From Spirochaetia bacterium (GTDB lineage Bacteria > Spirochaetota > Spirochaetia > SZUA-6 > Bin103), in NCBI GenBank assembly GCA_965208575.1, contig CBDBOV010000004.1, positions 864,001-928,000 of the forward strand: 64,000 nt of DNA, read 5' to 3'. Shown here one piece after another: positions 1 through 64,000 of this stretch. The position numbers and the translations under genes are program-made. The notes under the pieces are model-generated. The model was not told where the DNA came from. It made no database searches and worked only from the letters and a program-made list of their open reading frames with translations. Within the stretch, counting starts at the first letter, position 1, and the number at the start of each line of letters is the position of its first letter.

Positions 1-1
1 G

Positions 2-913
2 TGCTCGGATGCCGCCTATCACGGCACCAGCGAGGCGGTCGGCAAGCTCACGCACGTGCGCCGGCGCAGTGCCGAGCGGGGCGCCGAGGTACGCGGCTTT
101 CCGTTCCCGCAGACCTATCGACCGCTCGCCGGCGGACCGGCCGGCGAGCCGATCGAAGAACTCCGGGATCGCTACCTCGATCGCCTGCAGGCGGCCATCG
201 ACGACCTCACCAACGACGGCGTGGGGTTTGCCGCACTCCTCGTGTGTCCGATCTTCGCCAACGAGGGGCTGCCCACGGTGCCCGCCGGCTTCCTGCCGCG
301 GGCCGCGGCGATCGCGCGCGCGGCGGGGGGAGTCGTGGTCTCCGACGAGGTCCAGGCAGGCTATTGCCGCACCGGTCGTTGGTGGGGCTACGAGGTTGCC
401 GGATTCGAGCCCGACATCGTGGTGACCGGCAAGCCGATGGGGGCCGGGCTTCCGCTCGCGGCAACGACCGCGAGCCGCGAACTCGTGGAGACGTTTCGAA
501 GGACCGGCTACTTCAACACGTTCGCGTCGAGCCCGCTGCAGGGCGCCGTCGGCAAGGCGGTCATCGACATCATCGAAGACGAGGGGCTTCGGCACCACGT
601 CGCGACCGTCGGCGCGCGCCTGATCGAGGGGCTCCGGGAACTACAGCCCCACTACCCTGCCATGGGCGACGTGCGCGGCCACGGCCTGTTCGTCGGGGTC
701 GACCTGGTCGCGGATCCGGCGACCAAGGCGCCCGATCGGGAAGGTGCCGCCAATGTCGTCAACGCGCTCAAGGACAAGGGCTTCCTGACCGCGAGCAGCG
801 GCGTGCACAACAACGTGGTCAAGATGCGTCCGCCGCTGGTCCTCGGCGCCGCCGATGCCGATGCGTTCCTGGCAGCCTTCCGAGAGACGATGGCCGATCT
901 CTCCGGTGGATAG
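2..913 (+). CDS. Class III PLP-dependent aminotransferase (5'-truncated by window edge)
   Basis: Frame open from base 2 (CSDAAYHG...). Motifs SDEVQAGYCRTG, PDIVVTGKPMG (PLP lysine), YFNTF, DVRGHGLFVG. Confidence 0.9.
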   Translation, partial: CSDAAYHGTSEAVGKLTHVRRRSAERGAEVRGFPFPQTYRPLAGGPAGEPIEELRDRYLDRLQAAIDDLTNDGVGFAALLVCPIFANEGLPTVPAGFLPRAAAIARAAGGVVVSDEVQAGYCRTGRWWGYEVAGFEPDIVVTGKPMGAGLPLAATTASRELVETFRRTGYFNTFASSPLQGAVGKAVIDIIEDEGLRHHVATVGARLIEGLRELQPHYPAMGDVRGHGLFVGVDLVADPATKAPDREGAANVVNALKDKGFLTASSGVHNNVVKMRPPLVLGAADADAFLAAFRETMADLSGG

Positions 914-1910
914 AGCAGCGATCGAAGAGCGCTACGGCGGAGCGGCTCGATCGGCGATGGACGCGTTCGGGCTCGCCGGCGGTGCGCTGTCGCTGGTCGC
1001 TGTGTCCGAGAACGTCACGTTCCGCGTCGACGCGCCCGATGGAGACGCGTACGTGCTCCGCCTGCACCGGCCCGGCTATCACACGCTCGCCGAGCTGGTC
1101 TCGGAGCGCACATGGACCGCTGCCCTCGCGGGCGCGGGGATGGCAGTTCCCCGTGGCGTCACGACGAACGGCGGACGCCACTACGTCGAGGTGGTCGCCG
1201 CCGACGGCGAACGACGCTACGCCGGGGTAACGCGCTGGATCGAAGGCACGCCGCTCGGCCGGGTGCTGCGCGCTGCCGAGGCGGACGAGTACCTGCCGCA
1301 TTTCGATGCCATCGGTGCCATTGCGGCGACGGTCCACAATCAGTCGAGCGGGTGGGCGGCGCCCGCGGGGTTTACCCGGCACGCGTTCGACGTCGACGGC
1401 TTGTTCGGCGAGACGCCGTTCTGGGGTCGATTCTGGGATTCGCCGCTGCTGTCGCCGGCGGAGCGCCGGCTGGTCGTGCGCACCCGCGACGCGATCGGCG
1501 CCGCGCTCGCCCGCTACGGCGCCGACGCGCGCACCTACAGCCTCATCCACTCCGACCTGCACTTCGGCAACGTCCTGGTCGACGGCGACCGGCTCGCGGT
1601 GATCGACTTCGACGACTGCGGCTTCGGCTGGCACCAGTACGAACTCGCCGTGGTGCTCACCGGGCATCCGGCCGAGCGCTTCGACGCGCACTTCGAGTCG
1701 CTGCTGCGTGGCTACCGGCGGGTGCGAGCCTTCCCGGACCAGGATGCGGCATTGGTGCCGATGTTTGTCGTGGCGCGCGCGCTCGCACAGTTGGGATGGA
1801 TCGAGCAGCGGCCGGAGCATCACCGCCCGGGCGTGGTGCAGGCGCACAAGGACCGAGCGTGCACCCTGTGCGCGAGCCTCGACACGCGCGAGTTGACCGT
1901 TACGCCGTAG
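906..1910 (+). CDS. APH/homoserine-kinase-type-II-like phosphotransferase
   Basis: SENVTFRV, YVLRLHR, Brenner motif IHSDLHFGNVL, VIDFDDCGFGW. GTG at 906 overlaps the upstream stop; start is inferred. Confidence 0.85.
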   Translation: MDRAAIEERYGGAARSAMDAFGLAGGALSLVAVSENVTFRVDAPDGDAYVLRLHRPGYHTLAELVSERTWTAALAGAGMAVPRGVTTNGGRHYVEVVAADGERRYAGVTRWIEGTPLGRVLRAAEADEYLPHFDAIGAIAATVHNQSSGWAAPAGFTRHAFDVDGLFGETPFWGRFWDSPLLSPAERRLVVRTRDAIGAALARYGADARTYSLIHSDLHFGNVLVDGDRLAVIDFDDCGFGWHQYELAVVLTGHPAERFDAHFESLLRGYRRVRAFPDQDAALVPMFVVARALAQLGWIEQRPEHHRPGVVQAHKDRACTLCASLDTRELTVTP

Positions 1911-1988
1911 GGCCCTGATCGCCGTCTTCATCGCTTCAGTACCGAGTATAACTGGCACCGCCAGTTGGGTCTGGGCAGTGGTTACACG

Positions 1989-2135
1989 CCATGGCTGGCT
2001 CTGTGGCCTGGTCTTTGCCTGACGATTACCGGTTACAGTCTCAACATGTTCGGCGATGCCGTGCGGGATCTGCTCGACCCGCGGCTCAGGGGTGGTGGGG
2101 GTCGTCTCGGTGCCGCCAGCGCCAAGTCGGCTTAG
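1989..2135 (+). pseudogene. C-terminal remnant of a DppC/OppC-type ABC permease
   Basis: Translates to PWLALWPGLCLTITGYSLNMFGDAVRDLLDPRLRG...*, matching the typical DppC C-terminus (N..GD..RD.LDPR). No N-terminal part is present. Confidence 0.7.
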
Positions 2136-2222
2136 AGGGGCTTGCAGGAGCCATCGGCGTCGTCCGGCGGCAATCAAGCGCCTGCCACCATCACCATCAT
2201 GCGCTGCAACCTGCCAACATCG

Positions 2223-3128
2223 CTACCTCCGTTTTGGTGTGACCCCGGCGGCAGCGTGGGTCGCAAGCCAGCGGGCGACGGCATCGTCGTCATTGGCAGG
2301 GATGGTGGTGGTGGCGTGGCGCTTCAGGGCCGCGGTGGCGTTGGCGACGGCGAGGGCGGTGTCGGCGGCCTGGAACAGACCGATGTCGTTGTCGCCGTCT
2401 CCGAACACCACGAGCCGGCAGCCGTGCAGGTCGGGGCGCCGGCGAATCAGTGCGGCGACACCGCGCTCCTTGCTGGCGGCGGCGGCATGGACGGTCAGCC
2501 AGTACCAGCCCGGCGAGTAGGTGTTCTCGAAGCAGTAGGTGCGGACGGCGTCGGAGTGGCGCTGGTGGATTTCTTCCCGTAGCGCGTCCAGCGGTTCCTG
2601 GAGGCCGATAACGGTGAAGCAGACCACCTGTTCGCGCAGGCCGTCGCGCAGGTTGGCCAGGCGGCGCAGACGCGGGTCGCCGAGCGACTCGCGGTCGTCC
2701 AGGTACCACTGCATACCGGCATTGATCACGGTGTCGTAGTAGAGCCGGTCGGCGCGCCCATCCCAGGTCGAGACGAACGGCACGTGGCCGCTGCGCTGCA
2801 CCAGGGTCCACAGATCCCCCAGCAGCGCCGGGGCCACGGCGTGTACGACGTGGTGGTGGCCGGTCGCGAGGTCGGATACGAACGATCCATTGAAGTCGAC
2901 CACCGGCAGGGTCAGATGCAGGCCGGCCAGGAGGTGGCGCAGCGAGGAGCAACTGCGCGCGCTGGCGACGGTGAATTGCAGCCCCGCCGCCAGCAGGTTG
3001 TTCAGGGTGTCGCGGCTGTAGCGCGACAACGTGCCGTCACTGCCGAGCAGCGTGTGGTCGACGTCCGACACGTAGAGGATTCGTGCGGCGCGGTCGGCAT
3101 CGGGTGACGGCTGCGCTGGGCGGGTCAC
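2223..3128 (-). CDS. Cof-type HAD-IIB hydrolase
   Basis: SDVDHTLL (motif I), TVASAR, SKERGV, VFGDGDNDIGLF (motif IV). Start uncertain; the ORF is open to 3182. Confidence 0.88.
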   Translation of the reverse strand: MTRPAQPSPDADRAARILYVSDVDHTLLGSDGTLSRYSRDTLNNLLAAGLQFTVASARSCSSLRHLLAGLHLTLPVVDFNGSFVSDLATGHHHVVHAVAPALLGDLWTLVQRSGHVPFVSTWDGRADRLYYDTVINAGMQWYLDDRESLGDPRLRRLANLRDGLREQVVCFTVIGLQEPLDALREEIHQRHSDAVRTYCFENTYSPGWYWLTVHAAAASKERGVAALIRRRPDLHGCRLVVFGDGDNDIGLFQAADTALAVANATAALKRHATTTIPANDDDAVARWLATHAAAGVTPKRR

Positions 3129-3367
3129 GACCGAGTGCTCACCTTGGCGCTCCACGTGCCACCCGATGCGGGCCTGCGGCACTCGCGGACGGTCGGGTCA
3201 CTCGGGGTCGTGACAATCCCGGGCTGTATGCCACGGGCCGTCGAGGCGTGGGGTCGTCGGGGCGATGAAGGCCTGCCATGCCGTCGTCGGCGCTTCGGCA
3301 GCGCCGCTTCGCGTGTCCCGAGCGCTCCACGGCGGCGCGTGTCTGCTGCTCTGCCGCCACATCGGTC

Positions 3368-4102
3368 TCAGGCCGCCGGCAGTAGCTCGGCGATGGCGTG
3401 CACGATGCGGTGAGGCTTGGCGGCGGGTGCTTCGGGGAGCCCGTCATGGCGGCTGTCCACCCACACCGTGTGCAGGCCGGCGGCGTGCCCGCCGGCGATG
3501 TCCTTGGCCAGGTCGTCGCCCACCATCCACGCCTCGTACGGCTGCCGGCCGACCGCGGCCAGGGCGTGGCGGAATACGGCCGGATCCGGCTTGCCGATGC
3601 CGAACTCGCCCTCCACCACCACCACGTCGAAGTAGGGCACCAAGCCCACCCGCTCGATCTTGCCGCGCTGGCTGGGCGCTTCGCCGTTGGTGACCAGCGC
3701 CAGCGCCACGCCGCGGCGGCGCAGCTCGACCAGCGTCTCCAGGGCGCCGGGGAACGGCTGCAGCCGGTTGATCCGCTCCTGCACCACGAACGGGCCGGCC
3801 CAGGCGGCGGCGCCGTCATCGCGCCAGCCCAGCTCGTCCAGCGCGCGGCGTGCGATGCGGGTGCGGGCGCCGGCCTGGTTGAGACGACCCCAGTCGGCGC
3901 GCTCCTGGTCCTGCCAATACCAGCGGTCGGCGGCGAAGAATGCCACGGACGCCTGCTCCCGGTCCCACCCGCGCTCCCCCGCCAACCTGCTCGCGGCTTC
4001 GTGCCATGCGCCGCGGGACGCGCGGTAGGTGTCGACCACGGTATCGTCCATGTCGAACAGAATGGCCGCCGGAAGGGCGCTGCCGGGCATGCGATGGTCC
4101 AC
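3368..4102 (-). CDS. HAD-IA family hydrolase
   Basis: ILFDMDDTV, LVTNG, GKPDP, WMVGDDLAKDIAGG. Confidence 0.9.
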   Translation of the reverse strand: MDHRMPGSALPAAILFDMDDTVVDTYRASRGAWHEAASRLAGERGWDREQASVAFFAADRWYWQDQERADWGRLNQAGARTRIARRALDELGWRDDGAAAWAGPFVVQERINRLQPFPGALETLVELRRRGVALALVTNGEAPSQRGKIERVGLVPYFDVVVVEGEFGIGKPDPAVFRHALAAVGRQPYEAWMVGDDLAKDIAGGHAAGLHTVWVDSRHDGLPEAPAAKPHRIVHAIAELLPAA

Positions 4103-4296
4103 GCCGGGAAGGTACGAACACGGTCACCGGCGGATCAACGTTCCGGCCATTGCTCCCCAGGAGTCGCTGCCGGAGCAAACACGGCGAGAATCCGCCCCGG
4201 CATTGGCCACGATTATGAAAAAATCACCCTTACAGGAGAACTATTTACGATAAATAGACGTAATGTCCTAGTATAGTTGATGGTGGAGGTGTTGCG

Positions 4297-6039
4297 ATGC
4301 GGACACTCGAGAAGCCGGGGACCGTGGCCTTGCGCCCACGAATACTGGGCTTGCCGATGATCGTTGCCGTCCTGCTGGGAGCGTGCAGCGCGGTGGGACC
4401 GACGTCGACGGAAGCACCGGAATCCGAAGCGCCGGCAGCGCCGGCAGTGTCCCCGGGAGCGCGAGGTCAGACCAGCGTGACGGTCGCGTGGACGGCACCC
4501 GCGGCGGAACTGACCATCACCGGCTACGAGCTGCGGTGGCGGGGCGGCGCCGACACGGCGTGGACCAACGTTCCCGGCCTCGCGAGCACCGAGACCAGCT
4601 ACACGATCACGGGCTTGCAGCCGCGCACCACCTACGAGGTTGGGGTACGCGCGCTGGCCGCGACGACCGTCGGCGCCTGGTCGGAGCCGATCACGGTATC
4701 GACCACGGCGACGCCGGCGTCGGCGCCCCCGGACGGACCCAGGATTTCCGAACCGACGGCGGACTCGAACAGCATCACGGTGACGTGGACGGCACCGGCC
4801 GCCGACGAAACGATCACCGGCTACGAGTTGAACTGGCGGAGCAGCACGGACGTGGACTGGACCGTGGTGCCCGGCATCTCCAGCACCGCGGCCAGCTACA
4901 CCATCCGGGGCCTGCAACCGCGGACCACCTACGACGTGCGCGTGCGCGCCCGGTTCGCGACGACCGACGGCGCCTGGTCGGAGCCGATCACGGTATCGAC
5001 CACGGCACCGCCGGCGCCGGCGCCGGCGCCGGCCAGACCCAGACTCTCCCTGAAAACGGTAAGCCATGACCGGGTGACGGTAGAATGGGTGGCGCCGGCC
5101 ACCCACAAGTCGATCACCAGCTACGAGCTGCAAGTGCGCGGCGGCGCTTTCTCGAAATGGACACCGGTCACCGGTTTTGCGAGCACCAGTACCACCGGCA
5201 CAATCGAGGGCCTGCAACCGGAGACCATCTACCGGGCACGGGTGCGCGCCATGTTCGGCAGCGTCGCGGGCTCGTGGTCCGCGACCCTGACGTTCACGAC
5301 CGCCCGTATACCGATGGTTCACTTTTCCTGTGGGTGTCAGACCTGTCAGTGTCGGTGTCAGCAAACCATATCGGAGGGTGCCGCCGCCGCCGAAAAAGGC
5401 TTTCATGCGCATCTTGCGGCGGCCTTACACTTTACCGCGGAAACCTTCCCCATGACGATCCGATACGAGGTCGATGAAACCGGCGACGTGCTGGAGTCAA
5501 TATCAAAGGGTGAATTCGAGACACCTTCCGTGGGCGTGACTCCCCGCGGCCACTCTTACCACTACCCGCGCATTCGTTTGCCGATCGTCGCCGACGGCGT
5601 CGACGAACCGGACAGCACCATCACCGTCCAGATCCTCGAGGACCCCCGCTACCGCGTTGCTTGCCCGTCTACGTCCACGATCAAAATTACCGACGACGAT
5701 GACCCGCCGAGCGTCGAAGTGGACGACGTGGCGGTGACGGAGGGCGACAGCGGGACGGTGAACGCGACGTTCACGGTGAGCCTGAGCGTGGAGAGCGGTT
5801 GGACGGTGACGGTGGACTGGGCGACCTCCGGCGGGACGGCGACGGCAGGGTCCGACTACACGGCCGGGAGCGGGACGCTGACCTTCGCGGCGGGCACGAC
5901 CGAGCGAACCTTCGATGTGGCGGTGACCGGAGACACGGCGGACGAGTCGGACGAGACGTACACGGTGACGCTGAGCAACGCAAGCAACGCGAGCATCCCG
6001 GACGCGACCGGGACAGGGACGATCACCGACGACGATTGA
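4297..6039 (+). CDS. Putative lipoprotein with three fibronectin type III domains and C-terminal Calx-beta-like domains
   Basis: Lipobox-like LLGAC. Three W..P....ITGYEL.W...YTI.GLQP.T.Y.V.VRA units. Calx-beta pattern V.EGD...F.V.LS...TVDWAT..GTATAGSDY...GTLTF.AG.T...DE.DE. Confidence 0.85.
   Translation: MRTLEKPGTVALRPRILGLPMIVAVLLGACSAVGPTSTEAPESEAPAAPAVSPGARGQTSVTVAWTAPAAELTITGYELRWRGGADTAWTNVPGLASTETSYTITGLQPRTTYEVGVRALAATTVGAWSEPITVSTTATPASAPPDGPRISEPTADSNSITVTWTAPAADETITGYELNWRSSTDVDWTVVPGISSTAASYTIRGLQPRTTYDVRVRARFATTDGAWSEPITVSTTAPPAPAPAPARPRLSLKTVSHDRVTVEWVAPATHKSITSYELQVRGGAFSKWTPVTGFASTSTTGTIEGLQPETIYRARVRAMFGSVAGSWSATLTFTTARIPMVHFSCGCQTCQCRCQQTISEGAAAAEKGFHAHLAAALHFTAETFPMTIRYEVDETGDVLESISKGEFETPSVGVTPRGHSYHYPRIRLPIVADGVDEPDSTITVQILEDPRYRVACPSTSTIKITDDDDPPSVEVDDVAVTEGDSGTVNATFTVSLSVESGWTVTVDWATSGGTATAGSDYTAGSGTLTFAAGTTERTFDVAVTGDTADESDETYTVTLSNASNASIPDATGTGTITDDD
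4465..5006 (+). repeat. Tandem 297-bp FN3-coding duplication
   Basis: cggcgcctggtcggagccgatcacggtatcgaccacggc occurs at 4671 and 4968 (offset 297 bp = 99 codons). Confidence 0.85.
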
Positions 6040-6250
6040 CCTTCCACGGGTGCGGCGCAGCAGGTCTGCAAGACGATCGCCGCCCGAGCGTCGGTACAAG
6101 CCGGCAAGTCGAACTCCGGGCAGCACCGATCCCGCGCCATTGCACCCGAATCGGCCGCGACGCGCTCGAACATTGCGTTGCCGACGTCCAGGCGGCCGGG
6201 GCGCAACGTACAGCCTCTTCGGCTCGCGGGCCGGCCGGCATGCGGCGCGG

Positions 6251-6279
6251 TTGAAAATTCTAGACATTCGGTGGACAAT
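6251..6279 (+). promoter_or_regulatory. Putative sigma70 promoter of the CBS-korAB-CBS operon
   Basis: TTGAAA (6251-6256), 17 bp, GACAAT (6274-6279), in an AT-rich patch. Confidence 0.55.
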
Positions 6280-6300
6280 ATGAGCAGGGGTCAGCCGAAC

Positions 6301-6764
6301 ATGCCGATCTACCGCGAACTCGCCCAACAGCCGTTGCGCTCGATAGCGCTGGAACCGCCGCTGTCGGTGACCGCCGACACCAGCCTGCAGGCGGTAGTGG
6401 ACACCATGTGCAGTTCCGATACTGATTATGTGCTAGTAACGAAAGAGGAAGCGTTGGCCGGCATCTTTACCGAGCACGACCTGCTGACCAGAGCGACGGA
6501 CCCGGACGGGCTTCCGGACGCGCCGGTGGCCGACTTCATGTCCACCGATCCGACCGTACTCGATGCCTCCCGGCCGATCAGCGACGCGCTCGACGCGATG
6601 GCGAAGGGGCACTACCGCCACGTGCCGATCTCCGACGGGGAGCGCGGCTGCGTCGGCGTGCTGACCAGTTACAACGTGCTGCACTTCCTGGCCGAGCTGC
6701 TGCCGGGCAGCATCCTCAACCTGCCGCCCCGGCCGCACCAGACCACCCGCGCACCGGACGGAGC

Positions 6765-6768
<4 letters not shown>
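6301..6768 (+). CDS. CBS domain protein
   Basis: Tandem CBS pair (LAGIFTEHDLL; M..GHYRHVPI..GVLT). Stop overlaps the korA start. ATG 6301 chosen because it lies downstream of the predicted promoter. Confidence 0.85.
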
Positions 6769-8610
<1,842 letters not shown>

Positions 8611-8621
<11 letters not shown>

Positions 8622-9624
8622 TACCGTAGACGCGCCTCTGACGCGCAAGGACTTCGTTTCCGACCAGGACGTGCGCTGGTGTCCGGGATGCGGTGACTAC
8701 GCGATCCTGGCGACGATGCAGCGGGTGCTGCCCACGCTCGGCGTGCCGCGCGAGAACATCGTGTTCATCAGCGGCATTGGCTGCTCGAGCCGCTTCCCCT
8801 ACTACGTCGACACCTACGGCTTCCACTCCATTCACGGACGCGCCATGACCATGGCATCCGGGCTGAAGATCACCCGCCCCGAGCTGCTGGTGTTCGTGAT
8901 CACCGGCGACGGCGACGGTCTGTCGATCGGCGGCAACCACCTGATCCACGCCCTGCGCCGCAACATGGACCTGAACATCATCCTGTTCAACAACCGCATC
9001 TACGGGCTCACCAAGGGCCAGTACTCGCCCACCAGCGAGGTGGGCAAGCGTACCGTCAGCTCGCCGTCCGGCTCCCTGGAGGTGCCGGTGAGTCCGGCGC
9101 GCATCGCCCTGGCCGCGGAGGCGAGCTTCGTGGCGCGCACCGTGGCAACCGACACCAGGCACCTGTCCACCACCCTGGAGCGCGCCGCCCACCACCGCGG
9201 CGGCTGCTTCGTGGAGGTGTACCAGAACTGCAACGTGTACAACGACGGCGCCTTCGACTACTTCGCCGAGCGCAGCATACGCGCCGAGCAGACCATCAAC
9301 CTGGAACACGGCAAGCCGCTCGCGTTCGGCAGAAACGGTGAGAAGGCGATCAAGCTCGACAAGCTGGAGCCGGTGATCTGCGACGCCGACGATCCTGACG
9401 CGCTGGTGCACGACGAGCGTGCCCCGAGCAACGTTTGGCCTTATCTTCTGGCGCACATGAGCCCATCCTTCGGCCTGCCGCTGCCGCTGGGCATACTGCG
9501 GGCCGTGGACAAACCGACCTACGAAGACGGCATGAGCGAACAGATAGACGCGGCCCGCGAACGCCTGGGCGCGGGCGACGTAGCGGCGCTGTTGCGCGCC
9601 GGCGATACCTGGACCGTTGACTAA
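8611..9624 (+). CDS. korB: 2-oxoacid:ferredoxin oxidoreductase beta subunit
   Basis: WCPGCGD, SGIGCSSR, IHGRA, TPP motif GDGD...NNRIYGLTKGQYSPT. Confidence 0.95.
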
Positions 9625-10177
9625 CGCCCCGATGCCCGCCCCGGTCGCGGCGGTGGTGTGCCCGGAGTGCGGTTTCGAGAACGCACCCGAGACGGCGGTG
9701 TGCGAAGCGTGCGAGACCAACGTGTTCCGTCCGGAACGCGGCAACGGCGGCTCGCAGTTCATCGAGCAACTCGTCTCCGACCCGGCGGCGGTGCTCGCCT
9801 CGCTGCCGCCGCAGTTCCTGGCCGCCGGTTCGACGGTCACGGAGGCGGTCGCCTCGATGAGCGCGTCGGGCGCCGGCTACGTGCTGGTGGCCGACGCCGC
9901 GCGCATACTCGGCATCTTCACCGAGCGTGACCTGCTGCGACGCGTGATCGCGGCCGGGCGCGCGCCGGCAGACACGTCGATCGAGTCGGTCATGACCCCG
10001 GACCCCGTGGTGCTGCGCCGGGACGACAGCCTGGCCACCGCCGTCAACAAGATGGTGATGGGCTCCTTCCGCCACATTCCACTGGTGGATGGCGCCGGCC
10101 TGGTGCGCGGCGTGACCTCGTCGCACGACCTGCTGCGGCACCTGCACACGCTCATGCACGAGACCGACGGCGGCTGA
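9617..10177 (+). CDS. Zinc-ribbon plus CBS-pair protein
   Basis: N-terminal CPECG.EN......CEAC. CBS motifs ILGIFTERDLL, VMTPDP, FRHIPLVD. Confidence 0.85.
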   Translation: MTNAPMPAPVAAVVCPECGFENAPETAVCEACETNVFRPERGNGGSQFIEQLVSDPAAVLASLPPQFLAAGSTVTEAVASMSASGAGYVLVADAARILGIFTERDLLRRVIAAGRAPADTSIESVMTPDPVVLRRDDSLATAVNKMVMGSFRHIPLVDGAGLVRGVTSSHDLLRHLHTLMHETDGG

Positions 10178-10209
10178 CTTGACCTATTACTGAATCGGAG
10201 GCTGCACCG

Positions 10210-12123
10210 ATGGCGCGTCCCAACGTAATCGTGGTCCTTACCGACGACCAGGGCTACGGCGACCTCTCCTACACCGGCAACCCGGTGCTGCGCACGCCGG
10301 CGCTCGACCGGCTGCAGGCGGAGAGCGTGCGCTTCACCGACTTTCACGTGTGCCCGGTGTGCACGCCGACGCGCGGCGAGCTGATGACCGGGTGCGACTC
10401 GCTGCGCAACGGCGCCACTTTCGTGTCGATGGGCCGCGCCCTGCTGCGCACCGACCTGCCCACCGCGGCGGACATCTTCGCCGCCAACGGCTACCGCACC
10501 GGCCTGTTCGGCAAGTGGCACCTGGGCGACAACTACCCCTACCGGCCGCAGGACCGCGGCTTCCAGGAGGCGGTCTGGCACCCGAGCTGGGGCATCACCT
10601 CGGCCGCCGACGTGTACGGCAACGACTACTTCGACGACACCTACCGGCACCGCGACCGGATGGAGGAGTTCCGCGGTTACTGCACCGACGTGTGGTTCGA
10701 GCAGGCCACCGCCTGGATCCGGCACTGCGCGCGCGGCGGCGACCCGTTCTTTGCCTACGTCGGCACCAACGCCCCGCACGGGCCGCTGTGGGTGCCGGAC
10801 CACTACCGCGACCCCTACCGCGGCGCGGTGGCCGACGGCCGGGTGACCGCCGACCACGCGAGCTTCTTCGCCATGATTGCCTGCATCGACGAGAACCTGG
10901 CGCGGCTGGACTGGTTCCTGCATCAGAACGGGTTGTACGACGACACCATCTTCGTGTTCATGACCGACAACGGCACCGCGAGCGGCGAGGCGGTGTACAA
11001 CGCCGGCATGCGCGGCCGGAAGTCGTCCATCTACGACGGCGGCCACCGGGTGCCGTGCCTGCTGCGCTGGCCGGGCGGCGGCATCGGCGGACTGCGCCCC
11101 GGTGATGCGGCGCCGGCGCGCGAGGCTGCCACCGGCGCTAGCGATCTCGCGGCTCGCGCGGGGGCGGCCGCCGGCGCGAGCGGCCTGATGGCCGCGTCCG
11201 GCACGACGGCGGGCGGCTCCGCGGCACCGACCGGCGCAGGCGCCACCGGCGGCACCGCGAGCTGGGCCGCAGGCGGAACGCCGCCCGCCGGGCGCGACGT
11301 GACCGACGTGACGCGCGCCACCGACCTGCTGCCGACGCTGGTCGACCTGTGCGGCTTGCGGGTCGACGACGGGGTGGCGTTCGACGGCGTGTCGCTGGCC
11401 GGCGTGGCGCGCGGCACCGCGGCGCTGCCCGACCGCATGACGGTGGTGCAGTACGGCCACCCGAACGAGGCCCCGGAGTTCGGCAGAACCGGCAAGCACG
11501 TCGCATCCGTGCTGTGGGGACGCTGGCGCCTGGTAAACGGCGGCGAGCTGTACGACATCGCCGCCGACCCGGGGCAGGAGCGCGACGTGGCGGCGGCCCA
11601 TCCCGGCGTGGCGGCGCGCATGCGCGATCACTACGAGGCGTGGTGGGCCGGCGTCGGCGGCAACCTGGACCGCTACCAGCCGCTCACCATCGGCGCCGCC
11701 GAGGAGAACCCGATGCGGCTGTGCAGCGCCGACTGGGCGTGGGCATTCGCCGACAACCAGAGCAACATCCGCGGTCCGGCGATGGACAGCGGCACCTGGC
11801 ACGTGCAGGCGGCGCGCGCCGGCACCTATGCGCTGACGCTGCGCCGCTGGCCCGAGGAGTCGGGCCTCGCCATCGCCGCCGAGGCGCCGCCGCTGGTGGG
11901 CGTGGACGGCGGCTGGCCGGCCGGCAAGGCGATCCCGGCCGCATCCGCGTGGCTGCGCGCCGGCGGCTCCGAGGCCGCCGTGCCGGTGCCGGAAGGCGCG
12001 ACCGAGGTGACCTTCCGCGTGCCGCTCGACGCCGGCGCGGCGCAGATCCGCTCCTGGTGGCTCGACGCGGCCGGCAACGAACTCGCCGGGGCATACTACC
12101 TCACCGCCGAACGGCTCACCTGA
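10210..12123 (+). CDS. Arylsulfatase (FGly-dependent)
   Basis: RPNVIVVLTDDQG, CTPTR (CxPxR), GKWHLG, TDNG, K.SIYDGGHRVP. Confidence 0.93.
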   Translation: MARPNVIVVLTDDQGYGDLSYTGNPVLRTPALDRLQAESVRFTDFHVCPVCTPTRGELMTGCDSLRNGATFVSMGRALLRTDLPTAADIFAANGYRTGLFGKWHLGDNYPYRPQDRGFQEAVWHPSWGITSAADVYGNDYFDDTYRHRDRMEEFRGYCTDVWFEQATAWIRHCARGGDPFFAYVGTNAPHGPLWVPDHYRDPYRGAVADGRVTADHASFFAMIACIDENLARLDWFLHQNGLYDDTIFVFMTDNGTASGEAVYNAGMRGRKSSIYDGGHRVPCLLRWPGGGIGGLRPGDAAPAREAATGASDLAARAGAAAGASGLMAASGTTAGGSAAPTGAGATGGTASWAAGGTPPAGRDVTDVTRATDLLPTLVDLCGLRVDDGVAFDGVSLAGVARGTAALPDRMTVVQYGHPNEAPEFGRTGKHVASVLWGRWRLVNGGELYDIAADPGQERDVAAAHPGVAARMRDHYEAWWAGVGGNLDRYQPLTIGAAEENPMRLCSADWAWAFADNQSNIRGPAMDSGTWHVQAARAGTYALTLRRWPEESGLAIAAEAPPLVGVDGGWPAGKAIPAASAWLRAGGSEAAVPVPEGATEVTFRVPLDAGAAQIRSWWLDAAGNELAGAYYLTAERLT

Positions 12124-12155
12124 ACGTCGACCTGCCGTGCCGCAGGCAGACCTCA

Positions 12156-13031
12156 ATGGATACCCGCAACACCAACGAGCACAGTGAGATAGCAGGCGCG
12201 CGCCGGGCCGGCGCGGATTGGCGTGCGCTGACCGTCGGCGACCGGATCCGCTGCCTGGAGCTGGAGGGCTACCTGGTCCTGCCCGACCTCCTGGCACCGG
12301 AGCAGATCGCCGCCATCGGCGCGGAGCTGGCGGCGCTGCCCCTCACCGCCACCGACTACTCGCCGCACAAGCAGACGGCGGACGACCTGCTCGGGCGCGA
12401 CATGCCGCACACCATGGCGGCCATCGCGCTGCCGCGCACGGTCGCGTTCCTCGAGCGCCTGTTCGGAGACGACGTGCTGTGCACCTCCGTCAGCTACCAG
12501 CTGTGCGAACCCGGCCATCCCGGCATCGCCATCCATACCGATGCCCTGCCCTACGGCTCGCGTTCCTCCGGCAGCCTCAGCTCGCCGGTGCTGATGCGCG
12601 TGCTCTACTACCTCGACGACCTCACCCCGGAGTGCTCGCCGTTCAAGGTGGTGCCGCGCTCGCACCTCTCGGTGCATGCCGACGCCAACCCGTACAACCG
12701 CTTCCTGCGCCACGACGAGGAGGTGATGGTCACCTGCGCGGCGGGCTCCGCGGTGGTGATCAACCAGAAGGTGTTCCACGGCAACTACCCCAACTTTGCC
12801 ACCCGCGACCGGCGCATGCTGGCCATCTCCTACCGCCCGGCCTGGGCCGGCCCGGTGACGCAGGTGGCGCCGTGGAACCCCCAACAGCTCGCCGCGCTGC
12901 CGCCGGCGGCGCGCCGCATGTTCCAGGATCCCAACACGCGGCGCATCGACCTCGACGTGCAGAACCGGCCCCGCGGCCTGGACCGCAGCGACGCCGGCAT
13001 CGCTCCTTCCCGCTGGAACGCGGACACCTAG
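12156..13031 (+). CDS. Phytanoyl-CoA dioxygenase (PhyH) family Fe(II)/2OG dioxygenase
   Basis: EGYLVLPDLL, HxD in IHTDA, YYLDDLT...FKVVPRSH, AGSAVV..FHG. Confidence 0.85.
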   Translation: MDTRNTNEHSEIAGARRAGADWRALTVGDRIRCLELEGYLVLPDLLAPEQIAAIGAELAALPLTATDYSPHKQTADDLLGRDMPHTMAAIALPRTVAFLERLFGDDVLCTSVSYQLCEPGHPGIAIHTDALPYGSRSSGSLSSPVLMRVLYYLDDLTPECSPFKVVPRSHLSVHADANPYNRFLRHDEEVMVTCAAGSAVVINQKVFHGNYPNFATRDRRMLAISYRPAWAGPVTQVAPWNPQQLAALPPAARRMFQDPNTRRIDLDVQNRPRGLDRSDAGIAPSRWNADT

Positions 13032-13186
13032 GCGCCTGTCGGACTCGGGCAAGCGCCTGGGCAGGCCGGTGGGCCGGAAGCGCCGCCGCTGGCGGCGAAT
13101 GCGGGGCAACAGCGCTGCTGCGCTCGGTGAATTCTGCGACAACCGAGGGAGACCAGTGCAACCGCGACGACGAAACCACGACGACA

Positions 13187-13215
13187 TTGACAGCTTCACG
13201 CAGCGGGTGCACAGT
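13187..13215 (+). promoter_or_regulatory. Putative sigma70 promoter of the SBP gene
   Basis: TTGACA (13187-13192), 17 bp, CACAGT (13210-13215). Confidence 0.45.
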
Positions 13216-13268
13216 ACCGAGCCATGCTGGCGGGATGTCCGCCCGCCTACACAAACGGAGGTTTTATC

Positions 13269-15248
13269 ATGACCGCACGCGTGCCGCTCCTGATCGCGGG
13301 AGTGCTCGTTCTCGCTGCCGGCTCCCTGTTTGCCGGCGCTGAAACGGAGGAAGGTTCATCGTCGCCGGCCGCCGCCGCCCCGGCGGGCAAGTACCAGGAG
13401 GCGCCGATGCTGGCCGCGCTGGTGGCCGCCGGCGAGTTGCCGCCGGTCGACGAGCGGCTGCCGGAGATTCCCTCGGTGGCGGACCTGGTGCCGGAGGTCG
13501 GCCGCTACGGCGGCACGTTGAACGTGTTTTCGGTCGATGAGCGGCCGTGGAACGACCTGACGGCGGAGTCGGTGGACAACGGCAGCAGCAACCTCCTGCA
13601 ATTCACCCCCGACGGCAGAATCATTCCCGATCTCGCCCTGTCCTACGAACTCGCGGACGATGCCAAGAGCATGACGCTGGCCCTGCGCAAGGGCACCAGG
13701 TGGTCGGACGGCGAGCCGTTCACGGCGGACGACATCTTGTTCGTGTTCGAAGACATGCACTGGCACCCCGACGTGGAGACCTGGGCGATCCTGTCCGGGG
13801 TGTCGCGCGTCATCAAGATCGACGACTATAACGTGCGCTACGAGATGGATGAACCCTACCCGGTGCTGGAGGTGCAGCTCGGCGCCTGGCCGGGCAGCCA
13901 ATGGGCCAGCTTTCACCCCAAGCACTACCTGAAGAAGTGGCACATCAATCACAACCCGGACGCCGACAAGGTGGCCAAGGAGGAGGGCTTCGAGGACTGG
14001 ACGCGCGCATTCCACTATCACTTCTGGTGGCGCCCCAAGAAAGACATCGAACAGCCCACCATGATGCCGTGGCGGTTCACCAGCTTCACGACCACCGTGC
14101 GCACCTACGAGCGCAATCCCTACTATTTTCAGGTCGACGCCGAAGGCAACCAGCTTCCCTACATCGACACGATCGTCTCCACGCTCGTCGATCGCGAAAC
14201 CTACCAGCTCAAGGTGATCTCCGGGGAGGCGGACATCGCCTTCAGGAGAACGAGCGTGGACAACTGGTCGCTCTACAAGCAGAACGAAAGTGCCGGCGGC
14301 TACGTCGTGCACGGCGCACCGGGCGTCCTGTCCGCGGACGTCGGCCTGGCGCTGAACCAGAACCACGAAGATCCGGACTTGCGGGCGCTGTTCCAGGACA
14401 TCCGATTCCGGCGCGCGCTGAGTGTGGCGATCGACCGCAACGATCTCAACAAGTCCGTCTACCTGGGCCTCGGTACGCCGCTGCAGGCCACCATGCTGCC
14501 GTCGACCACCTTCTACAAGGAGGAGTGGGGGCAGGCGCACGCCGAGTACGATCCGGACGAAGCCAATCGGCTGCTCGACGAGGTGGGTCTGAGCGAACGT
14601 GACCGCGACGGATTTCGGATCGGCCCGGATGGCGACGCCTTGCTGATCACCGTCGAGTGGTCTGCCACGCTGTCCGTTCCCCCGGCGGCGTTCGAGCTGA
14701 TCAAGGAGTACTGGGAAGACGTTGGCGTCAAGGTGGGGCTGCGCCCAATGGAGAACGCGCTGTTCTCGGAACGGGGCACGGGCACCGATCACGCGTTCCG
14801 CGCCCGCAAGATGGAGACCGTGGAAGAGGTGGCGTTCTACCTGGAGCCGAACCGCGCCGAAGTCGGCGGACTGGGCTTTTCGTGGGCGCCGACGTGGGAG
14901 CTGTGGCTGCATGCCAAGGCCGATGTCGACTCCGGCAAGAAGACACTGGCCGACTTCGCCGACGGCAAGCTGCCCGGCGAGGAACCGCCGCAGGAGATGA
15001 AGGATCTGCAACGCTGGGTCGACGAAGTGAGCACCACCCGGTTCGGCTCACCCGAGTTCGTGGCGCTCGCGCAGCAGATCTGGGACCTGCACGCCAAGAA
15101 CTTGTACATCATCGGCACCGTCGGTCTGCAGCCGGTTCCGGTCGTGGCCAAGGAGAACCTCGGCAACGTGCGCACCAGCTTCCCGATGGCCGCCGACTAC
15201 TCCGGCAACCTGGGCGCCGACGCCCAGCACCTGTTCTGGCGCGAGTAG
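13269..15248 (+). CDS. ABC transporter substrate-binding protein, family 5 (peptide/oligosaccharide)
   Basis: Signal peptide, EAPMLAALVAAGELPPVDERLP, LRKGTRWSDGEPFTADDILF, RNPYYFQVDAEGNQLPYID. RBS GGAGG upstream. Confidence 0.92.
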   Translation: MTARVPLLIAGVLVLAAGSLFAGAETEEGSSSPAAAAPAGKYQEAPMLAALVAAGELPPVDERLPEIPSVADLVPEVGRYGGTLNVFSVDERPWNDLTAESVDNGSSNLLQFTPDGRIIPDLALSYELADDAKSMTLALRKGTRWSDGEPFTADDILFVFEDMHWHPDVETWAILSGVSRVIKIDDYNVRYEMDEPYPVLEVQLGAWPGSQWASFHPKHYLKKWHINHNPDADKVAKEEGFEDWTRAFHYHFWWRPKKDIEQPTMMPWRFTSFTTTVRTYERNPYYFQVDAEGNQLPYIDTIVSTLVDRETYQLKVISGEADIAFRRTSVDNWSLYKQNESAGGYVVHGAPGVLSADVGLALNQNHEDPDLRALFQDIRFRRALSVAIDRNDLNKSVYLGLGTPLQATMLPSTTFYKEEWGQAHAEYDPDEANRLLDEVGLSERDRDGFRIGPDGDALLITVEWSATLSVPPAAFELIKEYWEDVGVKVGLRPMENALFSERGTGTDHAFRARKMETVEEVAFYLEPNRAEVGGLGFSWAPTWELWLHAKADVDSGKKTLADFADGKLPGEEPPQEMKDLQRWVDEVSTTRFGSPEFVALAQQIWDLHAKNLYIIGTVGLQPVPVVAKENLGNVRTSFPMAADYSGNLGADAQHLFWRE

Positions 15249-15260
15249 CAGCACGACCAT

Positions 15261-15294
15261 CTGAGGCGGCCCTTTGTATGTAGGGCCGCCTCAG
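15261..15294 (+). terminator. Perfect 13-bp stem-loop downstream of the SBP gene
   Basis: ctgaggcggccct, 8-nt loop, agggccgcctcag. No strong U-tract. Confidence 0.55.
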
Positions 15295-15543
15295 GCTGCG
15301 TACGCAGGGAACCTCGGATGATCCACATCGCGGAGAGGCCCTGCGACCCGTGTCTCTATCCTCAATTTGGTGCCCGTCATTGCTACCCTTCCTTGAGGGC
15401 GGCAGTTGCGCACCCCACGGCGCACAGACCAAATGATCTGCCTCGACGCTTGACTGCCCTCTAAACCGAAGTTCCAGAGCGGGAATCTTGTTAATTCGTT
15501 ATTGATCTGAAAATTGCGCTCAACAGCCGATGTCCGTTACTGG

Positions 15544-16729
15544 CTACACTTGGGCGCTGACCTCCAGGAGATCGAAACAGCGCTGCTGCAGCGCGGTCGG
15601 TTCGCTGTGCATGGTGAACGTGGCGCCGCTATCCACTATCCGCACGCGGTTGGCCGTCAGCGTCCCCAACTCGCTCATCAGGCTGCGAAAGCTGTGCACC
15701 GGCAGACCGTCGTCGGTACGCTTGCTCGCCGCCTTCCGGTGTGCGGCCGGTGAGCGTTCCGCCGGTTGCACCACCGACTCGCGCAGCGCCTCGCCGGCGG
15801 CGCGGTCGTGGTCGTCGAACAGCACCGGCGCCAGCTTGCTGCGCATGTGCCACTCCACGTAGTAGGCCAGCATGCACAGGAACACGTGCGCCCGCACCCG
15901 GTCAGCACTGCGGTGATAGATCGGTCGCACCTTCAGATCCACCGTTTTCATGCTGCGGAAGGCGCGCTCCACCTTGGCCAGATCCTTGTACGCCGTCACC
16001 GTCTGCTCGGCGTCGAACAGCTCCGGCTCCACGTTGGAGCGCACGATGTAGAGCCCGTCCAGTTCTTCCTCGGCCGCGATCTTGTCCAGGTCACGCACGA
16101 ACGAGAACGAGTCGTCGGTGATGGTGGTGGTGAAATGCTTGCCCACCTTGTAGTGGTTGATCACCTTGCCCACCCGCAGGCCGATCGCGGCGGCGCCGCG
16201 CAGCGGCTTTTTGGCGCGCTGCGTGGCCGTCACGATCGGCGTCAGTTCCTCCTCCGTGGAGGCCAGCAACTTCTGCCTCTTGCGCTGCCGTTGCTCGGCC
16301 AGGATCGGGTTGCGGCACACGATCAGCCGCTCGCCGGGGAACTCGGGTGAGCTGATCTCCGCCAGGTCACGCTCGTCGAACATGGTCTGCGCCACTTCGC
16401 CGGCCTCGATCAGCTTGCGGATGGTGGGCGCCCGCAGGGTCGTGATCCAGCGCAGGCCGTCGATCCCCTGCAGGTCCTCGCGGATGCGCGCGCCGGTGAG
16501 CATGCCGCGGTCGCCGACCAGCACGACGCGCTGCAAGCCGAAACGGTTGCGAATCTTGTCGACCTGAGCGGCGACCGTCTTGGGGTCACTGGTGGAGCCC
16601 TCGAATACCTCGACGGCGATGGGACAGCCGTCTGCGGTACACAGCAGGCCGAACACGATCTGCAAGGTGCCGCGTTTGCCGTCGCGGCTGTGACCACGGC
16701 GCGCCAACGGGCAGGTGTGGCCATGGAAG
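15544..16729 (-). pseudogene. IS1634-family transposase, C-terminal part
   Basis: HGHTCPLARRGHSRDGK..LQIVFGLLC...CPIAVEVFEG, VLVGDRGML, YKDLAKVERAFRSMK...RPIYHR..DRVRAHVFLCMLAYY. Confidence 0.9.
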
Positions 16730-16885
16730 TGTCGGCTCTCAGATTGATCTGAGCGGAATGGGGGCGGACGTCTCACGATCGACTGGAGTGGAGGACGGGA
16801 GAGTCGAGGTAAACTGACCAGAAAAACAGGGTAGCTGCCCCAGGTGATGAGAACCGGACAGCTACCCTGAACTAAGGACAGCCGA

Positions 16886-17497
16886 TTGGTACTCCATCTG
16901 GCGGTTGATTTCAAGAGACTTCAGGAACAGGGCAAGGAGTATCGGTGGCCGCGGCCGGAGCGCTGCCTGGAGTGCGGTCGGAGGCGGCCGTGGGGCCATG
17001 GCTATGTCGGACGGTGCTTCGATGGCTGCGGCGAGCCGCTGTGGATGAAGCGCTACCGGTGTCCGGACTGCGGGACCGTGTACACGCTGCGACCGGACAG
17101 CCACTACCGCGGGTTCTGGGCGCCGTGGCGAGTGATTCTGGTAGCCCTGCTGGGCAAGCTGAAGGGTGGTCGCTGGATCGCGCGGGTGAGCCGACAGCGG
17201 CAGCAGTACTGGCGCCAGGGGTTGCGCCGGCAGTTGTTGCTGGAGGGGGTGACCGCGGTGAGCCGGCCGGGCCAGGTTGCGGCCAGTGCGCTGAAGGCGC
17301 TGGTGGTGCGGTTGATCATCGTCAGTACGCATTCGGTGAGCTACCGCCAGATACGGCGAGTGGATGCCGCCCCCGAGTTGGTGCTGGCGGTGCCGGTGGT
17401 GGGCTTTGCGGGACACCTTGATGGCGTCGGGAGCACAGCAGACAGCGCCCTGAAGGAGCCAGGGAATGAGCCGACACCCAGTCACGGGGCACGATGA
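16886..17497 (+). CDS. DUF6431-like zinc-ribbon protein (transposon accessory)
   Basis: CLECG...WGHGY..R......MKRYRCPDCG.VYTLRP. TTG start. First ORF of the element. Confidence 0.7.
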   Translation: MVLHLAVDFKRLQEQGKEYRWPRPERCLECGRRRPWGHGYVGRCFDGCGEPLWMKRYRCPDCGTVYTLRPDSHYRGFWAPWRVILVALLGKLKGGRWIARVSRQRQQYWRQGLRRQLLLEGVTAVSRPGQVAASALKALVVRLIIVSTHSVSYRQIRRVDAAPELVLAVPVVGFAGHLDGVGSTADSALKEPGNEPTPSHGAR

Positions 17498-17778
17498 GCA
17501 CGGTGCTGGTCGCGGGGTGCCGGCTCAGACCGGGCAAGTGGCTGGTGAGCAGTGCAGGAGGACGCCGCCGCGGTGCTGGCGAGCGCCTTTGGCGCTTGGG
17601 TGGCTGTCCGGGCGACGCTGCGGGCAGGGCGCTGGTGGCGCGGCTGATCATGATCGGAGCGGAGAAAATAACGCGAACTGGCGCCTGGGTGACCCCAAGC
17701 CTACCGGATCTTTGCGGTGATCGGCGAACCAATGGGGAGCAAATTGATGCCACCAACACCCCAGGAGGTTCCTCGATC

Positions 17779-19095
17779 ATGGAGGAAGAGAAGAAAAAGC
17801 GGATCGCGTTGTTCCGGTTCGGTGTGATCGCCGGCCTGATCGGGTATGCGAAGCTCGACCAGGGCAAGCGCGAGGCGCGCATCAAGGACCTGGCGGAGCA
17901 GGAATGGAAGATCCCATTCTCGCTGCGCAGTTCGATCAGCCGGTCGACGATCCGCGACTGGCTGCGGCGTTACGAGCACAGCGGCAAGAAACTGGAGAGC
18001 CTGTTCCCGAAGGACCGCGCGGACGCCGGCGTGGGGCGCAGCATCGATCCCGAGACCGAGTTGGCACTGGTCAATCTCCGGCGTGAACTGGCACAGGCGT
18101 CGTTGTCAGTGGTGCTGCAGGTGGCGCGCCGCCGCAATCTCCTGCCGCCCGACTTCGCAGCCTCACGGCAAAGCATCTACCGATTGTTCCGGCGCCATGG
18201 TCTGCACCGGCAGCGGCCCGCGACGCAGGACCGGCGGCGCTTCGAAGCGGAACTGCCGAACGACTTGTGGCAAGCGGATTGCATGCACGGCCCGCGCGTG
18301 AAAAGCGACGGCAAGCTGCGCAAGACGTTTCTGTTCGCCTGCATCGATGATCACTCGCGGCTCATCACCGGCGCCCGCTTCTATCTGCGTGAAAACATCG
18401 ACTGTTTCCAGGACTGCCTGCTGCGGGCGCTCGAAACGCGCGGTCTGCCACGCAAACTGTATGTCGATAACGGCCCCAGCTTTCGCTCCCAACGACTCAG
18501 TTACGCCTGTGCATCGCTGGGCATAGCGCTCCTCTTCGCGACCCCATACACGCCCCAGGGAAAGGGTAAAATCGAGCGCTATTTCCGCACCATACGCACC
18601 CAGATGCTGCCTCTGGTCAGCGATCACGATACCCTCGAGCAGCTCAACGCCCAGCTTGCCGAGTGGCTCGACCACAGCTACCATCAGCGGCTTCACTCCA
18701 GCACCGGGGAGCAGCCCCTGCAGCGCTATCTGCGCCACCTGGAACTGCTGCGGCCTGCGCCCCAGAATGTGCGTGACCACTTCCGCACCATGGTGCGCCG
18801 CAAGGTCGACAAGGATCGTGCCGTCGCCCTCTACGGCAAGCTCTACGAAGCGCCGGTGGGGCTCATCGGGAACACCGTCAACCTGCTCTATCATGAGGCT
18901 GATCCGTCCCGCATCGAGGTGTTCTTCGAAGATCGCTCTTACGGCTTCCTCAGTGAGTTGAACCCCCACGTCAACAGCCGCGTGCGCCGCATCAGCGGCC
19001 ATGAGACCGAGCTCGAGCCGGCGCCGGAGCCGCCCGCTGATGACCCCCAGCCCGGCCCCCGCGGCGGCCAGCTGTTCGAGGAGTCCGACCGATGA
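17779..19095 (+). CDS. DDE transposase/integrase (rve core with Mu-transposase-like C-terminus)
   Basis: RIALFRFGVI, HTH S.STIRDWLRRY, LWQADCMHGP, CIDDHSR, LYVDNGPSF, PYTPQGKGKIERYFRT, YHQRLHSSTGEQP, RRKVDKD. RBS AGGAGG at 17763. The frame is open upstream to ATG 17494. Confidence 0.92.
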   Translation: MEEEKKKRIALFRFGVIAGLIGYAKLDQGKREARIKDLAEQEWKIPFSLRSSISRSTIRDWLRRYEHSGKKLESLFPKDRADAGVGRSIDPETELALVNLRRELAQASLSVVLQVARRRNLLPPDFAASRQSIYRLFRRHGLHRQRPATQDRRRFEAELPNDLWQADCMHGPRVKSDGKLRKTFLFACIDDHSRLITGARFYLRENIDCFQDCLLRALETRGLPRKLYVDNGPSFRSQRLSYACASLGIALLFATPYTPQGKGKIERYFRTIRTQMLPLVSDHDTLEQLNAQLAEWLDHSYHQRLHSSTGEQPLQRYLRHLELLRPAPQNVRDHFRTMVRRKVDKDRAVALYGKLYEAPVGLIGNTVNLLYHEADPSRIEVFFEDRSYGFLSELNPHVNSRVRRISGHETELEPAPEPPADDPQPGPRGGQLFEESDR

Positions 19096-19922
19096 TCGAC
19101 CTCAGACATGCCTTCGGTTTCCAACGCGATCCGTTCCCCCAGGACGTCCCGATCAACGGTCTGTACCCGATCCCGGGCCTGAAAGCGCTCACCGAGCGCT
19201 TTCAGTATGCCCTCGGGCTCGGCCTCATCACCGTCATCACCGGCGAGGTGGGAGCGGGAAAATCCACTTCCCTGCGCCATGTCACGAGCACCCTGCACCC
19301 CGCCGAATACCGTCTCCTGGCGGTCATCGCCACCACCGGCACGCTGCTCGACCTGCTGCGCCAGATCTGCCTGGAGATGGGCACCCCCCCGCGCTCCTCA
19401 CTGGCCGTCCTCAGCCGCACCGTGCGCGACCTGCTGACCGACATCAGGCGCAAGAAGCAGACCCCGTTGCTGGTCGTCGACGAGGCACATCTGCTCCGCT
19501 TCGAGGTGTTCGCACAGCTCCACACTCTCACTCAGTTCGCCTTCGATTCGCAGACCTTGATGCCGATGGTGCTGGCCGGCCAGAGCAGCCTGCTTGACCG
19601 CCTGTTGTTCCATACCTCGCGCCCGCTCGCCTCACGGGTCGTGGGCCGCAGCCACCTCGATGCTCTCTCCCTTGATGACATGCGCGGCTACCTCGACCAC
19701 CATCTGCAGCTCGCCGCCGGGCGGGACACCCAGTCCGCCACAGCGCGGCGCAGCGCCGACCTGCTCAGCGACGAAGCCGCCGTCGCCATCCATCAGGGCT
19801 CCGGCGGGCTCCTGCGGCGCGCCAATCATCTCGCCCGCGGCGCCCTCATGGCGGCCGCTCGCGAGCATTGCTCGGTGGTCGCCGCCGAGCATGTCCGGCT
19901 CGCTGCCACCGAGATTCTGTAG
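19092..19922 (+). CDS. ExeA/TnsC-like AAA+ ATPase
   Basis: FGFQRDPF, Walker A GEVGAGKST, Walker B LLVVDEAHLL, LAGQ, SGGLLRRANHLA. ATGA overlap with the transposase stop. Confidence 0.9.
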   Translation: MIDLRHAFGFQRDPFPQDVPINGLYPIPGLKALTERFQYALGLGLITVITGEVGAGKSTSLRHVTSTLHPAEYRLLAVIATTGTLLDLLRQICLEMGTPPRSSLAVLSRTVRDLLTDIRRKKQTPLLVVDEAHLLRFEVFAQLHTLTQFAFDSQTLMPMVLAGQSSLLDRLLFHTSRPLASRVVGRSHLDALSLDDMRGYLDHHLQLAAGRDTQSATARRSADLLSDEAAVAIHQGSGGLLRRANHLARGALMAAAREHCSVVAAEHVRLAATEIL

Positions 19923-19931
19923 GTCGGTTCC

Positions 19932-20246
19932 GTGATCAACGTCGCTATCAGAAAAATCGCCGGCAGCGACCGCGAATACTTCGCCTACGCCAGGACGTTC
20001 GCCGGTCGCGCCACCTACTTCGTGTATTTCCGTGATGACATCTGGGGCGCCATGGTGCTGCACAACTTCACCGACATGCTGCGCGCCGTGTTCCAGAACT
20101 CACCCGTCAAGCTGACTCTCGTCGAACAGGAACTCTCTCTCAAACATCCTGCCGTTCTCGGCTTCCTGAGACAATCTCCTGAGGACCCCTCAGCACCACC
20201 GACAGGAGATCTCGCCCGCGGCCACCGGCAACCCGGTGCAGAATAA
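19932..20246 (+). CDS. Hypothetical protein (fourth ORF of the transposon)
   Basis: 104-aa GTG-start ORF 9 bp after the ATPase stop, with globular-looking composition. It ends within the right-end repeat region. Confidence 0.6.
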   Translation: MINVAIRKIAGSDREYFAYARTFAGRATYFVYFRDDIWGAMVLHNFTDMLRAVFQNSPVKLTLVEQELSLKHPAVLGFLRQSPEDPSAPPTGDLARGHRQPGAE

Positions 20247-20300
20247 TATGGTGTCCAGATTACCGTGCGAAAAAACAGCAGAATTACGTGAGACCCAACA

Positions 20301-20850
20301 GGAAGTAACTGGAAGTCAGGTCGTACAACATGAGCGTGTTGTCATGCAGATGGCGCTTGGCCAAGCGCTGCTCGATGCCGTGCTGGCGAGCGAGCAGCCA
20401 ATCCATGGCGGCATACAGCTCATTCTCGTCGACGGCTCCCAACTGCAGCAGGTGGCCGAGGGAGGAGACGGCGCTTTCGGGGTTCAGGCCGCGAGCGGTG
20501 GCGAGTTTGGAGCGAGCGTCGACGACGCGAGCGACGATCATGGCGACGACCAGGTCGCGTTCACGGGAGGCGGGACGAGCGACGAGGGAATGGAGGGAGA
20601 GCTTGCGGAGGGAACCGAGGACGGCGGCGACGTGGCCGTGGGGATAGCTGCGCAAGATGGAGAGCAGTTCGTTGGGAGAGCGCAGAGCGATACCGCCGTT
20701 GAGGAGGACGCGCAAACCCTCGACGAGGTGATCGGGCCACTTGGAGAGGTTGGCGATGGTGCGTTTTTTGACCTTGCCGTGCTGGCGGAAGGACTCGCGG
20801 AGGAGGACGGCCGGGGGAGAGTTGCGGTTGGGGACGGTGTCGATGTACAT
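20301..20850 (-). pseudogene. IS1634-family transposase, N-terminal part
   Basis: MYIDTVPNRNSPPAVLLRESFRQHGKVKKRTIANLS, PHGHVAAVLG, ELYAAMDWLL.RQ..IE..LAKRHL, LYDLTSSYF. Confidence 0.9.
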
Positions 20851-21052
20851 GGGCACCCTACGGAGGGAATGGTAGATCATTTAATAATTACATGTCAACC
20901 AGATGAGAGAAAATTAACGCTGAACCACAGGACTATTTACATGGACACGATTTACACCCATGAACACGCTAATTCCTGTAATAGGAAACAGTTACAAGAA
21001 CGGCCTCTCAAACCTCGGTCTAAACAAGCCATATGATCTACTTGCAAAGTGA

Positions 21053-21454
21053 ATGAGCGAGGCTGGAAGCAGCCGGAAAGCACCACCATCCGGCATAGAC
21101 GAAGATACCAGGCATTAACTGGCCACGCTTGCAAGAAGGAGTCGGGCGCGCATTACCGAGTTTCGTCGGGACCGGCCGACGGAATGGCGCCCACAGGAGG
21201 TACGCAACCCCGACGGCCTACTCGCACCGTACTTCACCGATGCCGATGCTTGGGAGTTGATCGCGTCACGGCTGGAGCGCGGCCACCAGGTTGAGGTCGT
21301 CGAGTTGCGCAAACCACCAGGCCGTACCGGGTACGTCATGATGATCAATCTTGGCACGGACGAGATCTATGTGAAGCTGCAGTTGGGAGCCGGATAAATC
21401 ATCGGACGTAGCTTCCACTATTCCAAGCATGATCGAAAGGAACCTAACAAGTGA
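21053..21454 (+). pseudogene. MqsR-like toxin with two in-frame TAA stops
   Basis: MSEAG...DTRH*LATLARR...GYVMMINLGTDEIYVKLQLGAG*IIGRSFHYS...*. TAA at 21116 and 21395. IYVKL...SFH resembles the MqsR/RelE C-terminal core. The final TGA overlaps the antitoxin GTG. Confidence 0.7.
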
Positions 21455-22017
21455 ATCCAACCGATGCCGTACGAGCGACAGACGACAGTTCATTCGGAGA
21501 CCTGACTTGCCCCATCTGTGGCGAAGCTGGCGTGGTCACTTACGATCATCACGACACATTCGAGTACGGATCGGGTGAGGCTGCGGTCACGTTGCAGGTC
21601 GAACTCCCCATTCGCCGCTGCGAAGCATGCGACTTCGAGTTCCTTGATCAAGAAGGAGAACGACTAAAGCACGAGGCCGTGTGCCGACACCTTGGTGTCC
21701 TTACTTCGACTGAGATACGCCAGATTCGCAAACGATACGGGATGACGCGATCCTCATTTGCTGAGTTTACTGGGCTTGGAGAGGCTACTCTGAACCGTTG
21801 GGAAAACGGCGTGGTTATTCAGAATCGAGCCAACGACCGCTATCTGCGGCTTCTTGGTATAGAAGATATATTCCATAGGCTAACAGACTTGCATGCGCGT
21901 ACCAATGCGCCGCTGGAGAAACCAGATTCCACCCAGCGATCTCACTTTCGCGTCCTTAGGGTGTCACCAGACCATCGACGACGTCAGGCTCATTTCCAAC
22001 TCCGAAAGGCAAGTTGA
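21451..22017 (+). CDS. mqsA: MqsA-like antitoxin (zinc finger + XRE HTH) with C-terminal extension
   Basis: CPICG...RRCEACDFEF, EIRQIRKRYGMTRSSFAEFTGLGEATLNRWENG..IQNRANDRYLRLL. Confidence 0.85.
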   Translation: MNPTDAVRATDDSSFGDLTCPICGEAGVVTYDHHDTFEYGSGEAAVTLQVELPIRRCEACDFEFLDQEGERLKHEAVCRHLGVLTSTEIRQIRKRYGMTRSSFAEFTGLGEATLNRWENGVVIQNRANDRYLRLLGIEDIFHRLTDLHARTNAPLEKPDSTQRSHFRVLRVSPDHRRRQAHFQLRKAS

Positions 22018-23867
22018 GTACTATGTATGTCGCAACGTTTTATTCGTTCAAGGGTGGCGTCGGAAGAACTATGGCCCTTGTCAACGTGGCCGTGGAACTG
22101 ACCCGTAAGGGGCGCCGAGTACTTGCCGTAGACTTTGATCTTGAGGCACCGGGACTTGATACTTTCGACCTGGCTCGCCCTAGTGGGGAGTCTCCAGGTG
22201 TAATAGATTTTGTAAGCACCTATGCTAGCACTGGGGCGTCACCAGACGTAGCGCAGTTCATGTTCGAGTGCTCCAACCTAACAAGTGGTGATGGTTCCTT
22301 GTGGATAATGCCAGCGGGTGCACATCGCGACAGCTACGCGACAACGTTCGCAGAGATCGATTGGGCTGATTTATATGAGAATCATGACGGCTACTTGCTG
22401 TTCGAGGATCTAAAGGAACAGTGGAGGGAATTGATCAATCCTGACTACGTCCTGATTGATTCGCGTACCGGCCATACCGACATCGGCGGCATCTGCACTC
22501 GTCAACTTCCGGACGCGGTAGTGGTGCTGTTTTTTCCGAATGCTCAGAATCTTCGGGGATTGACCAAGGTAGTCCACGACATCCGAGCGGAGGAATCCGA
22601 TCCTGCTGAAAGAGCGATCGATCTCCACTTCGTTATGTCCAACGTTCCAGACCTTGACGATGAAGACAAAATCCTCGAAGAGAGCATTGCTTCATTCCAA
22701 ACGAAGCTCGGGTTTCGTGTGGAACCGTTGCTGATCCATCGTTACGATAGCCTATCGCTGCTCAATCAGGTGATCTTTACCAAGGATCGGCCGCGGAGCC
22801 GGCTTGCTCGAGAATATGCCACCCTCGCGATAGAGATTATGCGCCTAAATCCGTTGGACCGGGACGGCGCCCTGATGTATATCGACGGCCTGTCTCGGAA
22901 CAATCGGACCGGTCAAGGTTCCACGAGCCACCGGACAAGCGTCGACGATCACCTGCGAAGAATCGAGACGAACCACTCTTGCGACGGCGAGGTCCTGTAT
23001 CGTGCCGGATCTCTGCGTGCGGAAGACGGCCGATTCGATGATGCGGTCGCGCTATTTGGTTCCGCTATAGATGCAGGTTACCGTGCGCCGGACGTGTTTC
23101 TCAGGAGAGCCGACATTAGACGGTTCGAAAATGATCGCGACGGGGCGAGTATCGATGCTGCTCAAGCTCTTCAATTGTCAGATGCGACAGCTGTACAGGT
23201 GCGACGTGCTCTTGCAATGATCCCGCCGGGGGAACTTGTCGATGTCGCGAACTCACCAGCCATTACTTCATTGTCCCCTGAAGATCGGGTACGAGTCGCT
23301 TCCGACTACAATCGGTCCACGTTCACTGCTGAGACCACGCACAACATACTCCGCCCTCTGCTGAGTGACCCCAGTCTATCATCGGACTTGCGAACTCGAG
23401 TGAGGAATGAATTTATACTTGCGTCAATATCCGTAGGTAGATTCTCCGAGGCAATCACGATCTCTCGTGAAGAAGAGTCGAGTCTAGAAAAAATGGACAT
23501 CCAGTTCTCGTTCAACTATGGGATGGCATTGTGGGGCAAGACGGGACACATAACACAAGATCCATTCGCACGGGTTGTGGATCTTGACCGGCGGCACCCC
23601 AGAGAAGATCCGGGGCCCAACTTCCTGCAGTGCATGTCGATTTCACATTGGGCAGTTGGTGAAGTAAACAGAGCACGTGACGTGCTGGAAAAAGCACGTC
23701 AAATGATCACTCGACGCCCTCGAGAATTTAGTTGCTGGAGATATTCTCACGTCTTGCGACGCGAATTTGATCAGGACATTCAGGAGATCCGTCTGATGAT
23801 CGATGGTGACGATACAGTACTCCCTCGATATATGCGAAGTGAGGGGCATCGTTCACTAATGTACTGA
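22014..23867 (+). CDS. ParA/MinD-type (KGGVGR motif) ATPase fused to a TPR-like helical C-terminus
   Basis: TFYSFKGGVGRT, VLAVDFDLEAPGL, DYVLIDSRTG, then helical repeats (GEVLYRAGSL..EDGRFDDAVALFGSAI; FNYGMALWG). TTG overlaps the mqsA stop; ATG 22023 is an alternative start. Confidence 0.85.
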   Translation: MSTMYVATFYSFKGGVGRTMALVNVAVELTRKGRRVLAVDFDLEAPGLDTFDLARPSGESPGVIDFVSTYASTGASPDVAQFMFECSNLTSGDGSLWIMPAGAHRDSYATTFAEIDWADLYENHDGYLLFEDLKEQWRELINPDYVLIDSRTGHTDIGGICTRQLPDAVVVLFFPNAQNLRGLTKVVHDIRAEESDPAERAIDLHFVMSNVPDLDDEDKILEESIASFQTKLGFRVEPLLIHRYDSLSLLNQVIFTKDRPRSRLAREYATLAIEIMRLNPLDRDGALMYIDGLSRNNRTGQGSTSHRTSVDDHLRRIETNHSCDGEVLYRAGSLRAEDGRFDDAVALFGSAIDAGYRAPDVFLRRADIRRFENDRDGASIDAAQALQLSDATAVQVRRALAMIPPGELVDVANSPAITSLSPEDRVRVASDYNRSTFTAETTHNILRPLLSDPSLSSDLRTRVRNEFILASISVGRFSEAITISREEESSLEKMDIQFSFNYGMALWGKTGHITQDPFARVVDLDRRHPREDPGPNFLQCMSISHWAVGEVNRARDVLEKARQMITRRPREFSCWRYSHVLRREFDQDIQEIRLMIDGDDTVLPRYMRSEGHRSLMY

Positions 23868-23925
23868 AACCTCCCCTTACCTCTACGGAACTGAGACAAT
23901 GAGCCGTGAGGCCAACGGGCGGCGC

Positions 23926-24909
23926 TCATCCTTCTCTTGCACTCGTGCTGTCCAGCTCCATTTTCGTGCGGTAGGCGGGGACTTCGATCATCGGGGGGCG
24001 CTCGACGATGCGGATTTCGTGGGCCAGTTCCTCGTGGCGGCCCTGGTCGACCATGAACTGATTCAGGGTGGTGTTCAGGGCGGGCAGGTCGCCGATGATC
24101 TCCAGCGAGTCGATCCGCTGCAGGAAGGTCTGCAGGATGCCGAACGCCATCCGGCCGAGCGCGTCGGTGGACTGGTTGGTGTGGATGCGCCGGTCCAGGT
24201 CGGTCTGCGCGAAGGCGCCCATGCCCCAGCGGTGGTACACGTCGATGAGGTGCGAGGTCTCCACGCCGTAGCCGACCGGAAACGGGATCTGCTCCAGCAC
24301 CTCGCGGCGCACGGCGTACTCCCCCGACAGCGGCTGGATCAGCGCCGACAACTCGGGGAAGAACAGCGAGAACAGGGGGCGGATCAGGATCTCGGTAACG
24401 CGACCCCCGCCGGACGGACGCAGCCGTCCCGATTCGGCCAGCGGGCGGTCGTAGAACGCCTTGACGTAGGACACCTCCGGCATGCTCAGCAGCGGCCCCA
24501 CCAGGCCGTACACGAAGCGCGGGTGGATGTTGCGGATGTCGGCGTCGACGTACACGATGATGTCGCCGGACAACTGGAATATCGCCTTCCACAGGTTCTC
24601 GCCCTTGCCGCGGTGATGGCCGCACTCCGGCAGGATTTCCGCCGCCGGGTACACGTCCGCGCCGAACGCGCGCGCCACCTCGCGGGTGGCGTCGTCGGAG
24701 CCGGAATCGATCACCGCGATCTCGTCGAGCAGCCGGTGCCGGTCCATCAACTCCGACTTCAGCACCACGATCTCCTTGCCGATGGTGCGCTCCTCGTTGA
24801 GGGTGGGTATGCACAGCGAGATCGACACGCCCGCTTCCCGCTTGCGCCGCTCCAGTTCGGCGACGTCGAACTGGCCGTGATGGAAGGTGTTGCTCGCCAG
24901 CCAGCTCAT
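23926..24909 (-). CDS. gpgS: Glucosyl-3-phosphoglycerate synthase
   Basis: IPTLNEERTIG, VIDSGSDDAT, GKGENLWK, YVDADI, VKAFYDRP, GGRVTE..RP, QPLSGEYA, GYGVE. Confidence 0.9.
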   Translation of the reverse strand: MSWLASNTFHHGQFDVAELERRKREAGVSISLCIPTLNEERTIGKEIVVLKSELMDRHRLLDEIAVIDSGSDDATREVARAFGADVYPAAEILPECGHHRGKGENLWKAIFQLSGDIIVYVDADIRNIHPRFVYGLVGPLLSMPEVSYVKAFYDRPLAESGRLRPSGGGRVTEILIRPLFSLFFPELSALIQPLSGEYAVRREVLEQIPFPVGYGVETSHLIDVYHRWGMGAFAQTDLDRRIHTNQSTDALGRMAFGILQTFLQRIDSLEIIGDLPALNTTLNQFMVDQGRHEELAHEIRIVERPPMIEVPAYRTKMELDSTSAREG

Positions 24910-26090
24910 TCGCAGTAGCCGCCGTCCATGGCCAGCACGATGCCCAGGAGCTGCGCCAGCCCGGTGTAGATCGGCGCGATGCGAACCGCCTCGTTGCGCT
25001 GGCCCATCGACTCGCCGGAAGTAAGCCCCACCGTGACCGCCGGCACGCCCTGGTCGATGAACGCGGACAGCTCGGAGGTGCTCGGCGACAGGCGCGGCGT
25101 GAGCGACAGGCTCTGCATCACGCGCCTCGTGCGGCGCACCAGCGGATGGGTGAACGCGATGCCGCCCGGGCGCCGGCGGGCGAAGATGTTCAAACCGATG
25201 TCGGCGCCGGCCTGCGACGAAACCTCTTCGATGATCTCCGAGATCTCCTGCAGCAGCCGGCGCACGGTGGCGCCCGACTCGCTACGTACCTCGAACTGCA
25301 GCGCGGCGCGGGTGGCGATCGTGCTCGCCGAGGTGCCGCCGTCGATGCGCCCGAGTACGATGGCGGTGCGCGGCCGGTCGGGCGTGGGTATCTCCAGCAT
25401 CCGGGTGATGATGTCGTTGAGCGTGGAGATGGCGCCGCCGGCCCCGAACCGGCTCCAGTCGTATTCCTCCGGCACCTCGCAGGTTATCTCGCCGCGAATC
25501 ATCCCGATCGAGGTGTAGCTGAGCCGCCCGAGCTGCACGCCCTCCACGCACAGGCCGAACTGCAGCGGCAGCTTGGCGTGGTCCAGGAAGAAGCGCACCC
25601 CCTCCAGGTTGCCGCGCCCCAGGCCGCGGCTGCACGCCAGCCCGAGCACGGTGGAGCGCAGAGTCAAACCGAGCCGCTCCAGCACCGCGGGCAGGGCGGC
25701 CACCACGGCGAGACCGAGGGAATTCTCCGCCACCGATGGCCCGATAACCCGCTCCGGCTGCACCATCACCGTGTGATCGACGGTGGCCGCCACCGGCGTG
25801 TCGGTGTGCGCGACCAGCAGGATGTTGCGGTCGGCCGTGCCGTTCTCGCTGCCGCGCAGCACGCCGGCCACGTTGCCCACCTCATCGGTCGAGCAGTCGG
25901 AGTAACCCAGCTCCGCGAACCGCTCCTGCACAAACGCGGCGCGCGCCGCCTCGTCGAAGGTGGGCGCCGGGATTTCGGCGATCATCGCCAGGTTGGCGAG
26001 CAGCACGTCCTGCAGCCCGCGCAGCGCCTCCGGCAGCTCGCCGACCCGCTGCACGATGCTCTCGAACCCTGTGACCGTCCTCTCGTTCAC
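24906..26090 (-). CDS. M20/M25/M40 peptidase-fold protein (metal/catalytic residues partly degenerate)
   Basis: EIPAPTFDE..RA, DEVGNV, LLVAHTDT, GRIDGGTS, EVRSES. Stop overlaps the gpgS start. Start uncertain (ORF open to 26132). Confidence 0.75.
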   Translation of the reverse strand: MNERTVTGFESIVQRVGELPEALRGLQDVLLANLAMIAEIPAPTFDEAARAAFVQERFAELGYSDCSTDEVGNVAGVLRGSENGTADRNILLVAHTDTPVAATVDHTVMVQPERVIGPSVAENSLGLAVVAALPAVLERLGLTLRSTVLGLACSRGLGRGNLEGVRFFLDHAKLPLQFGLCVEGVQLGRLSYTSIGMIRGEITCEVPEEYDWSRFGAGGAISTLNDIITRMLEIPTPDRPRTAIVLGRIDGGTSASTIATRAALQFEVRSESGATVRRLLQEISEIIEEVSSQAGADIGLNIFARRRPGGIAFTHPLVRRTRRVMQSLSLTPRLSPSTSELSAFIDQGVPAVTVGLTSGESMGQRNEAVRIAPIYTGLAQLLGIVLAMDGGYCE

Positions 26091-26159
26091 GCTGCCCGCA
26101 ATGGTACCCGGTGTCCCGCCTCGTGACCACACGGCGTCATCGACTTCTTGATCTGCCCT

Positions 26160-26358
26160 TCAGCAGGCGTTCGGCTTCAGGTCAGCGCTCATGCAACTCG
26201 TCACGGGTCCACTTCGCCAACCCGCGCCGCGACGTGGCGGCCTCGGACAGCGCCAAAGATCCGCAACCGCGGCGCGGCGGCGCTTCCCCATCCCTGCGTA
26301 CGCCTTGAGGAACTGGCGGAGGACGGCGTTCACGGAGTTGTCTTCCTTGCGACCTTGT
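26160..26358 (-). pseudogene. Decayed antitoxin (DUF6364/VapB-like) with a stub of the downstream toxin
   Basis: SVNAVLRQFLKAYAG...AVADL, frameshift, LALSEAATSRRGLAKWTRDELHER*, followed by an overlapping short MSADLKPNAC*. Confidence 0.55.
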
Positions 26359-26385
26359 GGCCGAGAACCGGGCGAAGAAGCCAAG

Positions 26386-26865
26386 TCAGCCGCGACCGAC
26401 CCAGCCGACTCCGTCGCCGGTGTCCTGGCGGATGCGTTCGCTGAGCTGGCCGGTGTGGTGCTGGAGGTGGCGGAGGTTGTAGGCCAGCCGCTCCACCGGG
26501 CCGAACGGCAGCCAGGAGAAGCCCGACTCGGCGGCCAGGTCCAGTGCGGCGATGCGGTTCCGCGCGTGCTCGCGGCAGAATGCCAGGAACTCCAGGATGC
26601 TCGCGCGCGAATAGGGCTGCACTCCGGGCCGGAGATTCTGCGCTTCGTCGCGGTGGCCGCTCCACGGGACGTGCTCGTCCACGGTCCGGAACAGGTACAG
26701 GTTCACGTAGAACAGCGTGTGGTAGGCGATATGCCAGAACCGGTTGACGTGGGCATCGCTGTCCCAGGCGTCGTCCGGGCACGCCCGCACCGCCGCCTCC
26801 AGCATGTCAAGGCCTGCTTGATACTGCGAATCGAACGCCGAACGAATGGAATCTTCTGCTGACAC
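26386..26865 (-). CDS. DinB family protein
   Basis: SQYQAGLDML..AV.ACPD..W, FWHIAYHTLFY, YNLRHLQHHTGQL (His triad). Confidence 0.85.
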   Translation of the reverse strand: MSAEDSIRSAFDSQYQAGLDMLEAAVRACPDDAWDSDAHVNRFWHIAYHTLFYVNLYLFRTVDEHVPWSGHRDEAQNLRPGVQPYSRASILEFLAFCREHARNRIAALDLAAESGFSWLPFGPVERLAYNLRHLQHHTGQLSERIRQDTGDGVGWVGRG

Positions 26866-26919
26866 GCCGCCAATGCTATGTCCTGATCCGCGGATCATCA
26901 AGCCGGTTCAAGGGAGAGC

Positions 26920-26955
26920 TTGTACTTCGCAAACGCGTAAATTACAGTTATGCGT
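26920..26955 (+). promoter_or_regulatory. vapBC promoter with overlapping operator palindrome
   Basis: TTGTAC (26920), 17 bp, TACAGT (26943). Inverted repeat acgcgtaa (26933) / ttatgcgt (26948). Confidence 0.6.
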
Positions 26956-27237
26956 ATGAAAGTAACGGTGTCCACCACTTGGGCCGCACGCAACCTTGGC
27001 GACTGCCTGGCCCGGATCAAGCACACCGGCGATGAGTTCGTGCTGGTCAAGAACGGCAAACCGGTCGCCGAACTCGTGCCGGTCGCAGGTTCGCGCAGGG
27101 CAACCTTGCGCCAAGTCTGGGATGCCCTCGCGAGCATCCGCCCCGACGCCAGCTTCGCAGACGATCTGAGCACGGTCAACGAAGCTGATCGCATCCTGGA
27201 CAACCCGTGGGATTCGTCCTCGACACCTCGGCACTGA
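26956..27237 (+). CDS. Phd/YefM-family antitoxin
   Basis: [17 protein letters not shown]...[21 protein letters not shown] 26950 is an alternative start. Confidence 0.85.
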
Positions 27238-27665
27238 TCCAACTGGAGCGTGCACTCCAAGCGGGGGACTCGGAACGCATGGAGTGGGACGACGAACTGG
27301 TGTTGCCGGCGGTGGTGTGGGCGGAGGCCTTGATCGGCGTTCGAATGGCGGACTCCGCGGCTCGCGCTGCGCGCCGCAGAGCTCACCTGGAGACGATACG
27401 CGCGCACACCGGGATAGAACCGTTCAGCGCGACGGTGGCCGAACACTACGCGGACATCTACGCGGAACTGTCGGCCCGGGGAGCGCTGATCCCGCAGAAC
27501 GACATGGCGGTCGCGGCCACTGCGCGGGAGTTGGGTTTCGGAGTGCTGGTGGGTCCGGCAGACGAGGCCCACTTCAGGCGCGTACCAGGCATGGCGGTCA
27601 AGGTCATCCCGGCGCACGCTCGCAAGCCGGATCAAGGCACGGACCACGGTACGACACGCGCGTGA
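27207..27665 (+). CDS. vapC: PIN-domain (VapC) toxin
   Basis: [36 protein letters not shown]. Overlaps the antitoxin. Confidence 0.88.
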
Positions 27666-27715
27666 CTGGGCGGACCCGACAGGCGGGCGAACCTCGAAGC
27701 AGTGCAAGGGACGGC

Positions 27716-29257
27716 GTGAGCAGCACGCTCCCGATCAACCTCGCCAACCTGCTGCACGGGCGCGGTGTGGAGTCGGCGCGGGTGGAGTTCAAGGCCACCT
27801 GGGATCCGGACACGACCGGGCCGCAGGTGCTCAAGACGATCTGCGCGTTCGCCAACGACTACCACAACCTGAACGGCGGCTACGTGGTCATCGGCGTCGC
27901 CGAACGCGACGGACGTGCCCTCCTGCCGCCGGCCGGTCTTGCGCCCGCCGAGCTGGCGGCGGCGCAGCAGTGGCTGCGCGGCAACTGCAACCGCCTCGAC
28001 CCGCAATACCAACCGCTGCTTTCGCCCGAAGTGGTGAGCGGGCGGCATGTCCTGGTCGTGTGGGCGCCGGCGAGCCAGATTCGCCCGCACCGGGCGCCGG
28101 ACGGCCCGCGCGGACCGCTGCGCTACTGGCTGCGCCTGGGAGCCGATACCGTGGACGCGGAACAGCGGGGTGGACTGCTTCGAGAACTGATCGGGCAGAC
28201 CGCGCGCGTGCCGTGGGACGACCGCCGGGCCGTGGACGCCGGCCTCACCGACCTGCACGAAATGGCGGTCAGGGAGCACCTGCACGAGGTCGGCAGCGGG
28301 CTTACCGAAGAAAACGACGCGGCGGAGATCTACCGCCGCATGGGCATCACCATGCGGGTCAACGACCACGACGTGCCGCGCAACGTCGGACTGCTGTTCT
28401 TCGCGGCCGAACCGGCACGCTGGTTCCGCGGCGCCTGGATCGATTGCGCGCTGTTCGCCGCCGGCGGCACCGGCGACGTGCAGGAGGAGCAGGAGTTTCG
28501 CGGCGGGCTGGCACGACAGGTGCGCAACTGCCTCCGCTACCTGTACGGGCGCTCGCCGGTCCACATGCGCAAGGTGCCGGACCGGATCGAGGCGCGCCGT
28601 TGGCGGGCATATCCCGAGGTGGCGCTGCGCGAGACCCTGGTCAACGCGCTCTATCACCGCGGCTACGAGCCGGACGTGGTGGAGCCGACCAAAGTGTACC
28701 TGTACCCGGATCGCCTGGAGATCATCAGCTATCCCGGCCCGGCCGCGGGGATCGAACCGGAACACTTCGCGATGCGGTCCCCGTTTCCCACGGTCCCTGC
28801 CCGCAACCGCCGCATCGGCGAATTGCTCAAGGAACTGGGACTCGCCGAGGCACGCCTCACCGGGCTGCGCAAGGTGGCTTCCGCGATGGCCGCCAACGGG
28901 TCCCCGGCGCCGCGCTACGACTTCGATGAAGGCCGCACCTACTTTCGCGTCACGCTGCCCGCCCATCCGCAGTACGCCGCTCTTGCCGCGGTCCGCGACG
29001 CCGCCGAACTGCGCGCCATGGGGGAGGCGGACGCGGCGCACCGTCTAATCGCGTCCGCCTGGGGTTCGAACCGGACCTCCGCGGCGCTGGCGGCCGAGTT
29101 GATCCGATCGCACGCCGGGCGCGGCGAACTGGACCAAGCAGAGCGGGTGCTGGAAGCATTCGCCCGGTACCAGAAGGAGGCAGACCAGGAGGGTGCGGCG
29201 GACCTGCGCGAGGCCTTGGAACTCGTGGAGGCGCTCCGGCGCAGCCGGCGAAACTGA
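27716..29257 (+). CDS. Schlafen/AlbA_2 + HATPase_c_4 protein with helical C-terminal tail
   Basis: ESARVEFKATW, ICAFANDYHNLNGGYVVIGV, YPEVALRETLVNALYHRGY, RNRRIGELLKELGLAE. GTG 27716 chosen by similarity to the paralog's N-terminus. Confidence 0.85.
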   Translation: MSSTLPINLANLLHGRGVESARVEFKATWDPDTTGPQVLKTICAFANDYHNLNGGYVVIGVAERDGRALLPPAGLAPAELAAAQQWLRGNCNRLDPQYQPLLSPEVVSGRHVLVVWAPASQIRPHRAPDGPRGPLRYWLRLGADTVDAEQRGGLLRELIGQTARVPWDDRRAVDAGLTDLHEMAVREHLHEVGSGLTEENDAAEIYRRMGITMRVNDHDVPRNVGLLFFAAEPARWFRGAWIDCALFAAGGTGDVQEEQEFRGGLARQVRNCLRYLYGRSPVHMRKVPDRIEARRWRAYPEVALRETLVNALYHRGYEPDVVEPTKVYLYPDRLEIISYPGPAAGIEPEHFAMRSPFPTVPARNRRIGELLKELGLAEARLTGLRKVASAMAANGSPAPRYDFDEGRTYFRVTLPAHPQYAALAAVRDAAELRAMGEADAAHRLIASAWGSNRTSAALAAELIRSHAGRGELDQAERVLEAFARYQKEADQEGAADLREALELVEALRRSRRN

Positions 29258-29452
29258 ATACGGAGTCCAGGCAGCGGTCAAGGCCGCCCAGCCCCCAGCC
29301 TGCCCTCAGCCTGCCCCCAGCCCCAGACGCCCAAGCGCTTGTCCTCGACGCAAGTGGTCACCCGCATCCGCCAGGCTCCGCGCGCGGCCATCGGCAACAC
29401 CGGCGATCCGAGCTTGACCGGCGGCGCGGTCTGTCTCCACGATGCCCGCGTG

Positions 29453-32149
29453 ATGAGCAACCATCGGCTGAAGGAGTCCACCCGCGCGCACTTCACCTAT
29501 CGGGGTGCCGGGCTCAACGAGATTTCGTTTCCGCTCGGGGGTATCGGCACCGGCGCGATCGGGCTGGCCGGCAACGGGCGGCTGATCGACTGGGAGATCT
29601 TCAACCGCCCCAACAAGGGCAGCGTGAACGGCTTCAGCCACTTCGCCGTGAAGGCCGAGCGCGGCGGCGAAGTGGTGGACGCGCGCGTGCTGCACGGCGA
29701 CCTGCCCGGGCCGCTGTCCGGCAGCCTGCGCTCCACGTGGCTGCACAGCTACGGCTTCGGCCCGACGCGCGCCTCGCTCGGCGGCCTGCCGCACTTTTCC
29801 GGCGTGGAGTTCGAGGGCACCTTTCCGGTCGCCACCCTCTCGTTCGTCGACGAGAAGTTTCCCGGCGCCGTCTCCCTGCGCGCCTTCAACCCGTTCATCC
29901 CCGGCAACTCCGACGACTCCAGCATCCCGGCCGCCTGCTTCGAGGTGCAGATAGCCAACACCAGCGACGACGACCTCGACTACACCGTGGCGCTGGCGGT
30001 CACCAACCCCGCCGGACCCGGCAAGTCGGTCAACCACGCGGCGCGCGACGACGCCATTCAGTTTCTCACCCTGGGCACCAGCGGCATCGCCCCCGAGCAC
30101 CCCGGCTACGGCGACCTCACCGCCGCCACCGACTGCCCCGAGGTCAGCTTCCAGGAGTACTGGTTCCGCGGCGCCTGGTTCGACGACCTCACCATCTACT
30201 GGCACGACTTCACCACCCCGGGCGGGTTCGCCAACCGCGGCTACCCGGAGCCGGCCGACGGCGCCGGCGGCGGGTTCGGGCGCGACGATACCGGGGTGCT
30301 GGCGGCGCGCGTCGGCGTGGCCGCCGGGCAGACGCGCAGCGTGCGCTTCGTGCTGGCCTGGAGCTTCCCCAACTGCGTCAACTACTGGCACCCGGTGGGG
30401 GCGGACCAGGAGCAGCGCGACCGGCCGCCGCCGGAGTTCGAGGCCGGCGAGTGGCGCAACTGGTATGCGACCCACTTCGCCGACTCGGCGGCCAGCGCCG
30501 GCTACTGCCTGCGCGAGTGGGAGCGGCTGCAGGGCGTTACCCTGGCGTTCCGCGACGCGCTGTACGCCAGCAGCGTGCCGCCGGCCGTGCTGGACGCCGC
30601 CGCCGCCACCCTGTCGGTGCTCAACAGCCCTACCGTGCTGCGGCTGGAGGATGGCACCTTCTACGGCTTCGAAGGGGTGCGCGTCGACCAGGGCTGCTGC
30701 GAGGGGAGCTGCACCCACGTGTGGAACTACGCCTACGCGCTGCCGTTCCTGTTCCCGGACCTGGAGCGCTCCATGCGCGACGCCGACTTCCGCTACAACG
30801 CCGCCCCCGACGGCGGCATGACGTTCCGGCTGCAACTGCCGCTCGGGCGCGAGCGGCTCGGCTTCCGGCCGTGCGCGGACGGCCAGTTCGGCGGCGTGAT
30901 CAAGGCGTACCGCGAGTGGAAGATCAGCGGCGACTCGGAGTGGCTGCGCAGCCACTGGGAGACGATCAAGCGGAATATCTCGTTCGCCTGGGCGGACAGC
31001 AACCGCGACCGCTGGGACGCGGACCGCGACGGCGTGCTGGAGGGGCGCCAGCACCATACGCTGGACATGGAACTGTTCGGCCCCAACTCCTGGCTGAACG
31101 GCTTCTACCTGGCCGCCCTGGCCGCCGGCGCCGAGATGGCCGACCACTTCGGCGAAGCCGGCACCGCGGCCGAGTACCGGGAGCTGTTCGCGCGCGGCAA
31201 GGAGTGGACCGACCGGAATCTGTTCAACGGCGAGTACTACCAGCAGCAGATCGACCTTGCCGACCGGTCGATCCTGGAGGCGTACGCCGCCGGCGACGAC
31301 AAGGAGACCTACCGCGGCGGGCGCAGCCAGGTAATGAACTACTGGGACGCCGAGCACGGCGAAATCAAGTACCAGGTGGCGGAGGGCTGCGCGATCGACC
31401 AGGTGCTGGCGCAGTGGCACGCCAACATCTGCGGTATCGGCGAGGTGTTCGACCGCGAGCAGACCCGCTCCGCGCTGGCGGCCATCTACCGCCACAACTT
31501 CAAGCGCTCGCTGCGGGAACACTTCAACCCGGCACGCCTGTACGGGCTGGACGACGAGGCGGGCACGGTAATCTGCTCCTACCCGCGCGCCCTGCCGGTG
31601 GTACCGGTGACCTACGCCCAGGAGACCATGCACGGCTTCGAGTACCAGGCCGCTGGCCACCTGATCCAGGAGGGGATGCTGGAGCAGGGGCTGGCGATGG
31701 TGCAGGCGGTGCGCGACCGCTACGACGGCAGCAGGCGCAACCCCTGGAACGAGATCGAGTGCGGCAGCAACTACGCGCGCTCGATGGCCGCGTTCGCGCT
31801 CCTGCTGGCCTGGTCCGGGTTCGAATTCGATGCCGTGCGCGGCCACGTCGGGTTCAGCCCCAAGGTGTCCGACGCGCCGTACACCGCCTTCTGGGCACTC
31901 GCTTCCGGCTGGGGCACCTGCACCCTGGACGTGACCGAGATCCGCCTGCATGCGGAGGCGGGAGAGCTGCGCCTGTCCAGCTTCGCCAGCAACCGTCTGG
32001 TTGGCGCGGCGGGCGGCGCGGTAACCGGCGTGCACGCAGGCGGCGCTGCCGTGGGCTTCCGGCAGGAGGATGCCACCCTCGCCTTCTCCGATGCCATCCG
32101 CATCTCGCCCCAGGCGCCGCTCGCCATCTCCCTGTCGGCGCTGGTCTGA
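29453..32149 (+). CDS. GH116-family glycoside hydrolase (glucosylceramidase-like)
   Basis: FPLGGIGTG.IGLAGNGRLIDWEIFNRP, GFEG.....CCEGSCTHVWNY, ADGQFG, QHHTLD.E, PWNEIECGSNYARSMA. Start uncertain. Confidence 0.9.
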   Translation: MSNHRLKESTRAHFTYRGAGLNEISFPLGGIGTGAIGLAGNGRLIDWEIFNRPNKGSVNGFSHFAVKAERGGEVVDARVLHGDLPGPLSGSLRSTWLHSYGFGPTRASLGGLPHFSGVEFEGTFPVATLSFVDEKFPGAVSLRAFNPFIPGNSDDSSIPAACFEVQIANTSDDDLDYTVALAVTNPAGPGKSVNHAARDDAIQFLTLGTSGIAPEHPGYGDLTAATDCPEVSFQEYWFRGAWFDDLTIYWHDFTTPGGFANRGYPEPADGAGGGFGRDDTGVLAARVGVAAGQTRSVRFVLAWSFPNCVNYWHPVGADQEQRDRPPPEFEAGEWRNWYATHFADSAASAGYCLREWERLQGVTLAFRDALYASSVPPAVLDAAAATLSVLNSPTVLRLEDGTFYGFEGVRVDQGCCEGSCTHVWNYAYALPFLFPDLERSMRDADFRYNAAPDGGMTFRLQLPLGRERLGFRPCADGQFGGVIKAYREWKISGDSEWLRSHWETIKRNISFAWADSNRDRWDADRDGVLEGRQHHTLDMELFGPNSWLNGFYLAALAAGAEMADHFGEAGTAAEYRELFARGKEWTDRNLFNGEYYQQQIDLADRSILEAYAAGDDKETYRGGRSQVMNYWDAEHGEIKYQVAEGCAIDQVLAQWHANICGIGEVFDREQTRSALAAIYRHNFKRSLREHFNPARLYGLDDEAGTVICSYPRALPVVPVTYAQETMHGFEYQAAGHLIQEGMLEQGLAMVQAVRDRYDGSRRNPWNEIECGSNYARSMAAFALLLAWSGFEFDAVRGHVGFSPKVSDAPYTAFWALASGWGTCTLDVTEIRLHAEAGELRLSSFASNRLVGAAGGAVTGVHAGGAAVGFRQEDATLAFSDAIRISPQAPLAISLSALV

Positions 32150-32191
32150 TGACGGCGACCCTGCACATCGGCTTCACCATGGGAGGCTGAC

Positions 32192-33766
32192 GTGACGCGA
32201 ACCGGCATGGCCGACTACCTGCGCCGGCGCCGTGCACAGGCCGGGCGTGCCGCCGCGACTCCGGGCGAGCCGCGGCCCGCACCGCAGTCTTCGGCGCCGG
32301 CGGACAGCAGACCGCACCGCACCGGCGCCGTTCTCTATACCGTCTGCGCACTGCTGCTGCTGGTCGGTCTGTTCATGGTCAGTGGCCTGGTCTTAGCACT
32401 GATCTACGGCGAACAGGAGGCGGTCGTGGGGTTCGCGGTGGCATCCGGGATCGCGCTGGTATGCGCGGCGAGCGGATTCCTCAGCTTCCGCTCCTACCGC
32501 GACGCCGCACTGCTGACCCGCGACGGGTTCCTGGTGGTGGTGCTGAGCTGGCTGGTGGTGTGCGCATTCGGTGCGCTGCCGTACGTCATCAGCGGCAGCA
32601 TCCCGCGCTACTCCGACGCTTTCTTCGAGACCATGTCGGGGTTCACCACCACGGGAGCCACCCTGCTCACCGACATCGAATCGCTGCCGCGGTCGGTGCT
32701 GTTCTGGCGCTCGCTGACGCAGTGGCTCGGCGGAATGGGCATCGTGGTGCTCACCGTCGCCATCCTGCCGCGGCTCGGCATCGGCGGCCTCAAGCTGATG
32801 CGCACGGAGGCGCCCGGCCCCACCCTGGAGAAGCTCACGCCGCGGGTCGCCGGCACCGCCAAGATCCTGTGGCTGTTCTACCTCGGACTGACGGTGATGC
32901 AGGTGTCGCTGCTGCTCGCGGGCGGGCTGCCGCTGTACGACGCGCTGACCCACACCCTCAGCACCATCGCCACCGGCGGCTTCTCGCCGCGCGCGGCCAG
33001 CGTCGGCGCCTACGATTCGGCGTTCGTGGACATGGTGGTGACCGTGTTCATGCTGCTGGCGGCGGTCAACTTCTCGCTCTACTTCCAGGCGTTCCGCGGC
33101 AACCCCGGCAAGCTGTTCAGCAACCTGGAACTGCGCGCGTTCTTTTGCATCTACGTTGTGGCGGCGGCGCTGGTAACCCTGTCGGTGACCGGGACGACCT
33201 ACGACTCGTTGGGCACGGGATTGCGCTTTGCCGCGTTTCAAGCCGCCTCGCTCCTCACCGGCACCGGGTTCACCACCGCGAACTACGATGGCTGGCCCAA
33301 CATGGCGCGCGCCGTGCTCCTGGTTGTCATGTTCGTGGGCGGCTGCTCCGGCTCCACCGCCGGCGGGATCAAGGTGATCCGGGTGGCCACGCTGTTCAAG
33401 CAGGCGCTGAACGAGTTCCGGCGCCTGATCCACCCGCAGGGCATCTTCACGCTCAGGATCGGCGACCGCCGGGTCAAGAAGGACATCCTCTACCCGGTGG
33501 CGATGTTCTTCTTCCTCTACATCGGCATGGTGCTGGCGACCACCCTGGTGGTGGCCGGCTTCAGCCCCGACCTGACCACCGCCTTCACCACCGGCCTGGC
33601 CACCGTCGGCAACGTCGGCCCCGGCTTCGGCGCCATCGGCCCCGCACAGAACTACGCCTTCTACCCGGACGGCATCAAGTGGTGGCTCAGCTTCGCCATG
33701 CTCACCGGCCGCCTGGAGATCTACAGCGTACTGCTCCTCCTCACCCCCGCCTTCTGGCGCCGCTGA
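32192..33766 (+). CDS. trkH: TrkH potassium uptake membrane protein
   Basis: FFETMSGFTTTGAT, WRSLTQWLGGMGI, TIATGGFS, GGCSGSTAGGIK, GNVGPG, MLTGRLE. Confidence 0.95.
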   Translation: MTRTGMADYLRRRRAQAGRAAATPGEPRPAPQSSAPADSRPHRTGAVLYTVCALLLLVGLFMVSGLVLALIYGEQEAVVGFAVASGIALVCAASGFLSFRSYRDAALLTRDGFLVVVLSWLVVCAFGALPYVISGSIPRYSDAFFETMSGFTTTGATLLTDIESLPRSVLFWRSLTQWLGGMGIVVLTVAILPRLGIGGLKLMRTEAPGPTLEKLTPRVAGTAKILWLFYLGLTVMQVSLLLAGGLPLYDALTHTLSTIATGGFSPRAASVGAYDSAFVDMVVTVFMLLAAVNFSLYFQAFRGNPGKLFSNLELRAFFCIYVVAAALVTLSVTGTTYDSLGTGLRFAAFQAASLLTGTGFTTANYDGWPNMARAVLLVVMFVGGCSGSTAGGIKVIRVATLFKQALNEFRRLIHPQGIFTLRIGDRRVKKDILYPVAMFFFLYIGMVLATTLVVAGFSPDLTTAFTTGLATVGNVGPGFGAIGPAQNYAFYPDGIKWWLSFAMLTGRLEIYSVLLLLTPAFWRR

Positions 33767-33898
33767 AGCAATGCACCTGCCTGGTCCGAAAATGGCGGCC
33801 ACCGTGCACTGCCCCATGCGCCGTTTTCATGGTCTTCCATATCACGGAGTTACCGTACAGGCTCGCGTACTGGCGACAGCGCTGTTGAATGCGGCCGC

Positions 33899-35126
<1,228 letters not shown>

Positions 35127-35130
<4 letters not shown>

Positions 35131-36719
35131 GGGAGCGAGTCCTTCGCCCTGGCTTGGCGCGCGAGGGCTTCACCAGCCGCAGTGCGACGATAGCGCTGGT
35201 GCTGACTCCTGGGTTTCTCGGGTAGCGTCATTTCTATCAGACCCGCCTCGACGGCTGGACGAAGGTACGCGGTCGTGAAGTGGTTCCGGTCTCTAAGTCC
35301 AAGCGTCTCCTGCAATTGACCGCGACTCATCTGTCCGGAGAGCGTCGCCACGAGTTGCACAACATGACCGCTGACTTGCGGGGTCACTTGCGGGGTTACT
35401 TGCGGGGTCTCGGGTTGGACGACTTGCCCAAGATCTTGTACGGCACCCTGTACGGTCGGTGCGCCATCCGCGGTATGTACCGGTAGACGGACCAGAAACC
35501 AGGTGCGGTCGTCGTCGCTTTCGAAGACGGGTGCCGGTGATCCATTCTTGCGCATGGCGCGCAGGATCTTGGGAATGCCTGTGGACCGTCCCTCGGCCAA
35601 GTCTAGCTCCTTCAAAAACTCGCCGATGCGTCGGTTCCGGTACCGGCGGCTGATCGCGCGCCCGGTCTGCAGATCTTCCATGCGGATGGACCGGTCGGCG
35701 CCGGGAAAGCTCAAGATCGTCAGTTCCTGCGGAGTGATGCGTACCTCTACCGGCTCACGCTCTTCGTACGAGCGATGGTAGATTGCGTTCACCAGGGCCT
35801 CCTCGATAGCCGCGAGGGGGAAGTTCCAGAATCGCTCGGCTTCCGGCTGATGTGGATGCTTGATGACGGTTTCCTTCAGGTAGTTCCGGTCTATAAACTC
35901 AATAGCCTCGCGCAGGATGACCGCCAAGGGACCACGAAACTCCTTCTCCTCGAAGCGATCGCCGCCGGGACCCTCCGGAAACCACACGACATCGATCTGG
36001 GTTGTCGGAAAGAAGCGGTGCGGTGCCTCGTTGAAGAACAGGAGCCCAACATTCTTGGGAAAGTACGCCTCAGCAGGTCCGCCAACGATATTCATGCGGC
36101 GGCCCAGGACCTCCACCGAAAGCCCTGTTTCCAACGCGAGGTCGCTGCCCACGGCACGAAGAAACTGCTCAATCAGCCTCAACGAGAGATCATCCAGCGA
36201 TCCTGTCTGGTGGTAGCGGTCATCGAACGGCACGGTGGCGGCCAACGACAGCAGTTCGCGTTCATCGGCTCCCTTGGCGCGGACAGTGCTGCTGTGCCGG
36301 CGAATGTAATACGCCCACTCTGTCCTGCCACGTGCCAGACTCACTCTCGCCTTGTAGGGGCGCGTCTCGCCGCCGGGCGCCCACAGCACGAGAATCATCC
36401 GGCCACCGATCTCGTAAATTCCCACAATTGGATGGTAGCGCGGTTGCAAGGAGGATTCGCCCAGCCGCAACAGTTCATTCTGCACCGCGTCGATCCGTCC
36501 GGGATCTATGCCTCTCGGCGGCAACACCGGCAGCCCTTCGCGCTCCTCGACACCCAACACTACGTAACCGCCGCCCAGATTGTGAAAGTCATTGGCGAAG
36601 GCGCAAGCCGTGTGCAGCACACTCTGTGGATTCCAGCCGGCCTTGTACTCCACGCGCTCACCCTCGATAGTGCGCTGCCACAATAGGTCGCCAAGGTTAA
36701 TCGGGAGCGTCTTGGTCAT
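35127..36719 (-). CDS. Schlafen/AlbA_2 + HATPase_c_4 + C-terminal HTH protein
   Basis: EGERVEYKAGW, CAFANDFHNLGGGYVVLGV, FPLAAIEEALVNAIYHRSY, YRNRRIGEFLKELDLAEGRSTGIPKI, YLRPAVEAGLIEMTLPEKPRSQHQRY. ATGA overlaps on both sides. Confidence 0.88.
35374..35409 (-). repeat. 3 x 12-bp tandem repeat encoding a TPQV linker
   Basis: ACTTGCGGGGTC, ACTTGCGGGGTT, ACTTGCGGGGTC on the + strand. Confidence 0.85.
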
Positions 36720-37203
36720 GCCTCCGCACCAGCCATCGCTTGCTTCTTTCGCTTCTGGGAAGACTTGCGCTTCGTCACCCGCTCACGTTCTTTCCTGATC
36801 CTGGCGAGAAGGACGGAAGCCGGTTCATCTTCCGGGTGCGGTCGGACGAGCTGTCCCGAGAACGCTCGGCTCAGAATAGATTGCCGAAGTGCTATCGCCT
36901 TTGTGGCTTGGCAGTCGACAAGCGTGGAAGCATGGTTGAGTGCGACGAATCTACGTCGAATCGCCTCGGCTATGGCAACCTGTTCGCCCCAAGGTGGTAG
37001 CGGTATAAGTGTGGCCTTGATGTCCTGCTGATTCACCTTGAAGAAACCGGCAGTTGTCCTCGCTTTTTCCTCAATCTGCCTCCGAACTACCTGCGAGTTC
37101 CACACAAAGCAACCAGACTCTCGATGCCTAACTCAAGCTCTGACAACAACTCGTCAATCTTTTCAACAATGCGATGTTGTTCGCCCGTCGAGGGCAACCA
37201 TAC
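36716..37203 (-). pseudogene. hsdS: Type I R-M specificity subunit remnant lacking TRDs
   Basis: Conserved helical segments LPSTGEQHRIVEKIDELLSEL and IPLPPWGEQ..I...LRQSILSRAFSGQLV..DEPASVLLARI in different frames. The variable domains are almost entirely absent. Confidence 0.8.
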
Positions 37204-39861
37204 CAGGTCGTCGCGGGCGAGGTGGAAGGAGGTGGCGACGTGGTCGCGGATCATGCGCAGCCATGCCATCTGCTGGTCGTTGAACTTGTCGCCGCTGCCG
37301 CTGTGGCGGGACATGATCCAAGTCTGGAAGTTGCGGCGCACGGTCTCAGCATAGGGTGCGAGCGTCTGGTCGATGCCGCAGACGCGGCGGATCAGGGCGA
37401 CGAGGGCGGCGAGTTCCTTGTCCGGCTGCTGGCCGCGGTAGTCGTCGAGCAACGCGTAGGCCCGCCAGACGCGCAGGGGTGCGAGGAGCGGCTTGTCGGC
37501 GTTCAGCTTGTCGAGCACGTCGCGGATCATACCGTAGGTCAGGTCGCGACGTCGGTGCGGCTGGCGGTAGAAGATGGTGAGCGCTTCGACCTGGTCGCGG
37601 TTGGCTTCCAGGTATTCGCGGAAGTCGTGCGCCAGGGTCTGGGCGTTCTCCTGGGCGTCGCCCTCCCACTCAGCGCGCAGCACGGTGTCCAGGCTGTCGT
37701 GGTCGATGGTCTGTTCCTTGTCGCGGCGGATCGAGTCGATCAGGTCGATCAACTCGCCGGTGAACACGCCGGCGGCGTCGGCGGCGAGCAGGTCGCGCGC
37801 CTTGTCCACGGCAGCCGGGGCTGGGTCGTCGTCTCCGGCCGGGGGATCGATCTCGCGCGCCTTGGCGTCGATGCGGTCGGGATCGATGGCCGCCAGCAGG
37901 TTGCCGACGATGGCGGTCAGCTCGACGCCGCCGGCCTGTTCCTCGATACGGCGCCGCTCGGCGTCGTCGAGTTGCCGGTTGAGGCGGGCGAGGCGGCCGG
38001 CCAGGGAACTCAGCGTCTCCTCGTCGCGGGCGCCCATCATCACGCCCATGGCGAGGTCCTTCAGCGGTACGCCGGGCTTGCTGATGAGCGGGCCGCTGTT
38101 GGTCTTGACGGACTGGGTCACGCCGACCGCGTCCACGATTACGTAGTGGGTCTTGGCGGTGGCCGCGGAGGGCGTCACCTTCCGCAGGTCGTCGTGATCG
38201 AGGGTACGCGTGCCGCGGCCCTTCATCTGCTCGAAGTAGTTGCGGCTGCGCACGTCGCGCATGAACAGGAGGCACTCGAGCGGCTTCACGTCGGTGCCGG
38301 TGGCGATCATGTCCACGGTAACGGCGATGCGCGGATGGTAGTCGTTGCGGAACTGGGTGAGCAGCGACTTCGGGTCGCCATCTACCTTGTAGGTGATCTT
38401 GCGGCAGAACTCGTTGCCGGCGGCGAACTCCTCGCGCACGGTCTGGATGATGTCGTCGGCGTGGCTGTCGGTCTTGGCGAAGATCAACGTCTTGGGAACC
38501 TCCCTGCGGCCCGGGAAGATCTCCGGCAGCTCGTCGCGGAAGGTACGGACCACGGTGCGGATCTGGTCCGGATTCACCACCGAGCGGTCCAGATCCTTGG
38601 CGCCGTATGCCTGGTCTTCGTCCTGGATCTGCCACCGCTTCCGGCGCGTCAGCCGCTCGCGTTTTTCGACGGACCGGCCCGCCTTGATCTTGCCACCGTG
38701 CTGCGACCTCTCGGTCTCGACCACGTACACCTCGTTGCCGACGTTGACCCCGTCGGCGACGGCCTGCTCATGGGAATACTCGCTGACCACGTTCTTTCGG
38801 AAGAACCCGAAGGTACGGTTGTCCGGGGTGGCGGTCAGGCCGATCAGGTAGGCGTCGAAGTACTCCAGCACCTGGCGCCACAGGTCGTAGATCGAGCGAT
38901 GGCACTCGTCGATGATGATGAAGTCGAAAAACTCGGGCGGCAGCGTGGGATTGTAGACCACCGGCGGTGGTCTTCGCGGCTGTATCAGCTCCGCCGGGTT
39001 GGTTTCCTCGGCCGCGGCGTCGATCTCCTCGCCCTTGAGGATGGAGTACATGCGCTGGATCGTGCTGATGCAGACCTGGCTGTCGGCGGCCACGAACGAC
39101 GAGGTGAGCCGCTGCACGTTGTACAGTTCGACGAACTTGCGGTTGTCGTCGCTCGGCACGTAGGCCATGAACTCCTGTTGCGCCTGCTCGCCGAGGTTGC
39201 GGGTGTCGACCAGGAACAGAATGCGCTTGGCGTCGGCGTGCTTGACCAGGCGGTAGACCGCGGCGATGGCGGTGTAGGTCTTGCCGGAGCCGGTGGCCAT
39301 CTGGATGAGGGCGCGCGGGCGGTCCCGCCTGAATGACGCCTCCAGGTTCTCGATGGCGCCGATCTGGCATGCGCGCAGCCCGGACGGGTCGAGGGGTGGC
39401 AGCCGGTGCAGCCGCTTGCGAAGCGGATCAGGCTGCGCGGTCCATTCCCGCATCGTCTCCGGCCTCAGGAAGCTGAATACCTCGCGGGAGCGCGGCACCG
39501 GATCGGCGCGATTCGTGAAGCGCGTCACCACCCCGGTACTCTCGTACACGAAGGGCAGCGGCTCGGAGTTGTTGACCCACTTGAGTGTCGCCGCGGCATA
39601 GGCGCCGGACTGGTTCTCTACGTCGGTGATCCTGTGCCCCCACTCTTCCCGCTTCGCTTCGATCACGCCGACCGCCCGCTCGTCGATGAACAGCACGTAG
39701 TCCGCCGGCCCCACGTCGGTCGGATACTCGCGCACCGCGATCCCGACTCCGGCGCCGAAGTCGATTTTCCCCATCGACTGCACGCACCAACCCGCCTGTT
39801 CCAGCTTGGTGTCGATGGCGGCTCGCGCCTGTTGTTCGGGAGTACGGATGAAGTCAGTCAT
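37087..39861 (-). CDS. hsdR: Type I restriction endonuclease subunit R, C-terminus fused to an hsdS fragment
   Basis: ADYVLF...VIEAK, MATGSGKT, IIIDECHRSIY, GLTATP, IAVTVDMIATGTD, EQMKGRGTR. Confidence 0.92.
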   Translation of the reverse strand: MTDFIRTPEQQARAAIDTKLEQAGWCVQSMGKIDFGAGVGIAVREYPTDVGPADYVLFIDERAVGVIEAKREEWGHRITDVENQSGAYAAATLKWVNNSEPLPFVYESTGVVTRFTNRADPVPRSREVFSFLRPETMREWTAQPDPLRKRLHRLPPLDPSGLRACQIGAIENLEASFRRDRPRALIQMATGSGKTYTAIAAVYRLVKHADAKRILFLVDTRNLGEQAQQEFMAYVPSDDNRKFVELYNVQRLTSSFVAADSQVCISTIQRMYSILKGEEIDAAAEETNPAELIQPRRPPPVVYNPTLPPEFFDFIIIDECHRSIYDLWRQVLEYFDAYLIGLTATPDNRTFGFFRKNVVSEYSHEQAVADGVNVGNEVYVVETERSQHGGKIKAGRSVEKRERLTRRKRWQIQDEDQAYGAKDLDRSVVNPDQIRTVVRTFRDELPEIFPGRREVPKTLIFAKTDSHADDIIQTVREEFAAGNEFCRKITYKVDGDPKSLLTQFRNDYHPRIAVTVDMIATGTDVKPLECLLFMRDVRSRNYFEQMKGRGTRTLDHDDLRKVTPSAATAKTHYVIVDAVGVTQSVKTNSGPLISKPGVPLKDLAMGVMMGARDEETLSSLAGRLARLNRQLDDAERRRIEEQAGGVELTAIVGNLLAAIDPDRIDAKAREIDPPAGDDDPAPAAVDKARDLLAADAAGVFTGELIDLIDSIRRDKEQTIDHDSLDTVLRAEWEGDAQENAQTLAHDFREYLEANRDQVEALTIFYRQPHRRRDLTYGMIRDVLDKLNADKPLLAPLRVWRAYALLDDYRGQQPDKELAALVALIRRVCGIDQTLAPYAETVRRNFQTWIMSRHSGSGDKFNDQQMAWLRMIRDHVATSFHLARDDLVWLPSTGEQHRIVEKIDELLSELELGIESLVALCGTRR

Positions 39862-39925
39862 CGTTGCAACGTCGTACTTGTGGAGGGACCATGACGCCGT
39901 ACGGACATCCTATCACAACGACGCG

Positions 39926-39962
39926 TTGACTATCCCGCGAATGCATATACAATGATATATGC
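39926..39962 (+). promoter_or_regulatory. relE-phd promoter with operator palindrome
   Basis: TTGACT (39926), 16 bp, TACAAT (39948). Perfect inverted repeat gcatata (39943) / tatatgc (39956) abutting the start codon. Confidence 0.65.
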
Positions 39963-40262
39963 GTGTATGAGCTCCGATTCGCAACGGATGTCGAGGACGA
40001 CCTGAAGAGAGTCCGCGTCCACGACCGAAGGCGGATCCTGGACTCGATTGAAATCCAGTTGTCCTATCAACCGACCTTGTCGACGAAGAACCGCAAGATC
40101 CTTGTCGACTTGGCGCCCCCATGGGAGGCGAATCCACCCATCTGGGAATTGCGCGTGGGAGATCATCGAGTGTTCTATGACGTCGACGAAGAGCTGAAGG
40201 TAGTCTACGTGCGCGCCGTACGCGAGAAGCCGCCCGACAAGCGGACGGAGGATATATTGTGA
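39963..40262 (+). CDS. RelE/ParE-family toxin
   Basis: YELRFA..VEDDLK, RILDSI..QL, WELRVGDHRVFYDVD....VYVRAV. Confidence 0.88.
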   Translation: MYELRFATDVEDDLKRVRVHDRRRILDSIEIQLSYQPTLSTKNRKILVDLAPPWEANPPIWELRVGDHRVFYDVDEELKVVYVRAVREKPPDKRTEDIL

Positions 40263-40501
40263 AGACGATCAGTGTCCGCGACCTGCAAAGGCGCATCAGG
40301 TCCGTAATGGATACGGCTCAGCGGGACCAAGTGGTGATTACGCGTAATGGGCAGCCCATTGCCTTAGTGGTCGGGATAGAAGGAGCGGACTGGGAGACAG
40401 TGGCGGTCGAGACCAGCCGACCCTTCTGGAAGGAGATCGCCCGACGGCGAGACCAGGAGACGTTATCCTTCGCCGAGATCCGCAGACGGATGGAGGCGTA
40501 A
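40259..40501 (+). CDS. Phd/YefM-family antitoxin
   Basis: MKTISVRDL...I..V......VVITRNGQPIALVV. GTGA overlap with the toxin stop (toxin-first order). Confidence 0.88.
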   Translation: MKTISVRDLQRRIRSVMDTAQRDQVVITRNGQPIALVVGIEGADWETVAVETSRPFWKEIARRRDQETLSFAEIRRRMEA

Positions 40502-40559
40502 CCCACCCACCGCGGACGAGCCGCGGGTGTCCCAGGCGGTCTCAGGATGCGGACGAGCG

Positions 40560-40664
40560 GCAGTCGGACGCTCCTATATAGAGCAATTGGACGCTGTGAT
40601 AAGCGTCAATTGGAAGCTTGTGTAACAGGCAATCAGACGCTACGATAACCGGCAAATGGCCGAT
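40560..40664 (+). repeat. Five degenerate 13-bp direct repeats at an exact 23-bp period
   Basis: gcagtcggacgct (40560), gcaattggacgct (40583), tcaattggaagct (40606), gcaatcagacgct (40629), gcaaatggccgat (40652). Confidence 0.8.
40618..40646 (+). promoter_or_regulatory. Putative sigma70 promoter of the AAA_14-DUF4143 gene (near-leaderless)
   Basis: TTGTGT (40618), 17 bp, TACGAT (40641). ATG at 40656, no SD visible. Confidence 0.55.
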
Positions 40665-41900
40665 GAATCGTCCTACTACCCGCGTGCACTGACACCGGTC
40701 ATCCGTGAGGCGCTCGCGGACACGCCGGTGGTGTGTCTGGTGGGGCCGCGGCAGAGTGGCAAGACGACGCTGGTGCAGCGAATCGCACCGGAGCGTCCTT
40801 ATGTGAGCCTGGACGAGCACAACTTTCACCAAGCGGCAAGCCTCGACCCGGCCGGATTCGTGGACAACCTGCCCGATGCGGTGGCAATCGACGAGGTTCA
40901 GCGAGCGCCCGCGCTACTCTCCGCCATCAAGGTCGCCGTGGACCGGAATCGCCGGCCCGGGCGCTTTCTGCTCACCGGATCGGCGAATCTGCTGTTCCTG
41001 CCCACGGTCAGCGAGTCGCTTGCCGGGCGCATGGAGACGGTGCGTCTTCACCCACTGACGGAGGCGGAGAAGGAACGCCGGCCCGGTGGCTTCCTGCGCG
41101 CGTTGATGGACGGCGACCTCAAGCCCCACATATCGGGTGCAACCGGAGCGGAAGGGCCGGCGCTCGCGGAGCGGTTGGTAGCGGGCGGCTACCCGGAGCC
41201 CGCAGGCCGTGCGCCGCGCCGTGCTCGCCAGTGGCACCGGCAGTACGTGCGCAGCATCATCGATCGCGACGTCCGCGACGTGGCACGGGTGCGCGATGCG
41301 AGCGAGCTCACCCGGCTCCTGGAACTGCTCGCCTTGCGCAGCGCGGAATTGCTCAACGTCAGCTCCCTCGGCGACGCGCTCGGCCTGAGGCGGGAGACGG
41401 TGGATCGCTACATCACCGTGCTGGAGCGGCTGTTCCTGGTTCGGCGCCTGAGGGCATGGCACCGCAACCCTTCGCGGAGACTGGTCCGGTCGCCGAAGGT
41501 GCACCTCGTCGACAGCGGATTGGCCGCGACCCTTGCCGGCCTGACGGCTGACGACTGGCTCCCACATCGCGACCGCATGGGACACCTGCTGGAGTCGTTC
41601 GTCGCGCAGCAACTCATCGCCCAGGCCGAGTGGACCGATCCCGACCTGCGTTTCTGGCACTACCGGGACAAGGACCAAGTCGAGGTGGACCTGGTGATTA
41701 CGCGCGGTGCGCTCACGTGGGGCGTCGAGGTAAAGGCGTCCGCCACCGTCACGGCCAAGGATGGCCGCGGGCTGGTCCGTCTGGCTGCGCAATGCGAAGA
41801 CGACTTCCAGTGCGGCATCGTTCTGTACGCCGGCCGGGACGTGCTGCCGCTGCGCGGCGGGCGCATCCTCGCCGTTCCGATCAGCCGTCTGTGGATGTGA
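40656..41900 (+). CDS. AAA_14 ATPase + DUF4143 (COG1373-type) protein
   Basis: GPRQSGKTTL, IDEVQRAP, FLLTGSA, SESLAGR, GGYP, IDRDV, SPKVHLVDSGL, LLESFV, YRDKDQVEVDLVI, GVEVKAS. Confidence 0.93.
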   Translation: MADESSYYPRALTPVIREALADTPVVCLVGPRQSGKTTLVQRIAPERPYVSLDEHNFHQAASLDPAGFVDNLPDAVAIDEVQRAPALLSAIKVAVDRNRRPGRFLLTGSANLLFLPTVSESLAGRMETVRLHPLTEAEKERRPGGFLRALMDGDLKPHISGATGAEGPALAERLVAGGYPEPAGRAPRRARQWHRQYVRSIIDRDVRDVARVRDASELTRLLELLALRSAELLNVSSLGDALGLRRETVDRYITVLERLFLVRRLRAWHRNPSRRLVRSPKVHLVDSGLAATLAGLTADDWLPHRDRMGHLLESFVAQQLIAQAEWTDPDLRFWHYRDKDQVEVDLVITRGALTWGVEVKASATVTAKDGRGLVRLAAQCEDDFQCGIVLYAGRDVLPLRGGRILAVPISRLWM

Positions 41901-41918
41901 CAGGTTGCGAGCAGGCGC

Positions 41919-42320
41919 TCATCGCCACACGGCGAACAGGATGCCGGCGATGGTCAGCACCACGAGTTGGTAGGAGCTGAACAGCAGCCACAAGCCGACC
42001 GGGCGATCCTCGTACAGGATGGTGTTGGCCGAGGTCAGCGCGCCGATGGCGATCCACACCACGGCGCCCGTCGCTGCCCCGCCCCACCAGGTGGCGACCC
42101 CGGCGCTGCCGATAACCACCGCCAGCACGTAGGTGGTGACCAGCCCCATCACGAAGCCGAGCAGGTACACGACCGGCGATGCCTCGATCTCCTCCTCACG
42201 CTTCCCGATCAGGCGCAGGAACGTCGCCGAGAACAGCGGTCCGTACCAGAGGAAGCCGATCATCATGTTGACCACGGCGGCCACCAGCACCGCCAACCAG
42301 TTGACCGCCAGGAACTGCAA
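41919..42320 (-). CDS. DUF1761-family membrane protein
   Basis: NWLAVLVAAVV.M.IGFLWYGPLF and four hydrophobic segments. TTG start with GGAGG upstream. Confidence 0.82.
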   Translation of the reverse strand: MQFLAVNWLAVLVAAVVNMMIGFLWYGPLFSATFLRLIGKREEEIEASPVVYLLGFVMGLVTTYVLAVVIGSAGVATWWGGAATGAVVWIAIGALTSANTILYEDRPVGLWLLFSSYQLVVLTIAGILFAVWR

Positions 42321-42466
42321 GCGCCTACCCTCCAGCCGCGTGCTCGATCGCCGCGGCGCGCCGAACCTAACAGACCCCGGCGCCGTCCGCAACGACCCGA
42401 CCGACCGAGCGCGACCGAGCTCACGGGGCTCATCGACGGCCCCGTCGCCGGCGCGTGGGTCAGGAG

Positions 42467-42859
42467 CTAGTCCGACGCGGTTCCCGGCTTGGGAGAGAAC
42501 TGGTCGATCAGGATGGCGTTGCCGTCGGGATCGCTGAGGGCGACATGAGCCGGGCCGGTGCCGTCCGGGTCGGTATCGGTCGTCAGGTCGACACCGCCTG
42601 CGAGCAGCGACTCACGGATCTCCCGGACGTCGGTGAACTCCTCGAGCGCAGACCCGTCCTGCCGCAACCCAGGGTTGAAGGTGAGGATGTTGCCCTCGAA
42701 CATGCCCTGAAACAGGCCGACCGTTGCGCCGCCGTTGACCATGATCAGGTAGCCCTTGCCATCACCACCGGTCCGGGAGAAACCGAGCTTCTCGTAGAAT
42801 GCCCGCGCCGCCGGCAGGTCCTTGACCGCCAGGCTCACCGAAAATGCACCGAGTTCCAT
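42467..42859 (-). CDS. VOC/glyoxalase family protein
   Basis: [15 protein letters not shown]...[37 protein letters not shown]. Confidence 0.9.
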
Positions 42860-42943
42860 ACCGCGGCAATCTACCACAATACGCACGCGCGGCATTGGAC
42901 TCGATGCCGCCCACGGGGTAGCGTGTGCGTACGGGAGCGACGG

Positions 42944-43510
42944 ATGTTGACGGCGGTGAAGAAGAAGCTGTTCACGGTTGACGACTACTACGCCATGACT
43001 CGCGCCGGCATCATCGGTGAGGATGACCGCGTCGAGCTGATCGAAGGGGAAATCATCCTGATGGCAGCGATCGGCAGCAGACATCAGGCGGTGGTGGACC
43101 GCGTAAACCGCCTGCTGGTCATGCGCGTGGGTGACCGCGCGATCGTGCGTGTTCAGGGGCCGCTGCGGCTGGCCGACATTACCGAGCCGCAGCCGGACCT
43201 GCAACTGCTGGCGCCGCAGGACGACTTCTACGCGGCGGCGCATCCGTCGCAATACGAGGCACTCCTGGTGGTGGAGGTGGCGGACACGTCGTTGCACTTC
43301 GACCGCGACGAGAAGGCGGCCATCTACGCGCGGCGCGGCGTAGGCGAGTTGTGGATCATCGACGTGAACGGCGAGCGCGTCCTGGTGCGGCGCGGGCCGT
43401 CCGCGCACGGATACAGCGAGTCGCTGACCGCCACGAGAGGACACACGCTGGCGCCGGAGGCGTTCCCGGACGTCGTCGTGAGTACCGACGACCTGCTGGG
43501 ACCGCGATAG
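42944..43510 (+). CDS. Uma2 (DUF820) family endonuclease
   Basis: [57 protein letters not shown]. Confidence 0.9.
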
Positions 43511-43738
43511 CCGTCCGGCCTGCCCCGTGATCTCAATGGGGCGTACGCGGAGCACCGTCCACTCGGCGGGTACGGCAGACGCCCACGCTCCCACCTGTTC
43601 CTGACAAGCGGGCCGCGGTCATCACCTTGCGCAGCATCGCGGCAGCAAGCTGCCGACGGTGGCGGACCGGCACTTGGCGGCGTATGCGCATCTGGCGACG
43701 AGGTCGGCTGCCTGCTACGCTCGGCACCGGGGGTGGCG

Positions 43739-44545
43739 ATGGCACAGCATGGGAGCGAGGCCTGGCGGCTCGACGGCCGGGTGGCGCTGATTGCCGGCGG
43801 GGCGGGCGCGATGGGATCTGCCACGGCGCGGCGGATGGCGGCGGCCGGGGCTCGCGTGGCGGTGGCCGACATCAGGCACGACGCCGGGCAGGCGGTGGTG
43901 CGTGAGCTGACGGCGATGGGCCGCGAGGCGGTGGCGGTACCGCTCGACGTCGCCGCGGCGGATACCTGGCAGGCGGCCGTGGAGCAGGTGGAGGCGCGCT
44001 TCGGCACGCTGACCACCATGTGCTACCTGGCCGGCGGCAACCACCGCATCAGCTACGACGCCATGACCGAGGCGCAGTTCCGGCGCATCATCGAGTTGAA
44101 CCTGACCGGCATCTTCATCGGCATCAAGGCGGTGGTGCCGGCGATGCGGCGCGCCGGCGGCGGCTGCATCCTCACCGTCGGCTCGCTGGCCTCGCTGAGC
44201 GCCGGCGGCGGCGCCCCCGCCTACACGTGCAGCAAGTTCGGGGTCAACGCGCTCACAGCGGTCACCGCCCGCGCCTACGCGGACGACGGCATCCGCTGCT
44301 GCCAGGTCAACCCCGGCCACGTCGACACGCCGTTCCTGCGCGCCTCCACCGACTACAGCCCCAACGACTGGTCCACGTCGATCGACAACCCGGTGAACTA
44401 CGAACGCCGGCGCAGCGCGACGCCGCTTGGGCGCCTCAACCAACCGGAGGAGATCGCCGAAGCGTTCGCGTTCCTGGCCTCCGACGCCGCGGCCATGATC
44501 ACTGGCTCTGCCATCACCGTGGACGGCGGCGCCGCGCTGACCTGA
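43739..44545 (+). CDS. SDR family oxidoreductase
   Basis: IAGGAGAMG, NLTG.F, YTCSK (YxxxK), PGHVDTP, ITG..ITVDGG. Confidence 0.9.
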   Translation: MAQHGSEAWRLDGRVALIAGGAGAMGSATARRMAAAGARVAVADIRHDAGQAVVRELTAMGREAVAVPLDVAAADTWQAAVEQVEARFGTLTTMCYLAGGNHRISYDAMTEAQFRRIIELNLTGIFIGIKAVVPAMRRAGGGCILTVGSLASLSAGGGAPAYTCSKFGVNALTAVTARAYADDGIRCCQVNPGHVDTPFLRASTDYSPNDWSTSIDNPVNYERRRSATPLGRLNQPEEIAEAFAFLASDAAAMITGSAITVDGGAALT

Positions 44546-44728
44546 AGGGGCGCCGGCGCGCTCCGTCGCGTTCGCCGCCGCCAGGTCGAGCATCGCGCAC
44601 CGGTCGCCGGGCACGCCGGGGTGCGGTATCCGCCGCCTCCGGCGTTGCTCCCGGAACCGAGCCGTCCGGTGCGCCTGCGCCGGACGGCTCGGTCTGCTCA
44701 CCGAGACAGCGACGGTTCGGCGACTTCC

Positions 44729-45454
44729 TCAGTTCACCCCGGACTCCAGGAGCATGGTCACGCCCATGTCGTGGTAGGGGCGCGGGTCGTCGCCGGCCGC
44801 GATGCGCATGCACACCTGCTTGCCGGTGCCCTGCAGATCGTTCGCCAGGTAGCGCACGCAGTCGTCCACGCTCTGCAGCGGGTGATTCGGGTGGCGCCCG
44901 ATATCGAAGTTCATGTCCGCGGGACCGATGGTGAAGAAATCCACGCCGTCCTTCGCGAAGCGATGCGCCGCATTGGTGGCAGCGGCGATCGACTCGATCT
45001 GCATCGCCAGGGCGCCGGTGCGCTCCCAGAACGCTGCGTACTCGTCCAGCCCCTGCGCGTCGAAGCCGAGCCGCGCCGTGCCGCCCCAACTGCGCACCCC
45101 GCGCGGCGGGTAGTAGAAGTTGGCCACCGCCTCGTCGACCGTCTCCTCGGTCTCCACCTGAGGCACCTCTATGCCGGCAGGCCCCAGGTCAAGGAAGTTG
45201 CCGATCAGGTAGGTGAGCCGGGTGTGCTTGAGCCGGAACACCACCGGCACCCCCACCGCGGTTGCGGCGGCACAGAACTCCACCAGGCGATGCTCGCTGA
45301 GTGGCGAGTGCTGGGCATCGACCCACACGAAGTCGTAGGGCCGGCGGGCGACGATGCCGCGCAGCCAGTCGGCGTCGGGCCGCATCGCGATCGAAGCGCC
45401 GAACAACTGTTCGCCGTCGCGGATGCGCTGCTTCAAGGTCTTGGTTGCGGTCAT
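44729..45454 (-). CDS. HpcH/HpaI aldolase/citrate lyase family protein
   Basis: YDFVWVDAQH, LDLGPAGIEVPQVET, YYPPRGVRSWG, MQIES, IGPADM. Confidence 0.85.
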   Translation of the reverse strand: MTATKTLKQRIRDGEQLFGASIAMRPDADWLRGIVARRPYDFVWVDAQHSPLSEHRLVEFCAAATAVGVPVVFRLKHTRLTYLIGNFLDLGPAGIEVPQVETEETVDEAVANFYYPPRGVRSWGGTARLGFDAQGLDEYAAFWERTGALAMQIESIAAATNAAHRFAKDGVDFFTIGPADMNFDIGRHPNHPLQSVDDCVRYLANDLQGTGKQVCMRIAAGDDPRPYHDMGVTMLLESGVN

Positions 45455-45537
45455 GAACCGGACTGTAACACAGGGCACGGGTCTTGGTTGCGGATCTGCT
45501 GGCCTCTCGCGGTGCTCCCCGGTAGGATGGGCCGTAC

Positions 45538-46413
45538 ATGGAACGGCACGTCGAGACGGTAGTGCAGCGCCCGTCGCTGGTGGGCGAGGGCGCCATTTGG
45601 GACAGCGAACGAAGGGTACTCTACTGGGTGGACATCATCGGACAGAAGCTGTTCGTGTACGATCCGGCCACCGGCGAAAACCGCGAGATCGACACCCTGC
45701 AGGCGGTCGGCACGGTGGTGCCGCGCGCCTCAGGGGGCTTGGTCGTGGCGCTGCACAACGGTTTCGCGAGCCTCGACCCGGACAGCGGGCTGATGCGGCC
45801 GATCGCCGATCCGGAGCGCGACATTCCGGCCAACCGGTTCAACGACGGCAAGTGCGACCCCGCCGGCCGGCTGTGGGCCGGCACCATGGACTTCGACGGC
45901 GAACCGAACCGCGGCGCGCTGTACTGCCTGGACACCGACGGCACCGTGTCGCGCAAGTTCGGCAACGTCACCATCTCCAACGGCATCGTGTGGAGCCGCG
46001 ACGGGCGCACCATGTATTACATCGATACCGGCCGCAACAACGTCCGCGCATACGACTACGACCTCGCGACCGGCGCGATCGCCAACGAGCGGGTCACCGT
46101 GACCAACGAGGGGAGCGGGCACTTCGACGGCATGACCATGGACGCGGAGGGGATGGTGTGGGTCGCCATCTTCGGCGGCTCGGCGGTGCGCCGCTACGAC
46201 CCGGAGCGGGGCGAACTGCTCGATTCCATCGACCTGCCGATGAGCCAGGTCACGTCGTGTGCCTTTGGCGGTCCCGCCCTCAGCGACCTGTACATCACCT
46301 CGGCCTGTCTGCGCATGAGCGAAAGCGAGCGCTCGTCCGAACCGCTTGCCGGTTCGCTGGTGAAGGTAGTACCCGGCGTCAAGGGGCTTCCGGCGGTCGC
46401 CTTCGCTGGCTGA
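45538..46413 (+). CDS. SMP-30/gluconolactonase/LRE family protein
   Basis: GEGAIWD..LYWVDI, RFNDGKCDPAGRLWAGTM, ISNGIVWS, DGMTMDAEG, TSCAFGG..L..LYITSA. Confidence 0.93.
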   Translation: MERHVETVVQRPSLVGEGAIWDSERRVLYWVDIIGQKLFVYDPATGENREIDTLQAVGTVVPRASGGLVVALHNGFASLDPDSGLMRPIADPERDIPANRFNDGKCDPAGRLWAGTMDFDGEPNRGALYCLDTDGTVSRKFGNVTISNGIVWSRDGRTMYYIDTGRNNVRAYDYDLATGAIANERVTVTNEGSGHFDGMTMDAEGMVWVAIFGGSAVRRYDPERGELLDSIDLPMSQVTSCAFGGPALSDLYITSACLRMSESERSSEPLAGSLVKVVPGVKGLPAVAFAG

Positions 46414-46692
46414 CGCCGTCGGCTGACCGGCCGAAGCCGGCCTTGACCGGCACGGCACGGACCCGTCGCGTTTGGCGGCTCCCGCACGGGCAGCCGCCGC
46501 CTGTACCGCATTCCGTCGGCATGCCGTGGTTGCGTACTGCTCATGGCAGCCCACGCTCCCGGACGGGGAGCGCCCGGCAGGTCGTTGCCGCGTCACCGTT
46601 GGGCGACCGGCGCCGGTTCGGTCGTGTCGCGCGCCGCACGCGCCGCCTGAACCCTTGACGACAACCTGTCCGCGTTCATAGGTTGCCCGCTC

Positions 46693-48912
46693 GTGACGTT
46701 GCCGGAGGAGATCATCGCCCTGCTCGCACGCGAGCGGCCCCGGTTCCGCGGCGCGGCGGCGTTTCGGGCCGACATCAGCCGCGACGGACGCCTGCAGGAC
46801 GAGTGGCTGGTGGCAGGCAGCGTCGGGCTTGCCCACGTGCGCGACGGCTCGGTGCACTGGATGGGGGGCGAAGAAATCGGCGCGCTCGCCACCCACGCCT
46901 ACCTGAGCGGCGGGCGCATCACGGTGCAGTGGCGCGCGCAGGCGCGGCTGCTCGCGCGCTACTCCGGCGCGCGCATCGCCGACGCGGAAGCGTTCGTGGA
47001 TGCGGCAAACCGTATTCTGCGAGCCGCCGGCGGCGGCCCGGCAGTCGCCGGTGCGAAGCACGCCGCCGAGGCGGGTACCACGACGCAGGACCAGACCGGC
47101 CGGAGCATGGCCGCGGCGGCAGTCACGGGCGGCGGCTCCGCGGCGCAGGGCACCGGGCGCGTGCTGCCCCGGCTGGTCGCCATGATGCCGCGCAGCAAGT
47201 ACTGGCGGTTGCCTGTGTTCTGCCTGGCGCTCGCCGGCGGCGCGGGCGCCGCGGTGGCGGCGCCGTTCCTGGCCGGACGCTTCCTGTTCGACGAGGTGCT
47301 CTCCCCGGAAGGGCGCTTCGCCGGCATGATGCTCCTGGCGGTGGGCCTGATCCTGCTCGCCCGCCTCGCCGAGGTCGGATTCCGCATCACCTGGGGGTGG
47401 GTCAACGCCGCCTTCATCCACGACCTCGAGATCACGTTGAAGCGCACCGCGTTCCACTCCCTGCAGCGGCTTTCGATGCGCTTCCACACCTCGCGCCACA
47501 GCGGCGAGCTGATGACCCGCCTCGAGCAGGATGCCTCCGACGTAGCGCTCCTGTTCCACATCATCGCTCCGTCGGCACTGCACGGGGGCGTTTTTCTGGC
47601 CGGTTCGCTGCTCGCGATGCTGCTGCTGGACTGGCAGCTTGCCATCGCCGCCATCCTCCCGTTCCCGGTGCTGCTGATCGCCTTCCGGCGCATCCTGCCG
47701 GAGGTCAACTCCTACTTCGACCGCCTGTTCCGGGCCGAGGCCGCGCTGCGCACCGTGACCAACGACTCGCTCACCGGTGCCCGGGTAGTGCGGGCGTTCG
47801 GCGGACAGCAACGCGAACTGGCACGGTTCGCCGAGCCCAACCGCGAAGCGGCGCGCCTGGGGTACCTGGCGGAGGCGATGGTCGGGACCACCCGTCCGCC
47901 GATGGAACTGGTTACCGAGCTGGTGCTGGTCGCGGTGTGGGCCGCCGGTGCCTGGGCGGTGGCGCGCGACCAGGTCACCGTGGGCCTGGTGGTTACGTTC
48001 GCCGGTTACCTGAGCCGCTTCTTCTGGCCGGTCGGCGGCCTGGTCGACCTGGCCGAGGAGTGGGGCCGCGTGGCCACCGCCGCCCGGCGCCTGCTGACGC
48101 TGATCGACGCCCGCCCCGACCTGCCGGAGGCGCGGCAGCCGCACCCCATCCCGGAAACCGCCGGCGGCGTCGCCCTGGAACAGGTGTCGTTCAGCTACGA
48201 GCCGGGCCAGCCGGCGCTGCGCGAGGTCAGCCTGCACGCCGCGCCCGGCGAGATGATCGGGCTGGTGGGCCCCACCGGAGCGGGCAAGTCGACGGTGATC
48301 AACCTGCTCGCCCGCCTCTACGATGCCGACAGCGGCGTGGTGCGCGTTGCAGGCCGCGACGTGCGCGACCTGTCCGGACCCGACCTCGCGGCACAGCTCG
48401 GCGTGGTGTTGCAGGACACCTACCTGTTCATCGGCAGCGTGGCCGCCAACATCGGCTATGCCAATCCGGGCGCGACGCGCGAGCAGATCGTCGCAACGGC
48501 GATGGCCGCCGACGCGCACCAGTTCATCGTGGAACTGCCGGACGGCTACGACACCGAACTGAACGCCGGCGGCCATGGGCTCTCCGGGGGCCAGCGGCAA
48601 CGGCTCGGCATCGCGCGCGCCCTGCTCGCGGATCCGCCCATCCTGCTGATGGACGAGGCCACCGCGAGCGTCGACACCGAGACCGAGGTACGCATCCAGG
48701 GCGCCATCGAGCGGCTGGTGCACGGCCGCACCGTGGTGGTGATCGCGCACCGGCTGTCCACCCTGCGGCGCGCCGCCCGCCTGTACGCGCTGGACGGCGG
48801 CCGCGTGGTGGAGAGCGGCACTCACGACCAGTTGATGCGGGCCGGCGGCTACTATCGGCGGCTGGTGCAGCGCCAACGCGAGGCGCTGCACGTCATTGGA
48901 GTGGGAGAATGA
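46693..48912 (+). CDS. ABC exporter, fused permease/ATPase with N-terminal extra domain
   Basis: TM helices, GPTGAGKST, LSGGQRQR, LLMDEATASVD, IAHRLSTL. Confidence 0.9.
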   Translation: MTLPEEIIALLARERPRFRGAAAFRADISRDGRLQDEWLVAGSVGLAHVRDGSVHWMGGEEIGALATHAYLSGGRITVQWRAQARLLARYSGARIADAEAFVDAANRILRAAGGGPAVAGAKHAAEAGTTTQDQTGRSMAAAAVTGGGSAAQGTGRVLPRLVAMMPRSKYWRLPVFCLALAGGAGAAVAAPFLAGRFLFDEVLSPEGRFAGMMLLAVGLILLARLAEVGFRITWGWVNAAFIHDLEITLKRTAFHSLQRLSMRFHTSRHSGELMTRLEQDASDVALLFHIIAPSALHGGVFLAGSLLAMLLLDWQLAIAAILPFPVLLIAFRRILPEVNSYFDRLFRAEAALRTVTNDSLTGARVVRAFGGQQRELARFAEPNREAARLGYLAEAMVGTTRPPMELVTELVLVAVWAAGAWAVARDQVTVGLVVTFAGYLSRFFWPVGGLVDLAEEWGRVATAARRLLTLIDARPDLPEARQPHPIPETAGGVALEQVSFSYEPGQPALREVSLHAAPGEMIGLVGPTGAGKSTVINLLARLYDADSGVVRVAGRDVRDLSGPDLAAQLGVVLQDTYLFIGSVAANIGYANPGATREQIVATAMAADAHQFIVELPDGYDTELNAGGHGLSGGQRQRLGIARALLADPPILLMDEATASVDTETEVRIQGAIERLVHGRTVVVIAHRLSTLRRAARLYALDGGRVVESGTHDQLMRAGGYYRRLVQRQREALHVIGVGE

Positions 48913-49433
48913 ACGGAAACGACGACGCTGACCGCATCGGCGGGGCGCGCCTGCCCCGGCTGGGGCCCGATCGGGTGCGATTCGAACGCACCGGCGGGCA
49001 CCTGGTACGGGCGGTGCTGGCGGACGGGACCAGCCACGAACCGGTCGACTTCTACCGCGCGTTCCCCTACTCCTCCCCGGACGACCTGGTGGCGCTGCGC
49101 GACAGCCGCGGCGCCGAGTTGGGCATCCTGGCACCGCTGGCACAGTTTCTCGCCGCCGAGCGCAAGATCGTCGAGGAGGAACTGCACCGCCGCTACTTCG
49201 CCCCGCGCATCGTGACCGTCGACGCGCTCGACGAGCGCTTCGGCCAGTCGCACTGGCGCGTTGCCACCGATGCCGGCCCGACCCGGTTCACGGTGCAGAA
49301 CGAGCACGCCAACCTGCGCGATCTGGCCGACGGCTCGCTGCTGCTGATCGACGTGGACGGCAACCGCTACCGGCTCGCCCCGCGCGCCGAGCTGGAGCCG
49401 CGCATCCGGCGCAAGCTGGAGGCGATGTTTTGA
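48909..49433 (+). CDS. DUF1854 domain protein
   Basis: RAFPYS.PD..VALRD..G.ELG, EELHRRYFAPRI, W.V.TD.G...F, LIDVDGNRY. Overlaps both ABC genes. Confidence 0.82.
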   Translation: MNGNDDADRIGGARLPRLGPDRVRFERTGGHLVRAVLADGTSHEPVDFYRAFPYSSPDDLVALRDSRGAELGILAPLAQFLAAERKIVEEELHRRYFAPRIVTVDALDERFGQSHWRVATDAGPTRFTVQNEHANLRDLADGSLLLIDVDGNRYRLAPRAELEPRIRRKLEAMF

Positions 49434-51619
49434 CCGTGCCTCCGGAGGCGGCGGCGCTGGCCGCGCAAGCGGCCCCCGGCGAGACGCCGCTGCACTGTGT
49501 GCCCGCGGACCTCGACCGCCGCGCGCGCTACCAGGACGGGTACACGGTCGTCACCGAGCGCAGCATCCTGGCCATTGCCGGCGACCGGGTGGAGCGCTTC
49601 CCGCGCCTCCCGGGCGACAACTTCGCCGCCCACGTGATGACCGGCTCCGGCGTGTTGCTCGTGGCACGCGCCGGCGAGGGCGGCGGCAGCGAGGCGGTGG
49701 CATGGTTCAGCCGCCGCCACGCCACCGCGTACCTCCGCCTGGCGGCGGACCTCGGCGCCGCCGAATCCGACCTGCGGCCCGACGGCGGCGACCCGCGCCG
49801 CGCCGAGAGCATCGATCAGCGCGGCGGCTTTGCACGCGACTGGGTGGCCGAACCGCTGCGCGACGCGCGCGGCGTCCTTGCCCGCCTGACCGCGTTCCTG
49901 CGCCCGCAGCGGGGGATCATCCTGTACGCCCTGGTGCTGTTCGCCGCCGCCAATGTGCTCACCCTGCTGATCCCGCAACTCACCCGCATCCTGATCGACG
50001 GCTCCCTGGTGCCGCGCACCATCGAGCCGGGACCGGTCGCTCTGCTGCTTGCCGCGATGGCGGCGGCCTACGTGCTGCGCACCGGATTTACCATCCTGCG
50101 CAACCGCGCCGTGGCGCGCCTCAGCTCGCGGCTGGTGTCCGACCTGAGGACCGCCGTGTTCACCAGCGTGCAGGGAATGTCGCTGCGCTTCATTGCGGCC
50201 AAGCCGCCCGGTGACGTCGTCAACCGGGTCGCCACGGACACTACCAACCTGCGGCGCTTCCTGGAGAGCTGGGGCACCGACGGTATCAGCCAGGTGTTGC
50301 TGCTCGCCCTGCTGTGCGCGGTCACGTTCAGCCAGAACTGGCTGCTCGCGCTGTTGACCGTCTCCACCATTCCGCTCGCCCTGCTGCTCGCCGTGATCGT
50401 GTGGCGCCTGATGCGCTGGATGGAACGCACCCATCACCGGCTGCACGACAAGATCGGCACCTTCGTGCTCGACGTGCTGGCCGGCATCCGGGTGATCAAG
50501 GCGTTTCGCCGCGAGGCGGCCGAGGTGGAGCGCTACCGGAACTGGACCGCGCGCAAGTACGTGATCGACGTCCGCAACCAGAAGATCTGGCGCACCATGG
50601 AGCCGCTGATGGAGTTCGCGATCCGGCTCGGCGAGTTGCTGGTGTTCCTGGTCGGCGGCTACCTGGTGCTGGCGGGACAGCTCAGTCTCGGCGAGCTGGT
50701 ACAGTTCGCGGCCTACGTCGTCCTGCTGGCCGAGCCCCTGGCGTGGGCAGGTGAGGTGCCGCAGCGCCTGGTCGAGGCGCTCACCTCGGCGGAGCGCATC
50801 TTCGAGGCGATCGACCAGGAGCCGGAGATCCGGACGTCGCCGCGCGCCGTCAGCCGCACGCTGTCGGGCGAGGTGGAGTTCAGGAACGTGGAGTTCGCCT
50901 ATCGCCCCGGCGAACCGGTGCTGAACGACTTCTCGCTGCATCTTCCCGCCGGCGAGACCACCGGGCTGGTGGGCACGTCGGGGGCCGGCAAGTCGACGGT
51001 CATCAACCTCCTGTTGCGCTTGTACGACGTAGATGCCGGTCGGATCCTGCTGGACGGGACCGACGTACGCGACCTCGACCCGGCTTCGCTGCGCGGCCAG
51101 GTGGGGGTGGTGCTGCAGGATCCGTTCCTGTTTACCGGCTCGGTGGCGGACAACATCCGCTACGCCAAGCCTGGGGCCACGGACGCCGAGGTGGTGCGCG
51201 CGGCACAGGTCGCGCAGGCATACGAGTTCGTGATGCGGTTTCCCGACGGCTTCGACACGCTGGTTGGGGAACGCGGCCAGCGGCTGTCGGGCGGCGAGCG
51301 CCAGCGCATCTCGATCGCCCGCGCAATCCTGCACGATCCGCGCATCCTGATTCTCGACGAGGCCACCTCGGCGCTCGACCTGGAAACCGAGGAACGCATC
51401 CATGCCGCGCTCGCCGCCCTCACCAGCGGGCGCACGGTTATCGCCATCGCGCACCGGCTGGCCACGCTGCGCCGCGCCGGGCGACTGGTAGTGATGGAGG
51501 CGGGGCGCATCGCCGAGTCGGGCACCCACCAGGACCTGATGGCCGTGGGCGGACGCTACCGCGCCATGGTCGAAGCGCAGCGCGCCCTCGCCGACGCCCA
51601 GACCCTGACCCACGCCTGA
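49430..51619 (+). CDS. ABC exporter, fused permease/ATPase with N-terminal extra domain
   Basis: GTSGAGKST, LSGGERQRISIARA, LILDEATSALD, IAHRLATL. Confidence 0.9.
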   Translation: MTVPPEAAALAAQAAPGETPLHCVPADLDRRARYQDGYTVVTERSILAIAGDRVERFPRLPGDNFAAHVMTGSGVLLVARAGEGGGSEAVAWFSRRHATAYLRLAADLGAAESDLRPDGGDPRRAESIDQRGGFARDWVAEPLRDARGVLARLTAFLRPQRGIILYALVLFAAANVLTLLIPQLTRILIDGSLVPRTIEPGPVALLLAAMAAAYVLRTGFTILRNRAVARLSSRLVSDLRTAVFTSVQGMSLRFIAAKPPGDVVNRVATDTTNLRRFLESWGTDGISQVLLLALLCAVTFSQNWLLALLTVSTIPLALLLAVIVWRLMRWMERTHHRLHDKIGTFVLDVLAGIRVIKAFRREAAEVERYRNWTARKYVIDVRNQKIWRTMEPLMEFAIRLGELLVFLVGGYLVLAGQLSLGELVQFAAYVVLLAEPLAWAGEVPQRLVEALTSAERIFEAIDQEPEIRTSPRAVSRTLSGEVEFRNVEFAYRPGEPVLNDFSLHLPAGETTGLVGTSGAGKSTVINLLLRLYDVDAGRILLDGTDVRDLDPASLRGQVGVVLQDPFLFTGSVADNIRYAKPGATDAEVVRAAQVAQAYEFVMRFPDGFDTLVGERGQRLSGGERQRISIARAILHDPRILILDEATSALDLETEERIHAALAALTSGRTVIAIAHRLATLRRAGRLVVMEAGRIAESGTHQDLMAVGGRYRAMVEAQRALADAQTLTHA

Positions 51620-51727
51620 GCGCATGGCCGGCTCGCAACGACCTCGCGCCCGGCCCGCCGAGCCCGAACCATCCTTGCCGGCGTCGTTGACGCCGCAATT
51701 CTGGACACGTAGTATCATTTCCAGTTC

Positions 51728-61513: not shown

Positions 61514-62749
61514 ATGCAACAGAGCACTCGCCCGGCCCCGGCGCTGCCGCGGTGCCAGCCGGAACAGGTGGATCTTGCCGCGGACCTCGGCGACCGCCTC
61601 GCCGGCGCGGCGCGGCGCCTGGTCGGCGACCGGCAGCTTGCCGGCGCGGTGACGGCGGTGGCGCGCCACGGCAAGGTCGCGCACCTGCAGGCGCACGGCA
61701 TGCTCGATCTCGCGCGCGGCGCGCCGATGGCGGACGACGCCATCTTCCGCATCTACTCGATGACCAAGGCGGTCGGCGCCGTGGCGGCGCTGATGCTGTG
61801 CGAAGCGGGCAAGCTGGAACTGGATGCGCCGGCTGCCGATTACCTGCCGGCGCTGGGCCGGATGCGGGTCGCCCGCGAAGGCGGTGCCGACCGGGCAACG
61901 GTCGCGCCGCGGCGCGCCATGACGGTGCGCGACCTGTTGCGCCACACCTCCGGCCTGCCCGGCAACGTGGCGGTGAACGACCGCTTCCTGGACACCGGCC
62001 TGCCGCCGCTGGCCGAGTGCACGCTGGAGGAGATCGGCGATCGCCTCGACCGGGTTGCTCTGCTCTATCATCCCGGCAGCCGCTGGTATTACAGCGTCGC
62101 CGCCGACGTGGTGGGACGGCTGGTGGAGGTGGCGTCGGGGCAGACGTTCGACGAGTTCCTGGAGCAGCGCATCTTCGCGCCGCTGGGCATGGTCGACACC
62201 GGCTTCTTCTGCCCGCCGGAGAAGGCGGACCGGCTGGCGGAGATGTACGGACCCGACCCGGCCGGCGGCATCATGCCGGTGGCCGCGCCGCAGGGCGGCA
62301 CGGTGACCGGCTTCAGCTTTCGCGAACCGCCCCGCTTTCTCTCCTGCGGCGGCGGCCTGGTGTCCACCGGCCCGGACTACCTGCGCTTCTGCCTCATGCT
62401 CGCCGGCGGCGGGGCGCTCGGCGGCGTGCGGCTGCTGCAACCGGAGACCGTCGCGCGGATGACCCGCAACCAGCTCCCGGCCGCGCTGCTTCCGATCCGC
62501 AAGGCACCGCAGGAGCGCTACGACGGGCTGGGCTTCGGGCTCGGCTTCTCGGTGCGCGTCGAGCCGTCCGGCTTCGTGCCCGGCGCGGAGGTCGGTGAGT
62601 ACGGCTGGATCGGCGGCGCAAGCACCGAGTTCACGATCTCGCCCCGTTCCGGGCTGGTGATCATCACCCTGACGCAGTTCATGCCGTTTTCGCCGCTCAG
62701 CCGGACGGTGAAGACGATCGCCTACGACGCGCTCCGGGAGGACACGTAA
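61514..62749 (+). CDS. Serine hydrolase, beta-lactamase family
   Basis: IFRIYSMTK (SxxK), LLRHTSG, PGSRWYYS, IFAPLGMVDT, GGGLVST, YGWIG. Confidence 0.92.
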   Translation: MQQSTRPAPALPRCQPEQVDLAADLGDRLAGAARRLVGDRQLAGAVTAVARHGKVAHLQAHGMLDLARGAPMADDAIFRIYSMTKAVGAVAALMLCEAGKLELDAPAADYLPALGRMRVAREGGADRATVAPRRAMTVRDLLRHTSGLPGNVAVNDRFLDTGLPPLAECTLEEIGDRLDRVALLYHPGSRWYYSVAADVVGRLVEVASGQTFDEFLEQRIFAPLGMVDTGFFCPPEKADRLAEMYGPDPAGGIMPVAAPQGGTVTGFSFREPPRFLSCGGGLVSTGPDYLRFCLMLAGGGALGGVRLLQPETVARMTRNQLPAALLPIRKAPQERYDGLGFGLGFSVRVEPSGFVPGAEVGEYGWIGGASTEFTISPRSGLVIITLTQFMPFSPLSRTVKTIAYDALREDT

Positions 62750-62751
62750 TC

Positions 62752-64000
62752 ATGGCGCGACGCCCCAACATCGTGCTGATCATGGCGGACGACCTCGGGT
62801 TCAGCGACCTCGGCTGCTACGGCAGCGAAATAGCCACCCCGAACCTCGACCGGCTGGCCGCCGGCGGCATGCGCTTCACCCACTTCTACAACAACGCCGT
62901 GTGCGTGGCCACGCGCGCATCGCTGCTCACCGGCCAGTACTGCCACCGGGTGGGCCAGGGGCTCGGCGCCCGGCTACGCGGCGGCGCCAACAACGTCACC
63001 TTCGCCGAACTGCTGCGCGACGCCGGCTACCGCACGCTGATGTCCGGCAAGTGGCACAACGGCGCCGACCGCGGCGAGCTGCCGGTCGATCGCGGCTTCG
63101 ACCGCTACTGGGGGCTGTTGTCCGGCGGCAGCAACTACTTCAACCCGGGCGTACGGCGGCCGGGCGAGCCGGAGCCGGTGCACAAGGCGCCCGGCAACTA
63201 CCGGCCGTGGGGGGAAGACCGGCGCGTCACCCACCCCTTCACGCCCGATGATCCCGACTTCTACATCACCGACTCTTTCTCGGACCGGGCGGTCTCCTTC
63301 CTGGACCGCTACGGGCACGACGAGCAGCCGTTCCTGCTCTACCTTGCCTACACCGCGCCGCACTTTCCCCTGCACGCTCCGGAAGCGGACATCGCCCGCT
63401 ACCAGGGCCGCTACCGGATCGGGTGGGACGAACTGCGCCGGCGCCGCTACGCGCGCTTGTGCGACCTCGGCCTGGTGGAGGAACGCTGGGGCATGTCGGA
63501 ACGCGACGAGGCGTGCGGCACCTGGGCCGAGGCGCCCGACAAGCCGCGCTGGGACCGCAAGATGGCGGTCTACGCGGCGATGGTGGACCGCATGGACCAG
63601 GGGATCGGGCGCGTGCTCGCCAAGATCCGGGCGCTCGGCAAGGAGCAGGACACCCTGGTGCTGTTTCTGTCCGACAACGGCGGCTGCGGCGAGCACATCG
63701 ACAACTCACCCGACCGCCCGCCGGGCACCGTCGATACCTACGCCACCGTCGACGCGCCCTGGGCCAACGCCAGCAACACGCCATTCCGGAAGTACAAGGT
63801 GTTCGACCACGAGGGCGGCATCGCCACCCCGCTCATCGCCCACTGGCCGGCGGTCATCGAACCGGGCGCCATCAGCCACGAGGTGGGTCACGTGATCGAC
63901 TTCCTGCCCACGTTCGCCGATCTGGCCGGCGCCGAATACCCTGACCACTACCGCGGCGGGCGCATCGCCCCCGCCGACGGCATCAGCCTGGCGCCGCTGC
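62752..64000 (+). CDS. Arylsulfatase (3'-truncated by window edge)
   Basis: RPNIVLIMADDLGFSDLGCYG.EI.TPNLDRLA, CVATR (CxAxR variant), GKWH, YTAPHFPLHA, SDNG, EGGIATP. Absent from the ORF track because there is no stop in the window. Confidence 0.92.
   Translation, partial: MARRPNIVLIMADDLGFSDLGCYGSEIATPNLDRLAAGGMRFTHFYNNAVCVATRASLLTGQYCHRVGQGLGARLRGGANNVTFAELLRDAGYRTLMSGKWHNGADRGELPVDRGFDRYWGLLSGGSNYFNPGVRRPGEPEPVHKAPGNYRPWGEDRRVTHPFTPDDPDFYITDSFSDRAVSFLDRYGHDEQPFLLYLAYTAPHFPLHAPEADIARYQGRYRIGWDELRRRRYARLCDLGLVEERWGMSERDEACGTWAEAPDKPRWDRKMAVYAAMVDRMDQGIGRVLAKIRALGKEQDTLVLFLSDNGGCGEHIDNSPDRPPGTVDTYATVDAPWANASNTPFRKYKVFDHEGGIATPLIAHWPAVIEPGAISHEVGHVIDFLPTFADLAGAEYPDHYRGGRIAPADGISLAPL

Follow-up and report, generated by a model that had tools for sequence, protein, structure and literature searches.

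A 3,571-bp insertion splits an IS1634-family transposase gene within the 64,000-nucleotide stretch of Spirochaetia bacterium DNA analysed here (the window). The locus raises the question of what kind of transposon the insertion is, and which of its genes serve transposition. The initial annotation described a complete compact transposon with TG/CA ends, a 5-bp duplication and a DDE transposase paired with an AAA+ ATPase, and that description held throughout. The element and its flanks are arranged as follows.

15544..16729, minus strand: C-terminal part of the host IS1634-family transposase gene (NF033559, 256.9 bits, model positions 143-482).
16725..16729, no strand: left copy of the target-site duplication, GGAAG.
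16730..20300, plus strand: the transposon, 3,571 bp, with TGT...ACA ends and eight identical copies in the genome.
20301..20305, no strand: right copy of the target-site duplication, GGAAG.
20301..20880, minus strand: N-terminal part of the host IS1634-family transposase gene (NF033559, model positions 2-143).

In-silico excision of the element together with one GGAAG yielded a single minus-strand frame of 586 aa. Twelve excision offsets were tried; the three in-phase ones yielded 585-588 aa and the other nine 238-300 aa. Elsewhere in the genome, the host IS has about 30 uninterrupted paralogues, in which the matches to the two flanks overlap by precisely the 5 bp of the duplication (for example, C6 ...697349 and 697345...). 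The restored frame and the empty-site paralogues confirmed the earlier claim that excision repairs the host gene and that the ends are exact. The element begins with TGTCGG and ends with CCAACA, and all eight genomic copies were 100% identical over positions 1-3571 and divergent beyond them, in agreement with the annotated length, TGT...ACA termini and GGAAG duplication. When the other copies were checked for ends and duplications, as the annotation had proposed, the ends were the same in 8/8 and a perfect 5-bp duplication flanked five (CGTGT, CCGTG, GGAAG, ACCGT and GCCAC). A sixth copy had a 4-bp duplication (CAGT), copy L002 had an imperfect duplication of 3-4 bp with its empty site found in two paralogues, and copy L001 was the only one of the eight with no target duplication. 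Perfect 5-bp duplications were also found at five of six copies of a 3,182-bp relative and at one of two copies of a 2,872-bp relative. That three of the eight copies lack a perfect 5-bp duplication, one of them having none, is an observation that runs against the interpretation we favour.

Comparison of the element ends located repeated motifs, and an inverted repeat and a spacer were found between the left end and the transposase gene.

16736..16747, plus strand: left terminal repeat core GCTCTCAGATTG, a putative terminal transposase-binding site.
16770..16781, plus strand: left subterminal direct repeat of the end motif, GTCTCACGATCG.
16827..16869, plus strand: stem-loop with an 11-bp stem, just upstream of ORF1, its structure conserved in the family.
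17498..17778, plus strand: spacer between ORF1 and the transposase gene, with no counterpart in the G023 relative.
20255..20270, minus strand: right subterminal repeat, TCGCACGGTAATCTGG.
20279..20294, minus strand: right terminal repeat core, GTCTCACGTAATTCTG.

The left terminal core GCTCTCAGATTG resembles the right-end terminal site GTCTCACGTAAT, and each end carries one terminal and one subterminal repeat, an arrangement common to the G023 relative and Tn6049. The stem-loop had a z score of -5.4 (relatives, -2.45 and -6.8), and a comparable stem was present in 40 of 60 distinct family upstream regions, compared to a mean of 10.1 in shuffles; read on the minus strand, it is terminator-like. 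The spacer holds one 24-bp repeat of an ORF1 segment and has no Rfam match, and the G023 relative has only 46 bp between ORF1 and the transposase gene.

All four co-oriented ORFs claimed for the element (203, 438, 276 and 104 aa) were recovered. They fill the 3,571 bp, and no recombinase gene lies within the element.

16886..17497, plus strand: ORF1, 203 aa, zinc ribbon plus three-helix domain, extended DUF6431 family.
17779..19095, plus strand: DDE transposase, 438 aa, with N-terminal HTH, rve core, Mu-transposase C-terminal domain and C-terminal GGxLF tail.
19092..19922, plus strand: AAA+ ATPase, 276 aa, AAA_22, Walker A G51-T59, Walker B D130 E131, MuB-like.
19932..20246, plus strand: ORF4, 104 aa, conserved small alpha/beta protein, an accessory gene.

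No ORF had a Pfam match to TnsA or TniQ, and the ORF1 profile against the Tn402 TniQ gave E 0.23, as expected from the earlier claim that the element has neither protein. Our preferred interpretation, to which we assign a probability of roughly 80%, is that the element belongs to the Tn6049-like group as a DDE transposon that is autonomous and was recently active. The conserved core would be a three-gene operon encoding a DUF6431 zinc-ribbon/HTH protein, the transposase and a MuB-like AAA+ ATPase, in that order, with ORF4 added in this lineage. The order ORF1-transposase-ATPase was found in 34 of 51 testable loci (those with enough downstream sequence) from many phyla, and the same order occurs in annotated plasmids of Cupriavidus, Acidithiobacillus and Geobacillus. 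Literature on Tn6049, DUF6431, IS481 with ExeA, and ExeA with a transposase contained annotations only, with no experiment on any group member, and PMC6210171 states that the Tn6049 transposition module "could not be categorized". The element is a new member of a named, very widespread and experimentally uncharacterised group. The family had been called poorly characterised, with which PMC6210171 agrees, but it is not unnamed, as Tn6049 shares the layout.

Relatives align from residue 1-9, so that 17779 (438 aa), and not the first ATG at 17494, is the most likely transposase start. The rve, rve_3 and Mu-transpos_C domains all scored above Pfam cut-offs (Mu-transpos_C, 28.4 bits vs 21.7), the catalytic residues D167, D230 and E266 were at least 97% conserved across 49 family members, and the C-terminal GGxLF tail was also conserved. 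The best NCBIfam model was IS481 (NF033577; 209.4 bits over model positions 20-284, curated cut-off 224); five other family transposases scored 129-208 bits against it, all under 224. The IS21 model, NF033546, gave 74 bits (cut-off 160). Among the characterised transposases compared by BLASTP (Tn552, TniA, MuA and IstA), the best match was Tn552, present as two reading-frame pieces in pMW2 (E 2.7e-15 and 6.6e-9); TniA gave E 4e-6, and the match to MuA was marginal (E 0.009 over 48 residues). Sequence matches to solved structures included IstA of IS5376 (E 1.8e-10) and TnsB chains (E 8.6e-5), and MuA did not appear among the 60 top-ranking solved chains. In its core, the transposase lies closer to IS481, IS3 and retroviral integrases than to MuA.

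The ATPase start overlaps the transposase stop codon (ATGA), and its match to AAA_22 was strong (E 1.3e-23). The hhalign comparison with MuB gave 92.3% probability (E 5.5e-7, 215 columns; BLASTP E 3.5e-6), and that with TniB, the only TniB/TnsC-type ATPase compared, gave 5.5% (E 0.007, 86 columns). Tn552 p271 gave 4.4% (BLASTP E 0.49), and IstB gave 57.8% over just 34 columns, around Walker B. Judged by sequence similarity, the ATPase is most like MuB among MuB, TniB, p271 and IstB. These results bear on a simpler explanation, that the element is a plain IS481-family IS carrying passenger genes, with transposition independent of the ATPase, ORF1 and ORF4. IS481 was the top-scoring transposase model, NCBI labels several relatives 'IS481 family transposase', and TGT ends are typical of that family. 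We nevertheless regard this explanation as highly improbable: this transposase and five other family transposases all fall short of the curated cut-off, the ATPase is a MuB homologue encoded from a start that overlaps the transposase stop, and the gene order is kept across phyla. The Mu-type C-terminal domain with its conserved terminal peptide and the two repeated sites per end also argue against it.

ORF4 is a real conserved protein but an add-on outside the family core. It was present in 0/78 related loci, and in the closest diverged relative, which lacks it, the right end lies about 56 bp past the ATPase stop. The initial annotation had suggested that ORF4 may select targets; because it is lacking from all 78 related loci, the closest diverged relative included, it cannot be the core target selector. 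The same absences would be expected of a cargo gene unrelated to transposition that was acquired between the ATPase gene and the right end, and the small size of the ORF4 family (22 clusters) and its want of any family or fold match point the same way. We give this origin somewhat less than an even chance, since in the distant lineage L022 (identities of 33% for the transposase, 27.5% for the ATPase and 49% for ORF4) ORF4 again lies directly 3' of the ATPase gene, and other lineages, Tn6049 and Sporosarcina, fill this slot with an unrelated small ORF overlapping the ATPase stop codon. The slot pattern suggests a recurrent accessory of the ATPase.

In ORF1, residues C27, C30, C59 and C62 are invariant and the conserved portion spans about residues 1-175; the predicted model (pLDDT >90 over residues 1-160) comprises a zinc ribbon and three helices. 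The protein had been annotated as DUF6431-like. Homologues at 45-57% identity carry PF20020, 30/30 protein-atlas neighbours were DUF6431 clusters (score 0.98), and BLASTP against a DUF6431 protein gave E 2e-6 across the zinc ribbon, but ORF1 itself had no Pfam match at E <= 10, DUF6431 included (PF20020 gathering score, 26.6 bits). We place it in the extended family, which comprises 706 representative clusters, of which the best 150 are all stand-alone proteins of 84-244 aa. ORF1 relatives carry DUF6431 plus HTH_28 and HTH_Tnp_ISL3, and also Zn_ribbon_ISL3. From the weak HTH and zinc-ribbon similarities and the Pfam matches in relatives, we infer a DNA-binding role for ORF1. Its fold had no significant PDB match.

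Both flanks were repeated at six of the eight insertions, compared to 12.7% of 3,000 random genome sites (binomial P ~9e-5); 24% of the random sites had either flank repeated. The remaining two insertions lie in unique DNA. The disrupted genes encode an IS1634 transposase, an Rpn/Transposase_31 protein, a tyrosine recombinase, an AAA-ATPase_like/PDDEXK_9 protein, a cadherin-repeat adhesin and a member of an unnamed ~10-copy repeat family. They share no sequence or family, and the duplicated 5-mers revealed no target consensus, here or in the relatives compared. Two of the six copies of one relative lie inside other IS transposase genes. Insertion into an IS had been taken as a possible sign that mobile DNA is targeted; the counts do show such a bias, but it is explained just as well if insertions survive where the genes are dispensable and multi-copy. 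We lean slightly toward survivorship, in which insertion is near-random and only hits in dispensable, redundant DNA persist. This reading is consistent with a very repeat-rich genome, with hit genes of unrelated kinds, with targets that lack a consensus and with the two copies in unique DNA. It sits less easily with so strong an enrichment and with the identity of all eight copies, because of which the insertions would be young and selection would have had little time.

Another explanation is that ORF1 is a functional analogue of TniQ/TnsD that binds particular target DNA, such as features of mobile elements, and hands it to the ATPase, making the element a three-component targeted transposon. 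Throughout the family the operon keeps ORF1 as its first gene, and in size and make-up (zinc-binding plus helical, ~170 aa) ORF1 recalls small TniQ proteins; the excess of repeated or mobile DNA among the insertions and the relative's copies in other IS transposase genes would also fit. We consider such a role unlikely. The comparison of ORF1 with TniQ that the initial annotation had proposed revealed no detectable likeness: there was no Pfam TniQ match, the Tn402 TniQ profile result was that given above, and the best structural row against TnsD (Z 2.4, rmsd 6.8 over 65 residues) was within noise. Neither the duplicated 5-mers nor the disrupted genes have anything in common, and the domains of ORF1 relatives (HTH_Tnp_ISL3, Zn_ribbon_ISL3) match modules with which transposases bind their own ends. 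The tests thus gave no sign of the target selection suggested for ORF1. By analogy, the most likely role for ORF1 is that of a subunit that binds specific sequences in the element's own DNA, and a target selector is less likely.

A mechanism can be proposed by analogy with Mu, IS21 and Tn7 for this element, which has exact ends, multiple identical copies, 5-bp (sometimes 4-bp) duplications, and an intact DDE triad and Walker motifs. The transposase would bind the repeated sites at both ends through its N-terminal HTH region, pair the ends, expose the 3' CA ends and attach these to the target across a 5-bp stagger. The ATPase, with ATP bound, would coat or mark target DNA and then recruit and activate the transposase, probably through the conserved GGxLF tail. 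ORF1 may act in end recognition, transpososome assembly or repression, in the manner of InsA of IS1 or of the zinc-ribbon/HTH module at the N terminus of ISL3 transposases. As the element lacks both TnsA and a resolvase, movement would be either replicative, with host recombination resolving cointegrates, or copy-out/paste-in, as for IS481 and IS3. A bolder and rather unlikely proposal is that the DUF6431-transposase-MuB-like ATPase operon is a distinct, very widespread three-component system. The stand-alone zinc-ribbon/HTH protein would be its obligatory third subunit, either directing the ATPase to particular DNA (for example, other mobile elements) or licensing transpososome assembly, and the structurally conserved stem-loop that precedes ORF1 would help to regulate the system. 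If true, a compact, protein-guided relative of Mu and Tn7 would have escaped study.

The element combines features of several known systems. Members of the IS481 family have TGT ends and a short duplication, and by definition the transposase is the sole transposition protein that they encode. The element shares with them its best transposase model, NF033577, and some relatives are named for that family, yet its score is below 224 bits, and the helper ATPase, the Mu-type C-terminal domain, the zinc-ribbon/HTH gene and the two-site ends that it has are not defining features of IS481. Like IS21, it encodes a dedicated AAA+ helper downstream of the transposase, which matches IstA of IS5376; unlike IS21, which has no zinc-ribbon gene, it falls far short of the NF033546 cut-off (74 vs 160 bits) and its ATPase aligns with IstB over only 34 columns. 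With Tn7 and Tn5053 (Tn402) it shares a DDE transposase plus AAA+ ATPase, a 5-bp duplication, TGT ends, multiple end sites and the transposase matches to TnsB chains and TniA, but it has no TnsA, TniQ or TniR resolvase and its ATPase showed little likeness to TniB (hhalign 5.5%).

Tn552 of Staphylococcus aureus (p480, p271, BinL), which has long inverted repeats and a 6-7-bp duplication, likewise has a transposase and ATPase module without TnsA or TniQ, with proteins of similar size and a p480 that resembles the element's transposase. The element differs in having no resolvase, res site or resistance cargo, and the two ATPases are barely comparable. Its resemblance to Mu lies in an ATPase whose AAA+ module and C-terminal part are homologous to those of MuB, the Mu-transposase C-terminal domain, TG/CA ends, a 5-bp duplication, several putative binding sites per end and the absence of TnsA. 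It is not a phage, however; the core of its transposase is closer to those of IS481, IS3 and retroviral integrases, its ATPase lacks the first ~80 residues of MuB, and it has the extra zinc-ribbon/HTH subunit.

The closest named relative is Tn6049, from Cupriavidus metallidurans CH34 and the Pseudomonas aeruginosa plasmid pHS87a. The two are homologous but distant, with identities of just 27% for the transposase (E 7e-39) and 28.6% for the ATPase (E 8.5e-23), and ORF1 and ORF4 had no significant BLASTP match to their Tn6049 counterparts (hhalign E 0.33 and 0.46, respectively). The pHS87a copy reportedly has a 4-bp duplication, whereas 5 bp predominates here. Yet Tn6049 is also about 3.5 kb long, and its four ORFs, all in one orientation, follow the order found here. 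In the pHS87a copy they comprise a Cys-rich ORF of 181 aa, a DDE transposase of 479 aa, an AAA ATPase of 277 aa (at one time named 'gspA') and a small ORF of 90 aa, compared to 203, 438, 276 and 104 aa here. Both elements have imperfect TGT...ACA inverted repeats with two repeated sites per end and a short duplication, and both are multi-copy and frequent in islands and other elements.

The element occupies positions 16730 to 20300, starts with TGTCGGCTCTCAG, ends with GTGAGACCCAACA and is flanked on both sides by GGAAG. When the element and one GGAAG were excised in silico, a single minus-strand frame of 586 aa was obtained; the two halves of the interrupted host gene match positions 2-143 and 143-482 of the IS1634 transposase model. 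Excision was scripted at 12 offsets, of which the three in-phase ones gave 585-588 aa and the other nine broke the frame at 238-300 aa. The genome that holds the window (G000; 6.5 Mb, 6 contigs) contains eight matches to the element, each 100% identical over exactly 1-3571, and the ends are therefore fixed without the reading-frame argument. The initial annotation, which described a compact transposon with exact ends, was accurate on this point: all eight copies have the same ends and excision restores the frame. Its features are as follows.

16730 to 20300: the element, 3,571 bp
16736: left terminal site, GCTCTCAGATTG
16770: left subterminal direct repeat of the same motif, GTCTCACGATCG
16827 to 16869: stem-loop
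16886 to 17497, plus strand: ORF1
17498 to 17778: spacer between ORF1 and the transposase gene, 281 bp
17779, plus strand: most likely start of the transposase gene (438 aa)
19092 to 19922, plus strand: ATPase gene, with a start codon that overlaps the transposase stop
19932 to 20246, plus strand: ORF4
Right end, minus strand: terminal and subterminal sites, GTCTCACGTAATTCTG and TCGCACGGTAATCTGG

Intact copies of the host IS, about 30 in number, are also present in the genome. When the two flanks of the window copy are aligned to them, the flanks overlap by exactly 5 bp, which directly proves the 5-bp duplication. That other copies would share both the ends and a 5-bp duplication held for the ends in all eight and for a perfect duplication in five of the eight; in one further copy the flanks share 4 bp. 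At the locus L002, two paralogous empty sites indicated a simple insertion with an imperfect duplication of 3-4 bp. At L001 (G000:C6:1527899-1531469) there is no target duplication (GGCCG on one side and GTTGG on the other) and the flanks are unique; an adjacent deletion or other rearrangement may account for its absence. Exchange of flanks between L001 and L002 by recombination between copies was considered and rejected, as a crosswise match of flanks is absent and the paralogues identify L002 as a simple insertion. Just to the right of the host IS, by eye from the ORF list, window positions 21451-23867 hold a zinc-ribbon/HTH-like ORF of 188 aa and then a 617-aa ORF, which begins with a ParA/MinD-like KGGVGRT P-loop.

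Relatives of the element share its anatomy. A genome of the same family (G023) has two copies of a 2,872-bp relative with TGT...ACA ends, in which ORF1 is 42%, the transposase 60.5% and the ATPase 59% identical to those of the element. This relative lacks ORF4, and its right end lies about 56 bp past the ATPase stop. A perfect 5-bp duplication (CCTGG) flanks one of the two copies. In the second (L034 / L065), another mobile element of 2,443 bp is nested in the ATPase gene and is flanked by an 8-bp duplication, CGCCCAAC. The Spirochaetia MAG OY764216.1 carries six copies of a 3,182-bp relative with the ends TGTAGAATC...GATTCAACA, and perfect 5-bp duplications flank five of these copies.

A scan with the ORF1 profile, using one genome per species, recovered 170 relatives, and 78 loci were kept. 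At 51 of these loci, 2,900 bp or more of sequence follows ORF1, and 34 of the 51 have the order ORF1, transposase, ATPase; the remaining 17 are interrupted, rearranged or decayed copies. The three-gene core measures about 2.9 kb. Record titles in the scan were mostly Spirochaetota MAGs, with further titles from Dehalococcoidia, Deltaproteobacteria, Nitrospirae, Acidobacteriota, Planctomycetales and Clostridia-type MAGs and three MAGs labelled archaeal. On plasmids of Cupriavidus necator and Geobacillus, a DUF6431 protein is followed by a DDE/'IS481 family' transposase and an AAA ATPase. The same order occurs on an Acidithiobacillus caldus plasmid, where the ATPase is missing from an incomplete gene table, and a Sporosarcina plasmid has the transposase, the ATPase and a small ORF in a gene table without ORF1. 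In Rhodococcus, the first slot is taken by a zinc-ribbon/HTH protein. ORF1 homologues lie at 15 or more loci of the Spirochaetaceae MAG OZ245363.1 (L091-L128). Rearrangement, nesting or truncation affects many of these loci and suggests that the DUF6431-transposase-ATPase family has long been present in that genome.

Insertion targets were tabulated for eight copies, as the initial annotation had proposed. The window copy disrupts an IS1634 transposase gene, and others disrupt genes for Rpn/Transposase_31, a tyrosine recombinase, AAA-ATPase_like/PDDEXK_9 and a cadherin-repeat adhesin; further insertions lie in an unnamed repeat family of about 10 copies and at two unique sites. The copy in the repeat family (L004; G000:C6, about 62.7-67.0 kb) has flanks that are 92% and 85% identical to that family. 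The frames adjoining its junction gave no Pfam match, and the family may represent a further mobile element, as yet unclassified. In six of the eight copies, the left and the right flank each recur at other places in the genome, compared to 380 of 3,000 random sites (12.7%; binomial P ~9e-5). Among the six OY764216.1 copies, two are inside other IS transposase genes (Mutator-family and rve) and two are in or beside AAA_31 and AraC-type genes. The eleven perfect 5-mers from copies of the element and of the G023 and OY764216.1 relatives showed no consensus. The bias toward repeated DNA is real, but targeting of mobile DNA, which the initial annotation had raised as a possibility, and survival in dispensable DNA fit it alike and are not separable with these data. 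The G000 genome as a whole is extremely rich in repeats and IS. Besides about 31 IS1634-family copies and an IS21-family element, it contains two further elements, one with a frame of 456 aa (about 30 copies) and one with a frame of 311 aa (about 11 copies).

The transposase has an N-terminal HTH followed by rve, rve_3 and Mu-transposase C-terminal domains, the last three above Pfam cut-offs. Across 49 aligned family transposases, D167, D230 and E266 each reach 97% conservation or more, and the variable, proline-rich tail closes with a conserved (Y)RGGxLF, in which G430 is at least 97% conserved in the same 49 members. IS481 was the best NCBIfam model, with 209.4 bits (cut-off 224), and no IS481 transposase above cut-off was found in the G000 genome. 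The nearest solved structures by sequence were retroviral integrases (1.5e-12), IstA of IS5376 (1.8e-10) and TnsB (8.6e-5). In BLASTP, the two pieces of the Tn552 transposase (2.7e-15 and 6.6e-9) matched better than TniA (4e-6), MuA (0.009) or an IstA from the G000 genome (0.019). The Tn552 pieces, 260 and 278 aa from stop to stop, came from plasmid pMW2 (L039, about 5.7-7.2 kb) and were compared separately; the frame is absent from the gene table of that record. Both the transposase and the ATPase were placed by pairwise and profile comparison. The spacer in front of the transposase extends its frame upstream by 95 codons, an extension not common to relatives, and the G023 relative has no such spacer. 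An origin of the spacer by duplication and decay of the 3' end of ORF1 was rejected, the sole support being a 24-bp stretch that repeats an ORF1 segment at 92% identity.

Each end of the element has two sites, one terminal and the other a direct repeat of the motif in subterminal position. The G023 relative shows this arrangement too, as does the right end of Tn6049, the closest named relative. Two-site ends are the design of Mu-, Tn7- and Tn552-type elements and not that of simple IS inverted repeats.

The ATPase matched AAA_22 (E 1.3e-23), and TIGR03015 at 98.5 bits, far under its cut-off; its Walker A and Walker B residues are invariant. At 90% identity and E <= 1e-10, at least 2,100 clusters of relatives were found, many on contigs of about 3 kb, and JGI labels these relatives 'general secretion pathway protein A' or 'ExeA'. 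Of the four helpers compared, MuB is the nearest by profile comparison.

hhalign comparison of the element's ATPase with four helper proteins
MuB: 92.3%; E 5.5e-7; 215 columns (element 32-275 vs MuB 81-300)
IstB: 57.8%; E 1e-4; 34 columns
TniB: 5.5%; E 0.007; 86 columns
Tn552 p271: 4.4%; E 0.0093; 187 columns

ORF1 itself had no Pfam or NCBIfam match. It has 172 homologous clusters, a share of which match PF20020 (DUF6431), and all 30 of its neighbours in the protein atlas are DUF6431 clusters. A profile built from 42 members retrieved 706 representative clusters at 50% identity, and the best 150 of the 706 are all stand-alone proteins of 84-244 aa. In the family alignment (A1), C27, C30, C59 and C62 and the motifs WGHGY and SRQRQQYW are invariant or nearly so, and conservation stops near residue 175. 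The AlphaFold model, with pLDDT above 90 over residues 1-160, has a three-stranded zinc ribbon and then three helices. The best Foldseek match in the PDB, to Rpb9/TFIIS-type zinc ribbons, was not significant (E 0.06), and a wide VIA-align search gave a maximum Z of 2.8 (HTH-like rows) and 2.4 for TnsD, with no usable fold assignment. The C. necator relative of ORF1 matches DUF6431, HTH_28 and HTH_Tnp_ISL3, and other relatives touch Zn_ribbon_ISL3 and Zn_ribbon_IS1595. Domains of these kinds are the DNA-binding modules with which transposases contact their own ends. By analogy, ORF1 is most likely a DNA-binding subunit that acts on the element's own DNA.

The stem-loop lies 17 nt upstream of ORF1 and has an 11-bp stem (z -5.4). 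The G023 and OY764216.1 relatives (L033 and L112) have a stem-loop at the same place with other stem sequences (z -2.45 and -6.8). Among 60 distinct upstream regions of the family, a stem of 8 bp or longer with a loop of 12-36 nt lies between -95 and -40 in 40; 200 shuffles averaged 10.1 such regions and never exceeded 16. With the minimum stem raised to 10 bp, 18 of the 60 regions still qualify, compared to 1.3 in shuffles. The stem sequences differ among members and complementarity is kept, a pattern that is suggestive only and is no formal covariation test because the related sequences are not independent. A simple scan reads the stem-loop as a minus-strand terminator-like site because a plus-strand A-run precedes the stem. 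It could serve as a transcriptional insulator, an mRNA 5' structure or a protein-binding site. An Rfam scan of the element returned nothing at E <= 1. A scan for sigma-70-type promoters found none on the plus strand at the left end and a minus-strand match near the right end that is within chance.

ORF4 is a real gene, since its 22 homologous clusters share a well-conserved core of about 85 aa. Its model (pLDDT 74) has the order beta-beta-beta-alpha-beta-alpha. No convincing fold match was obtained with Foldseek (best E 0.029) or wide VIA-align (maximum Z 6.3, to a de novo designed protein), and the protein atlas held no usable match. The fold order recalls the first half of an RNase H-like fold, but a nuclease reading was dropped because strand 1 has no conserved acidic residue. 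The initial annotation had named ORF4 as a possible target selector, and a core role of this kind is not borne out: ORF4 was found by tblastn and the HMM of its family alignment (A2) in none of the 78 related loci. An ORF4 homologue lies 3' of a distantly related ATPase at L022, where the transposase is 33%, the ATPase 27.5% and ORF4 49% identical, and further homologues occur in remnants. Other lineages have an unrelated small ORF in the fourth slot, which overlaps the ATPase stop in Tn6049 and Sporosarcina. Comparison of the ORF4 family by hhalign with the fourth ORF of C. necator (E 0.096, 15 columns at an FFxxxxDDxW-like stretch) and with that of Tn6049 (E 0.46) was not significant. From these sequence comparisons, we conclude that the core is a three-gene operon, followed by a variable fourth slot.

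Homology and anatomy point to a Mu-, Tn552- or IS21-style system. The transposase would bind the repeated end sites, pair the ends and join the 3' CA ends to the target with a 5-bp stagger. The MuB-like ATPase, with ATP, would bind target DNA and then recruit and activate the transposase, for which the C-terminal GGxLF peptide is the likely docking tail. After strand transfer, with neither TnsA nor a resolvase, transposition would be either replicative with host resolution or copy-out/paste-in. The behaviour of the model systems behind this scheme is in part that described in PMC11208146.

The element belongs to another large lineage of AAA+-helper transposons, one that pairs a MuB-like ATPase with a separate zinc-ribbon/HTH protein. 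Regulated target choice is best understood in AAA+-helper transposons (Mu, Tn7 and its CRISPR-guided relatives, and IS21), on which genome-insertion tools are built. Eight identical copies make the element a naturally active example and, because its ends are also exactly defined, a reconstituted assay is straightforward. Its interest lies in the group rather than in the single copy, namely in the size of the group, its consistent mis-annotation, its MuB-like helper, its unexplained zinc-ribbon/HTH subunit and its conserved stem-loop. Database labels in the lineage name the ATPase a secretion protein (ExeA/GspA) and the transposase IS481. For annotation, an 'ExeA/GspA family' gene beside a DDE integrase and a DUF6431 gene marks a transposon and not a secretion system. 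In PMC9679502, an ExeA gene adjoining a DDE integrase was taken as a secretion component, and PMC2864759 lists 12 Tn6049 copies in strain CH34, each with a 'gspA' ATPase gene.

No functional study of any member of the lineage was found in the searchable literature. The element adds a divergent new member to a group that has a name but is uncharacterised within the literature searched. Tn6049 on plasmid pHS87a (L012:2677-6193) is 3,517 bp long with the ends TGTGCATAAGCA...TGCTCACGCACA, and a 4-bp repeat (PMC4739549). Its ORF1 and ORF4 counterparts have no detectable kinship with those of the element. Like the element, Tn6049 has four co-oriented ORFs (181, 479, 277 and 90 aa), and identity to the element is 27% for its transposase and 28.6% for its ATPase.

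Follow-up and report, generated by a model that had tools for sequence, protein, structure and literature searches.

The window analysed here is a stretch of 64,000 nucleotides from a Spirochaetia bacterium (contig CBDBOV010000004.1, positions 864,001 to 928,000), and the region of interest within it carries three same-strand frames at 21053-21454, 21451-22017 and 22014/22023-23867. GC content over about 20800-23900 was 0.49-0.58 compared to 0.62-0.72 in the flanking DNA, in agreement with the lower-GC block described in the initial annotation. To its left the block borders an unclassified ORF, and to its right a glycosyltransferase gene in convergent orientation. No tRNA genes were found in 12000-30000, no repeats flanking the block and no Rfam families in 20000-24500. 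The features of the locus are listed below in the coordinates of the window.

20880 to 23900, no strand: low-GC block carrying the module
20899 to 20907, + strand: degenerate distal operator-like element CCAGATGAG, from an upstream alignment with 7 homologous loci
21029 to 21037, + strand: proximal conserved element CCATATGAT, which includes a -10-like TATGAT, from the alignment and a motif count
21053 to 21454, + strand: gene 1, MqsR-fold toxin pseudogene of 133 codons, from a translation with X at the stops and the modelled fold of an intact homologue
21451 to 22017, + strand: gene 2, intact MqsA-family antitoxin of 188 aa with a zinc finger and an HTH (TIGR03830, PF15731)
21940 to 22014, + strand: conserved tail end of the antitoxin, residues 164-188, a predicted ATPase-docking peptide, from conservation and complex prediction
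22023 to 23867, + strand: gene 3, intact, a ParA-like ATPase of 614 aa with helical repeats in its C-terminal part (NF047398; AF2 model)
22047 to 22070, + strand: deviant Walker A FKGGVGRT with Arg for the usual second Lys, read from the sequence
22860 to 23708, + strand: presumed sensor made of TPR-like helical repeats, residues 280-562, from helices in the AF2 model

The three genes had been described as translationally coupled through GTGA and TTGA overlaps. Both tetramers are present (21451-21454 and 22014-22017), but use of the GTGA overlap would need read-through of two stop codons in gene 1, and for the TTGA overlap a start of gene 3 at ATG 22023 (MYV..., as in the homologues) is likelier than one at TTG 22014.

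Gene 1 is interrupted by in-frame TAA at codon 22 (21116-21118) and codon 115 (21395-21397), was flagged as "2 TAA" in the genome search and, with these two nonsense codons, is dead in the window. The columns of the stops hold Q in 44/70 and K in 34/70 homologues. Since the invariant residues of the family are kept apart from the two stops, the inactivation looks recent. Sequence searches gave little for this gene: the window product had no match in Pfam (E up to 1), NCBIfam or PADLOC, the 65 intact homologues that make up the family had scattered weak Pfam matches only, and none of these 65 matched the Pfam MqsR model (PF15723) at E up to 1. The gene 1 profile reached a best E of 0.31 against PDB sequences, PADLOC gave no match for one intact homologue, and a Foldseek search of a homologue model against the PDB gave none at E up to 0.001. 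For an intact homologue with 70% identity to the window product, the model (pLDDT 91) was matched best in an all-against-all aligner by E. coli MqsR (3hi2_D, Z 9.6, rmsd 2.4, with 88 residues aligned and a chain of 91 residues), while the next match was RelE1 with a Z of 5.2. On the strength of this model the gene 1 family has an MqsR-type fold, and the MqsR-like toxin proposed earlier was upheld for the fold of the intact homologue but not for the sequence, where a match to MqsR is absent. Candidates for the catalytic residues are Y97, K99, R110 (at least 90%) and H113, which are invariant in the family. The toxin gene was lost recurrently, in five of the 79 assessable loci in addition to the window copy, which indirectly indicates a costly, and hence active, toxin.

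Gene 2 is a member of the MqsA family by its scores against TIGR03830 (74.3 bits, cut-off 61.8) and PF15731 (33.5 bits, cut-off 30), by its HTH and by two CxxC pairs whose zinc-finger cysteines (C20, C23, C57 and C60) are invariant in the family alignment. The family matches stop at residue 135 of 188, and the additional C-terminal tail reported earlier is thus present, although at 53 residues rather than about 45. Within it a variable linker (residues 136-163, 0.31) leads to the tail-end motif (0.49), which has the consensus RFRxLxVxxxxRxxQxxFxLRxAA and includes F182 and L184, both conserved to 90% or more.

The ATPase domain of gene 3 scored 174.9 bits against NF047398 (cut-off 90), and the AF2 model of the protein (pLDDT 86.6, pTM 0.82) matched MinD, Soj and FlhG in the fold of this domain with TM of 0.65-0.77 (normalised to the target). 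Walker A residues K10, G11, G12, V13, G14 and R15 were invariant in 53 sequences, as were D37, D39, P43 and G44 of the sensor-1 DxD with its following PG (VDFDLEAPG) and the Walker B residue D146. Hydrolysis may be changed or lost through the Lys-to-Arg replacement in Walker A. With KGGVGRT instead of KGGxGK[ST], and with 27.5 bits for the ParA_partition equivalog (cut-off 180), the protein falls outside the classical ParABS type. Pfam TPR_14 and TPR_2 matched below their cut-offs, TPR families are precomputed for many of the homologues, and the mean column identity was 0.52 in the repeat region versus 0.77 in the ATPase domain. The description of the third gene as a KGGVGR ParA-type ATPase with TPR-like repeats was confirmed by the NF047398 score, these sub-threshold matches and the helices at residues 280-562. 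Homologues of 778-802 aa were considered as fusions of MqsA to the ATPase and rejected, as their extra ~185 residues are located C-terminally; no Pfam family was matched by these residues in the three homologues checked.

Upstream of gene 1, homologues carry CCAAATGAT where the window has CCAGATGAG, and CAAATGAT was found upstream of gene 1 in 21/70 loci. The proximal element is part of a palindrome in the homologues. In 52/70 loci the 250 nt preceding gene 1 contained the pattern CA[TC]ATGAT, whose background rate is 0.0035 per 250 nt (22 matches in 1.58 Mb), and a -35 TTGA lay 16-19 nt upstream of the proximal element in 25/70 loci. This TTGA is missing from the window in the upstream alignment with the 7 homologous loci. 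A consensus promoter scan of 20700-24100 gave no + strand site, and the one match in the window to the exact operator pattern ATCANNTGAT was inside gene 3 and at chance level. The single reconstructable promoter of the initial annotation was therefore not recovered; with the -35 lost, only the -10-like CCATATGAT remains.

The window module cannot work as a toxin system because gene 1 has two nonsense codons and the -35 is lost. Genes 2 and 3 are both full length with all family-invariant residues kept, and together with the recent look of the gene 1 inactivation this would agree with a role of their own for the surviving antitoxin and ATPase in this genome, either in anti-addiction against incoming copies of the toxin or in regulating other genes. 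Such a role is improbable given the lost -35 and the degenerate distal site, the finding of no second gene 1 copy in a search of the genome, and the expectation that frames stay intact for a while after a recent inactivation. We favour the reading of the locus as a decaying import with little likely effect on the window genome.

The order of gene 1, gene 2 and ATPase was retained in 80/80 loci examined by tblastn (the best 80 of 475 confirmed relatives), and the initial annotation, which had proposed a search for mqsR- and mqsA-like genes directly upstream of the ATPase homologues, was borne out in every one of them. These loci belong to Acidobacteria, Binatia, Spirochaetia, Alpha- and Gammaproteobacteria, Latescibacterota and others. 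The same order was found in four of five IMG/VR loci, with ATPase identities of 35-40%. Across 31 related genomes the gene 1 profile matched exactly the seven with a full-length ATPase, each time adjoining it, and 400 further genomes sampled from the same phylum yielded no gene 1 homologue. The module is a single conserved unit of three genes, and chance adjacency was rejected by these counts (80/80, 4/5 and 7/31). Presence among the relatives is patchy (7/31), and two of the IMG/VR copies adjoin portal and terminase genes in one case and an integrase in the other. Low GC, patchy presence and these phage-like and integrase neighbours are counted in favour of a horizontal acquisition of the locus, as part of the explanation preferred below. 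In 16/27 loci the flanking ORFs that could be named by Pfam were all of housekeeping type, a pattern that gives no clear defence-island signal.

A PADLOC run had been proposed for a defence call. Only the ATPase domain of gene 3 was recognised, as part of a different candidate system, by a match to the middle of PDC-M28B (positions 131-359 in a profile of 438, E 1.6e-32), and genes 1 and 2 matched no PADLOC model. A complete PDC-M28 with A, B and C all matched is present in a genome of the same genus (locus L087). PDC-M28 is another three-gene system, with which the present module shares only the ATPase part of B. A search of literature text for KGGVGR or PDC-M28 returned nothing relevant.

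Compared to E. coli MqsR-MqsA (3hi2), the module has the same toxin fold as judged from the model, a zinc finger and HTH in the antitoxin, and the toxin gene in first position. The E. coli mqsRA promoter carries palindromic sites, and palindromic sites are likewise found at the promoter of the present family. Unlike the E. coli pair, the toxin does not match PF15723, the antitoxin is longer by the 53 residues of its tail, a third gene is obligatorily linked and the operator has another sequence.

ParA-based ternary systems with a captured TA pair have been termed "TA-ParA" in a computational preprint by Li, Burroughs and Aravind of 2026-10-22 (bioRxiv 10.64898/2026.10.19.760177). In the sections of the preprint that treat them, these systems have mostly TPR sensors, include an MqsR-MqsA subtype (BECR) and are assigned a predicted role in phage defence. 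As in TA-ParA of the ConB2 clade, the present module combines a ParA NTPase with the Walker A Lys-to-Arg change and a PG motif behind the DxD, a sensor of TPR type at the C-terminus, and an MqsR/MqsA-type type II pair in conserved operon order. When matched against the text of sections 24 and 26 no difference in architecture was found, and the view in the initial annotation that the architecture was undescribed does not stand, as an MqsR-MqsA subtype is among the TA-ParA systems in the preprint. Beyond the text of those sections, the family features a conserved antitoxin tail with predicted docking to the ATPase, conserved promoter palindromes, recurrent toxin inactivation and a toxin family missed by the Pfam MqsR model. 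The window copy differs from the published description in being pseudogenised. No experimental study of an MqsRA architecture of the TA-ParA type was found in the literature consulted, including the portion of PMC11980606 that was available.

A co-fold of the antitoxin tail with the ATPase-TPR protein had been suggested, and contact between the two was predicted with a complex score of 0.70 against 0.11 for the best control, from an input of a single ATPase monomer and the isolated tail; the site was placed on the ATPase domain and not on the TPR-like repeats. The mark for this score was reached by 116/157 solved complexes and 2/215 mismatched pairs, counts that are approximate since the alignments were those of our own analysis. 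Docking runs shared at least 44% of contacts, with a partner pLDDT of at least 51. The predicted interface comprises residues 164-186 on the tail side and residues 71-76, 114-136, 151-161 and 186-193 on the ATPase side, located at the beta2-beta3 insert, switch II and the end of the helix 174-190, which is taken to be core helix 4. The score could partly reflect likeness to templates because solved complexes of ParA/MinD with peptides exist. The beta2-beta3 insert and core helix 4 form the ParB/MinE surface according to section 10 of the preprint (bioRxiv 10.64898/2026.10.19.760177), and the tail-end peptide is thus predicted to dock on the ATPase domain at a surface of the ParB/MinE type. A conserved tail with predicted binding to the gene 3 protein fits a control of the antitoxin by gene 3.

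In ParA-ParB and MinD-MinE pairs, as in the present prediction, a short basic flexible partner peptide sits on the beta2-beta3 insert and helix 4 near switch II. The present module differs from those pairs in that an antitoxin C-terminus supplies the peptide and the ATPase combines KGGVGR with a sensor domain, and nothing points to a function in segregation or positioning. The predicted partner surface, the conserved upstream palindromic sites and the location of some copies on phage-like or integrative elements could be accommodated by a stability or partition cassette, in which the ATPase and the DNA-binding MqsA would be a ParA-ParB-like pair on the palindromes and the toxin would provide post-segregational killing for a mobile element. 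Most copies are, however, chromosomal, with housekeeping neighbours and chromosome sizes of 3-8 Mb, the module lacks a conserved adjoining replication gene, and a large variable repeat domain is joined to the Lys-to-Arg Walker A of the ConB2 clade, which the preprint associates with conflict systems. A cassette of this type is highly improbable. Within the TA-ParA reading, we tentatively raise the possibility, itself rather doubtful, that the tail is a partner peptide of the ParB/MinE type and that a cycle of the Lys-to-Arg ParA, set by the repeat sensor, decides on the silencing of the MqsR-fold RNase. If true, a TA pair would be gated by partition-ATPase logic and a first concrete mechanism would be available for a large conflict-associated ParA clade.

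In TAC systems SecB protects or folds a tail-bearing antitoxin, and phage proteins can act as triggers through this third protein. Like TAC, of which HigBAC and MqsRA with a SecB-like chaperone are examples, the present module has three genes and a C-terminal extension of the antitoxin that contacts the third protein, here by prediction. Unlike TAC, the third protein has a ParA/MinD-fold ATPase and helical repeats and is unrelated to SecB, which places the module outside that group. A TAC-like chaperone addiction would have the ATPase-repeat protein protect or fold the tailed antitoxin, with its loss or titration destabilising the antitoxin and no nucleotide-driven switching. Besides the predicted binding of the added tail to the third protein, this alternative draws on accounts that TAC systems include some of the mqsRA modules and that the lambda tail protein activates HigBAC by breaking the contact between antitoxin and chaperone (PMC11980606, in the portion available). 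The ParA-clade NTPase in place of a SecB-like protein speaks against it, the invariant K10, DxD and Walker B D146 argue for a retained nucleotide cycle, and the preprint, in its relevant sections, sets TA-ParA apart from the SecB systems as "an entirely distinct theme". Chaperone addiction is therefore unlikely, and the third protein likely works by a nucleotide switch rather than by chaperoning. The chaperone reading overlaps with the one preferred here.

The locus is most plausibly explained as a partly decayed TA-ParA module of three genes that was acquired horizontally, and we regard this, with the mechanism below, as probable. Under this explanation gene 1 would once have encoded an MqsR-fold RNase toxin, and the products of the intact genes would be an MqsA-type antitoxin and autorepressor (gene 2) and a ParA-clade switch ATPase with a TPR-like sensor (gene 3). 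In intact copies the zinc-finger domain of MqsA would hold the toxin, and MqsA would repress the operon at the conserved palindromes overlapping the promoter. Its conserved C-terminal tail is predicted to rest on the ATPase domain, at the surface where ParB and MinE peptides bind ParA and MinD. The repeats may sense a cue, probably a phage or mobile-element product, which would bring the ATPase into another nucleotide or dimer state; this change would act on the antitoxin, free the RNase and arrest the cell. Both the architecture and the switch model agree with sections 24 and 26 of the preprint (bioRxiv 10.64898/2026.10.19.760177), and we infer that intact modules may serve in defence.

TA-ParA is, in the sections of the preprint that cover it, a computational prediction so far, and the present family offers a compact and strictly conserved three-gene example with testable parts. 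These include the predicted docking peptide at residues 164-188, the acidic ATPase surface of E128, D129 and D153, and the operator motif. Intact natural copies exist in many phyla.

Three plus-strand reading frames were located head to tail within a block of low G+C at ~20.8-23.9 kb of the window (0.49-0.58 compared to 0.62-0.72 on both flanks). The initial annotation had described three coupled genes in such a block; the frames and the drop in G+C were confirmed, while the gene 1 frame was found to be broken by two internal TAA codons. Gene 2 begins at a GTG that overlaps the natural stop of gene 1 (TGA, 21452-21454), and the TTG at 22014, a candidate start of gene 3, overlaps the gene 2 stop. 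The ATG at 22023 appears the more likely gene 3 start because homologues begin MYV...

Features of the three-gene module and its left side (window coordinates)
19932-20246, plus strand: ORF of 104 aa, no Pfam match
20284-20880, minus strand: ORF of 198 aa, no Pfam match, abutting the left end of the module
20899-20907, plus strand: distal site CCAGATGAG, degenerate
21029-21037, plus strand: proximal element CCATATGAT, the sole upstream element kept here
21053-21454, plus strand: gene 1, a single frame of 133 codons with two internal TAA
21116-21118, plus strand: TAA at codon 22 of gene 1
21395-21397, plus strand: TAA at codon 115 of gene 1
21451-22017, plus strand: gene 2, 188 aa, intact
22014 (TTG) or 22023 (ATG) to 23867, plus strand: gene 3, intact

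A functional linkage of the three genes was strongly supported, and the observation made in the initial annotation was largely right. Scanning a single genome for each species gave 475 confirmed relatives of gene 3, of which the best 80 (45-62% identity) were kept for locus analysis and came from Acidobacteria, Binatia, Spirochaetia, Alpha- and Gammaproteobacteria, Latescibacterota and others. Homologues of both gene 1 and gene 2 were identified by tblastn in 80/80 of these best loci, so that the proposed linkage of mqsR/mqsA-like genes to the ATPase-TPR homologues was borne out, and the gene 2 frame ended ~140 nt or less from the ATPase start in every one. The same gene order occurred in four of five IMG/VR relatives (35-40% identity), with the match to the fifth confined to the ATPase domain. 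Seven of 31 related genomes, this one included, encode a full-length ATPase; the gene 1 profile matched exactly those seven, each time next to the ATPase, and had no match in the remaining 24, nor was a gene 1 homologue present in 400 further genomes sampled from this phylum.

The architecture had been proposed as undescribed, which no longer holds since the locus fits a description in a preprint of 2026-10-22 surveying ParA-like NTPases in immunity (Li, Burroughs and Aravind, bioRxiv 10.64898/2026.10.19.760177). In the portions of that text available, the ConB2 clade is defined by replacement of the Walker A Lys by Arg and by a PG motif, and ternary systems combine a type II TA pair with a sensor-fused ParA, the sensor being "most commonly TPRs"; BECR RNases "such as MqsR-MqsA" form one of the toxin subtypes. 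The ParA switch is proposed to reorganize the toxin-antitoxin contact once the sensor detects an invader, and these systems are distinguished from the SecB-based TAC systems (bioRxiv 10.64898/2026.10.19.760177). Feature by feature, the window locus matched this TA-ParA (ConB2) description and, as far as those portions extend, is a new, partly dead copy of the recently predicted kind. In the same portions nothing was found on the tail of the antitoxin or where it docks, on the operator motif, or on decay of the toxin, and no experimental work on the three-gene architecture was found in the literature searched, including the part of PMC11980606 available. A literature text search on "KGGVGR" and "PDC-M28" returned nothing relevant. 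In a PADLOC check of the module the gene 3 ATPase domain, and only that domain, was matched by PDC-M28B (E 1.6e-32) while gene 1 was unmatched. PDC-M28 is a different system: a complete one with A, B and C all matched is present in a same-genus genome (L087:2805-6049), where the ATPase domain of B, of the same KGGVGR type, follows an N-terminal stretch of ~130 residues.

The gene 1 product matched no Pfam, NCBIfam or PADLOC model, and Pfam MqsR was matched by none of 65 intact homologues. For a homologue that is intact and shares 70% identity with the window product, a confident model was obtained (pLDDT 91), and the best fold match of this model among 48,161 solved chains was E. coli MqsR (3hi2_D, Z 9.6, rmsd 2.4 A over 88 residues of a 91-residue chain), followed by RelE1 (Z 5.2) and many RelE/ParE-type toxins; Foldseek alone did not find MqsR for this model. 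The term "MqsR-like" is therefore retained for the fold and not for the Pfam family. The gene 1 family comprised 495 cluster representatives (E up to 0.001) out of 1.84 billion, small proteins throughout.

Each TAA in gene 1 is one base from CAA or AAA, and homologues carry Q at codon 22 (44/70) and K (34/70) or R (13) at codon 115. The second TAA removes the strand bearing the invariant G-x-S-F-H motif. Apart from the stops the frame retains the invariant residues of the family, and its inactivation therefore looks recent. Gene 1 and the ATPase are each present in the genome as a single copy. Among the best 80 loci gene 1 was apparently intact in 74, broken in five and cut by a contig end in one. 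The broken copies comprised three frameshifts, one with the N-terminal half missing and a displaced remnant (L062:2922-3080), which consists of the C-terminal third only and lies ~1.35 kb upstream of gene 2 (4439-4996), suggesting an insertion between them. In one same-genus genome a frameshifted gene 1 was accompanied by a TAA in the ATPase gene.

Upstream of gene 1, CA[TC]ATGAT was located within 250 nt in 52/70 loci, compared to 22 matches across 1.58 Mb of sequence from these loci, with TTGA 16-19 nt upstream of its TATGAT in 25/70. A palindrome of ATCAT and ATGAT was identified in 33/71 upstream regions and a second site, CAAATGAT, lay 41-74 nt farther upstream in 19 loci. Across loci the palindromes flank and overlap the putative promoter, a layout that would be consistent with autorepression by the HTH antitoxin. 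In the window the -35 TTGA is lost and ~55 bases are additional relative to homologous loci; a consensus scan found no plus-strand promoter, contrary to the reconstructable promoter first suggested.

Gene 2 belongs to the MqsA family (TIGR03830, 74.3 bits, curated cut-off 61.8; PF15731, 33.5 bits, cut-off 30). Family matches end at residue 135, which confirms a C-terminal extension, of 53 residues rather than the ~45 initially given. Its first part is a linker that varies among homologues (residues 136-163; column identity averaging 0.31), and it closes with a conserved motif, RFRxLxVxxxxRxxQxxFxLRxAA, with F182 and L184 conserved in at least 90%. At residues 4-190 the gene 3 product scores 174.9 bits (cut-off 90) for the NCBIfam domain "KGGVGR-motif variant AAA ATPase"; TPR matches were weak. 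A confident model (pLDDT 86.6, pTM 0.82, built on 53 sequences) comprised an alpha/beta ATPase domain (1-275), which superposes on MinD, Soj, FlhG, BcsQ and NifH, and helical repeats (280-562). Mean column identity was 0.52 in the repeats versus 0.77 in the ATPase domain, as would be expected of a sensor.

The whole ATPase-repeat protein was co-folded with antitoxin residues 130-188 in three runs, which scored 0.51, 0.70 and 0.71 (median 0.70) versus 0.11 for the best control, with at least 44% of contacts in common and partner pLDDT of at least 51. The mark applied was reached by 116/157 solved complexes and 2/215 mismatched pairs, counts that are rough since own alignments were used. Tail residues 164-186 were predicted to contact ATPase residues 71-76, 114-136, 151-161 and 186-193, which places the contact in the beta2-beta3 insert, in the loop of switch II and where helix 174-190 (core helix 4 in our reading) ends. 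The co-fold of tail and ATPase-TPR protein suggested in the initial annotation gave a predicted contact on the ATPase domain, with none in the repeats. Conservation was higher at the contacted residues (0.83) than elsewhere in the domain (0.76), and the contacted set includes the invariant acidic E128, D129 and D153, predicted to lie opposite the basic tail. The docking is a prediction whose score solved ParA/MinD-peptide complexes may have aided. The beta2-beta3 insert and core helix 4 form the ParB or MinE surface in the part of the preprint available (bioRxiv 10.64898/2026.10.19.760177, section 10). We favour, from conservation and one structure prediction, a mechanism in which the antitoxin tail would be parked on this surface of a sensor-coupled ParA switch, and sensing would release the RNase.

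Flanking genes varied among loci with no conserved fourth gene. In a sample of 27 loci (122 flanking ORFs), 11 were flanked by genes for, e.g., a transposase, a DNA methylase, type I restriction-modification, Uma2, a PIF1-WYL helicase, Piwi or PIN, and in the other 16 the Pfam-nameable ORFs were exclusively of housekeeping type. One IMG/VR copy (L100:4581-8425) adjoins phage DNA methyltransferase, portal and large terminase genes, and another (L101) is preceded by an integrase and a replication initiator. Taken together with its low G+C and patchy distribution, this context marks the module as self-contained and mobile. Close relatives among the best 80 span at least six phyla, several of their record titles are sponge-associated (Spongia_Bin9, Poriferihabitans, Poriferihabitaceae) and the gene 1 family was absent from the 400 same-phylum genomes, which suggests exchange within a shared habitat.

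Shortly upstream of the low-GC block are two overlapping plus-strand genes of host-like G+C (17494-19922), one encoding a DDE transposase (rve, rve_3 and Mu-transpos_C domains) and the other an AAA_22 ATPase, which look like a Mu/TniAB-type transposition pair. The ORF at 20284-20880 may be what is left of a different mobile element.

Longer gene 3 products were also observed. Five homologues (P0007, P0011, P0013, P0021 and P0039; 778-802 aa) have an additional ~185-residue C-terminal region, without a Pfam match in the three checked (P0007, P0021, P0039), with an R-x4-H motif that we take to be reminiscent of HEPN RNases; the region could be a fused second effector. The product at L077:5004-7061 (686 aa) has a DUF7662 domain at its C-terminus and that at L065:5001-7847 (949 aa) has additional TPR matches.
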